In this document: one piece after another, positions 1-64,000 of the stretch
Layout: each line of letters begins with the position of its first letter
Position numbering within the stretch: the first letter of the stretch is position 1
Made by a program: the position numbers and the translations under genes
Notes under the pieces: model-generated
Told to the model about the DNA's origin: nothing
The model's input: the letters and a program-made list of their open reading frames with translations, nothing else
The model's database searches: none
Source of the DNA: Octopus sinensis
Taxonomy: Eukaryota
Direction: 5' to 3'
Assembly: GCF_006345805.1 (NCBI RefSeq)
Contig: NC_043012.1
Location: 41,354,001 to 41,418,000 of the forward strand
DNA: 64,000 nucleotides

Positions 1-600
1 GGCGTGATGTTAATAACTCACAAACATATTTCTCCTCATGAATTTTGAGGACTAAAAGTGTAGCAGATTCAGATTTTCAGAGAGAATATGTACTTTCAAG
101 TCTTTTTCAAAATTGTTGCTGTTTGAAGTAAAATGTGCGGTAAGTTCTGTCGAATTACTGTTATTGTGCCTCACGTTATATCTGTGCCCATAGAATATTT
201 CGTGTAACTGTTGTGTTGTACAACTAACATAAATCAAGTTGCATTTGGTGCATTCTGCTGCGTTCACCAAATGGGAATCGTTACGTGTCCCACCTTCCGT
301 ATAAATCATAACATTTCTGTTATGATTCATGATGGAATTCACTTGACTCATATTATTGCACAATGAACAGGGCTTTATTCTCTTCAGGCTGTTTTTCAAG
401 GTAAAGCGTGCAGAATCTTCAATATGAGTTTTCTTGGAGTCAGAAGTAGTTCTCTTATATTGTTTATTCCTTCGAAAGACAACTATAGGCGGCTGAGGAA
501 ATATTTGTTTGAAACCAAGATATTTTTCCACAACATGCTGGTAACTTTCGTGTAACAGTTTTGAAATATCAACGAAATTTTAGTGCCAGTTAATCACTCG
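1..600 (-). mobile_element. Penelope-like element (PLE) remnant, GIY-YIG endonuclease region
   Basis: ORF 52..531 has PPIVVFRRNK, a CxxC (CSLC), then CTKCNLIYVSCTTQQLHEIFYGHRYNV...LTAHF...DLKVHIL. This is a degenerate match to the PLE GIY-YIG pattern C..C...YVG.T...L..R...HR...HF. Confidence 0.75.
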
Positions 601-654
601 AAGAATTTTTTGACATATTGTACTTTTTATTCTTTTATGCTTTTATATTCATAG

Positions 655-1082
655 ACATGATAGAGTAACGCAATATACCGATTGGAAGAGATGTAAACAC
701 TACCAGCTTCCAACTTCAGAAAGATGGTACCAACATAAACCTGAAACTGTGACCGGAAAAGATGATGTAACAGTACTCTGAGACATGCCAGTCAACACCA
801 ATAAAGAAATCAAGGCAAACAGGCCAGACATATTTATGAAAGATATGAAGAATAAGAAATGTTTAATGCTAGATGTGACAGTGCCATCAGAGAGAAATGT
901 GTCCATTAAAGAAGTTGAGAAGTTATTTAAGTACAAAGACCTAGAAATAGAAGTGACCAAGATGTGGGGAATGAAAAGCAGTGAAAATAAGAGCATCACC
1001 ACAAACCACAGCACACACTCAAGGCACACAGTGTTCTGCTTGGTAGTGCAGTGAAAGCACGTGATAAAAATAAGACTACTGA
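655..1082 (+). mobile_element. 3' fragment of an R4/Dong-like non-LTR retrotransposon (restriction-like endonuclease)
   Basis: Translation RVTQYTDWKRCKHYQLPTSERWYQHKPETV...VL*DMPVNTNKEIKANRPDIFMKD...CLMLDVTVP...KEVEKLFKYKDLEIEVTKMW contains the RPD..D..E.K RLE motif. There is a premature stop, and the fragment ends at a (TAA)n tract. Confidence 0.75.
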
Positions 1083-1084
<2 letters not shown>

Positions 1085-1117
<33 letters not shown>

Positions 1118-1118
1118 C

Positions 1119-1149
<31 letters not shown>

Positions 1150-1311
1150 CATTTATTTGCCACAAGGGCGAATGTTTGGGAACAATACAGACATAAATTG
1201 TGTGGGTTTACCTATAATGAAATGATATAAAGGAGAGAACGAAATTAAGTATACAAGGTATAAACTGAAAAAGAAGGGACATATGCATAGCATACAAAGG
1301 TTTAAATAATA

Positions 1312-1358
<47 letters not shown>

Positions 1359-1429
1359 TAATGATGATGATGATGATGATGATAATAATAATAATGATGA
1401 TGATGATGATGATAATAATAATAATAATG

Positions 1430-1472
<43 letters not shown>

Positions 1473-1550
1473 TGATGATAATAATAATAATAATGTTGAT
1501 GATGATAATGATGATAATGATAATAATAATAATAATAAGAAGAAGAAGAA

Positions 1551-1599
<49 letters not shown>

Positions 1600-1607
1600 T
1601 AATGATG

Positions 1608-1679
<72 letters not shown>

Positions 1680-1737
1680 TGATGATAATAATAATAATAA
1701 TAATATAATAATAATAATAATAATAATGATGATGATG

Positions 1738-1777
<40 letters not shown>

Positions 1778-1802
1778 TAATAATAATATAATAATAATAA
1801 TA

Positions 1803-1840
<38 letters not shown>

Positions 1841-1851
1841 TGATGATGATG

Positions 1852-1903
<52 letters not shown>

Positions 1904-1930
1904 TAATAATAATAATAATAATAATAATAA
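1085..1930. repeat. Long (TAA)n/(TGA)n microsatellite, interrupted by a short unique segment (~1150-1300)
   Basis: Trinucleotide runs visible directly. Confidence 0.95.
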
Positions 1931-2404
1931 TCTTGGTATAAAAGATGGGCTACAGCAAATATTCTGATCAATACCACAGATTTGCTTGTCAGTTGTTTGA
2001 CCTTAACCAGTTGAGCATGTCCCTTAGTGGCTGACGATATGTGCATCTCTGATCACGAGCAGAAGTAGTGGGGGAGCATCATAGCCATGTGTTGAGAGGG
2101 ATTCTTTGGGGTTTGAATAGTTCACCTCTGGAAACATGGGTGGTTCTTTCAACATCCTTAAACAACCCTTATTCAGGGACCGTTTGAGCGGGATGGGCTA
2201 CTCAACCTGAAGACAATTCTAACTGGGCCCCACCTGCAAGGTCATGTGCTGTTTATCTTGATATGAGATCACCATGTCGCGCACATATGGTTGTGATGCA
2301 TGTGCCTGGTGTACCTTTATCAGACGGGTAGTCATGATGGGTATATTGGGCTTCGTATATTTTACCCCAGTGTCACTTTGATGGCATGAACTGCTCTCTC
2401 ACTC
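1928..2404. mobile_element. ~480-bp interspersed repeat flanked by (TAA)n, copy 1
   Basis: A reverse-complement copy lies at 51701-52140 (for example CACCATGTCGCGCACATATGGTTGTGATGCATGTGCCTGGTGTACC). It is non-coding and has TAA tracts on both sides. Confidence 0.8.
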
Positions 2405-2435
2405 AATAATAATAATAATAATAATAATAATGATA

Positions 2436-2585
2436 ATAGTGGTTTCAAATTTTGGTACAAGGCCACTATTTTAATGGGAAGGTCTCAGTGAATTACATCG
2501 ACCACAGCGTTCAACAAGAGCTAATTTTAAGACAAAGTTGACATCGGTGAAATTTGAACTCAGGACGGAAAGATGGACGAAATGC
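2436..2585 (-). mobile_element. Degenerate CORE-type SINE fragment
   Basis: AAAGTTGACATCGGTGAAATTTGAACTCAG matches the reverse complement of the SINE at 30728-31145. Confidence 0.6.
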
Positions 2586-2599
2586 TTGTATATATATGT

Positions 2600-2700
2600 A
2601 TACATATGTGTATTCTTTATTTAAAAGCAGCAGAAATATCACAAAAACTGTTAATTAGAGTTTCACGTCGCCGTTCGTCGCACAGTTTTGTTAGAATGGA
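2600..2700 (-). repeat. Degenerate copy of the hammerhead-like short repeat also present at 19165-19522
   Basis: Shares TTTATTTAAAAGCAGCAGAAA...AACTGTT...GAGTTTCACGT.GCCGTTC.TC.CACAGTTTT with 19367-19445. Confidence 0.6.
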
Positions 2701-4889
2701 ACCTATGTATGTATATATGTTTGTATATAAGTGTGTGTGTGTGTTTATCCTTGCGTGCGTGTGTGTGTCTCTGTGTGTTTGTGTACATGTATGCATGTAT
2801 GTATTTTAATTTTACATGTCCATACGTGCTGACGTGTATGCACGTGTTTTTATGTCTTCTTGCAGCTTAATATATGTGTTGTTAATACGTTTATTGCCAT
2901 ATATATATATATATATACATACGCCATTTTATATCTGCGTAAGGATGTATGTTAAACACGACGGAGATCGCCCATAGTTTGTCTGCTGCTCTTCCTACAC
3001 CCCTTTACTCTATTCTATCCATTCTCATAATTCATGGTTTCCCCTCTTCCTGTCGTCCCTCCCACTTCACCTCCTATTAACACTCTGTGTCATCAAACTT
3101 TTCTAATAAAATGTCCAAAATATTTTAGTTCCATCTATTTGATGTTGTCGCATGAAATTTCCTTCGTTCTCGCCATTCTTTGTACCTCAACATTAGTTTA
3201 GTTTTTTTTTTGTTTTGTATTTGCTTTCAGTTTTGACCAGGATATCCTCAAAGATCATCCATACAGTCTCATCTCAAACGTCTCTAATCTTCAATGTACT
3301 ATTTTGTTAACGTCCATGATTTTTCTCCATACACTTGACTGCCTCAAGCACAGAATTTCAATATTCTTTATTCAGTCTCAATATTAATATTTCTTCGTCT
3401 TATGTCAGTTGTATTATTTTATTTATTTATTTATTGACATTTTTCTCATCATTTCAATCCTCAAGACATTTTCATTATTTTAGCTCACTTTATCTCCCCC
3501 CTTCATCGCAATTCCTCTGCGCCTCAAATTTCATTAAATCTCAGAAACACACCGTCATCTCTTATCTTGATTTTAAATTCACCACACATCGGCTCTCATT
3601 TTGTCTTCTCTGACCGCTACCACGTCTTTCACAATCGCCCCCTCCAGGATGTTCACACATTTCTTTCTCATCTTAAGAATTGTACATAATTACAATATAT
3701 ACAGATAAATATACATAAAATTATACATATACATATATATATATGTGCGCTTGCTCGTGTGTGATTTGTGTAAATATATATGTACTTGCCTTTCAATTGA
3801 TATAATGGGCAATCGTGTGTTGGAGCAAAAACTACTGTAGCGTACAAGATACATATTAGCCATTGAAGAACGAACAAAATCTGTTGACTTGAATTAAGCA
3901 TTTATTATTTGATGTCAAAATTTTCGTCGCACCAACTACGATCTCGTCATTGACATGGTTCCACAGGAAACTGCTGTGTGTGTTAATGTCTGTGTGTGCA
4001 TTCGTATGTATGTCTGTGTGTATGTGTGTATGTGTTTTGTGAAGAAAGACAAATGTACGAAACGTATTTTTAACTCCTTTCGGCAAGCCCAATATTATAT
4101 TTTTATGGCAAATATTTCTCGTGTTAACCTATCTCTATGTATGCTACATGACTCCCTGACTACCATTTATCTGCATACACTCAAGAAATCTCATTTTCTC
4201 CCTACAACCCTTCCGCATGGGCATAAGCGACTTTTAAAAAATGACACTACTATAAGGCCCATATGATAATATTGTTATCAATCTTTAACTTAATTATTTT
4301 CTAAATAATTAGAACTATTATTCTAAAAATGTAGGAGAGAAACCAGAAGATTAGGAGCGGGCAAAGAAATCTGTTACTTTTTATGTGAAGTTGTATCCAA
4401 ATACCCCAAGGTGAACTGCTCTGCTGTTGAGAACTCCATCTATTTAATTCAAGATTGTTGTTTCCCTTTTGATCAGTGCCAACCCGCAGCTTTTTGACTA
4501 CAGTAATTCGTCGGTCGACGTTGTCATCAATGTTTTGGTCTGTTGTGGCCGATAAAAGAAATCTACTGAGCTTTCCAAACGTTTGCAAACAGGTGAGGAA
4601 AGCAATCGGTGGATTACATTTCACTAAGAAATTATTAAAGACAACCCAGGAGATATCTAAAACTCAATTATCGCAAAAGTAATTTACATCTTGAGCGTAA
4701 TCTAAGAAAAGTGAATTTAATTATTATTCGACCAATATGCTAACGTTTAATTACAAAGCATGATTTCATGGGAAATTCCTTGGAAAACCGAATACTGAAT
4801 ATTCTTTGCAATATTTTCCTGTATTAGATGCATACACATACACACACACACAACACACACCACACACATATATATATATATATATATAT

Positions 4890-4938
<49 letters not shown>

Positions 4939-5599
4939 ATATATATAGTGTATATATATTGGATATATATATGTGTGTGTGTGCATATATGTATATAAAT
5001 GTATGTATGTAAGTATGTATGTATTATATAATATATAGTATGTATATACGCAAATATTGCTGTGTGCGTAAAATGGGATAGGGACCCCGGTACCCGAATC
5101 GAGGCGTAGGAAACATTATCACTGGTGTAGAGAAAACAACTACAGCTGTACTCCGATTCGATTGGGAAATCTTGGGTTAGCGTCGAAGGATTTCGTGTAA
5201 GATTCTAAAGTATATTAGTATCGTATAAAACATAATAAAGAATTGATAATTATACAGCTTAATTAAACTGTTCGAATATATTAGGTTGACACACCTATTT
5301 CTGTGAAATAAGCGCCTGTGAGTCGTAAAACACCTACAAAAGAGAAACACGTGAAATATTTGTACTGGAAAATTTTAATTAGTTCAACATTGTTTCTAAT
5401 GTCTCCTTACACACATACACACACACAACAACACACACACATATATATATATATACACACATATATAAACATTCAACAAACACACACACACACATGCGCT
5501 CATGCATACACACACAGACACACACACACACACATATATGCATATACTCTCACACACACGCACACACATATGTATATGTCTGTGTATGAATTTGTAAGA

Positions 5600-5978
5600 G
5601 GAGGCGCAATGGTCCAGCGGTTAGGGCAGCGGACTCGCGGTCGTAGGATCGCGGTTTCGATTCCCAGACCGGGCGTTGTGAGTGTTTATTGAGCGAAAAC
5701 ACCTAAAGCTCCTCGAGGCTCCGGCAGGGGATGGTGGTGATCCCTGCTGTACTCTTTCACCACAACTTTCTCTCACTCTTACTTCCTGTTTCTGTTGTAC
5801 CTGTATTTCAAAGGACCGGCCTTGTCACTCTCTGTGTCACGCTGAATATCCTCGAGAACTACGTTAAGGGTGCACGTGTCTGTGGAGTGCTCAGCCACTT
5901 ACACGTTAATTTCACGAGCAGGCTGTTCCATTGGTCGGATCAACCGGAACCCTCATCGTCGTAACCGACGGAGTGCTT
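5600..5978 (+). mobile_element. tRNA-derived SINE, family B (GAGGCGCAATGG head)
   Basis: A-box-like TGGTCCAGCGGTTAGG and B-box-like GGTTTCGATTCCC. A second full copy lies at 43472-43845. Confidence 0.85.
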
Positions 5979-6149
5979 CCATGAATTTGTAAATCAATGT
6001 TTGCCTGTATATGTGCGAGTGCAGGTATGTGTGTAAGTGGTGTGCGCGTGTGTGTGCGTATATGTGTTTATTTCTTACTAGATAAAAGCAAAGTAACAAA
6101 AAACAAATCGTCGTAGCCACAAACTAGTTAACAAGACTTCTTTTGTCTC

Positions 6150-6290
6150 TCAGCGCTCACGGTTCAAATTCAGCCGAGCGCTCGTCCTTGCCTTTCCCTT
6201 TCATAGATTCAGTAAAATAAACAGCAATCGAGCAACGGTGATCGATGCAATCGACGTCCTTTTCTTGAACTTGTGCAAAAAAATTAGAAA
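6150..6290 (+). mobile_element. Degenerate CORE-type SINE fragment
   Basis: GGTTCAAATTCAGCCGAG...GCCTTTCCCTTTC...TCGATGCAATCGAC is similar to 30800-30900. Confidence 0.55.
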
Positions 6291-6635
6291 GAGTTTATTT
6301 ATACTAGACATGATTAACTTTAAAAAATGCGAACTCCTTTGATATGCACGAGGTATGTATCATACAGGATACATATTTTAAATGAGAGGATTGAATGTAG
6401 AATTCCTGATTTTTTTGACTGGCCAACTCTATTCCAGGCAAGACTTATCAGACAGTCTGTGGAGAAGATAATTAGGTAATTGCAAGGAATATCTCTGTTC
6501 TCAATACAGTTACGAATACAGGCTGCATAGGTTATTCGTATGTGTATATGTATGTTTATGTATGTATATGTATTTATATGGGTACACACACATATCACGT
6601 ATATATAGGCATATGTACCAACATACATAAATATG

Positions 6636-6686
<51 letters not shown>

Positions 6687-7627
6687 ATGTATATATGTAT
6701 GTACACATACACATAGATGCGTGCACATATGCGATATAAACGTATATGTATGTGTGTGTGTGTGCACGTTTGTAGTGATATATGTGTGCATATATGTGTA
6801 TGCACACAACATAAAAAAACACACAGTGTGATATTTCTATGACTGCGAGTCATGCGTGCCACCACCTTACAGCAATATTTTAAACATAGAAGCACACGTA
6901 AAATCGCTGTTGCATATCTTGATTTCGAAGAAAAATCTAAATTTAAAATTTTTGTGAAACACCTTATGGCATAAAACACATGAATATTTATCTAAATGAA
7001 GAGAGAAATAGATTAATTGGTCACAGTTCTTTGTTTTACGAGTTTATCGACTTCTGTCAGCATTTTAAAAGAAATTCAACGATTTTAGAATGTTATCACT
7101 ATTGTACGAATAATATTTGTATTCATCCCCCCCCTCTCTTTGTATTGGATCCAATGGTAGATGAGTGCATTTTAAACTTGTTTTCTCATTTGCATAGCTC
7201 TCTCTCTTTTTTATTAGATTTGCAATATTTTCATAAGTTTCCCATCTTTTGAAAATTCTAAAATATACAAAAGTATGCAGTTATTCCGTTGAGGATTCTT
7301 CCGTTCGTGTCTCAGCGCCATCTATTTTGTTTGATAACCATTCTCATCATAAGTAACTGACTGCGAGGAAATAAATTTTGAATGTATACATCCCTGAAGT
7401 CCATCGAATATAAACCCCACAATTCTTTGTTAAAACTCGTCGTCTAATCGAAATATTTTCGAGATCTACAGAGACTTTACTAATTTCTGTCTGCCCACAC
7501 AATTTTGGTTAAAGAAAATATATTTGCAACATTGGTTGAAAGATAATTTTCTTCCCCGAGTAACTTAAGATTTATAGCAGTTTCCCAAGCAATCCTATTT
7601 AAGTATGTCTTTAATTTCAGCATCATC

Positions 7628-7790
7628 ATAGGTGCCAACATGGCTGTGTGGATAAGAAGCTCTCCACTGCGTCATCAATTATGACTGCGAAGAGGTTTGT
7701 GCATTAGTTTTCTACTACAGCACTGCCCGGACGACCTTAGCCTTGTGAGTGAATTTACCAGAAGGAAACTGTGAAAGCCCTTTGTATATT
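7628..7790 (+). mobile_element. 5' fragment of family A SINE
   Basis: GGCTGTGTGGATAAGAAGC...GCCTTGTGAGTGAATTT...GGAAACTGTGAAAGCCC matches the reverse complement of the family A copies. Confidence 0.55.
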
Positions 7791-8879
7791 CCCCCTTCCA
7801 CACACACACACACTTACACACACATGGATTGCGAGAATCATGTGTCGATCACAGTAAGCTCCTCGTGTGGACTCGGCTATCTGTTTCCATAGTAATCAAA
7901 TATATACTAGTGTAATGTAAAGTGTTCATACAATTAAAAATCTAGAAAATTATTCTGTGAGGATTATATATAAGCATAAGCCCAGGAAGTATGAGAGGTG
8001 AATATAGATTCATTTAACCACGTGACTTCCATAGGGTTACGGCTGTTTCGAAGCGTTCGAAAGGTAGAAATACGTACTTTGGAATTATACAGATATGGCT
8101 TCTCACTCGCGCTCACCCCGTCCTTTCTCTCACTCTCTCGCTATACATTTCCGTGTATATATTCTTGTATAGATGTGTTTCTATGATGTGTGTATACGCG
8201 TGCGTATATTTGGCTTATTGCAAATTAATGCTCTCTATGATTAGCAGATTGAGGTGTGCTTGATGTGACTGTAAGCTTCTTGAAAACATCCGATTCGTTT
8301 TATGTGTTTTGTTATCTTAGTTGATTTCCCACGGATATTTGTTGCAGAACACGATGTCCTGTTAATGATTTAACCTTATTTGAATGAAGCAGTCATCCAT
8401 GAATTCTGTACAAAATTTATATCACAAACCACTCTGTCCCTTGCCTATGTAATTACTTCGGCAATTTTTGCTTATATCATTTTTCTTATATTATTATATC
8501 ATTTTATTTTTAGTTTATGTGTTGCTCCATTTTTCTTGTTATTTCGTCGTTTTGCTTGAATAGAGAATAGCCTCTTAGTTTTGCTTGAATCGAGGATGGT
8601 GGGCCTCTTAGTTTCTCTTTAGGAATTTATTTTAATTGATATGAGAGTATACATGCGAGAGGAATATTTTCCCATAATAACAGTCACAATATATTTTTGC
8701 GATGAAGTTTACCTTTCACTGACCAAATTAATATAGTTTTATTCAGGTCGACTAAATCCATTAAGGCCGTGCTCGAGTAAGACCACGGTCCAGTGACTGA
8801 TACAACATAACACCCATCTGGTAATTTTCTTTATGAATCAAGGGATATCTAACCGTTGTTCGATCAATCTGTCGTGTAT

Positions 8880-9190
8880 ATTACATAAACTTGGCACGAC
8901 GTGCGTTCCAGTTCATCGGATCAACTGAACAGCCTGCGCGTGAAATTAACGTAAAAGAGGCTGAATACTCCGCAGACACACGCACCTTGAACGTAGTTCT
9001 CAAAGGGATTCGGTGACATACAAAACCTGGCACATTTAATCACAGGTACAACTCATGTTGCTAGCTGGGTGAACCGGAGCAATGTGAAATAAAGTGTTTT
9101 GCTCAAGGACACAAGGCACCGCTAAGAATCGAACTCAGGACCTTATGATCGTGTGCTGCATACGATAACTATCAAGCCACGCACCTTGGT
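8880..9190 (-). mobile_element. tRNA-derived SINE, family B body with an alternative head
   Basis: Reverse complement of 35493-35822 (GCTCAAGGACACAA, GAATCGAACT, ATTAACGT, CGTAGTTCTC). Confidence 0.65.
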
Positions 9191-9727
9191 CACCGTATCG
9201 TCATATCAATATAGATCCCAGAACGTTTACAAAACCTAAAGAGCCACGTAAAATATGTTTCATGTGTTCGCTTTTCGTTTTCAATTTCTCCTTTCCGTTT
9301 TGTTTAGATAACTGGAAGCGATTCCAACCTTTTCTAAAGAATTATAGACTTTCTTTACAAGAGAAAAATCGAATTCTTATACATTGCGCAAAAGTTGATA
9401 CAAAACTAGCGATCACACAAAATCAAAAACCGCAATATTCAAATGCACCACGTTCAAGCAGCTTTTTCAGCCACATAGGAACACAAATGCACAGTCATTA
9501 AATTTTACACAATGTAAATTCATACAAGGACACACACATACAACACAAACACACACAACCATGCACATATTTTTTATTCAATTTAGTATAAAACAGCCGG
9601 ATTTTAGGACTCGATGTGCTTAAAGATTTTATTTTAAAGAAAAACCAATATGTCAGTACATAGCATTATGTCAATGCGGTGACCGCCTGGCCAAGACGCG
9701 ATTGTCTTTTTCTTTTCCCTCGTCTAT

Positions 9728-9765
9728 TCTTTCTGAAGAAGAGCGTATGATCGAAATGTAAAAGA
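9728..9765 (+). ncRNA. Minimal type-I hammerhead-ribozyme-like motif (mutated copy)
   Basis: TCTTT-CTGAAGA-A-GAGC-gtat-GATC-GAAA-TGTA-AAAGA: 5-bp stem I, both core boxes present, one stem II mismatch, and GAAAT in place of GAAAC. Confidence 0.5.
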
Positions 9766-9863
9766 CTTTTAAATTTCATGAGTATAAACCTAATATATCA
9801 TGGTTACTTTTGGGTTTTTTAGCCACACTTTTTACCTAGATACACACACACACACACACACCA

Positions 9864-9908
<45 letters not shown>

Positions 9909-9991
9909 AAATATCGACATCATGTTCATGAGAACGAAATGTTTTCGAAATGGTGGGGTATACATACACATACGTATACATATACGATACA

Positions 9992-10027
<36 letters not shown>

Positions 10028-10199
10028 CACACGCACATGACACACACAAACACACACACACACATAACACACACACACAACAACATATATATATATATAT
10101 ATAATATAATATGTATATATGTATATATACATACATTCATATATATAATCAAGACACAATGAAGAAGAATAGAAAATTATACATCTTCAAAACTAGTTT

Positions 10200-10500
10200 A
10201 TTATTGTTCTCGTTAAATTCATATTTGATTAAAATTGGGTTGGAACAGCTTGTAAATATGAGACAGGAAGCAGATGGAACGATAGTTCTTAAGATCTTCC
10301 TTATTAGCCTTCTTGTACAGAAGGATCGTATTCGACTCTTTCCATTGGAAAGGTATTCCCCCATCCTCTAGTTAGGGGTTGAAGCATAGAGCGAGGATTT
10401 TCCGCAGCTGCTCTCCGCCGACCTGCAGCATGGTAGATGCAATCCCATCTTTTTCCGGTACTTTCCCTATTGTTTTGCGCATTCTATTTTATAATGCACA
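10200..10500 (-). mobile_element. RTE-clade LINE reverse-transcriptase fragment (degraded)
   Basis: Hand translation of the minus strand gives GKVPEKDGIASTMLQVGGEQLRKILALCFNP*LEDGGIP..QWKESNTILLYKKANKEDLKNYRSICFLSHIYKLF, the typical RT N-terminal NYRPI.LLS..YK.F block. Confidence 0.8.
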
Positions 10501-11678
10501 GTTGTACCGGCCGACAGAGGGAACAAGTGCCACAGTAGGAATGCCTTCGACATGCTTTTTCAAACCCTCCAACTGAATGGCACCCCTTTCCATAGGATGC
10601 TCATGTCCTGTTGTGAAAAATAACCGTATCCAAACTTACAAGGGTTGATTCCTGTGAGTACGCTGTTGGCTGACTAGGCATTTCTTCTCACAAATCACAC
10701 ACATAAAAAGCGACGCTCCGTTTCCCACGCGTTATTTCTTTCTCTTGATCTCCTGCTTCATTCTCTCCCTTTGAAACTTGGACCAACCCCCGTGAAATAT
10801 TTTACTCCATCCCTCTCGGTCTTGCACTCTCCCAATCAAAATACATACATATACCTGTATATCACTTTCTCTATCTATCTGTGCGTGCATGTGCGTGTAT
10901 AATGGGAAGGCGTATGATAGATGAGGATGTACTTTTAAAGGTGATGAGGAGGTGGCAGAAGGGAGCAGGATAGTTCCTGCCTTTGTTGGCTGATAAATGA
11001 TTCGCAAGAATAGGAAATAAAGGACCGGCTCGGGAAATATAATCTAAGCCAAAGTTGGGTGGAAAATTAGCATCTGCGTATTATGTACAAACACACACAC
11101 ATGTACACTCAAGCACGCACACAGAGGTACACACATACACACACACACATATATTAAATAATATACAATAGAAAATGAAATTATATATATATATATATAT
11201 ATATAATATATTAATAAGCATTTTCAGTTTTATAGATAACATTTATATATAAACGTATACATAAATATAGAGTACATACATACGAAACATAACATATACA
11301 AAACATACATACATACAGACAGGACATGATTATATATATATATGTATATATATATATAGATATATATATATATATATATATAATATATATATATATTATA
11401 TGATGTATAATTATATATATATATAAATGTATGCGCGTGTATGTGAAGGGATGTGTACATAATGGAAATTATAATTTAAACATGTAACATGTTTATACAA
11501 GTTTACATATGTGAGTGTAAGTCTATATCTATGTATTCGAGTGTGCTTATTTAAACCTATGTATATGTATAAGTATATGTATATCTATGAGCCTGTCTAT
11601 TTACCTATACACACACACACACACATATAGATAATATATATATATATGCATGTATATATGCATACATACACACAGATA

Positions 11679-11727
<49 letters not shown>

Positions 11728-12225
11728 ATATATATTATATATATATATATATATATGTATGTATATATATTACACATAGTAACGTATCAAATAGTGATAT
11801 CTGTACGTTTGTGTGTGTGTATGTGTGCGTGTGTATGTTTACACGCCTGGTATTATATAATGTACCATAATATAGTATGTATGTAGGCGTGTATTTAATG
11901 CATATAAAGTTGCACGCCAAGGTATACTCACCCATTTGGTACGTATTGAGAGTAAGCGCTTGGAAAGTTTACATAATGTAAATGTAAATAACAATGGCAG
12001 AATAATGTTTACCTTAGGCAAAGCGAGTGATTGATCGCTGTTATTGATCAACAAACTAAATCTTATATTTCATGTGGATGTTATCGATCTACCTCTCATG
12101 TACAACGCGGTCTTTTTGATGTTGATGATACGTGTATGCAAATGAAAATACATATCATATATCTAAATCATATGTCATATATATATATATGTATATATAT
12201 ATGTTAGATATATATATATATATAT

Positions 12226-12257
<32 letters not shown>

Positions 12258-12452
12258 AATAGATAAATATATATATATATATATATATATAGTATGTGGG
12301 TGTATATATGTATATATATATATATATAATACATTTATATAGACATACATATGTGTGTTTTGTGTATGTGTGTGTGTGTGCATGTATGTGTGTACGTATG
12401 TATATATGCATATGAGTGTACACATATAGTATCTAAATAATAATATATATAC

Positions 12453-12486
<34 letters not shown>

Positions 12487-12816
12487 AAGAGGTAGATAGA
12501 TAAGATAGATATATACATATACACACATAACTATAATATATATGTATAATACATGCATGAATTAAATGAATATAAATATATATTCACACGCATAACTTAC
12601 ATTCATACCTATACGCACACAGACATACGATATTCAGGATCATATTGAAAATTAAACATACGTGGATATATGCATCCTAGAATAAATGAGTATATAAATG
12701 TTATTAAAATCTAAAACGACTGAAAACTACTCTGCATATGATGTAAAAATAACGCCGGATAATAGGGGAGAGGGGGTGCTATGAAAAAACAACGACACAA
12801 AATAATATACATAATG

Positions 12817-12849
<33 letters not shown>

Positions 12850-13138
12850 TAATAATAATAATAACGATAATAATAGAGTAGTAGTGGTGGTGGTGGTGGT
12901 GGTGGTGGTGGTGTGGTGGTGGTGGTGGCGATAAAAATAGTGCCGGAAAAATCTAGAGAAGGAAATGGATATTGGCAAAAGAAGCATTTTCGGTTCTACT
13001 TTAGAACCTGTGGCATCAATCGATGTTAAAGGTATTTGCTGCCATACATTGGCATACATTTGCACATGCATATATAGATATAAACGTGCATATCAAATAT
13101 GCATATACAAGAATCTATATGTGTGTGTATACATATAT

Positions 13139-13178
<40 letters not shown>

Positions 13179-13641
13179 TATACATATGTATGTATACATG
13201 ATTACAGTGCTAGATACACATAAGTATACATGAATATTTTCATTTGCATATATATATGTGTGTGTGGGTGTACATATATTCATATAAATATGTATTTCTG
13301 TATGCGTATCAATGTGTGACAAGCATACAAAATGGAGGGCGACAGAATGGAGTAGACAGGTGGATAGATGGATATATAAACCCACTGGAGGATACATATC
13401 TGTGTATGCTGCACACACACACAGGCACACATATATCTATATATGTATAAATACATATACACACATACACACGCACATACACATACATATGCATATATAT
13501 ATGTTATATATATATATATGTACATTCATACACTGACTGTGTGTGCTATACACACACAGGCACACATATATGTATATATGTATATATACATATACACAGA
13601 CCCACATATACACATATACATATATATATATATACATATGC

Positions 13642-13683
<42 letters not shown>

Positions 13684-14299
13684 ATTCATACATACACACA
13701 AATACACACACACTTACATATGTGATTGTATGCATGTATGCACCTACGTATATAGACATGTACGTATGTATATACAAGCTGACTCACACACACGTTAGCA
13801 GAAATATTTTAATAGATACCTCGAGGTGATAAGCGAATATTCAATGCAGCTTGTAGTTATTCTACATGGAACTATTGCAGTATTTAATTCTTCAACCTTA
13901 TACGATATTTCCCGAAGAATCGATAAATATACACTAATTTCTTTTTATACGCATATTTTCTAAAATACATTACAAAATATGAAACGTATTAACATAAGGA
14001 ACGCCGATAGCAATGTGAAAAAAGATGAATTATTATGCAAATCGGAAAATCCTATGCACGAAACAGCAAAGGGGAAATTGCTAAAGAATAATGTAAATAA
14101 AATTATACATATTTATACATATAGTAATGAAAATAATAATGATTATAATTATAATGACGTTTGTGGTGGTGATGGTAGTAAAAGTAGTAGTAGCTTGGTT
14201 AGCAATACTAACAACACACAATATATACAAATGTGTATGAATATTTGTGTATGCATATTAATGCACAAATATTTGCAATAATATACGGATATATATATA

Positions 14300-14490
14300 G
14301 GGAAAGTTTACGAAAAAAACAAAAGACGAAGACAGGTGGTGTACAAAACAAACAGATGTATTAGTATAACGCTCAGGAATAGAAAAAGTATTTTACGTTT
14401 CGAGCCTACGCTCTTCTACAGAAAGGTACACAGAAAAAACAAGGAGAGAAAAAAATGTGTGTAGTGGCTAACGATCTATCATGGCGTCTA
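14300..14490 (-). repeat. Short interspersed repeat carrying a minimal hammerhead-like motif (14391-14424)
   Basis: The minus strand reads CTTT-CTGTAGA-A-GAGC-gtag-GCTC-GAAACGTA-AAA. Same family as 9680-9790. Confidence 0.55.
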
Positions 14491-14767
14491 TCATATATAC
14501 ATATATATGTGTACCCACACATAAACAAACACCCATCCACACATACACACACGCGCACATGTGTATATATATATATACATATGTATATGTACACACACAC
14601 ACACACATACACACCATATATATATGGTGTTAATGTAGGAGATCATTTTTATGCGTTTCTGGCATTAAAGCAGAATAGTTTATAAAACAAACTTTAGTAC
14701 ATAACACAGCTTGAATGTTTAAGAAGCAACTTACGGCATATACTGGAAATGTATAAGCATTTTCATT

Positions 14768-14798
<31 letters not shown>

Positions 14799-14869
14799 CA
14801 CACTCATACACACACATATACATATTATGTGTCTGTGTATATAAATATATATATATATGCAATATTTTC

Positions 14870-15330
14870 CGGACACACATTCCCTCATACATAGATGTTT
14901 AATTATATCAGAGACATACATCCACGTTTCCGGATTCCCGGTCTTTGAAAATTGACTTTCAACTCTTGAAAACGTAGATCGTATAACCCTTGTATTTCTG
15001 TGGATTCTATGTGTAACATTCCTTCGTTGTGGAAAGCTCTCCTTTGAGGTCACATAGAATGATTTAGCAATTTGTAAGGTAACGCTTAATGTGAATGTTG
15101 CATTGGTGTGTATTTACGACTGCTGCGTGTAGATGGCAGAGTTGAAGCTTTCTAGCTAAGAGTAACTAACCTTAACATTGCGCACTTTAAATGTGTATGG
15201 TATTCCAGTATTTCTGGGCAATGTTACTTTATATGGATCAGAAATTCCTTGTTGTGTTCATGGATACGCCTGGGTTAGGAAGGGATTACATCAGATTACG
15301 TCCACTTTTAAATTCTTCCTTGATTTTTGG
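14870..15330 (-). mobile_element. Probable degraded PLE RT-to-endonuclease linker fragment
   Basis: Fragments VIPFLTQAYP...IAQKYWNTI and FPQRRN...VIRSTFS...KTGNP resemble the PLE IPFV.TYHP and P.VAFRR..NL linker. Heavily frameshifted. Confidence 0.35.
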
Positions 15331-15584
15331 TGATGTTTTCAATAAGAAACCCTTGTGCCAGCGGGTTTCTTATTGAAGATTCTTTCGAACAGTGTCTTGT
15401 TTTAACCCGGCTCATGTCCGATGAATAGAGTGGAGCGTGATTTATTTAAAGTAGCTAAGGTTGAAGTTGTTATAGATGTTTATACTTCCATTACTCACCT
15501 TCTTATACAAATAGTATTTGCCCAAAACGTTTGTTCGGTTTTCTAAATGAAAATAGAACACATATTTTAAACAAACTGATTTAT

Positions 15585-15775
15585 TCAATCAATGACACAA
15601 TTACCGTTTTGGTCCAGTATCTTCTGCCATCATGTGGACAGGCCCATTATTTCCTGTATTTACTGGTGAAAAACGTCTCCAGGTGATTTTTTGTATCTTC
15701 TTTGAATACAACCTAATAAGTGAAAATCTAAAAGTGCAAGGTCGGTCGAATATGGAGGCGACAGCAAAATTCCAA
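15585..15775 (-). mobile_element. Mariner (DD34D-type) transposase C-terminal remnant
   Basis: ILLSPPYSTDLALLDFHLL (compare HPPYSPDLAPSDFHLF), then FKEDTKNHLETFFTSK and *WQKILDQNGNCVID*. Confidence 0.75.
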
Positions 15776-15984
15776 GTCAAATACTACTAACCTCTACTGC
15801 TTCTTCAAAGAAATGTGCACTCTAGAGGTCACAGCCCATGGATAACTAGCCCATAGATTTAGGAAAGCTCTAAAGGAGATCAAACTTGACATTAAGATTG
15901 TTGAAAAGCCAGCGAACTCCGTAGGTCGTACTCATTTGAGAATAACATATGCACGAATAATTAATGCATAGTATGTAGGATTAG

Positions 15985-16290
15985 CCCTGGTATTAACTGT
16001 AGAACTCGAAATGTAGTTTACAGCATAAGATGCATAGAATGTACTTGTAAAGACATGAACATGACATACATAAGGGAGATATCTAGGAGCATTGCGGAAC
16101 GACAAAATGACCACAAATAACAGTCTTCCATACTCTACCAACATGCCAAGGACCAACATGGCGGCAACCTGGGTCAACTTGATATCCGTATCTTATCCAA
16201 GCACCCAACGGACCCAACACTCAGACAAATACAGGAGTACGTCTTCATACATGAAACTTCCCCAATACTAAATAGGGAATATACGTATTA
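15985..16290 (+). mobile_element. PLE GIY-YIG endonuclease remnant
   Basis: INCRTRNVVYSIRCIEC...TYIREISRSIAER, and in another frame LDIRILSKHPTDPTLRQIQEYVFIHETSPILNR. Confidence 0.7.
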
Positions 16291-17371
16291 GATATCAAAC
16301 CCCCATACCACAGTTTATGCAGGTAGAGTAGAATAGTTAGTGGGCTGTTATGTAGAAAGATGTATGTATGTGTGTGTCGGTGTAAGTATACATGTATATA
16401 TATATATGCACATGTATGTAAGCATATGGATATGAAAGTAAACAGATAGATATACAGATGGGGAGGTACATAGGTTATATGAACAGACAAGCACACATAC
16501 ACACACATACAGACATGAAGACTGAAAAATATTACCATACGTACACACACACATTTCATTTCACACAAGGATACATATGGAGACACACGTTCGCACATAC
16601 ATAAAAACACACAAGCATACACGCACAAACACATGATAATCCAGAAAACATACATACACATGCACACTCATACACATGCATAGAGACATATGCATTCATG
16701 CATACATGCATATATACATACATACTTACATGCATACATACATACGTGTGAATGCACAAACACACATTGATTCACACACATGCGCACAAACAAACAAAAA
16801 GGAACGCAGTGTGAGTAACGGACGGAGTCAAGACTATTGAAATGGTTGCAAGACGCAACGAAAATTTTAGGAAAATAAAGAAGGAAATGAGTGGAAATTT
16901 TACCGGTGAGAGTGTTACATTATAAGTCACAAAAAGAAAATGACTCTCTCCAGACACAACAGAATATGCTTCAACACACGAACTCACATAAAGAATCTTG
17001 CAAACCAAATCCCAAAACGAACGAACAATATATGTATATATCTATATATATATTCTATATATATATATTACTATTAAAAGGGATGTAGCCTTTTTCTCAA
17101 CAGAAAAAAACTCCATCAGGAATTGTGGCAGTATATTAAAAGAACCTTTACGATTAAAATCATAAATGTTTTATAAGCAAGGGCTAAAGAAAGTTTTCTA
17201 AAGCCAATATACTGAAATCCACGTTTAATCTACTTGCTACAAAAATAATATATATACATATATATATATATATACACATATATGTATATAGTATATGTAT
17301 ATATGTAAATATATATATAATTTTAATATATGTATATGTATATATGTATGTTGTATATTGTGTATATATGT

Positions 17372-17415
<44 letters not shown>

Positions 17416-17458
17416 TATTACATATACTCATACGTACACATTTGCAGGCACACACACC

Positions 17459-17493
<35 letters not shown>

Positions 17494-18082
17494 GCACACA
17501 ATAATCTTCCTTACGTTTTTCGTCTCCGAAATTTGACCCTGAAGATTGTCAGCAACCCAAGGGGAAAAACCGGTTCCGCGTTTTTGCTGTCAGTGAGATT
17601 GAACCTGGAACGGATAGTTCGTTTATTGCACTTCTGAATCCTGTTTGTATCTGAATGTCGATATTGGTATCTATGGTCGTGGTGATAGTCATCAGAGTTT
17701 TGTTGGTGATGTCCATGATGATGGTGATGTGGCCGTTGGTAGTGTTTGTGGTGGTCATTTTTCTCTTGGTGTCTGCCGTGGTTGTGGTTGTGGTGGTCCG
17801 TTGTGGTAGTGGTGCTAGTTGAGGTTGTTTTATTGGTAACGCTGTGGCAGTGGTTGTTGTGAATACGGTGGTAGTGTTCGTGGTGGGGGGAAAAAAGGGT
17901 GATATATATATGTATGTATGTAAAAGGCAAATTTTTAGATCAGAGTGTTTGAGTCATTAATCTTTAATCTTGTTGATTTGATTCCCAGAATGAGTGACGG
18001 AATCAAACTACACGTGGGGCTTTGATGTTTTGGAAGATAAATAATTCCTTGGAATTCTAAGCAATCAAATACAACAGCAACA

Positions 18083-18117
<35 letters not shown>

Positions 18118-18371
18118 CAATACTACGATGATATTGAAAAGAATTAATTCTATGCGAAAATCTTACAGTTGAAACAAAAACTGAAGCCACAATACCGTAG
18201 AAATGATAAAAACAACAACAGCAACAACATGTGCAACAACAACAACAACAACATAAATACAAGCACGAGAACAGCAAAAGGAGTTTGAATTATTAGTGTT
18301 GTAAGGTGGAATGCTTTAAATAGTTAACTCTTGGAGAAGAAGAGAATTAGAAAAAGGAGAGAGGGGAAACT

Positions 18372-18408
<37 letters not shown>

Positions 18409-18477
18409 CAGAAGGGGAGAAAAAGGAGAGGGAAAGAAGGAGAATGAATCGGAGGAAGAAAATGAAGAAAAAGAGAA

Positions 18478-18479
<2 letters not shown>

Positions 18480-18528
<49 letters not shown>

Positions 18529-18812
18529 AAGAAGAAGAAGAAGAAGAAGAAAAGAAGTAGGAGAGGAGGAGAAGAAGAAGAAGAAGAAGAAGAAGAAGGA
18601 GAAAGAGAAGAAGAAGGAGAAGAAGATGGCGTCGGCGACAACGACGAAGAAGTAGAGGAAGGAAAAGAAGGGAGAAGGAGGAGGTGGAGGATGATGGTGA
18701 CGGCGACGGCGACGACGAATGAAGAAGAAGAAGAAGAAGAAGAAGAAGAAGAGAAGAAGAAGAAGAAGAAGAAGAAGAAGAAGAAGAAGAAGAAGAAGAA
18801 GAAGAAGAAGAA
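18480..18812. repeat. Compound (TAG)n/(GAA)n purine-rich microsatellite
   Basis: Visible directly. It is the source of several homopolymeric ORFs. Confidence 0.9.
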
Positions 18813-19088
18813 TTGTGGTAAAAGACAAAGAGAGAAAGAAGAAACACTTTAAAGGAAAGAGCGTTAGGAATGATGGAACGAAAATTCTTTATAAATCATC
18901 AAATCCCTTTTCTATTTCCTTTCAAAATGATAATCAAATCACATCAGAAGAATTTGCTTTACCATTCTGATTCTGTAGATTCATGTCTTTAGAGTTGGTT
19001 TATTGCTGATTTTCTTTCCACTATAAGCATCAGTCTCTACCTTTTGGATCGACCACCTGTGGTTATACACAACATTATATACACAAAC

Positions 19089-19160
<72 letters not shown>

Positions 19161-19164
19161 TCGG

Positions 19165-19258
19165 AGTAAGCACATTAACAACGACGGGAACGTGAAACTC
19201 GAGTTACAATTTTTCTTATATTCAGCTGCTTTTATATAAGTATTATATATATATATTA

Positions 19259-19295
<37 letters not shown>

Positions 19296-19522
19296 CCCGG
19301 AGTAAACACATAAATGTGAAACAAGGTGGAAAAAAAGTACTCAAATACCAGTGATAGAGTAATATGCTTTATTTAAAGCAGCAGAAAATTCAACAAACCT
19401 GTTACTCTGAGTTTCCCGTTGCCGTTCATCGGACAGTTTTTGCTAGAATGTTGATTCATCTAGCAAAAACTGTCCGATGAACGGAACGGGTTTTGTTGAA
19501 TTTTCTGCTGCTTTAAATAAAG
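19165..19522. mobile_element. PLE-like short repeat with a hammerhead-like motif and an inverted (fold-back) terminus
   Basis: 19367-19447 and 19459-19522 are inverted copies, the right arm internally deleted. The minus strand 19440-19397 reads AAAACTGT-CCGATGA-ACG-GCAA-CGG-GAAA-CTCAGAGTA-ACAG. Confidence 0.6.
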
Positions 19523-19714
19523 TATATATATATATATGTACACTTATAAATATGTATATATACGTATACACTCACATATATATAGTGGTTATTTCTCATT
19601 TTAGATCTGATTTGTTGTATAAATAATAAACAAATGCGACTGGGACTCATCTCAAAGAGAATTAACCTTTTGCCGGGATATGTATCCGTGTATATATATA
19701 TATATATATATGTC

Positions 19715-20397
19715 CTGCCCGCCAAATTTGGTTCTGGTGTTCGCTGAATTCTTCCTCTAGAGAATTCCCCTTGTAGTTTGATCGTTTATGATCTATTTCT
19801 AGCATTCTGGCCGGCTACCTAGCAGGCCAGCCCTGCCAATATACACATATATTTGAATTTTCTCTGACTCCTCAGATTTTTTGAATGCTGGACTACTGGT
19901 TTTAATGATATTGAAATTAATATTAATTTATCTCCCTCATTTTTAAATATTTAAATAAATACGTTCCTAGCAGTAAGCTTTACCCGCAATGAATATTCAC
20001 TGCAGCCCTTCGCTTCAGGAGTCTCTTAGCGCGCCGGAACCAAGACATTTGAAATTTTATTCCCGATGTAATCAGTAACACTAAGCACGTGTCTGTCTTG
20101 ACACGGAGAGCTGGGGTTAGTCTTGCGGTTTGCATCTCGAGGACCGAATGTACTGAAGAAGTCACGGACACTTGAATTATGCAAGTAATTCTTTTGTTAA
20201 GACCGAAACCGAGGTATGCATTTAAGTCTGTTTTTTATTTAATTTTTCATATGTCTGCCCGCCAAATTTGGTTCTGGTGTTCGCTGAATTCTTCCTCTAG
20301 AGAATTCCCCTTGTAGTTTGATGTTTATGATCTATTTCTAGCATTCTGGCCGGCTACCTAGCAGGCCAGCCCTGCCAATATACACATATATTTGAAT
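19715..20397 (+). mobile_element. Element with ~145-bp direct repeats spaced 540 nt apart (19715-19858 and 20255-20397)
   Basis: CTGCCCGCCAAATTTGG...ATATTTGAAT is repeated almost identically with a 1-nt indel. The interior is non-coding and contains a hammerhead motif. Confidence 0.8.
20147..20222 (+). ncRNA. Type-I hammerhead-ribozyme-like motif, predicted cleavage after A20216 (GUA)
   Basis: Stem I AATGTA/TGCATT (6 bp, one G-U), CTGAAGA at 20153-20159, stem II GTC/GAC with an A.C closing mismatch and a long loop, GAAA at 20205-20208, stem III ACC/GGT, then GUA. Confidence 0.6.
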
Positions 20398-20906
20398 ATA
20401 TAATATATATATATATATATTATATATATATATATATCTGTGTATGTGTTTGGTTTTATTTTGGGATTATTTCATTTGTTTTTGGTTCGTTTGTTAGCTT
20501 TGTTTTTACTCTTTCATGTTTTATAAACGCCGTTTACATCTGAATATACTCAGCTTCCCCGTAATTAAGTATAACAAACATGTCTCGTCTTTTTTTTCTC
20601 ATCTAAATCCGTCATCTTCTTCATCGTTATCGTCTGTCATCATCATTGTTGTAACCTTTTGTTCCTCTTGTATATAAGACCAGTATTATACTGACGCGCG
20701 CGCGCATATATATATATTATATATATATTGATACATAGACATATGCACCTACATATAAAAATATATGTTATGTATACATACATATATATATATATATTTG
20801 TGGGTGTGTATATGTATGTATATTTATATATATGTGTGTGTGGGTGTGTATATGTATGTATATATATATAAAATGCATTATATATATTACATATATATAT
20901 ATATAC

Positions 20907-20939
<33 letters not shown>

Positions 20940-20971
20940 TATTATATTATATTATATATATATATATTATA

Positions 20972-21012
<41 letters not shown>

Positions 21013-21709
21013 TTGAATGTGGATTCGTCATTTAATGGTTGTTTCGAAAAAGGATTTCGAATGTTCATTCATCATACTTACTGGGAGTTTACAGGTGTAA
21101 ATTTGCGAAGATATGTAAGTAGTACTTGTATATAACGTATGGTGAATTTATGGAACTCCATTCCATAAATTTACCATACGTTATATATAGTGGCTTAGAG
21201 TATTCGATTCTCATCGGTGTATTGTATTCTTCGGCAAGATACTCTATTTCACATTGCTTCAGTCGGTTTATCGTTCAAAAAGGAGTTATCACATTCTTTT
21301 TTGTCACACTGAATCTCCCCGAGGATAGCCTGGGTGTACGTGTGACCCCTGAGTGTCAACCACTTGCATGTTAAATTTCAGGAGTAGCCTCTTTTGTCGG
21401 TTGGATCACTTGAAACAATTGTTGTAACTGACAGTTTGCCAGCCGATGTATATATACACACATATATGCACATATGTGTCTGTGCGCACGCCTGTGTGTA
21501 CTTAAAATACGTACTCGATATAGCATAAGCAAACTATATTATCGATATTCACAAATATTTACCCAGTGTTTCTCGGTTGCAATCTCTCGACGATAAGGAA
21601 AAATGAAACGTAAGTCATACGTTTAAAATGGAAAAGAAATTATTCAATAACTAAACAAGCTTCCATTTGAAATTGTTAGATGTGCACGAGATTTTGATTG
21701 GGCTCTCTT

Positions 21710-21936
21710 ACTCTTTTTTACTCTTTTACTTGTTTCAGTCATTTGTGGCCATGCTGGAGCACCGCCTTTAATCGAGCAACTCGACCCCGGGGCTTATTCT
21801 CTTGTAAGCCCAGTACTTATTCTATCGGTCTCTTTTGCCGAACAGCTAAGTAACGGGGACATAAACACACCAGCATCGGTTGTCAAGCAATGCTAGGAGG
21901 ACAAATACAGACACACAAAGACACACACGCATATAT

Positions 21937-21979
<43 letters not shown>

Positions 21980-22110
21980 GATGGGCTTCTTTCAGTTTCC
22001 GCCTACCAAATCCACTCACAAGGCTTTGGTCGGCCCGAGGCTATAGTAGAAGACACTTGCCCAAGGTGCCACTCAAGGGGACTGAAGGTGCCCACGCAGT
22101 GGGGCTGAGC
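21710..22110 (-). mobile_element. tRNA-derived SINE, family A, with an internal (TA)/(CA) microsatellite
   Basis: TTTACTCTTTTACTTGTTTCAGTCATT...CCATGCTGGAGCACCGCC...CCACTCACAAGGCTTTGGTCGGCCCGAGG...CTTGCCCAAGGTGCC. Four or more copies occur in the window. Confidence 0.85.
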
Positions 22111-23250
22111 GTATAATATTATAGTTTTACACAATATAACATTAAAAATGGAAATAGATATTTTGGCAATGTTGGGATTATTTCAAAGATAAAATATCAA
22201 ATGAGAGCAAAGGCGACAAACTCCGAATTTAAAATATTTTGGGTTAAATGTTGCAGATTTTAAGAAGTACAAATCCAATGATCAGAAACAACGTCATAGG
22301 ATATTCTGCCTGAGGATTAAATTTTCGTCCGTCCTTCTTTCTTTGTTGTTAGTGACTTCATAAAATTCAGTTATTTCCTCTTTCTCAGAATACCTAGACT
22401 TAATTGCATGCTTATGTTTCATGTTTTTAAAAAATCAAATATTTTGAAAGTTATGTTTATAAGACACAAGTAGAGCAAAGCCTCCAGTTATTCAGAAGTT
22501 ATCAATTGTATTTTATTTCAAACAAATAACAATTTAGTCTCTAAATATTTCAAGAACATTGCTCTAGTCATGATAAATCTGTAATTAAGACAAAGCAGTC
22601 GCCAGTTTCAGAAATATTTTTCTTTGAGTTGACTGTACGGCAGAGTAGAACAAAATCATTTTAATCAGCGTCGAGATGAAAATAGAAGAGGAATTAAATG
22701 AATGTCTTTAATCTAAATGTTGTAAGCAAAAAACAAAAATTGTCCAGTTGTTTTCGCCTTCTCCTTCCATATACCCACGAACAGACAGATAGATATTGCT
22801 ATACAATACACTTCATGAACACTTAAATTCTCACAAGAAACATAAATCATTGGTGCGCGCGCGCGTGTGTGTGTGTGGGCGTTCTGTTTTACTCTCTTAT
22901 AAATCCAGCCGAATGTTTTCAGCTTTACAGAAGCAACGCCATGTTATTGGGTTTTTTGGTGAATGAGGGAAATTAAAACCGCTGCCTTCAGTTGCGTCTT
23001 TCGCTGCAAAAAAATTCCATGTTAAATGTCACATGGTTGGACATTTGTTTTTAAATTCACTTATCTTCCGTTCGAAGATTTCTCAGGTTCGTTGGAAACA
23101 TAAAAATTGCTGCGTGCCATTGAACCAAAGAAATGATTGCGGAATCTGGTCCTAAATTTTGATCGGAACAGTAAGGACACCACTACGTTGTAGAGGCAAC
23201 AAGTTCGCTGATCTGAGTTTCTCTCAATACCCATGTTTTGTGCTTCTTTA

Positions 23251-23619
23251 TCTCTCTCTATATAAACGGCAGTTTGTGTGTGCGTGTTTCTGTGTGTCTG
23301 TTTGGTTGTACCCTCACCCTTACCACGGCTTTCAACCGATTCTGATGAAACTTGACACACACATAGCCCAATGTCATAATTCAAAAATAACGCAGCGAAA
23401 ATTTTGAAAAGTTTCCCCAGTTCTGAAAAAAATCGATAAATTCGACGTGGGGTCGAGAATTAGAAACACAAACCACAGACTGTCTAGGGGACGCAACTCG
23501 ACCTTTTTAACTAAAAAAAAATACCATAATTTTTTTTCCATTTTTTGGCTATAACTCTCTAAAACTGCTTTATAGTTATTTCCCTTACAAACCCGAGCAA
23601 CGCCGGGCGATACTGCTAG
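23251..23619 (+). mobile_element. Non-autonomous Helitron-type element
   Basis: A|TC start at 23251, an internal (GT) microsatellite and CAACCGATTCTGATGAAACTTG, a subterminal hairpin CCCGAGCAACGCCGGG, and a CTAG|T end at 23619. Confidence 0.7.
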
Positions 23620-24127
23620 TATAAATATAAAAGATAGCTTCCCCGATTTCGGAGCAGGGAATGGGGAATCAACGGTGTCTTAGATGTTGCATTCAAGTTA
23701 ATGTTTTTGCTTCTAACCTCTCCATTACTCTAAAACTGTTTGACTACTATATCTATTAGTAAAAGTCCAGTCGGATGAGGACAAATATATTCTCCACAGA
23801 ACCACCTTGATGTTCTGATCCCTCCGGTTATGACTGATCTTAGGACACCTCCGACTAGCATTGTGCAAATGGAGGTCATCTTAGTAATTATATATGAAAT
23901 GAGACATCATTACTAATGTATACTTTCAGCTTTAAATAGCAAAACCTTCCGACTCTTTGTATCTTGCAATGCGTCTACTGACGTCTGGTGAAGTGCCCCA
24001 AATTTTCCACCATTGTATGCATATATTATATACATAAATATTTGTGTGTGTATATATACATATATGTGGGTGCATGTATGAGTGTATCTATGCATCTCTC
24101 TCTCTCTCTCTCTCTCATCTCTCTCTC

Positions 24128-24171
<44 letters not shown>

Positions 24172-24865
24172 TTATTATATATATATATATATGTATATAA
24201 ACATATATATATATATGTTTATAATATATATATATATATATATATATACATACACACATGCACCCACACACACACATATATAATATATGTATGGATACAT
24301 ATAGCAAATAAGAATGTGGAGAGGATACAAAATCGACAGATATCAACCGGTAAACATTCTAATATTTCTATTTATTCCAATGTATTAGATGAATACATAC
24401 ACATGTATTAGTAGTACAGAAAGAGCAAATGAGCAGATTGTCAGTGGGTGCTACTTTCTTACGGCCGTTTCTGCAAAGGGGCAACGAAATCCTCAACGTT
24501 ATTCCATCTCTTTAGTGTTCTGCATATTTATGTACATATATATATATATATATATATCATAAATATATATATATATATATATATATATTCTATCTATACA
24601 TTCAGCGAAATTTAGATTCATATGAATATGGTAATTAAGTTAGATGCCAAGAATTTTGTACGGTGTTATCCATATAAATCCATGGGGTGATTATAATCAA
24701 AATAAGCAACAAGAATATCTTCGGTTATTTGGCACGATCATTTCACGCTATATCATGTTATTAAATATTGTAAGTATTACAACAGTTTTAAAATGTTGAG
24801 AAATCATCAGCCATTTATAGGGGCTTTCCATCAATCATATACTTATTTTCATGTTAAATATGAGT

Positions 24866-24909
<44 letters not shown>

Positions 24910-26059
24910 ATATATCAATATATATATATATATATATAATATATATATTATATTATACATATACATACATATTTACAATATAGGTATGTATGCGTATGAA
25001 ATTGAGAGTGTGTGTGGAAATACGGTTCTGTATCCACCTCTGTAGTATCGTCTTTTAGTTATTTACTATATATCTAGTATATCAGTGTATCTAGGACACT
25101 ACTGTTTATTGTTCCCATTTTTATAGACGGTATTATATTTTTGTCATCAGGTCAAGCCAGCAGTCAGAGAATATTCGTTGAGGACATAACAATCACCAGC
25201 GTCTGCTCAATAGGGGCATAAGTGCACATAGGGTAGTTTGTGTGTGTGTGTGCCTGAGCAGGAGAAAGAGAGGGAGAGAAGAGGGGGAGTGAGAAAGGTT
25301 TGAGAGAGAGAGTGGAAGAGGTGAGAGAATGAGAGATAAGAGAGAGGGAAGAGACGGAGAGTGGTTAGAAGAGGTGAGAGAGGAGAGACAGTGAGAGAGA
25401 AGAGAAAGATTGAGACAGTGTCACCACCACTTTTATATCTCGAAACAGAAATATGACGGAATGATAGCAATTCGTGGTTGAGAGTTGCTCCATAAGACAG
25501 AGAGAGGGAGAGAGAGAGAGAAGGAGGTAGGAAGAGAGGGAGAGAGATTGAGAGATTGAGACATTATTGGCTGACTTATGAAGAACATCATTTATATTTT
25601 TAAATAGAAATATTGACAGAATGATACCAATCTTGGTAGAGAGTTCCTCCATAATAAGAAGAACTCTGAATGATGTCGATATATTAATCCCCCGGATTTG
25701 AAGAACCAGAGAAGCAAATTGATTCCAGACAAAATATAGAAGACTTACAAAAATCAACTGAGCTTAATCTTTTACTAGATTAATTTATTATTTGAAGTTT
25801 TTAAACAAGGAAGTTAATATTTGGGAGATTCTTAGCTTTGATGAATGTAAATAAAAATACACTATAAGCTGCTTTACGGTTTAATATGTACGACTTGTGC
25901 TGAGCCGCAACTTTCACAACCTTCCAACAGAAATGTTTCATCGCTTAATCTTCTCATTGAAAAATCATGTTTGGAATGATTTTTCTATTCGACGGCGAGT
26001 TTGTTTGTGGATTGTGTATTGCCTTCCATTTTACCTCTTCTCCCTTCGTAGTTTGTATT

Positions 26060-26290
<231 letters not shown>

Positions 26291-26291
26291 A

Positions 26292-26351
<60 letters not shown>

Positions 26352-26400
26352 TTATAGATATATGTAAATATATATGTTAACACAAACACACACACCACAC

Positions 26401-26467
<67 letters not shown>

Positions 26468-26564
26468 CACGCACAAACTATTTAATTATACAAATATATA
26501 TATATGTATACTTATCTTGTTCAGATTATTTAAACTGAAAATATGCACAAAACTATGTGTACAT

Positions 26565-26623
<59 letters not shown>

Positions 26624-27060
26624 AGATGAATTCTTTTCATTTTGGCTCATCTTTCAAATCGCTGAAAATTCCTGGTGAACGTTCCATTATTTCAGCCTTT
26701 AATTCTGCTTTCATTCGTTTTACATTTTTTCCGTGGCTGTTTCATTTTCCACTTCGTTCATTTTTCTATCTTTCACGAGTCGATTCATCGTATTCTTTTT
26801 TATTTCTCTCTCTATAGGATTCCATTAGTGTTAACCAGAAAATTGTTTTTCTGAAGTATTTATCTACATATATCGTTTTTACCTCTCGGTGATAATAACC
26901 AGTTTTCCTAAGCCCTGACAGGTTTCTTCTAGAATTTTCATTGCTTACAATTTACTCACCAGCTGCTTCCATAGTCTTCTTGTAATAATTTGTTGGTTAT
27001 GTTACTTATTAATACCGCTTGGCTAAATCTATCATTCTCTCTACATCATAACATAATATA

Positions 27061-27426
27061 GGCTTTTACTCTTTTACTCGTTTCAGTCATTTGACTGTGA
27101 CCATGCTGGAGCACCGCTTTTAGTCGAGCAAATCGACCCCAGGACTTATTCTTTGTAAGCCTAGTACTTATTATATCGGTGTCTTTTGCCGAACCGCTAA
27201 GTTACAGGGACGTAAACACACTAGCATGGATTCTCAAGCGATGTTAGGGGGACAAACACAGACAAACAAACATACAGGCACACACACACACACATCAGTC
27301 TATTAAATCCACTTACAAGGCTTTGGTAGGCCCGAGGCTATAGTAGGAGACACTTGCTCAAGGTGCCACTCAGTGGGACCGAACGATGTGGTTCGTAAGC
27401 AAGCTACTTACCACACAGCCACTCCT
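27061..27426 (-). mobile_element. Family A SINE
   Basis: Same sequence as 21710-22110, and includes the head (CTTACCACACAGCCACTCC). Confidence 0.85.
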
Positions 27427-29484
27427 ACGCCCGTAGCCCGTAGCCATTCTTACATTTTTAACATATATTCATTGGCTTAAGATTTCTTTTTTTTTTTCAC
27501 TTAATTTTTCTTCTATTTTTTACATTGGTTAGCTTAATTATTCTTTCACTGTATGTCATTCTTTAGATCCTGCTCTTCTAAAATTAGAGCTCCTCAATTT
27601 GATTACTTCTACATCATTTTGTATTGTTCCAATTAATAGTTGTCTAGACACTATTTGTTCAATACACACTTCCTCCCTGTTTTTATGTGGTTTTTCTAAA
27701 GTTTTCTTATAGCTTATTCCTTGGTCGGTTCAGTAGCTTCCCTTTATCTGCCTATTCATTCCACTATTGATATTATGTCTTGCTAAAGTTATTATTCTTT
27801 CCTATTATATGAATTAATACATTTCATTAGTATTTACTACATTTTAGGTTGTCGTTCTCTTTTAGAAATTGCAATTTTACATCTGAAGACGCTGAAGGTT
27901 TTTTTCCTATATAGTCTACGAGGGCTGTCTATGTGCTTTTTCTCTGATACCTCTACAATATCTTGCTATGTTGCAGCCTACCCAATCCCGCTTCATCCGT
28001 TGTCAATTTATTTTAAATATTTGAAAAGAAATTGCAAGTAATTTCAGGCCAATCGAATTTGTATAATTAATACATAAAATGTGTCTTAGGAACTAACTAA
28101 AGTGATCTATCGGAATGAATCCGGATAAGTTGTGTGAAGAATCCGGTATACAGTATGCATTGTGGTTTTCAGTTTTGAGTACCGTATGTTGGTCAGGATT
28201 TTCCAGGTTTCTGCTTCTTTAATCACAAGCCTGATGAAGGATTTTGTGGAAGAGAGCTGGTAGTTTTCTATACGTGCAGAGATACCTTCTCAATGCCGTT
28301 TGTGCTGCCTATGAGAGAGGCCTCTGTCTTAGGGCAAATATTTCTTGGCACCAGTCTCGTCTCATACGTTATCAAACCACAGAGAGTTAGCAGAAATAAC
28401 ACAAGCCTTCGAACCCAATATAAACCCGCAACAAAGCCTTAATTTTCTCCTAGTTGCAAACATTTGGTCATGGCTAAGTCCCCAAATACTTCATCCCAAG
28501 TCGCTGTCTTGTACGATCGAAGCCTGAAGAAATATAGTTGAGAAACTTCCAGTTATGTCCAAAGTAGAAAAATCCCTAAATTAGAATGTAAACAAAGAAA
28601 TAAAACAACAATAGAAAATAAAAATACAAAGAATCATAGAAATCGAAGCAGAAAGATGAAATATACGATTTTATATCCCAGAGTACATATTTTAATGTTT
28701 TGAAGAATCAGAAACATCCAGCCAATAAACAAATTGTTCAATTTTTTTGTCGTTTCGGTTCGATTTCACATCGTTTCCTCTTTTTTTTTATTATTTTTCT
28801 TTAAATATAAGTTTAAATATTCCTGTCCTTTTCTTTATATATAGATACATTTATATTTCTTTTCTTTTTTTCCTGTAAAGTTTGTGTTAATTTACTTCGT
28901 GATGTTGGAATTCCTATTTCATATTCAGGGTATTTTAATGTTTTGGGGAGTTGAGTGGGGTGACGGGCTGGGGGTTGGCTTATGAGAAAAAGATTAAAAC
29001 AAAATAGTGATGATGATAATAACAATAACAACAACAATAATAATAATAATAATATTGATAATAATAATAATATATGTAACATTGATGAAGTCAGCTAGAA
29101 TTTATATTCTATTTATTAATATTATTGTTATTATTATTCTTGCTATTGCTGGTTTCTTTTGGTATTTTTGTCTGTAAATTCTGTCTAAGACTCAGAGTTC
29201 ATTAAGCATTAAAAAATTAATTAAATTAATTTCTTTAATGAACTCTATTTGCTGTTCTTAACGAGCCAATATATGTGTTTGTATGTAGGTATATATTTAT
29301 ATATATATGATTGTGTGTATGTGTGTCTATATATGTATGAATGTAATATATGTATATATATATATGTGTGTGTGTTTATGTGTGTGCACGTATATATGTA
29401 TGTAAACCTACGTATCAATGTGCTATATATATATATGTAAATACATACATATATGTAAACTTGTATTAAATATATATATATATG

Positions 29485-29628
<144 letters not shown>

Positions 29629-29885
29629 GAGAGATGTGTTTTCAGACAGAGACCACCAGGAGAGAGAAGGAAAGAGAAGAGAAGGATTTGAAATAAAAAC
29701 ACGACTGAAACAAAGTATAAATCTTTTCTTCCATTTTCTTTTTGCGTTCGCGCAACACCTTTTTTGTTGCGCGAATAAGATTTTATTCCCGTGTGGTGTT
29801 TTTTTGTTTTCTTCTTTAAATTTCGTTTCCATAAATTACCTCCCCTTCGTTCTTTGCAGTTTCTTCCCCTTTAGATATCACTGTT

Positions 29886-29929
<44 letters not shown>

Positions 29930-30318
29930 TATATTGTATATGATGTTGCAGCTGTTCGTGTCATTGCTGTATGCTAGTCTCAGTGTCTAAGTTAATAAGA
30001 ATAAAAGTCTGATTTGATAGATCGATAGGTAAAATGGAGAGTTCTCTAAAATGAACAGTAAACGGTGTAGGTTAAATTTTCCACGATTCGCTTCGTAGAA
30101 AATGTAGTTAAAATGGTTGAAGATCATCACGAAGAAATGAATTCAGTGCTTGGATGTTCCTCTTCGACACAAATAATGTCTCTTGCTTGCTTTCTTCTGT
30201 GTGTGTATGTGTGTTATTTTAACCTAAAATTGAAAATGAATTCGCAAATTATAATACGTTATATCAACAGATATTATTCTATTTAATTTAAAAATACACA
30301 ATTACATACATATATACA

Positions 30319-30383
<65 letters not shown>

Positions 30384-30727
30384 TCTTATTTGTTTATATA
30401 TATTATATGTATATCAATGATGGAGATTTCTGACGTCCTTTCAATGTGATAATCTTACGTATAAAAGTTACATGCCTCTGATCTTTGTACAATAAATTTT
30501 GGTTATATAATTTGCATTATGCATCTATTAATCAGCTTGTGTTAATGAAACATACGTAAGAGTAAGAGCGGGTGACTGAATATCTTACGGGCAATTCCTC
30601 ATGTTCATGTTTGTGTGTGTGCGCGTGTGTATGTGCGTGTGTGTGTATGTGTCAGTGTGTTCCTATGCTTTTAATTACAAGTAAGACGGCCCTACCCACA
30701 GTTTCTGCCAATCAATTATACTCCCAA

Positions 30728-31145
30728 AGCAAGGCGGAGAGCTGGCAGAAACGTTAGCACGTCGGGCGAAATGCATAGCGGTGTTTCGTCTGCCGTTACG
30801 TTGTGAGTTCAAATTTCGCCGAGGTCGACTTTACCTTTCATCCTTTCGAGGTCGATAAATTAAGTACCAGTTACGCACTGGGGTCGATGTAATCGACTTA
30901 ATGCCTATCTCTGTCCTTTTTTGTCCCCTCTATTTTTAGCCCCTTGTGGGTAATAAAGAAATAGGTATTTCGTCTGCTGTTACGTTGTGAGTTCAAATTC
31001 TGCCGAGGTCGACTTTGCATTTCATCCTTTCGTGGTCGATAAATTAAGTACCAGTTACTCACTGGGGTCTATGTAATCGACTTAATTCGCTTGTCTGTCC
31101 TTGTTTGTCTCCTCTATGTTTAGCCCCTTGTGGGTTATAAAGAAA
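30728..31145 (+). mobile_element. Tandem dimer of a CORE-type tRNA-derived SINE
   Basis: Head AAGGCGGAGAGCTGGCAGAAACGTTAGC, then two copies of GAGTTCAAATT..GCCGAGGTCGACTTT.C.TTTCATCCTTTCG.GGTCGATAAATTAAGTACCAGT. Confidence 0.85.
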
Positions 31146-33588
31146 CTTATACACCCAAAGCAATGTTTGGCTCGAGGCTTTAGTAGTAGACATCTGCCCT
31201 CTATTCCCACCGCGGGACTGAACCTGAAATCCTATGGTTGCAACGCAAGCTTCTTAACCCAGACGTCATGCCTTTCTCTATTGTCGATATAGTATTTGTT
31301 TGATGTTGTTTAATGGTTAACTCGATTTCCGTACTCGATGGAACACGAGATCGATCCTCTACATCCGTGTTCCACAAACAGTTTGGCATTACCGACAGGT
31401 CTCATGCAAATCATTTCTTCCGCGGACTGAGCGATCACGCGCTTCAGAAAACCTAATAAAGTGCATAATATATAATGTATTAACGTCGTAACGTATAATC
31501 CACATTTTCCCCCAAAATGTAATGGTCAAAATCCCTAGTGCGTACAATATACGGGGTTAGAAATGAAAATTATTTTCTAAGCAATGTCCGAGTCTCTATT
31601 TGCTGTCCGGTAATGTTTATTCAGACGCATTTTGTGATGTCGGGCGCGAAAAAACTTTAAGCTAAGCCTGAAATCAATGAAGTCGTAAAAAAAATCATCC
31701 ATAACTTGCAGTAAGCAACATTTATTAAACGTTATTAAACGTTATTACTGTTATTTCTTTATTTTCTGCAAACAAAATGCACAAAAAAGCTATACGTTTG
31801 CATTATGTTATATATACAATAATAATAAAGTACGTTCAGGAATCGAAACCACAATATTACGATCATGAATCCAAAACCCTAACCGCTAAGTCACTCTCCT
31901 CCACACAAAGACACACACAGAGATATATACTTTTGTATGGAGTAGGTTTCTTTCAGTTTCCGTATACTAAATCCTCTCACAAGGTTTTACTTGATCTGGA
32001 GCTTTAGAGGAAAACACTTGCCCAAAGTACTCCATGGTGGGGCTTAAGCCAGGGCGATGTGGTTGGGAGGTTAGATCGCCTATAGTTAGGGGTTTATCAG
32101 ATTTGCGCCGATCCAGAACCGAAAAACCACTGAAAACTTACAAACTGCTTTTCATATTGTTTGATAGAGTCAAGTTTCTACTACATCATGGAGGTTATTT
32201 GTAGCACGTTGGACAGAAATATTTCAGGCCTCATTACGGGTGGTCGAATACAGAATGTCATATCGCTGGCCTGTAACAAGACCTCACCAAACTGTTAGCT
32301 GATTATAAAACCCGCGCCATATTTGGTTCTTTTTCATGTCTTATTTTTCGATTTAATCGTAATTTGTTTGAACAAGAGAAGAAATTATTGGAAATGTGGA
32401 AGGAAAGATAATTTATGAAGGGTTTCATTAACGCAGAGAAAATTAAATAGATAATAAGTTAATAGAGGTTAAAGAAAGATAAATCAATTAATTAAAATTG
32501 CATAATTATATTTCAATTTTTTGATCTCTCCATGTAATTATAATAAACAATCAATATATAAGATAACAAATAAGGCAATACTATTTATATTAATAATAAT
32601 AATAGTAATATTAAAATTAAAATAAAATGTCAAAGGAAAGATTCAAGAAAAGGCACTTACAAATTGCTTTGTATAAAGTTTATTTTATAATTAATCACAT
32701 TTACCATAGTATGAAAATATTATCAAATTTAATTTACAGATTAAGTGTTAAAATATGATTACGAATTAATTAAAAAGGATTTGGATTAATTTATTAAAAT
32801 TCCCAAGAAAATAACAGAAAACAAATTCTTTAAAATACAAAAACTTCCGTCTGTAAAAAATAAAAAAAGAGAAAAGGCAATTATGTAAACACAAATCAAC
32901 ATTTATTGTAATTGTGTGAAAAGTAATGATAAATAAATGTAATTAACGATAACAATGGTGATGATGATGGTGATGATGATGGTGATGACGGTTGTGACGA
33001 TGACGATGATGAAGGTGATGATGACGATGAGGATTATGGTGGTGATGATGACGACGACTAAGGTGATGATATATGAAAATTTGGGAGATTAAAAACATGG
33101 TGTAGATTATGATGTTGCTGCTGATGATGAAAATAATGATAAGAAGAGGTATGATTTTGACATTGATAATGATGATCATGATGATGATGGTGACGAAGAA
33201 GGAGATGATGATAATGGCGGCAACAGTGATGATGGCGATAATGATGTTAATTATTATTAGGATGTAAAATAATCGAAATTGAAATTTTCTCCAAGAAAAG
33301 TTGTCTAACTAGAAAATGAGACGAAAGCAAAAATGCGTTCAGAGACACATAGACACACACATGCACGCATAGACACACACTCACACACACACACACGTAC
33401 ACACACAAACACACACATGTATATTTCCCGAAATATATATACATGTATATATATATCTACATATGTATATATACATTTACATACATATGCATATATATAT
33501 ACATACATATATATACTTATATATATATATATACATATCTATATGTATATGTATATACATATATATATATATATATATGCATATATAT

Positions 33589-33632
<44 letters not shown>

Positions 33633-33636
33633 CATA

Positions 33637-33716
<80 letters not shown>

Positions 33717-33746
33717 CATACATACATACATACACACACATACATA

Positions 33747-33777
<31 letters not shown>

Positions 33778-34105
33778 CTGAAACACTCAGCCTTTATCCA
33801 CCCATATATGACTATAATGCATACTTGCAGATATATTCATATGGGGGGGGGGGTGATATATGTGTGTGTGTGTGTTGCGGATGGGTGGGGGGAGGAAACC
33901 AGGATTGGTGAAAATTGAGCTCAGACTGGTGTAATATACATGATTGCAGATGGCGACAGGCGTCAAGAACACGAACGATGTTTGAAATTCATGAAACCGT
34001 AGAAATATTGACTGAAATGATTGCGATAATGACATATACATGTATGCATACACACCGACACACGAACAGGGACACGCACATATTATATATACATATATAT
34101 GTATG

Positions 34106-34157
<52 letters not shown>

Positions 34158-34243
34158 GTATATATTGTATTAAGGATCGTAAGGCCAGAACATGCGAAGT
34201 AAATGCAATAGATATATGAGTTAATGTAGAATTATCGTGCATT

Positions 34244-34340
34244 CGATATTTCAGGGTTATGACCCCATCCTCGAAAAATTAACGAGTGCTGCAACATTCG
34301 TTAATTTCTTGAAAATGGGGTCATAACCCCGTGAATATCG
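34244..34340. repeat. Imperfect inverted repeat (~40-bp arms), MITE-like hairpin
   Basis: CGATATT..GGGTTATGACCCCAT..AATTAACGA pairs with TCGTTAATT..ATGGGGTCATAACCC..AATATCG. Confidence 0.6.
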
Positions 34341-34982
34341 TATATTTATTTTCTTGTGATTTGCCTTGCTTTTGTTTCGAATTGTTCTGGCCTTACCCAC
34401 CTTCATTTATACAATATATTCTACACAATGCTTCATCAGATCTATTCAATTATAATACTGATGTTTATATGTATGCAGGTATGTCTATACAGCGAAATTG
34501 ATGAAAAAATAGCAGAGTGAACTTGCCCTGAAAAGTTAAATGAGCAACATTTCGGACATATTCCTTCTTCAAGGAAATGTTGGGTTAAGAAATTAATGAA
34601 AGGTTGCTGAGTTTTACATCCTCTGTCTTTGATTCCCGGTACCCAAGCTAGGAGGCACCATTTTAAAATCAGGAAGACCAGATAGACTGCTGACCAGTAT
34701 GGCCCGTGGCAGTATTTGAACTCAGAACGCAAGACAGCGACTTTTTCCTGTTTACCGCATTAAATCAGTAATTTTTATATCGATTTCGAAAGGAGGAAAA
34801 ACAAACTTACCTGGCTCTCTCTTTCTGTATCTGTCTGTCTCTCTCTCCTTCTCTCTCTCTCTCTCTGCATCTTTTTCTTTCTCCCTCCTCCTCTCAGTCT
34901 CTTTCTTCCTCTCATCTTCTCTGCCTCTCTTTTTGTGAATCTCTTTCTCTTCATCTCTCTCCTTTGTGTCTCGTTCTCTTCT

Positions 34983-35432
34983 ACTCTAGGCACAAAGCCC
35001 GAAATTTTGGGGGAGGGGACCAGTCGATTAGATCGACTCCAGTACGTAGAACTGGTAGTTAATTAATCGTCTCTAGTACGCAGAACTGGTACTTAATTAA
35101 GTACTCGGAACTGGTACTTAATTAATCGACGCCGAAAGGATGAAAGGCAAAGTCAACCTGGGCGAAATTTGAACTGAGAGCGTAAAAGACAGACGAAATA
35201 CCTATTTCTTTACTACTCACAAGGGGCTAAACACATAGAGGACAAATAAGACAAACGGATTAAGTCGATTATATCGACCCCAGTGCGTAACTGGTACTTA
35301 TTTAATCGACCCCGAAAGGATGAAAGGCAAAGTCGACCTCGGCGGAATTTGAACTCAGAACGTAGCGGCAGACGAAATACTCCTAAGCATCTCGCCCGGC
35401 GTGCTAACCACTCTGCCAGCTCGTCGCCGTTC
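34983..35432 (-). mobile_element. Tandem dimer of a CORE-type SINE (inverse orientation to 30728-31145)
   Basis: Two CCGAAAGGATGAAAGGCAAAGTC.ACCT.GGC..AATTTGAACT units, with the same junction sequence as the 30.9-kb dimer. Confidence 0.85.
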
Positions 35433-35492
35433 TCTCTGTCTTATTCTACTAGTGTATGATTTACATTATCTATCGTGTGATATTTTTAGATA

Positions 35493-35822
35493 GTGAAGGC
35501 GTGTGGCTTAGTGGCTTTGTGGTTAGGGTATCCGGTTCACGATCAAAAGGTCGCTAGTTCGATTCCCAGCGGCGCGTTGTGTCCTTGAGCAAGACACTTT
35601 ATTTCACGTTGCTCCGGTCCACTCAGCTGGCAAAACTGAGTTGTACTTGTATTTCAAAGAGACCAACCTTCTCACACTCTGTTTCACGCTGAATCTCCCT
35701 GGGAACTACGTTAAAACTACCAGTGACTGCGGAGTGCTCAGCCACGTGCCATTAATTTCACGAGCAAATGTTCCATTGATGGGTCAACTGGAATTCTCGT
35801 CGTCGTAAGCGACGGAATGCCA
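35493..35822 (+). mobile_element. tRNA-derived SINE, alternative head on the family B 3' body
   Basis: Head GAAGGCGTGTGGCTTAGTGG...AGTTCGATTCCC...TGTCCTTGAGCAAGACAC. The 3' half TGTATTTCAAAG...CACGCTGAATCTCC...GGAGTGCTCAGCCAC...GTCGTCGTAA.CGACGG is shared with 5800-5978. Confidence 0.8.
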
Positions 35823-36648
35823 GATTCTTCTTACATAAGATTGCACTGTGGTAATTCGAGGTGGAATTGGTTGTTATTTCTAGAGGGTCGAAGGTTCTTC
35901 TCGAGAGACAGGTGATGTTTGGTACTGGTAGTGGCGGCTGATTGTGGAATACATGGAGTCATTTGTTAATTAAAGTGACTATTGAGCGTTTCTGCACGAC
36001 AGGGGTCACCGTGTCAAATAAGAGTTAAATGTTTGGCAAATTTAGCTTTGAAAATGTCGAGGAAATTTAATTGTTGTCTATTTGAACTGAAGAGGGAGGG
36101 TGTGTTGAGGCGGGGTGTTTTGTGAGAGCGTGTGTGGACATGTGTATTTGGAAGAGAGGTGTTGCGAAGTTTGAAGAATATTAATAGAATGTAAGAGGTG
36201 GTGTTGGTGTTGGCGGCGGCTGTGGTGGTGGAAGTGGAACTAATAAGGACGGTAATAATGGCAGAAAAAGTGAACCTCTAATTAGTAAGTGATGTTTCCA
36301 ATCAAGAAGTGTCAATAATTATTGGTATAGCTGAAACCACACACACATACACACTTACACACACGTGTATTTATGTATACGTAAGCAAATCGATTCCTCC
36401 GATTTACCGAAGTCTTCATTTCTATGAACTCTACCTCTCCGATGAGAGGGACGGATGTTCGGTTCCTGATTGGATTCCATAGTGAAGTGAGGGCAAGTTA
36501 GATCAATGCCGCTTTCTCTGTCCAGTGGTCAAGTGTAGACAAAGAGTTGTACTGAATTCTCCTGAGTCTCTAATTCAGCGTAATATACACCCGGGACACC
36601 TTTGTTAATTATATCTAATCTATGTATATGCATATGTATGTATGTATT

Positions 36649-37785
36649 GAAAAGATCTCAGAATTTTAATTGATTTGCTTTTCGCAGGAAGGAAGTTTTC
36701 TTCGAAGTATACGTCTCGCTTTTATCCTTCGAAACGTTTAGTAGATGAAACCTTAGCGACTGAAGAAGGGGATTTTTCGTTGTGGTTATTGTCCTGTATC
36801 TCTTTTTTTGCTTGTCTTGTTCCTTGGTTTGTGTCTATGTTTTTCGTCTCTCTATGTGTTCGACGTCTTTTTGGTGTCCTGTACACATATATGCGTGTAT
36901 ATGTACATGTAGAGGTAGGTACGTACATATATGTTTATATATATGCATATGTTCTATTTTATTAACATATTATACGACTAAACGCACGCACCCTATTAAG
37001 TAAGATTGTTCTGTTTATCAAGTTAGCCTTGATATTAACTCTCACGCGACTCTGCATCTTTCTTTCTTTCTCTCCCATTCCCTTTTTCGTCTTTTTTTCC
37101 CTCACTTAACTTGTCTCTTCCTCTCTCTCTCCCCCTCACCGTTCTTCATCGTCTCCTCGCACCATTCCCTCTTCTCTTCTTCCTCTTGCTCCTCCTCCCC
37201 CATTCCCGTCGTCCATCTGCGATGATACTTCCGTCGTAACTGCTATCCTGTCTTTTCTCGCCCGCCTTCTAAGGCTACTGGTCGACATTCTTTCTCTCTC
37301 GTCGTCCACTTTAATCCAGCGTTTGCAATACTTTTTTCGTCTGGCGTTAACAGCCCTTCTTATCTTGTTCTCCTTGTCCTGTCTCTCACTGTTATATATT
37401 TATTTTTCCACTGTTTATATATATATTTTTTACTGTTTATATGTTTGTACTGTCGTTACCGTCTTGCTTTTTTTACCCCTCTGCGAAAAGATCTCAGAAT
37501 TTTAATTGATTTGCTTTTCGCAGGAAGGAAGTTTTCTTCGAAGTATACGTCTCGCTTTTATCCTTCGAACGTTTAGTAGATAACCTTAGCGACTGAAGAA
37601 GGGGATTTTTCGTTGTGGTTATTGTCCTGTATCTCTTTTTTTGCTTGTCTTGTTCCTTGGTTTGTGTCTATGTTTTTCGTCTCTCTATGTGTTCGACGTC
37701 TTTTTGGTGTCCTGTACACATATATGCGTGTATATGTACATGTAGAGGTAGGTACGTACATATATGTTTATATATGCATATGTTC
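36649..37785. mobile_element. Element with ~305-bp direct repeats spaced 836 nt apart (36649-36954 and 37485-37785)
   Basis: GAAAAGATCTCAGAATTTTAATTG...GCATATGTTC is duplicated with a few small indels. The interior is pyrimidine-rich and non-coding. Confidence 0.8.
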
Positions 37786-37794
37786 ATTTAAACA

Positions 37795-37860
<66 letters not shown>

Positions 37861-37864
37861 TATA

Positions 37865-38113
37865 TGAATGTATGTATGCCTACCAATACGCACACTCACT
37901 CGTACGTATATATGTATGTATTGTATGTATATATGTATGTATGTATTGTATTGTATTTATTTATGTATGTATGTATTGTATGTATTTATGTACGTATGTA
38001 TGTATGTATGTATGTATGTATGTACGTACGTATGTATGTATGTATGTATGTATGTATGTATGTATGTATTGTATGTATGTATGTACGTATGTATGTATGT
38101 ACGTATGTATGTA
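37865..38113. repeat. Interrupted (TATG)n array, left flank of the CR1 LINE
   Basis: Visible directly, with TACG and TATT interruptions. Confidence 0.9.
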
Positions 38114-39932
38114 ACTTAACTTAGAATAACTTAGAAAGGTTTTTGGCCAGTATTGGCCCAGGCCATGTCTAACTTAATAGCACCACCTGGCGAAGTCTTT
38201 CAGTTCAGGATTTGGGCACCAAGGCCCATTCGAGCAGAGAGTTATTGTTTGCGGAGACATATCCGGGTGTGGGTGGTTTGTCCGGTACTGTTTGAAGGAA
38301 TTTGTCCAAAGACTTCTTGAATTTTGTGTGGTCAGTTTCTTTTTTGACGTGTCCTAGTGTAATGTTGAAGAGAGCGGGTCCAATTGAGGTGAAATAGTTG
38401 TGCCGTATTGTCGTTATGTGATGCGATTTAGATTTTTGTTGTGGACGGATGGCACGTGGTCCAAGCCTTGGATGCATTTTGAAGGTGATGCCAACATCAT
38501 TCGGACAGTGCTGATGGAATTTTTCCACATCATACAGATAATGTAGCGTTCACGGCGTCGTTGGAGTGAATACAATTTCAGCTTCTCTAGTCTACCCCAG
38601 TAGTCAAGGTCTGACATGCCATCTATCTTTTTTGTGATTGACCTTTGGGGAGCTTCAATTCTCATAATATTTTGTTTTGGTGTAGGGAGACCACAGTGGA
38701 CAGCAGTATTCAAGGTGGGGTCGGGCAAAAGTGGAGAAGAGAAGGATAATAGCGTGGGAATCTCTCGACTGGAAGGTTCTGAGAATCCAGGAACACATTC
38801 TGCGGGCCATGTCAACTTTGCTGCTTATATGTGTAGCCCAGCTTATGTTGTTGTCCACTGTTACTCCCAGGTCTCTGATGTTGTTGGATGCCATGAGAAT
38901 TTCTCCAGAAGGAAGAGAGTATGGGAGTTTCAGAGCGTCCTCCCTTCCAAAGTGGATCAGTTCGAATTTGTCTTCATTTTTAGCAACATGTTATTCTTTT
39001 CCGCCCATTGGACAACAGCCAGTAGGTCTGACTGAAGGTTTATTCGGTCATCCACGCCATTGATGACCTTCTGGAGCTTGGAATCATCAGCGAAGGTTCT
39101 GATGTTGCTGTGTTTGATGGTGTCAGTAATATCATTTATGTAGATGATGAAGAGAAGTGGGCCCAACACAGTGCCTTGTGGGACACCACTGCTGACTTTG
39201 GCTGGCTGGATTTGACTCCTTCGACTACAACATGTTGGGTTCTGTTAGAGAGGAAGCACTTGATCCATTGCAGCAGCTTTCCAGTGACACCAATATTGGA
39301 CAGCTTTCTCAGAAGGATCTTATGATCAACCCTGTCAAAGGCCTTGCTGAAATCAAGGTAGATGACATCAGTGTTGGAACCCTCTCCCAAGGCTCTCAAA
39401 ATGTCATCAAAATGATGCAGTAGCTGCGTCAGGCAATCTCTCCCATTACGGAATCCATGCTGGTTGGGGTTCAGCATATTATGACTCTCAAGGAAGTGAG
39501 TCATACGCGATCTCAGCACCCTCTCAAATACCTTGATGATATGAGAGGTGAGTGAGATTGGACGGTAATTCACGGCAAGCGATTTGTTTCCTTTTTTGAA
39601 AACTGGGACAACAGACTGGGATAGAAGGTCTTCTGGTATATATCCAGCATCCAATGAGTTCCGCCACAATTGGCTAGAGGGGGTGCAAGTTGGTTTTGAC
39701 ACATCTTCAAGACACAAGCAGGGAACCTATCGGGACCTACTGCTGAATTATGCTTCATTTCCTTTATTGCTGCTAAGACATCAGGAGCGCCAAATGTTAT
39801 GTCCGATAAAGTGTATTGGGGAGTAACATCACTGATACAGCCCAGATCAGTCATATCAGGATTGCTGAAAACAGAGCAATATTGTTTCTGCAATATTTCT
39901 CCCATGGTTTTGGCATTGTCTTTTGGCATACA
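38114..39932 (-). mobile_element. 5'-truncated, frameshifted CR1-clade LINE (reverse transcriptase plus C-terminus)
   Basis: Overlapping ORFs give VVPVFKKGNKSLAVNYRPISLTS, QHGFRNGRDCLTQLL, YLDFSKAFDRVDH, LGPLLFIIYINDI...FADDSK, IRDLGVTVD, RPHLEYCCPLWSP and LKLYSLQRRRER. Confidence 0.92.
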
Positions 39933-40622
39933 TTGTATGTATGTATGTATGTATTGTATGTATATATGTACGTATGTATGTATGTATGTATGTATGTATT
40001 GTATGTATGTATGTACGTATGTATGTATGTATGTATTTAATGTATGTATGTATGTATGTATATATGTATGTATGTATGTATTGTATGTATGTATGTATGT
40101 ACGTATGTATGTATGTATGTATGTATGTATGTATTGTATGTATGCATGTATGTATGTATGTATGCATTGTATGTATGTATGTACGTATGTATGTATGTAT
40201 GTATGTATGTATTGTATGTATGTATGTATGTATGTATGTATTTAATGTATGTATGTATGTATGTATGTATGTATATATGTATGTATGTATGTATGTATTG
40301 TATGTATGTATGTATGTATGTATTGTATGTATGTATGTACGTATGTATGTATGTACGTATGTATGTATGTATGTATGTATGTATTGTATGTATGTATGTA
40401 TGCATGTATGTATGTATGTATGTAATGTATGTATGTATGTATGTATGTATTGTATGTATGTATGTATGTATGTATGTATTGTATGTATGTATGTATGTAT
40501 GTATGTGTATGTATGTATGTATTGTATGTATGTATGTATGTATGTATGTATGTATGTATGTATGTATTGTATGTATGTATGTATGCATGTATGTATGTAT
40601 GTATGTATGTATGTATGTATTG

Positions 40623-40656
<34 letters not shown>

Positions 40657-40710
40657 TGTATTGTATTTATGTATGTATGTATGTATGTATTGTATGTATT
40701 TATGTATGTG
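39933..40710. repeat. Long interrupted (TATG)n array, right flank of the CR1 LINE
   Basis: Visible directly. It is the source of the MYVCMYV ORFs. Confidence 0.95.
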
Positions 40711-41056
40711 TATAGAGAAAGCGCGAGATTGAGAAAGATAGAGAGAGTGAGAGCATTACATTATATTACATCTTCTAAAATATGTGTGGTGTCTAGCGTA
40801 TTTACTCTCAGGTCTAAGGCATTCCAAATATGACCATCATGCCTCATCAGAAGACATAGACTACCTCAGTTATCCCAATATGCTTTTAACTTTAAATATA
40901 AATTTGTGAGTAACTGCGATATCCGTGGCTGCTATTTCTGACAAATTCATTAACTGCATAGATACTTCCTTATCGGGCCGCAAGCGATTGTTGGTTGGGT
41001 GTCCACATAGCTGGTTACTTGTTCATTAAGTATTGCTTGATCTCATAATCCCCCAT

Positions 41057-41087
<31 letters not shown>

Positions 41088-41545
41088 ATTTGGCTCAAAA
41101 GCAAATAGCAAGGCCATGTAGGGGGACATGGAGTTAAGTACAGGGTGGTGTTCATGTAAAGAGTTCAGGCCACTTGAGGTCCAGGGAGGCTTTGAACAAA
41201 GCGGTCGTCGGCATCTTCACCATCTCGTCTGGCAGCTTGTTCCACGGATCCGCAACCCGGACGGAGAAAGCTCCTCTCCTTCGATTGAGATGAAATCGTC
41301 GCAGGTAGAGCTTTTCGGAATGACCCCGCAGCCGACGCACTGGAGCAGGAGTGAAGAACAGCTCTTTCGAGAGGTTACACTTTCCGCTTATGATGTTGTG
41401 GGCGAGAATGAGATCACCACGGCGGCGGCGTTTTTCAAGAGAATAAAGGTCGAGCGTCCTCAGCCTTTCTTCGTAGGACAACTTTTTGAGACCATGAACC
41501 ATGCGGGTAGCCAGCTTCTGGACTCTTTCGAGATGGCGTACACAC
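41057..41545 (-). mobile_element. 3' fragment of a second CR1-clade LINE with a (TAAC)n tail
   Basis: LERVQKLATRMVHGLKKLSYEERLRTLDLYSLEKRRRRGDLI...FSVRVADPWNKLP...FKASLD, followed on the minus strand by (AACT)n at 41057-41088. Confidence 0.88.
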
Positions 41546-41913
41546 TGGATCTATAACTTGTGGTCAGCATAACTAATATATTTCACTCATACATAAAAGT
41601 TAACACACGTGTTTAGATTAGCGCTTCTTCTACCTGTCTGTGTGTTGTTCCATGTATCAATTGAATTTTACGTGCTTATACAGAGTTGGCCAAAACTTCA
41701 ACTGGCAGTTTAATTAAAGCCATTTAATTCTAAGATTTATTTAAGTTTAACAACTGAACGGGTTTAACAAAAGCATCTAATTAAGAAACATCATGAAAAC
41801 CGTTCAAACTGAAGTGTTTCTTCAGCGACACATTTTTCCATTCGAATTAATACAGAATTACAGACAGTATTTATGGAATTTTGATTTACTGTTGGGTTAC
41901 TTTTGGTCAACCC

Positions 41914-41946
<33 letters not shown>

Positions 41947-42328
41947 TTGTGTGTGTGTGTGCTTGTGTGTGTGTGTGCTTGTGTGTGTGTGTGCTTGTGT
42001 GTGTGTGTGCTTGTGTGTGTGTGTTTAGGAGTGAGTACTCGAACGTACATGTATCTGTACGAAAAACACACATACATCTGACATACATTTATAAGTATTT
42101 TTCTATTTCGTTTATGCAGTTTTCCACATCGATCCACTCTTGAAGTTTTTCTGTAGGATAGCTCTTTCAGGAAATGTTGATAGCTCCTTACTCAACACTT
42201 CTTTTGAGGAAAAAAAAGATGTGATGCCTCCAACCATATTTTCAACGGTGTAACGCAGGCAGATTCGTAGAGAGGGGTGAGAAATAGGGAGGAAGAAGAC
42301 TGAGAGAGAGGAGGAGAGAGAGAGCTGT

Positions 42329-42365
<37 letters not shown>

Positions 42366-42567
42366 AAGACTGCGACAGCGAGTAAGACAAGAATCAACTT
42401 CAGTAAACGAAATGCATAGTGACCTTGCCAGGACTTGAACTTAAAACACAAAGAAATGAAACACGTTAAAACGCATTCGATTCACCAACTTATCCACACA
42501 AACACACACACACATTTATATGTGCATACGCTTACATGCATACACACACACACATAGTTATATATAT

Positions 42568-42793
42568 ATTCTTTCATTCTTTTATTTGTTTCAGTCATTT
42601 AACTGCGGCCATGCTGGAGCACCGCTTTTACTCGAACAAATCGAGCCCTGGATTTATTCTTTGTAAGCCTAGTACTTCTCTCGGACCCGTTTGCCGGACA
42701 GCCAAGCTACAGGGACGTGAACGCACCAGCATCGGTTGTCAAGCGATGGTGGAGGGGAAAATCACAGACACAGAAACATACATACACACACAC

Positions 42794-42880
<87 letters not shown>

Positions 42881-43030
42881 CGGACCTCTCTCAGTTTCCG
42901 TCTACCAAATCCACTCACAAGGCTTTGGTCGGCCTGAAGCTCTAGTAAAAGGCACATTTGCCCAAGGTGACTCGCAGTGGGACTGAACCCGGATCCATGT
43001 TGTTAGGAAGCAAGATTCTAACCACACATT
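42568..43030 (-). mobile_element. Family A SINE
   Basis: Same blocks as 21710-22110, with an expanded internal (TA)n. Confidence 0.85.
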
Positions 43031-43471
43031 GCTACTGATATAAACATCATCAATCCCACATAGTCAGTATATATTCAGAGTCGTGGCTGAATAGCGATAA
43101 TGGACGACCCCTGTTAACGCTAGGTTTTATAACACCAGAAATTCATAGAGAGGCGGCAAGGTTCCATTCTAGTGCGTGATGTTGATTAACCACAAAATGG
43201 TATAACATCAATATCCATCAGCCCTGTATTCGGTCCGAGGTGAGCTGTTCACCCGTCTATGATTTTCCGGCGCTTTAACACCAAGCATTAACAGAGGTCG
43301 ACCCCAAGCGATCTATCGCAGCAAGCCCTGCGAACAAACACAACCCATACAGTGTGTATGTGTGATGTATATTTATACATACATATGTATAGCTATATAT
43401 CTATATGTATGTATGTGCATGTACATATATATTATATATATATATATGCATGTGCGCGCGTATGTGTATGT

Positions 43472-43845
43472 GGAGGCGCAATAGTCCAGTGGTTAGGACA
43501 ACATACTCGCTGTCGAAAGGTCGCGTTTTCGATTCCCAGACTGGGCGTTGTGAGTGTTTGTTAAGCGAAAACACCTAATGATCCACGGGGCTCCGGCATG
43601 GGTTAGTGGCTAATCCTGCTGTACTCTTTCATCACAACTTTCTTTCACTTTTTCTTCCTGTTTCTGTTGTACCTGTATTTCAAAGGGCTAGCCTTCACAC
43701 TCTCTCTGTCTCGCTGAATTTCGCAGAGAATTACGTTAAGTGTACACGTGTCTATGGAGTGCTCAGCCATTTGCACGTTAATTTCACGAGCAGGCTGTTC
43801 CGTTGATCGGATCAACTGGAGTCCTCGTCGTCGTAACCGACGGCG
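43472..43845 (+). mobile_element. Family B SINE
   Basis: Full-length homologue of 5600-5978. Confidence 0.85.
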
Positions 43846-43892
<47 letters not shown>

Positions 43893-43924
43893 TATATATT
43901 TATATTTATATACTTACACATATA

Positions 43925-44325
43925 TATTCTTTTATTCTTTAATCCTTTTACTTGCTTCAGGTTGCGGTCATGCTGGGATCGCGCCTTAAAGAATCATTTT
44001 GCCGAACGCATCGACCCCAATACCTAGTTTAGCAAGCCTGGTAATTATTTTATGGCTCTCTTTTACCGAAACGCTATGTTACAGGCACGTAACCACACCA
44101 TCACCGATGTAAAGCGGTTCTGGTGGTGGTGGTGGGGGGGATACAGACACAAGGACAAACACACACACGTATATAAACAAATACATACTCTGGACTTCTT
44201 GCAGGTTCCTTCTACCAAATCCATTCGCAAGTCTTTGGTTGGCCCGATGTTATAGTAGAAGCCACTTGCCTAAGTTGCCATGCAGTCGGATTGAACCCGG
44301 AACTACATGGTTTGGAAGCAAACAT
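43925..44325 (-). mobile_element. Family A SINE (diverged)
   Basis: TCCTTTTACTTGCTTCAG...GGTCATGCTGG...CTACCAAATCCATTCGCAAG...TTGAACCCGGAAC. Confidence 0.75.
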
Positions 44326-44534
44326 GCCTATATATATATATACATACATACATACATACATACATATACATATATATATATATATATCATATTTTACTAT
44401 ATATATATATATATATAAATATATATATATATATGTATGTATGTATATATATGTATATATACACACATGCATACATATGTATAATATACATATATCTATA
44501 TATTGTACATACATATGTATATATACATATCATT

Positions 44535-44638
<104 letters not shown>

Positions 44639-46071
44639 ACAAACACAGATACATATGTATATACATTGAGGTAAATACTCGTACATGCTGTTGTTAAATA
44701 AGAAATGAAACGAACACCGAACTCACTCACCGATATGACGGCCAACCAAGGACTCATCTTGTTGTTGCTTTTCCTCTTCCGGTCGACAACCCAAATGGGG
44801 GGCAGCAAAAGCCCCAATTATTTTTGCACGACATCCACAAAAACGGGATATTGTAAAACTTACCGTTTTAGGGGTTGAATATAAATTCTTGTTATTTTGA
44901 AACGTGAAATATGAATAAGGAAAATGGTGGTGCCAATGTGCAGATCTAACTAAAACTATATCAAACAAGGTGAAGAATAGTGCCAAGAGAGAAAAAAAAG
45001 CACAAGAGCAGTGTGAGTGGTGTACAGTGAATAGAAAACTCTAAAACTATTTGAAGACAAAGAGTGGAACACAAAGTGCGTTGTTGCAGTAAAGTGTGAA
45101 GATAAAGGAAGTAGGTGGTGCATGGTGGCAGAACATGTGGGGGGATTAAACAAGAAGGTTGTACATATTCGCCGTAAAATGAGAAGATGGCAAAAAAGAA
45201 AAATGATGTGCATGGCGGTAGAACGAGATGAAGAAGACAAACATGATGAATAAAAAGAACATGAAGGGACCACGCCCCCAGGGTTTATCTCGTGTTGAAT
45301 GATTGCTTGTTATGATGGAGGCGGTGGCGTGGTGGTGGTGGTGGTGGTGGTGGTGGTAGTTATGCTGGGGGTGGTGGTGATTGTGGGTTTGTTCGGTGAT
45401 GTCGGAAGCAGCGAGTGAAGGTGGTTATGGATGCTGTGATAATGATATCGACGATGGCGACGATGTTGATGCTGACTACGATGCTGCTGATGAAGATGAT
45501 ATGCTGGTGGTGGACATCAATGGAGAGGATGGTGAAGGCAATGAAGAAATGATAAACAGTCGATGATGTGAGGTGAGAGTTAGCGGTGCTGAGGATGACA
45601 GCGATGGAGACGGGCGACATGACAGTGAAAGACAAACAGATGCAACGAAGATATTGGTGCAGCTAAACGGTGGTGACGGTGGTGGTGGTGCTGGTGGTGG
45701 TACTAGTGCAAGTTGTGTGGTGCTGATGGCTTCGGTGCTAGTAGTACTGGTGCTGGTAATACTGGTGCTGCTACAACTGGTGAGAGTGCGAGAATTATAA
45801 ACTAGTGTGGGTGAGAGTGATGCGATTGTTAGTTGCTAGCCTATAAGGTCGGTTGGTTGGTTGGTTGGTTGGTTGGTTGGTTGGTTGGTTGGTGAGTAGG
45901 TGCAGGCTGGTTGAGTGAGGGTGATCTACAGCTACAAGTGTGAGTGTGAGTGTGGGATGGACCATCATGCAGTGCAAGTGAATGTTTAATCTCCTAAGGT
46001 AACGGGTGCAGTAGTTTCAAACATTCTCTCACGTGACACATTCTTACAATAGTTTCCCTACAACGCAAAGT

Positions 46072-46111
<40 letters not shown>

Positions 46112-46459
46112 GCTACTGCTATTACTACTACTGCTACTGCTACTACTACTAGTAACACTTAAAGTAATATTACTATTCACTGTTAATTACCAGAAAAATC
46201 TTCTGAAACTGATTGCAGTGTAACTGACCGTAGCAGAGTATATAACTGAGTATAACCTATTATTACCAAGTATAGCCGAGTATAGCAGCGTGACGTGCAG
46301 TTTTAATATTTTTATTAATTAATGTCAAATATATTTATTTTAAGTATTCAACTATGGGTAAAATGTAATTTTCTTTGACTAATCAAATAATCTTCATAAC
46401 AAGACATATGCACGCTTTTCTTCCACCCATTTATATTATTACTATTATTATTATTATTA

Positions 46460-46506
<47 letters not shown>

Positions 46507-46525
46507 TCATCATCATCATCATCAT

Positions 46526-46593
<68 letters not shown>

Positions 46594-49052
46594 ATATATA
46601 ATATATTTATATATATAATGCGTCTACAGTTAACCAAGTTTCATTGACCTTCATTTACTTGCGTACAATACGTGTTATTCTCGGTGATTCTAAGGTAGTA
46701 AAAGTACTTTAGCGTCTATTTCTAGCGGCGCGTGGTGATGAATCATGCTGACCCCTTGTTTTAATTATGTATATAAGTATAAAATGATATATATACATAT
46801 AATACATACGTACATATATATATATACATGTATATATATACATTCTTTGTTTGATTTGCATAATAGTGGTTTTGTCTCTAATATAATATAATATATATAT
46901 ATATATATTATATATATATATATGCTAAGTTTACAGTGAAATAATATTAGAATATGAAATAGATAGCTTTTGAGTCAGTATTCTGTTAACAAATTCTGTA
47001 TTTTATAAAAAGGAATAAAAATTTAATTGTAATTATTAACCCAATAATATAAGTTCTGATGCATTCTGCGATTTAGACTTATTAATTAATTAGATTGTTT
47101 CGTTCGTTTGGAAAAATAACTAACAATTTAAACATTTATTAAGATTAATTTATAATTGTCTTCTTTTAAAAATCACAGTAAACAGTTAAATATTTACGTT
47201 TTTCTTTTTCAGTGCATCTAAAGTGTCGGAAACAGAAGAAACCTTTCTCTTTAAGAGATATTTTTATAACAGCTAATCGGTGCCTTGGTGCGTATTCGTG
47301 CTACTTGCCTCTGCAGATCACTACAGACTTTCATGCTACTCTTGTGCATTTGGTTTGTCATGCGTCTGGTGAATTGAATTTCATGCCAACCTAACACAGT
47401 TAGTGCAAGAAGATTGCGTTTAGCATATATAATTTTCTTAAATTGTCCGGAATACACGATGCGAGAATCCTTTAAGAAATATTCTATTTGAAATACTTTC
47501 CCTTAGAGAATTAGCAAAAAAAATTTAAATTTATGATGTCATTATTTAATGTATTGATTAATTATTCACAATAATTAACATAATAATCATTATTTCATTA
47601 CATTAAATTTTTCTATGACATATTTTATAATTTTCTTCTACAAACTTTGCTTCAAAAGAAATAATATGCTCAACGCTCCCTGGTGAAAATTGTGCTGAAC
47701 TACGATATCGACAAAGTGCTGATGCAAATATAATGGACCCTTGTTGAGAAGATAGGCACAAGGTTAGAAATACATAAGCTATGGTTGCCTTGATATATTT
47801 ATTAGTTAGTAACAAATAGAGACGATCCTGTAGCTTTCTATTGATATTAGCTAAACTCTTATATATTCATTCAAAAATGTTTGTGTACCTTCAAGAAATA
47901 TATATCTAATATGCATTACGCTTTGCAATAAATGCACTGTATATGAGTTATATATTTAATATGATGTATCATTATAACTTATGATATTATTACATTATAA
48001 ATTATAATACTACCATATTATCCAGTGTGTCCTTTTGTAAATACGAAACGATAAGCACAATGAATGGAATGTGCAGCTACCATTTACTGCACATAATATA
48101 TTTGTAATATATGAAATTCATATCTTATTGCGTATACTATATTTTCCCCACATGCTATCCTGAAATTATTAAGACATAGCATATTTTCATATTTGATATC
48201 TAGAATGTACTAAACGTAGTATATTTCCATGCATAACAGATGGAATTTATTGCATGAAATATATTTTCATTTTGCATAGATGTAATTCATCTCTTCAGGG
48301 AATATGAAACATCCAGCGGAGAACATTTCGGAATTAAAAACGCAGTTGTATCCAACTCGATACCGGAAAACGCCATCTTGATTACATTTGTGTACCATGT
48401 TAATTTAAAGTTGTATTTTTAATTATATGTCTTTTATTATCGATCCGACGTGTGATAAAAGACACAAACAAGTACATATGCTAGCAGTGTATATCTAATA
48501 ATATTTATGGCTATACTTTTGCACTCCTTTATAAAAAAAGTGTCGTTATGGATAATAATAATAATTTCACTTTGCAAGAAAGTTCGTTGACTTCATTCAT
48601 AACTACGTCTTTCTTTTGTTTTAGTTGTTACTGTCATTGGTTTCAGGATACTTGAAAGATATTAAAATACGCGATATGTTTATAAACATTAACCCTCATG
48701 CTATATTATGAATAAGGTTTTTGAAAGAATTTTTACTCCACTTCAACTCATTAAATTTAAATTAAACTAATTAAAAAATTTCCAGTCAACATTGAAATTA
48801 AGAATCTTTGTTATATTAGAAATACTTTACCGCTATCAAAAGTTGTTCACATTTATTCATTCTATGCAGGTTTCCTTACCATATAGAATGATAAATGCCA
48901 TTTTATATACAATATACCAATATACATAGAGTTTGAACTATGTCCATACTAAATACGAAATAATTTTGCTAATATATATATATATATCTGTGTATATATA
49001 GATATATACATATAGGTGTATATTTATTATATAGGTGTATACATACGTGCTT

Positions 49053-49090
<38 letters not shown>

Positions 49091-49186
49091 TTACATATAT
49101 GTATACACATATAGGTATATACATGTATATATATATACTTGTATATATATATATAATATATATATATATATCTTTGAAAGAAGGTT

Positions 49187-49374
49187 TGAAAATGCAATTT
49201 TAAAGTTGTTTATTCACTTGACCGGTTTCACTTTTTAGAAAAAAGTCAAAAATAAAATGTAAAGCTTTGTTGTGTTAAGTACTTAACACAACAAAGCTTT
49301 ACATTTTATTTTTGACTTTTTTCTAAAAAGTGAAACCGGTCAAGTGAATAAACAACTTTAAAATTGCATTTTCA
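49187..49374. repeat. Perfect 188-bp palindrome (94-bp arms, no spacer)
   Basis: The centre TTAAGT|ACTTAA lies at 49280/49281, and the arms are complementary base for base out to 49187 and 49374. Confidence 0.92.
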
Positions 49375-49426
49375 CTTTCCATTGTACTCTATCTTATCGG
49401 TTAATCTTCTACTTGTCTATGAGCTG

Positions 49427-49491
<65 letters not shown>

Positions 49492-49605
49492 TCCACCTGT
49501 ATTTCTATAACTTACATCTCACATTCGTTATTGTATGTATCATAGTGTCATCTATGTACTTCACGTCGCTAAAGATTTGTGTCATTCTGTCTATCTATCG
49601 ACCTG

Positions 49606-49686
<81 letters not shown>

Positions 49687-51554
49687 ATATATAATGCATA
49701 CACACACACATATATATATACACATAAATATATATATATATATATATACATATGTATATTTATGTTTGTATGTGTGAAACTTTGTGAATTACTTATATCT
49801 GTTTAGGTGTATTTGTTACACTTATTTAGTATCGAAATTGGGTTTCGGTGAATCAATGCTTCAGATACAATAAATAATTCATATTTTCTCCAACTATTTC
49901 AAAAGAAATCATTTCATTTCAGTTTTAATATTTAAAAAAAGAATATGTGTTGTTTGCTAAAAAAAAACCAAAAAACTAATAGTTCCATTGATTTCGTTGC
50001 CGTTTTATGCAATGTTTTTCGTTGTCACACTGACGATCGTGGGAAACTTATGAGTTCTCGTTTCTGTTGTTACTGGAATTAATAGTTTCGTTTGTTTCTT
50101 GTTAGGATCGAATAGTTCCTATGATGTTCGTCAGCAAGGTGTGGTGATGTGGAGAGGGAGTGGAGAAACTTATTTAAATACACTAAATTGCATCTTCTCA
50201 CTTGTTTCGTTTCCTTTTTTAATATCTGTAAATATTTTATATTTTCTTAGATATTGTTTACATAAACTGGTTTTTGTTGGTTTGGGTTGTTACTGTTGCT
50301 GTTATTGTTGCTGTTGTTGTTGTTGTTGTTGTTGTTAATATCTGAGGTAATGTTTTTTGACATGGAGGTTATGAACTTTTTTTTTGTAGTTTAATTGTAC
50401 ATTGATATTTAAATATGCAATGAAAAAAATATGGAAAAAAATTTGTTTACTTTTAGTATTCTAATGTCTTCTGTGATGATTTCGAAAAACTAATCTAATC
50501 AATGCTGAATGGCTTTTGAAGAATATTCAAACACATAAACACACACACACACACGAGCACAACAATACACAGGCGCATATATACTAGTTATATATATATA
50601 AATATATGCATGTATATGTATACATAATAAATAAATATATAAATACATATATACACATATATCTATATTTTCGTCTCTCTCTATATATATATACAAATAT
50701 ATATATATATATATATGCATACATATATATATATATGCATAGATATATATATATGCATACATATATATATATGCATACATATATATATATATATATGCAT
50801 ACATATATATATATAAGCACTTGTATAACTGCGCACTAAACCTGTTTACAAGTGCACTTGTGTCCGTATATATACTCGAACATGTGTGTATTTGTGCTTA
50901 TAAAATATTTTCGTGTACGTCTGTATCACTAACAACAGTATCATTATGTATTCCATCTCCCGGGTATTTTATAAATACTCAATGTTTATGTCTACTTCTG
51001 GAGTAATGTCAGTCGGTTAATTACGGTTGTAATATCTATATAGATTAGCATCTTTTTAAAAACACTTTTTTCTCGATGTGTTTTATTTTCTGTTATTTCT
51101 TTTATTATACTTTATTTCAGAATGTAGGAAAGAAAACGTTTCAATAAGGATGTTTGTTCTATAAAAAAATCTTTGAAAAAACTAACTTTATACGAATTTA
51201 AAAAAATATGATCATTTGTGTATCGTAAGAGGATCGGGGTTAATATTTCGTAGGTGAAATATTGATGAGTATTATTGTTATTGTTGTTTTTGTTTGTTTA
51301 TTTTTTTTATCTGGTACGAAGTAATGTTTGGAGCGGAGAGGATTTCTGCTCTCAACGTTATATTTTATTATTAAATCGGACGAAGATTCGAAGGAAATTA
51401 CAACGATGGAAAAAATGCCTTGCAGTATTTCTTGTTTCACTTTATATTTTGTGTTCAAATCCCAACGAGATCAGTTACGATTTTTATCCCCTCTAGAATT
51501 GATAAAATAAAGTCTCAACTTAAAACTAAGGTTCATAATTGCAGGCCGTGTGCG

Positions 51555-52225
<671 letters not shown>

Positions 52226-52313
52226 TGGTATTGCATCAGCGCTTTCATATTGCATTATTATTATTGGTGGTGGTGGTGGTGGTGGTGATTTTTTCGTTGT
52301 TTTTGTTGTTGCT

Positions 52314-52392
<79 letters not shown>

Positions 52393-53240
52393 ATGTAGTT
52401 GTTGCCCTGTGCTAAATTCGCTTTTTATCTTTGAATCTGAACTTCGGCTCGAAAGAGTCGAGGCTATATGTTGCAAAACGTTTGTTCGATAAGTGTAACA
52501 TTTGTACAAAATCACCATTGTATTTTACGAAAAAGAGATATATTGATTTCTAACGAGAAAAGTAAGTCTGATCGAGTAAATCGATCTAATACTTGAATGA
52601 AACTTTGTTTTATCGAACTTCACGATAAACAATATTTATGTTGTAGTTTCATATTTGTATGACTACAAAATTATTTCGTTTGTAAATATCAGGTTTATAC
52701 AGTAAAATATGTGCAAACTATATCTTTGTTGAATGTGAGAGTGATACCTGACATGATCACAAGACCAGAACATTTTAGGGAAGGGATTTACCGATGAAAC
52801 CGGCCTGATACTTGATTGACACTCTGTCATCTACCCGGGATGCAATTTGGCCTTAAGGGGATTTGAACTCAGAATGTAGAGATAAACTAAATACTGCCAT
52901 TCATTTGGCACTCAACTATTTCTGTCAATTTACCAAAATGTTGTTAAATATAGTAAGAAACCGTCTGACAATATAATATAAAGTTTAATTATTTATAAAG
53001 CTATTTAAATGTATATTCCTGGAATTATTAGTTATGAGTTGGGGATAAGACGTTTGTTTGATTGTTTGAAGAGATATTAAAAAAATTTTCTGCTGTTGAT
53101 GTTGTTGTTTTGCTGTTAGCATTTTATGGAATATTTCATCAATTAAAATTTCAAAAGCTTAAGGACAAAAGCACGTAGACTTGCCTGCATTGGATCGACC
53201 AGGGCTATTCATTGTGAAATTCATTTTGATGAAGCTGTTT

Positions 53241-56200
53241 TCATCGCACTGGAATTTCAACGTCTCTCAGATCAGTTTTATCACCATGATTGTCTTCTTT
53301 CGCTGTTGAACTCATTAATCTTTGAGAATTCTCAATGGCATCACCAGAATGTGACAATGTGTCAGCATGTTTTTCGTACGGGTTCTCGATTTTTCCTTTA
53401 TTAACACGTACAGCGTTAATTTTTCCTTCTTTGAACTTATGTGAAGAGGGTTGTGACGAAGATCTTCGCGATATCACTTTGGATGTGAGATCGGTTTTAC
53501 TCAACCCTAGTGAATTCTGTTCTCCATAATCAGTTCTATTTGTGTCTTTAAAATTATTAATGCTATCACTTTTCATCGGTAAAGTATATAAAACATTTAA
53601 CGGCATATGAAGATTTTTTTTAGATAATTTCTTAGAGGGCTTAACTGAATTTGAGGGATTATGGGCATTTGGTAACTCTATGACTGGGGACGATGGATCT
53701 TGAATTCCTAAATACCGTTTTACTAACATTGTATGGCTGAAGTTCCGTTTATGTAGAGAAATCGTATTAGAAGGTTTTGCTGCCGTACGTTTAAACTTTT
53801 GGCGCCTTTTAGCAGCAAACTTACGATTAGCAGTTAAGTAATTTCTACCTACAATTCGTTTACCAACAAATAAGGGATCCTCATCTCGTTTATCTGATAA
53901 CAAGGTATATCGACTCTGGGGATATTTAATTGTTTTACTTACAAAAGAAGGCCCTGGATATCGCTTAATCCCAAGTAAAAAATTTGACCGCGAACGCGAA
54001 ATTTTATCTGCAGAAGATTCTTCATTTCTTCTAAAAATAGGTTTATTTCTAGTTACAGATTCTAACTCCCGTTTGTCCTTAGATACTTGATGATCGACTT
54101 TTAGAGAATTTTTGTTGTGTGTAACTAAATTCATAAGGCGCAATTTTCGTTTTCTTACAAGACCAGGATTGTACTTTGACTTACCTATAACATATTGGTA
54201 AGGTCTATTTCCAGAATGGGTCCCACTAAACCCTCCTTTACTGAGTAATTCTGTGATGTGCTCACGTTTGCCAACGAACAAAGGATTTTTCTCTCGTTTA
54301 CCAGAAAACATAGCATCTCTCTCTCTTTTACCGACAAACATGGGATCCTCTCGTTTACCGACAAACACTGGATCTTCTCTTTTACCTATAAACATGGGAT
54401 CCTCTCTTTTACCGACAAACATAAGATGTTCTCTTTTACCAACAAACATAGGGTTTTCTCTTTTACCCACAAACATAGGATCTTCTCTTTTACCGTCAAA
54501 CAAGGGATCATCTCTTTTACCAACAAACATAGGATTTTCTCTTTTACCGACAAACATAGGCTCTTCTCTTTTACCTATAAACATGGGATCTTCTCTTTTA
54601 CCGACAAACATGGGATCTTCTCTTTTACCGATGAACATGGGATCTTCTCTTTTACCAACAAACATGGGATCTTCTCTTTTACCGACAAACATAGGCTCTT
54701 CTCTTTTACCGATGAACATGGGATCTTCTCTTTTACCTATAAACATGGGATCCTTTCTTTTACCGACAAACATAGGCTCTTCTCTTTTACCTATAAACAT
54801 GGGATCTTCTCTTTTACCGATGAACATGGGATCTTCTCTTTTAACAACAAACATGGGATCTTCTCTTTTACCGACAAACATGGGGTCTTCTCTTTTACCG
54901 ATGAACATAGGATCCTCTCTTTTACCTACAAACATAGGATCTTCTCTTTTACCGACAAACATGGGATCTTCTCTTTTACCAACAAACATGGGATCTTCTC
55001 TTTTACCAACAAACATAGGCTCTTCTCTTTTACCAACAAACATGGGATCTTCTCTTTTACCGACAAACATAGGTTCTTGTCTTTTACCGATGAACATAGG
55101 ATCTTCTCTTTTACCTATAAACACGGGATCCTCTCTGTTACCGACAAACTTGGGATCTTCTCTTTTACCGACAAACACGGGATCTTCTCCTTTACCGACA
55201 AACATAGGCTCTTCTCTTTTACCGATGAACATGGGATCTTCTCTTTTACCAACAAACATAGGATCTTCTCTTTTACCTATAAACATTGGATCTTCTCTTT
55301 TACCGACAAACATGGGATCTTCTCTTTTACCGACAAACATGGGATCTTCTCTTTTACCGACAAACATGGGATCTTCTCTTTTACCTATAAACATGGGATC
55401 TTCTTTTTTACCGATGAACATTGGATCTTCCCTTTTACCAACAAACATGGGATCTTCTTTTTTACCAATGAACATAGGATCTTCTCTTTTGCCAACGAAC
55501 ATAGGATCTTCTCTTTTACCGACAAACATAGGATCTCTTTTACCAACGAACATAGGATCTTCTTTTTTACCGACAAACATGGGATCTTCTCTTTTACCTA
55601 TAAACATAGGATCTTCTCTTTTACCGACAAACATAGGATCTCTTTTACCAACGAACATAGGATCTTCTTTTTTACCGATAAACATAGGATCTTCTCTTTT
55701 ACCAACAAACATGGGATCTTCTCTTTTACCAACAAACATGGGATCTTCTCTTTTACCAACGAACATAGGATCTTCTTTTTTACCGATGAACATGGGATCT
55801 TCTCTTTTACCCACAAACATGGGATCCTCTCTTTTACCGACAAACATGGGATCTTCTTTTTTACCGATGAACATAGGATCTTCTCTTTTACCGACAAACA
55901 TGGGATCTCTTTTACCAACAAACATAGGCTCTTCTCTTTTACCGACAAACATGGGGTCTTCTCTTTTACCGATGAACATAGGTTCCTCTCTTTTACCTAC
56001 AAACATAGGATCTTCTCTTTTACCTATAAACATGGGATCTTCTCTTTTACCTATAAACATGGGATCTTCTCTTTTACCGACAAACATGGGATCTCTTTTA
56101 CCAACAAACATAGGCTCTTCTCTTTTACCGACAAACATGGGGTCTTCTCTTTTACCGATGAACATAGGTTCCTCTCTTTTACCTACAAACATAGGATCTT

Positions 56201-58411
56201 CTCTTTTACCTATAAACATGGGATCTTCTCTTTTACCTATAAACATGGGATCTTCTCTTTTACCGACAAACATGGGATCTTCTCTTTTACCGACAAACAT
56301 GGGATCTTCTCTTTTACCGACAAACATAGGATCTTCTCTTTTACCGACAATCATGGGATCTCTTTTACCGACAAACATGGGGGCTTCTCTTTTACCGATG
56401 AACATAGGATCCTCTCTTTTACCTACAAACATAGGATCTTCTCTTTTACCGACAAACATAGGATCTTCTCTTTTACCAACAAACATAGGATCTTCTCTTT
56501 TACCGACAAACATCGGATCTTCTCTCTTACCAACAAACATGGGATCTCTTCTTTTACCGACAAACATCGGATCTTCTCGTTTACCAACAAACATAGGCTC
56601 TTTCTCTCGTTTACCAACAAACATATGACTTTCTCTTTTACCGACAAACATGGGATCTTCCCCTCGTTTACCCACGAACATAGGATCCACCCCTCGTTTG
56701 CCAACGAATACAGGATCTTCCTCTCGTTTACCGACAAACACTGGATCCTCCTCTCGTCTACCGATAAACATAGGATCTTCTCGTTTCCTGACAAACATAG
56801 GGTTCTTCTCTCGTTTACCCACAAACATTGGATCGTCTCGTTTACCTACAAACCTAGGATTTCTTTTACCGACAAACATAGGCTCTTTCCCCCGTTTACC
56901 GATAAACATTGGATCTTCACGTTTACCAACAATCATAGGCTCTTTCTCTCTTTTACCAACAAACATTGGATCTTCATCACGTTTACCAACAAACATAGGT
57001 TCTTTCCCCCGTTTCCCGACAAACATAGGATCTTCTCGTTTACCGACAAACACAGGATCATCCTCTCGTTTTCCAACAAACATGGGATTTTCCTCACGTT
57101 TACCGACAAACATTGGATCCTGCTCTCTTTTACGACCAAATACAGTCTCCCTGGAAAATGGTGCAACGAAAGCTGAGGGAAATGACGCCGGCTTTTGTTT
57201 TCCCGTTAAAAACGTATCGTTATTTCGTAAAGAACGAAATATTAGATCCGGTTCATGTATATTAGTGTATACAGATCTTGAATTTCGCTTTCTGGGAAAT
57301 AAGGGATGATCGTTTTGTCGTTTGCCTGCCGATACAGAATCATAATGAACTCGTTTGCTTATAATAATGGGATCATCTGGTTTGTTTAAAAACGTGTGAT
57401 CCGGATATTGTTTTCCTCCAAATAAGGGCTCACCATGGAATGGTTTGCCTGTATATATTACATTATCATCGTATATGGGATCGCCTGGCTTGTTTGATAT
57501 GTCCTGGTCAAGATAATCATGTGTAGGTAACTGATTAATATAACCTCTTTTTCCTACAAATAAGGGGTCATCATCTCGTTTGCCTACAAAAAGAGGATCA
57601 TCATCTCGTTTGCCTACAAATAAAGGAGTTTCTAGCTTTTGGTCATGATAATTCTGTTTTCTTCTAAATAATGGAACTTGTATACTTGCTAACAAGGGAT
57701 TTTCCTCCGTACGTCGTTTGTTTACAAATAACCGATGGAGTGAATTCTCAACGGAGAGAGGGTATTCACTCCTTTTGCCTACAAACATGGGATCTTCGTC
57801 CCTTTTACCTACAAACATGGGATCTGGATTTCGTTTACCAACAAAAAAGGGATCTGAATCTCGTTTACCAACAAAAAAGGGGTCTGGATCTCGTTTACCT
57901 ACAAAAAGGGGGTCTGAATCTCGTTTGCCTAGAAAAAAGGGTTCTGAATGTCGTTTACCTACAAAAAACGGATCTGGGTCTCGTTTACCAACAAAGAAAG
58001 GGTCTGGGTCTCTTTTACCTACAGAAAAAGGGTCAGGATTTCTCTTCCTTATATATAAAGTGTTTGGATCCCTTTTACCAACGAAGATGGGGTCTGGATC
58101 CCGTTTACCGACAAATGAAGTGTCTGGATCCTTTTTACCTACAAAGAATGGATCTGGAACCCGTCTACCAACAAAAAGGTGGTCCCGACCCCGTTTTCCT
58201 ACAAAAAAAGGATCTTGATCCCTTTTCCCCACAAAAAATGGATCTAGGTCCCGTTTTCCCACAAAAAATGGATCTGGGTCCCGTTTTCCTACAAAAAAAG
58301 GATCTGGATCCCTTTTATCTATAAACATGGGGTCTGGATCTCGTTTATCAACATATAAATGATGTTCGTCGTTCCGATTACCTAACAACATTGTGTCCGG
58401 ATCCTGTTTAT
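53241..58411 (-). CDS. Exon C (last coding exon) of a neuropeptide precursor: giant PxFVamide / Mytilus-inhibitory-peptide-type array
   Basis: Uninterrupted frame with roughly 120-130 units such as EDPMFVGKR, EDPMFIGKR and DPDPFFVGKR (Gly amide donor plus dibasic site). Strong acceptor CTCCACACTTTCTTTGCAG|AT at 58412/58411, phase 1. Stop TGA at 53243-53241. PMFVamide is the C-terminus of the Mytilus peptides GSPMFVa and GAPMFVa. Confidence 0.93.
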
Positions 58412-59860
58412 CTGCAAAGAAAGTGTGGAGAATTTTCGTATTAGCTGATTTCATACCATTACCTTCTTTATATTATCCTTAATTAATCTAGAATATTTCA
58501 TATTTTTGTTGATATTCTTGTAACTAATTATATTCCCAACGTGAAACAGTAACGGAAAAATATTTATATTAACGGATCAGCTTCGACGAATGACAAGGTC
58601 TTGGCTATATTTCTTTTAAGTTCTGCCGCATCACACATTTCATTTTATACTTTCCAGCTTTTCATCGTGTGTTTACAAGTCTTGGTGCTTCGGGGATTTT
58701 GGTTGAATCTTGATATTTGTATCCCAATGCATTATCCACAAAAATTTGAGTAAAATTCTTTGTTAAAAGCATTTTTTCTTAGATCTTTAGCCAGGGAAAA
58801 AAGTGGTTTCATATGTGCTACTACGTGAAGCATTTAAGCAGAATGCAATAGCTGATTCCCTAATGTAGACTCTGTAACCATTCTAATTGCTATGATGCTA
58901 TGGATTTAAAGGCATTAAATAATCTGCGATATTACTTTTGATAAATATATTTGGAATTCCGTGATTATAACTTGTGATATAGTATTGTCTATTACTTTGC
59001 ACTTACGTTTATTGTAGAAAAGAAAATGTTCTTCGCTATAGTTTGAAATGCTTGTCAAGTCGATCTATTATTTTCCCAGTGTTCTTTAGTTATATTTCGA
59101 ATGAGAACATTGTGACAACTATGCCTGTAAACACGAAAAGGATGAGAGATTCCTGCACCTAAGACATCTGTACTAGTATGGTATTTAGGTTCTCCAAATG
59201 GATTGTATATTTGAACATTGCAAGTCATTTGTAAGGAGGCTATCCATTTAAAACAAGGTTTTTTTTCTTTAAAAGGACAAATGGAGAAAAAATTTGAATA
59301 AATTTGAAATTGCTATCTTGAGTCGCTGAAACGAATTGTGGAACGAATTTGGATATTGAATCCTATTAGCTAAGAATCTATCCTAAGAGCTGGCTGCCAG
59401 CAGATTTAATTTGATGTTATTGGACATTCCTGAAACATTATTACCATTTGATCCACTCGTATGATGCATTTCAGTTGCACCATTTAACGTTGTTTGGAAC
59501 GATTGTCACTTACCATTATTGAAAATTCCCTATAACCTGATATGCCATTCACTGACATTTCTGACGAAAAAAGGGAGAGCGGTAGTTTACCTCTTCCTCT
59601 CTAGATGAAATTTTAAATGCTCAGACTAAATTAAATCGCTAGTAATTTTCTGCGAGAAATGTTTTTCCCGCGAGCTTTTCTATCTATATCAGGAATATTA
59701 GCGAATCTCTAGTGTACACACCAATTTCACTTACCGATTAATACAAATTGTATACCTTTACGTCTGAAAGTATTCCAAATTTTAAGATCAAGCAGTTTAG
59801 CTAAGGTTTCAGTAGCATTGTGCCAAATTCTCGGGTCCAACATTTCCAAATTATTCTTAC

Positions 59861-60508
59861 CTAAAAATTCCATTGGACGCTTATCAAAGTAATCCAATTT
59901 TCTTTTTCCCAAAAATTCCATGGGGCGCTTTCCTAGGAATTCCATACCTCTTTTTCCAAGGAACTCCATTGGGCGTTTACCTAAAAATTCCATTGATCGT
60001 TTTCCAAGAAATTCCATTGGTCTTTTCCCTAAGAATTCCATACGCCTTTTTCCCAAGAATTCCATCCGTCTTTTACCCAAGAATTCCATTCTTCTTTTAT
60101 CATCTAAATCATCTGCTCTCTTTCCCAAGAATTCCATAGGACGTTTCCCCAAAAATTCCATAGGGCGTTTACCCAAAAATTCCATCGGTCTTTTTCCTAA
60201 GAATTCCATTGGTCTTTTTCCTAAGAATTCCATCGGTCTTTTGCCAAGGAATTCCATCGGCCGTTTACCAAGAAATTCCATTGGTCTTTTACCGAGAAAT
60301 TCCATCGGCCTCTTTTCAAGACCCTCATCTTCGTCATCAGTATAGGCAATGAAAGGATCATTCATTACCGATTCATCTGGTAGCGCTACTTCACCATTAT
60401 CTTGCGTATGACCACTAGGGATGTTCAAATAGGAACTGCCTACAAGTGGCTTCATAACTGTGTCCTTCACTGCGTTTTTCACAGACTCTGAATCAGCGGC
60501 ATTGTAAT
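59861..60508 (-). CDS. Exon B of the same precursor: xMEFLamide (EFLamide/TRH-type) array; can extend to a stop at 59727 if the donor is not used
   Basis: 17 xMEFLG-K(R) units (12 PMEFL, 3 RMEFL, 1 SMEFL, 1 GMEFL). Acceptor TGTGTTTCTTTGTATTTCTAG|AT at 60509/60508 and donor TTAG|GTAAGA at 59861/59860, both phase 1. Length is 648 nt, a multiple of 3. Confidence 0.88.
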
Positions 60509-61003
60509 CTAGAAATACAAAGAAACACAACAAATCAACACAAGACATCCACACTACACCATAAATACCGGAGGAAACAGCAGCATCCACAGCATCAGCG
60601 GCAACAGCAGCAGCAGAAAGAGCAAAATTAGTAACCAGTCATACAAAACTTAGCAAAACCTTAAACATTCTCTCCTCCATTTTATCTTTAATTCTACATG
60701 TCCTCTTTGTACGCGGGCGTGCGCATGTGTGCGTGTGTGTGTGTGTTTATGTTTGTAATGTAAATTTGTATATAACAGATTCCTCGAAAATAATCTGACT
60801 AAAATGTCCAGTTAAAACATGGCGACGTAGAAATCAATAACGTGCAGAAATGTTTGTCTGACGATACGGATGTTCATTAGATCTGCTTGAAGCTACGAGT
60901 TTGGTTTTCAGTTGAATGAATTAAATTACTTATATCCAGCCCATGCTACTCAGTACTTTCCTACTTTCATCCCGTTCGTTTGTATACTTATATTCATGTG
61001 TAT

Positions 61004-61103
<100 letters not shown>

Positions 61104-61287
61104 CCAAATTTAGAGGACTGACCACTAAAACAATGGACAGCCTATATACTAGATATAGACTTTTACATTTTGTTTTTTTGCTGAACATTTTCTTGCGAAC
61201 ACATTCTTCGTGGAAAATGGCGATTTCGACGTCTATATCTAGCATATAAGGTGTCCATTTTTTTAGTGGTCAGTCCTCTAAATTTTG
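61104..61287. mobile_element. MITE with ~55-bp imperfect terminal inverted repeats and TA flanks (Tc1/mariner-type), in intron 1 of the neuropeptide gene
   Basis: TA|CCAAATTTAGAGGACTGACCACTAAAA..TGGACA...CTAGATATAGAC pairs with GTCTATATCTAG...TGTCCA..TTTTAGTGGTCAGTCCTCTAAATTTTG|TA. Confidence 0.8.
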
Positions 61288-61481
61288 TAAGTAAAAAAAA
61301 TTTTAATCTTCGGAATTTTTTAAAATATGCTAGGCCACTGGTTTTGATTGATTAATATCCATTTCTACCCTTATTTAATTATATATATATAGATAGATAT
61401 GAGTGTTTGTGTGTGTGTGAGTATCTGTGTGTTAATGAATACTTTTCTACTTTCCTAATATGTATTTATGTATATATACAT

Positions 61482-61518
<37 letters not shown>

Positions 61519-61552
61519 AAGGCTGGATATAAGTAATATATATAAAGGTGTG

Positions 61553-61592
<40 letters not shown>

Positions 61593-62198
61593 TGTGTGTG
61601 CGTGTGTGTATGTACGTGAACGAAATGAGAAATAAGGAAAGATTCGAAAATTGAAGGAAGTTTATTGAAACTTTACATTTCGGGTGCAAAGGCCCATCTT
61701 CACAGGATTACACTAAAGGTAATATGTATCTACATAGACCCTGCCATACTGGAAAGTCCGCTGCTTGTGCTGGTAGCAGTAGCTCCTCAAATCCTGCTGT
61801 AGCTGGGAAGGCAGATGTGGCGCATTCTGCATGATTACAACTTTTCCTTATTCTTCATTTCACTCATTATTCTATGTCTGTAAAAATTCTGTCATAAAAC
61901 TGTGTATGTTTGTGTGTGTAATTGAGTGGGTGTGTATTTAATTAGATGATATATATTTTATAAAAACACACATACAACACGCATGTATCTATATACGTAC
62001 ACATAGATAAACACATAACGCGACACAGGAAATATTTTATCCAGGCTCACAGATTCATGCAGAAATAATATGAATATCTATGTATGTATTTAGCTACATA
62101 TGTGTTTGTATGTATAGATGTATGTATGTATGTATCTATCTATCTAACTCTGTATGTATGTATCTATCAATCTATCTATCCATCTATCTATCTATCTG

Positions 62199-62239
<41 letters not shown>

Positions 62240-62257
62240 ATATATTATATATATGTG

Positions 62258-62307
<50 letters not shown>

Positions 62308-62739
62308 ATAACATACATACATTCATGTGTATGCACGTATGTATGTATTCCAAGAAGGCACGGTACCAATGACGGTCTGTTCTACTTTTGCTTGTAGTAA
62401 ATAAAAACATTCCTGAGATTTTCAATATTTTGTTTTGTTAGAAGTAATTGCTGAGTATGTAGTGTGGTAATTTCGGCCGTATCTCGAAATATCACATCCA
62501 TCTCTCACTCGTACACACACAGCAGCTATCATATTCTCACATATGTGCAACAGAGCATATACATACACATATATATATGTGTGTATAGAAAACAACCGTT
62601 GGGTGTAGAAAACAACCGTTGCTTTCGTATATACACCTTCACATAGTTACACACGCAAACATCTATAAGTAAATATGTGAGTGTGTCAGAGATATATTAA
62701 GGAACTATATGGACAGAGAATCGCTTTGAAATTACATAC

Positions 62740-62821
62740 CGATGAGATGCCCATTCTTGACCTGTCCCCAAACTGAGGCAGATAGAATTACCACAATGTA
62801 CACAGACAAGTAGATCCTCAT
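62740..62821 (-). CDS. Exon A coding part: signal peptide of the neuropeptide precursor (not in the ORF track)
   Basis: ATG at 62821 gives MRIYLSVYIVVILSASVWG|QVKNGHLI plus one G: basic n-region, hydrophobic h-region and a V-x-G cleavage site. Donor G|GTATGT at 62740/62739 is phase 1, matching both downstream acceptors. An upstream acceptor TTGTCTTTGTTTTCTTTTATTGCAG| at 62850/62849 implies a further non-coding 5' exon. Confidence 0.85.
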
Positions 62822-62941
62822 TTCTAATGTAATTTGCTGCTTGAAGCTTCTGCAATAAAAGAAAACAAAGACAAGGTAAGTAAATTCATCAATTTCTCAA
62901 GTCTATATGTGTATATATATATATATATATATTTATGTATG

Positions 62942-63001
<60 letters not shown>

Positions 63002-63255
63002 AATATATGTATGTATATATGTATATACGTATACATACATATATATATATATGTATATATTATATATGTATATGTATATCTATATATATATAGTGAATAT
63101 ATAAATAATTCCAGAAGATTGATAGAGAGAATGAGAGAGAGAGAGAAAGAGAGAAAGAGAGAGATGAAATGCTCATTGTATAATAAATATGAAAAGTAAT
63201 ATGTTAAATCTCATGTTCGAAATAATCAACGAGTGTATATATACATACACACATA

Positions 63256-63427
63256 CACACATTCATATATACATATATATACACACACATTCATACATGT
63301 ATATTTACCTATATGTGTGTATGTATGTTTATATGTATGAATATATACATATAAACATACATACACACATATAGGTAAATATACATGTATGAATGTGTGT
63401 GTATATATATGTATATATGAATGTGTG
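63256..63427. repeat. Perfect inverted repeat, 83-bp arms with a 6-nt spacer
   Basis: 63256-63338 is the reverse complement of 63345-63427, including the non-microsatellite core ATATTTACCTAT/ATAGGTAAATAT. Confidence 0.85.
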
Positions 63428-63463
63428 CATGTGTGTATGTATATATATGTATATATATATGTA

Positions 63464-63538
<75 letters not shown>

Positions 63539-63631
63539 AAAAGAGGATAAAATCTTTATACGAATTTATCAAGTAGTTAGCGTGAAAAACCTCATAAGGG
63601 AAAATTTATTAATTAATCTCTTTAAATATAT

Positions 63632-63688
<57 letters not shown>

Positions 63689-63806
63689 ATATATATATAT
63701 ACATATATATGAATCGGCTTCATTACGCAATATTTTAATAAGGAAAAGCAATAGAAAACTCCAGCTGTCACAAGTATTTTCTCACAATCAACTTTTATTT
63801 CCTGTT

Positions 63807-63895
63807 TTACAAGTGTTCAAGGTGGCCACCACCTGCAACACGGGCAACATCAATGCGATAAGAGAATTCCTCCCAGACGCGTATCAGCATTTCAA
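63807..63895 (-). mobile_element. Tc1/mariner-superfamily transposase C-terminal remnant
   Basis: EMLIRVWEEFSYRIDVARVAGGGHLEHL* resembles the ML.RVW.E..YR.D.CR...G.HIE terminus. Confidence 0.65.
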
Positions 63896-64000
63896 AAACA
63901 ATTTCATTGTGGAAGTAAAAAATAAATTTGCGTTGTTTGAGGCGATTGCAGAAGATATTGACATAGAAGGGAAATGGAAAAACTTCGATAAAGCTTTCAA
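63896..64000 (+). mobile_element. Possible RTE-type LINE ORF2 fragment (endonuclease-RT linker), running off the window edge
   Basis: NNFIVEVKNKFALFEAIAEDIDIEGKWKNFDKAF resembles the F..E..NRF..L......W linker. Only 35 residues are visible. Confidence 0.45.

What the first reader, a model, noticed from the sequence alone, without database searches (positions are those of the whole stretch)
53241..58411. Extreme peptide copy number: ~120-130 PxFV/PxFI-amide units in one 5.2-kb coding exon
Seen: a ~2.85-kb core (about 54260-57120) of mostly 27-nt units yields about 105 copies, plus about 19 ten-residue units near the exon start and a few scattered ones. This count is estimated from length and period, not tallied exactly. 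The frame has no stop or frameshift over 1722 codons, although every transposon around it is decayed, which implies purifying selection. The peptides are unusually acidic at the N-terminus (EDPMFVa, DPDPFFVa) compared with the neutral GSPMFVa/GAPMFVa. Inference: this is among the most repetitive neuropeptide precursors I know of, and could allow very high peptide output per transcript.
Basis: partly seen in the sequence, partly recalled or inferred. Interest (0 to 1): 0.7.

Follow-up and report, generated by a model that had tools for sequence, protein, structure and literature searches.

The report
Giant octopod MIP neuropeptide exon
This stretch is the huge last coding exon of an octopus-type neuropeptide gene of the known Mytilus-inhibitory-peptide/fulicin family, and it encodes about 112-119 copies of a short muscle-inhibiting-type peptide, more copies than I could find reported for any neuropeptide precursor.

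Summary
On the minus strand, 58411 to 53241 is one open frame of 1723 codons. It holds 112 strict P-x-F-[VI]-G-[KR][KR] units, 119 with a relaxed motif. These predict 114 short amidated peptides, including EDPMFVa x36 and EDPMFIa x22.

The repeats are under purifying selection. The 77 canonical 27-nt units have 42 distinct DNA sequences but only 16 peptide sequences, with pN/pS 0.13. All unit lengths are multiples of three. The non-repeat tail is open only in this frame.

The exon has no signal peptide of its own. A signal-peptide exon (62821-62740) and a fulicin-like exon (60508-59735, about 16 xMEFLamide units) lie upstream on the same strand. All junctions are phase 1.

This matches the known molluscan MIP/fulicin gene, which is alternatively spliced in the oyster. 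Here the exon order is reversed and the copy number is about five times that of any relative I retrieved.

Transposon homology and an Idiosepius transcript point to an octopod.

Splicing pattern, array length and mature peptide forms remain unverified.

The parts
53241..58411 (-). Giant MIP (PxF[V/I]amide) coding exon: 1723 codons ending in stop codon 53243-53241, entered through the acceptor TTTCTTTGCAG|AT in phase 1
   Evidence: ORF and translation. Acceptor sequence and phase. Motif counts.
57771..58411 (-). N-terminal array of ten-residue units (DPDPFFVGKR type, 30-nt period): 17 G[KR][KR] units, 13 strict PxF[VI] units
   Evidence: TRF array 57774-58347, 19.1 copies. Unit list. Counts. 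pN/pS 0.32 over all 30 ten-residue units of the exon, which include this array and 10-residue units elsewhere.
57129..57770 (-). Degenerate middle region, 214 aa: decayed unit remnants (HRLFVNKR, EPLFGGK, HPLFPRKR and similar) plus 3 intact DDDPLFV/ETPLFV units
   Evidence: Translation. Open only in this frame: 0 stops against 6-19 in the others.
54264..57128 (-). Core array, 955 aa, mostly nine-residue units EDPMF[V/I]GKR (27 nt): 101 G[KR][KR] units, 95 strict
   Evidence: TRF 54322-57133, 103.4 copies. Counts. 77 canonical units give 42 DNA and 16 peptide variants, pN/pS 0.13. The longest exact internal repeat is only 219 nt.
53241..54263 (-). Non-repeat C-terminal tail, 340 aa, with one intact unit (DEDPLFVGKR), then the stop codon
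   Evidence: 0 stops in frame against 9-46 in the other frames, and 0 of 20000 shuffles open. An ATTAAA starts at 52989, 252 nt below coordinate 53241, the stop codon's last base.
59735..60508 (-). Upstream fulicin-like exon: propeptide region plus 16 xMEFLG[KR][KR] units (PMEFL x11, RMEFL x3, SMEFL, GMEFL) and one PMEFLGKN. Phase-1 acceptor TATTTCTAG|AT and phase-1 donor TCG|GTAAGT. If that donor is not used, the frame ends two codons later (…LIGK-stop, stop at 59729-59727).
   Evidence: ORF. Sequence. Model. Counts. 61% identity to Idiosepius notoides transcript 288058. Best real library hits are named fulicin precursors. pN/pS 0.085.
62740..62821 (-). Signal-peptide exon: ATG at 62821, MRIYLSVYIVVILSASVWGQVKNGHLI, phase-1 donor TCG|GTATGT
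   Evidence: Scan for a signal-like ORF with a phase-1 donor. Sequence. N-terminus aligns with Idiosepius MRIYWPVYVVALLFASGKGQ.
58412..59734 (-). Intron between the fulicin-like exon and the MIP exon (or 3' UTR of a fulicin-only transcript). It contains ATTAAA at 59410 and AATAAA at 59013 and no credible signal-peptide exon.

Best explanation
The region is the large 3' coding exon of a cephalopod (probably octopod) MIP/fulicin neuropeptide gene.

Shown here:
- The exon encodes 112-119 tandem Mytilus-inhibitory-peptide-type units. Each is X-X-P-M/F-F-V/I followed by Gly and Lys/Arg-Arg/Lys.
- The units are kept intact by purifying selection.
- The exon lacks its own signal peptide and begins at a strong phase-1 splice acceptor.
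- A signal-peptide exon and a fulicin-like (xMEFLamide) exon lie upstream on the same strand. Their phase-1 junctions keep every exon combination in frame.

Inferred from established prohormone biochemistry:
- After entry into the secretory pathway, prohormone convertases cut after each dibasic pair.
- A carboxypeptidase removes the basic residues, and peptidylglycine alpha-amidating enzyme converts the Gly to an amide.
- One polypeptide would thus release about 114 amidated penta- to octapeptides, mainly hexa- and heptapeptides, dominated by EDPMFVamide (36) and EDPMFIamide (22).
- By analogy with MIPs of bivalves and gastropods, these would act as inhibitory modulators of muscle and neurons.

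Inferred from the oyster gene and from gastropod isoforms:
- The signal exon is probably joined either to the fulicin-like exon, giving a 287-aa precursor ending ...LIGK-stop, or to the MIP exon by skipping it, giving about 1750 aa.
- A read-through 1-2-3 product of 2008 aa is also possible.

The extreme copy number would multiply peptide yield per mRNA and per translation event.
For: - Motif counts and unit list.
- Tandem arrays.
- Selection: third-position variation 0.18 against 0.056 and 0.017, and pN/pS 0.13 for 77 units; 0.32 for the ten-residue units and 0.085 for the MEFL units.
- All unit lengths are 8, 9, 10 or 11 codons, so no frameshifting indel exists.
- Non-repeat middle and tail are open only in this frame.
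- Splice sites and phases; 1-2-3 gives 2008 aa with a single stop.
- No alternative signal exon in the 1.3-kb gap.
- An Idiosepius notoides transcript joins a homologous signal peptide to PMEFLGKR repeats.
- HMMER hits: Physella MIP/fulicin-type protein and PRQFVamide precursors; named fulicin precursors of Deroceras, Aplysia and Biomphalaria.
- Deroceras fulicin (P0151) and Deroceras MIP2 share an identical 21-residue N-terminus.
- The C. gigas gene LOC105328755 produces MIP and fulicin precursors by alternative splicing, with peptides seen by mass spectrometry (PMC8398477).
- MIPs inhibit muscle contraction in bivalves and gastropods (PMC6425005).
Against: - No transcript, read or peptide data were available, so the splicing pattern, the absence of internal introns, the true array length and the mature peptide forms are unverified.
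- A whole-ORF HMMER search of 5.8 billion proteins found nothing. No cephalopod orthologue of the MIP exon was retrieved.
- The exon order here (fulicin-like first, then MIP) is the reverse of the oyster and Physella arrangement.
- Three GTAAGT motifs lie in the tail (54184, 53942, 53824), so the 3' end of the coding sequence could differ.
- The acidic N-termini are unlike any characterised MIP. Activity and receptor therefore cannot be assumed.
Confidence: 0.82

Rival explanations
1. There is one constitutive giant precursor. Exons 1, 2 and 3 are always joined into a 2008-aa, 234-kDa prepropeptide, which releases both about 16 xMEFLamides and about 114 PxF[V/I]amides from the same cells, with no isoform switching.
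For: The donor TCG|GTAAGT at 59735/59734 matches the GTAAGT consensus, the acceptor at 58411 is strong, and both are phase 1. The joined product has a single stop. Combined MIP + fulicin-type proteins exist in Physella (P0003) and Modiolus.
Against: The exon-2 frame ends ...LIGK-stop exactly at that donor, as gastropod fulicin precursors end ...FIGK-stop. Using the donor would destroy that terminal amidation site. The oyster, and by inference Deroceras and Aplysia, make separate MIP and fulicin isoforms from one signal exon. Polyadenylation-like hexamers lie in the gap.
Confidence: 0.3
2. The copy number is an assembly artefact. The array is real but was expanded or mis-joined during assembly, so the true number of units is much lower.
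For: Tandem arrays of 27-nt units are hard to assemble. I had no reads or second assembly to compare (searches found no other copy).
Against: The units are heterogeneous: 42 distinct 27-mers among 77. The longest exact internal repeat is 219 nt, and mean identity at lag 27 is only 76%. The frame is never broken. These features are not what collapsed or duplicated assembly of identical repeats gives.
Confidence: 0.08
3. The array is a decaying or non-functional minisatellite. The frame is open only because the repeat unit happens to lack stop codons, and the exon is no longer expressed as a peptide precursor.
For: Two plus-strand frames are also open across much of the array (ORFs of 972 and 791 aa; 0-1 stops). 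Openness within the array alone is therefore weak evidence.
Against: Substitutions concentrate at third codon positions of the minus-strand frame, with pN/pS 0.13. Gly and the dibasic pair are almost invariant. The 214-aa middle and 340-aa tail are open only in this frame. The splice acceptor and the upstream exons are intact.
Confidence: 0.03
4. The mature peptides are shorter than predicted. The acidic N-terminal residues act as built-in spacers that are trimmed. For example, stepwise X-Pro dipeptidyl aminopeptidase removal could turn DPDPFFVa into FFVa and DPMFVa into MFVa, or the N-terminal Glu could be cyclised. The bioactive species would then differ from EDPMFVa and the others.
For: Each unit is charge-balanced (two acidic and two basic residues) and has no separate spacer, unlike gastropod precursors with acidic spacers. 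Processing at acidic residues and by dipeptidyl aminopeptidase is described for cnidarian high-copy precursors (PMC9545775).
Against: E and D at positions 1-2 are themselves conserved (96-99% at first and second codon positions), which suggests they are part of the selected product. EDP- is not an X-Pro dipeptidyl substrate. No molluscan precedent was found in what I read.
Confidence: 0.15

Closest known systems
Crassostrea gigas MIP/fulicin gene LOC105328755 (PMC8398477)
   Same: One gene carries a shared signal-peptide exon, a PxF[V/I]amide (MIP) coding part and a fulicin-type (x-x-E/D-F-L/V-amide) coding part. The separate precursors are produced by alternative splicing.
   Different: The oyster MIP precursor holds roughly ten units, against 112-119 here. 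In the oyster the MIP part precedes the fulicin part, and here the fulicin-like exon comes first. In the oyster the fulicin part is out of frame in MIP transcripts, and here all junctions are phase 1 so read-through stays in frame. Splicing here is not demonstrated.
Gastropod MIP-related precursors (Aplysia AMRP, Deroceras MIP1/2, Theba PXFVamide; sequences in the PMC6425005 supplement) and gastropod fulicin precursors (Aplysia NP_001191590, Deroceras ARS01371.1)
   Same: They share the P-x-F-V/I-Gly-dibasic units and the xEF[LV]-Gly-dibasic units. A signal peptide is shared between the MIP and fulicin products. The fulicin-type precursor ends in ...IGK-stop.
   Different: Gastropod units are neutral or basic at the N-terminus (GAPRFV, RAPKFV) and are separated by acidic spacers, with about 20-30 units at most. 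The octopod units are acidic (ED-, DPDP-), spacer-free and about five times more numerous.
Aplysia leucokinin precursor (PMC9562341)
   Same: It is a very long molluscan multi-copy amidated-peptide precursor of similar overall size. [quoted passage not shown]
   Different: It is an unrelated peptide family. It has 66 copies in total, 40 unique, and the commonest peptide occurs 20 times. Here there are about 114 (+16) copies, and the commonest peptide occurs 36 times.
Cnidarian high-copy preprohormones such as Antho-RFamide (PMC9545775)
   Same: They are compact tandem units of a short amidated peptide with acidic residues at the N-terminal side of each unit.
   Different: They have 19-21 copies and belong to an unrelated family and phylum. 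N-terminal processing there occurs at the acidic residues, whereas here each unit is bounded by dibasic sites.
Lymnaea FMRFamide gene (from my own knowledge, not checked here)
   Same: A common signal-peptide exon is spliced in a mutually exclusive way to exons encoding different multi-copy amidated peptides.
   Different: It is a different peptide family with far fewer copies. For the present gene this behaviour is only inferred.

Membership tests
Mytilus inhibitory peptide (MIP / PxFVamide) precursor | Multiple peptides ending P-x-F-V/I, each followed by Gly (amide donor) and a dibasic cleavage site | tested here: met
   112 strict P.F[VI]G[KR][KR] units, and 114 predicted amidated peptides.
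Mytilus inhibitory peptide (MIP / PxFVamide) precursor | N-terminal signal peptide for the secretory pathway | tested here: met
   The signal peptide is not in this exon. A signal-like exon at 62821-62740 (MRIYLSVYIVVILSASVWGQ...) has a compatible phase-1 donor and aligns with the N-terminus of the Idiosepius transcript. No signal-peptide predictor was available, and its joining to this exon is inferred.
Mytilus inhibitory peptide (MIP / PxFVamide) precursor | Detectable sequence homology to named MIP precursors | tested here: inconclusive
   The whole ORF gave no hit. A non-repeat composite hit the Physella MIP/fulicin-type protein at E=5.5e-6, but also PRQFVamide precursors. Pfam has no such family, and its hits were repeat artefacts.
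Mytilus inhibitory peptide (MIP / PxFVamide) precursor | Shares a gene and signal exon with a fulicin-type coding exon, as in C. gigas and Capitella | tested here: met
   The fulicin-like exon lies 1.3 kb upstream on the same strand, all junctions are phase 1, and no separate signal exon lies between them. Actual splicing is not testable here.
Mytilus inhibitory peptide (MIP / PxFVamide) precursor | Peptides inhibit muscle contraction or neuronal activity | not testable with these tools
   This needs synthetic peptides and bioassays.
Fulicin / EFLGamide (protostome TRH-type) precursor (applies to upstream exon 60508-59735, not to the finding's exon) | Repeated x-x-E/D-F-L/V-Gly-dibasic units | tested here: met
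   16 xMEFLG[KR][KR] units.
Fulicin / EFLGamide (protostome TRH-type) precursor (applies to upstream exon 60508-59735, not to the finding's exon) | HMMER similarity to named fulicin precursors | tested here: met
   The best genuine hits of 1.84 billion representatives are P0124 (an unnamed protein of Candidula unifasciata with a fulicin-type architecture, E=1.8e-55) and further down P0151, P0144 and P0134, named fulicin or fulicin-like in Deroceras, Aplysia and Biomphalaria. Scores are driven largely by the repeats.
Fulicin / EFLGamide (protostome TRH-type) precursor (applies to upstream exon 60508-59735, not to the finding's exon) | D-amino acid at position 2 of the mature peptide | not testable with these tools
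   This needs chiral analysis of native peptides.
PRQFVamide precursor | Units of the P/L/S-R-Q/D/E-F-V type, encoded by a gene separate from MIP | tested here: inconclusive
   PRQFVamide precursors were the top word-index hits for the composite query and also hit exon 2. However, exon 2 has Met, not Arg, at position 2. It ends ...LIGK-stop like fulicin precursors, and it sits in a MIP gene like fulicin. Octopus 'PRQFVamide' reported in the literature may be this exon or another gene.

The most novel reading that the evidence does not exclude
This may be the highest-copy neuropeptide precursor described in any animal, with about 114 MIP-type peptides, or about 130 amidated peptides if the fulicin-like exon is included. 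In this reading, octopods re-ordered the ancestral MIP/fulicin gene so that the Gly-Lys-stop end of the fulicin-type precursor (GGT AAG TGA) doubles as a consensus splice donor. A neuron could then switch between a small TRH-type (fulicin-like) precursor and a massively amplified inhibitory-peptide precursor, whose peptides carry a new acidic N-terminus and possibly a new receptor specificity.
Probability: 0.3. Interest if true: 0.65.

Novelty: new variant of a known kind. Interest (0 to 1): 0.5.

Why it matters
Copy number within a precursor is one way an animal sets neuropeptide dose. A precursor that yields more than 100 nearly identical peptides per translation is an extreme case. It can be used to ask why such amplification evolves, for example for volume transmission, hormonal release, or control of large muscle fields in cephalopods. 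It can also show how long coding arrays are kept in frame.

The result gives cephalopod neurobiology a concrete peptide set to look for: EDPMFVa, EDPMFIa, DPDPFFVa and PMEFLa. It also extends the MIP/fulicin (TRH-type) shared-gene arrangement from bivalves and annelids to cephalopods. No receptor for FV/FL-amide peptides is known in molluscs (PMC8557429).

Tried and rejected
- A HMMER search of the whole 1737-aa ORF against 5.8 billion proteins found no hit, probably because of repeat and composition filtering.
- Exact-protein look-ups of the big ORF and two versions of the exon-2 ORF in public assemblies found nothing on record.
- Literature searches for PMFVamide and MEFLamide strings found nothing relevant. 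Searches for fulicin or MIP in cephalopods found no cephalopod characterisation. Fujisawa 1999 is not held.
- Pfam scans gave only spurious repeat-summed hits (PWWP_KDM3B, NUDIX-like) with no individually significant stretch.
- I looked for a separate signal-peptide exon between the two peptide exons and found none credible.
- I looked for further FxG-dibasic arrays elsewhere in the window and found none.
- Long library hits P0125 and P0127 (3713 and 2049 aa) turned out to be unrelated repeat proteins.
- I tested homology between the exon-2 tail, or the post-array segment of exon 3 (EHITELLSK...YQYVIGK), and gastropod fulicin C-termini. BLASTP was not significant outside the repeats. Only the shared ...IGK-stop ending and similar spacing remain as a suggestion.
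- The phase-0 donor CAG|GTCAAG right after the signal peptide was rejected because it breaks the frame in exon 2.


Full report
**1. The observation**

The feature lies on the minus strand. A single ORF runs from 58454 to 53241 (1737 aa). From there to the stop there are 1723 codons without interruption.

Exact motif counts on the translation are:

| Motif | Count |
|---|---|
| P.F[VI]G[KR][KR] | 112 |
| ..[FLI][VIL]G[KR][KR] | 119 |
| G[KR][KR] sites | 124 |
| predicted short amidated peptides | 114 (41 distinct sequences) |

The predicted peptides are led by EDPMFVa (36), EDPMFIa (22), EEPMFVa (6), DPDPFFVa (4) and DPMFVa (4). Tandem Repeats Finder reports a 27-nt array at 54322-57133 (103.4 copies) and a 30-nt array at 57774-58347 (19.1 copies).

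**2. Anatomy of the exon**

- N-terminal array of ten-residue DPDPFFVGKR-type units: 58411-57771, 17 units.
- Middle region, 214 aa: 57770-57129. It consists of visibly decayed units (HRLFVNKR, EPLFGGK, HPLFPRKR and similar) plus three intact ones.
- Core, 955 aa: 57128-54264. It has 101 units, mostly EDPMF[V/I]GKR.
- Non-repeat tail, 340 aa: 54263-53241. It has one intact unit (DEDPLFVGKR).

Unit lengths are 8, 9, 10 or 11 codons, so no indel breaks the frame.

**3. Is it selected or merely a stop-free repeat?**

Openness inside the array is weak evidence by itself, because two plus-strand frames are also nearly open there. The decisive test is the pattern of variation among units.

- The 77 canonical 27-nt units comprise 42 different DNA sequences but only 16 peptide sequences.
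- The mean minor-base fraction is 0.056, 0.017 and 0.180 at codon positions 1, 2 and 3.
- pS is 0.43, pN is 0.057 and pN/pS is 0.13.
- The main amino-acid polymorphism is the conservative V/I. Gly and the dibasic pair are almost invariant.
- The ten-residue units give pN/pS 0.32.
- The non-repeat tail has no stop in 339 codons, against 9-46 in the other five frames. None of 20000 shuffles stayed open. The middle region behaves the same way.

The array is also heterogeneous. The longest exact internal repeat is 219 nt, and identity at lag 27 is 76%. This argues against a trivial assembly duplication, although only long reads can settle the length.

**4. Gene context**

The exon's own N-terminus (MKSANTKILHTFF...) is not a signal peptide. 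Two further exons lie upstream on the same strand.

*The fulicin-like exon.* An ORF at 60590-59727 contains a propeptide region and 16 xMEFLG[KR][KR] units. A polypyrimidine/AG acceptor places the exon start at 60508.

An Idiosepius notoides transcript in the supplement of PMC6425005 reads MRIYWPVYVVALLFASGKGQEFNAAEPDAVKNAVK...KRPMEFLGKR.... It is 61% identical to this exon once a signal peptide is prefixed.

*The signal exon.* Scanning upstream found that signal peptide at 62821-62740 (MRIYLSVYIVVILSASVWGQVKNGHLI), with a phase-1 donor TCG|GTATGT.

*Phases and products.* All junctions are phase 1: the exon-1 donor, the exon-2 acceptor, two candidate exon-2 donors (59861 and 59735) and the exon-3 acceptor.

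- Exons 1-2-3 give a 2008-aa, 234-kDa product with one stop.
- Exons 1-3 are also in frame.
- If the donor at 59735 is not used, exon 2 terminates two codons later (...GIQFVLIGK-stop). The donor GTAAGT is formed by the Gly-Lys-stop codons GGT AAG TGA.
- No signal-like exon lies in the 1.3-kb gap, and no other such arrays lie in the window.

**5. What family is it?**

P-x-F-V/I-amide peptides are the Mytilus inhibitory peptides (MIP, PxFVamide), a repetitive lophotrochozoan family with inhibitory actions on muscle (PMC6425005).

A composite of the non-repeat parts hit a Physella protein (P0003). That protein has PxFV units followed by YDFL/EFL units and ends ...PEFIGK-stop. The composite also hit PRQFVamide precursors.

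A filter-free HMMER search with exon 2 found, as best genuine hits, proteins of fulicin-type architecture. Further down the list were proteins that their sources name fulicin or fulicin-like precursors: Deroceras ARS01371.1, Aplysia NP_001191590 and Biomphalaria. Deroceras fulicin and Deroceras MIP2 share an identical 21-residue N-terminus, which implies one gene.

This is documented in the oyster. [quoted passage not shown] Fulicin/EFLGamide peptides are regarded as protostome TRH orthologues (PMC8398477).

The window therefore holds the cephalopod version of the MIP/fulicin gene, and the finding's exon is its MIP part.

**6. Taxon**

A reverse-transcriptase fragment in the window has its best named match in Octopus sinensis (77% identity). 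Together with the Idiosepius orthologue at 61%, this points to a cephalopod, probably an octopod. No cephalopod protein matching either peptide exon was present in the protein collections searched.

**7. Mechanism**

*Shown:* the coding capacity, the cleavage and amidation signals, the selection, and the splice-compatible architecture.

*Inferred:* the standard prohormone route (signal peptide, convertase cleavage at KR/KK/RR, carboxypeptidase trimming, amidation of the Gly-extended peptide) would yield about 114 amidated penta- to octapeptides per polypeptide. About 41% of the exon's residues would end up in mature peptide (710 of 1723).

Each unit is charge-balanced (two acidic and two basic residues) and spacer-free. 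Gastropod precursors instead intersperse acidic spacers. The acidic N-termini may therefore be spacers absorbed into the peptide.

Whether the N-termini are trimmed or cyclised is unknown. Also unknown is whether the cell makes one giant precursor or alternative MIP-only and fulicin-only precursors. I favour alternative use (about 0.5), given the oyster and gastropod precedents and the ...IGK-stop ending. Constitutive 1-2-3 splicing is about 0.3.

**8. How unusual is the copy number?**

| Precursor | Copies | Source |
|---|---|---|
| Cnidarian precursors called 'very high copy number' | 19-21 | PMC9545775, |
| Lottia FCAP | 28 | PMC6425005, |
| Best 150 library relatives (MIP, fulicin, FVamide types) | at most 24 G[KR][KR] sites | |
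| This exon | 112-119 | |

This exon exceeds every comparator I could find. I found no open paper describing a cephalopod MIP or fulicin precursor. An octopus 'PRQFVamide' homologue has been cloned and might correspond to exon 2.

**9. Verdict**

This is a real, selected, very high-copy MIP-type neuropeptide exon within a known kind of gene (MIP/fulicin). It is a new variant in three respects: a copy number about five times that of relatives, acidic spacer-free units, and a reversed exon order with fully in-frame junctions. It is of moderate interest. The family and logic are known, but the scale is exceptional and the peptides are directly testable. The array length, the splicing and the mature peptides need reads, transcripts and mass spectrometry.

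Noticed in passing
window 59735-60508 (minus strand): This is a fulicin-like exon with 16 xMEFLG[KR][KR] units plus one PMEFLGKN. All 14 eight-residue units differ at the DNA level but encode only 4 peptide variants (pN/pS 0.085). By analogy with fulicin and fulyal, which carry a D-amino acid at position 2 (my own knowledge), PMEFLamide might carry D-Met.
   Followed up: partly
window 59727-59740 (minus strand): The Gly-Lys-stop end of the fulicin-like reading frame (GGT AAG TGA) is at the same time a consensus 5' splice site (G|GTAAGT) in phase 1, matching the acceptor of the MIP exon. A second strong phase-1 donor (TAG|GTAAGA) lies at 59861/59860, after the last PMEFL unit.
   Followed up: partly
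window 62740-62821 (minus strand): The signal-peptide exon has 7 extra residues (VKNGHLI) compared with the Idiosepius transcript, because the only frame-compatible donor lies 21 nt beyond the Gly-Gln where Idiosepius splices. An acceptor-like TTTTATTGCAG lies just upstream of the ATG, which suggests a further 5' UTR exon. A long (TA)n run sits at about 62930-63000.
   Followed up: partly
window 57129-57770 (minus strand): The region between the two arrays is a graveyard of decayed PxFV units that is still kept in frame. This suggests birth-and-death turnover of units within one exon: an older 30-nt array, then decayed units, then a younger 27-nt array.
   Followed up: partly
window 54170-54263 (minus strand): Directly after the core array the sequence EHITELLSKGGFSGTHSGNRPYQYVIGK|S loosely resembles the ...ALLSNTGL...YPEFIGK-stop end of gastropod fulicin precursors. 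It again carries GGTAAGT at the Gly-Lys codons (54185). BLASTP did not support homology. Two more GTAAGT motifs lie in the tail (53942, 53824).
   Followed up: partly
window 53241-58411 (minus strand): The Gly-Lys codons give GGTAAA 106 times in the exon, a weak donor-like motif in almost every unit. The purine-rich coding strand offers no matching polypyrimidine acceptors, so internal splicing looks unlikely, but this was not tested.
   Followed up: no
proteins P0151 and P0144 (library hits) and Deroceras MIP2 / Aplysia kurodai MIP-related precursor in the PMC6425005 supplement: Deroceras fulicin and Deroceras MIP2 share an identical 21-residue N-terminus (MQRPTLLVFVTSLIVLLVRAE). The Aplysia fulicin-like precursor shares its signal peptide with the Aplysia MIP-related precursor. 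MIP and fulicin therefore appear to be isoforms of one gene in gastropods too, diverging at a D/E codon, as at the octopod phase-1 junction.
   Followed up: partly
window 38400-41600: These are fragments of a reverse-transcriptase-bearing retroelement (193-aa RT piece at 39136-39717, Pfam RVT_1 in its relatives). The best named match is an Octopus sinensis protein at 77% identity. No intact element ORF lies anywhere in the window.
   Followed up: partly
window 1153-2046, 5318-6979, 13026-13829, 18316-18847, 25897-26380, 33333-33918, 39799-40833, 44291-44674, 51420-51812: There are many long microsatellite and low-complexity tracts (TA, CA/TG, ATT, CTT and tetranucleotide runs) that create spurious ORFs. 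Overall G+C is about 34%.
   Followed up: no
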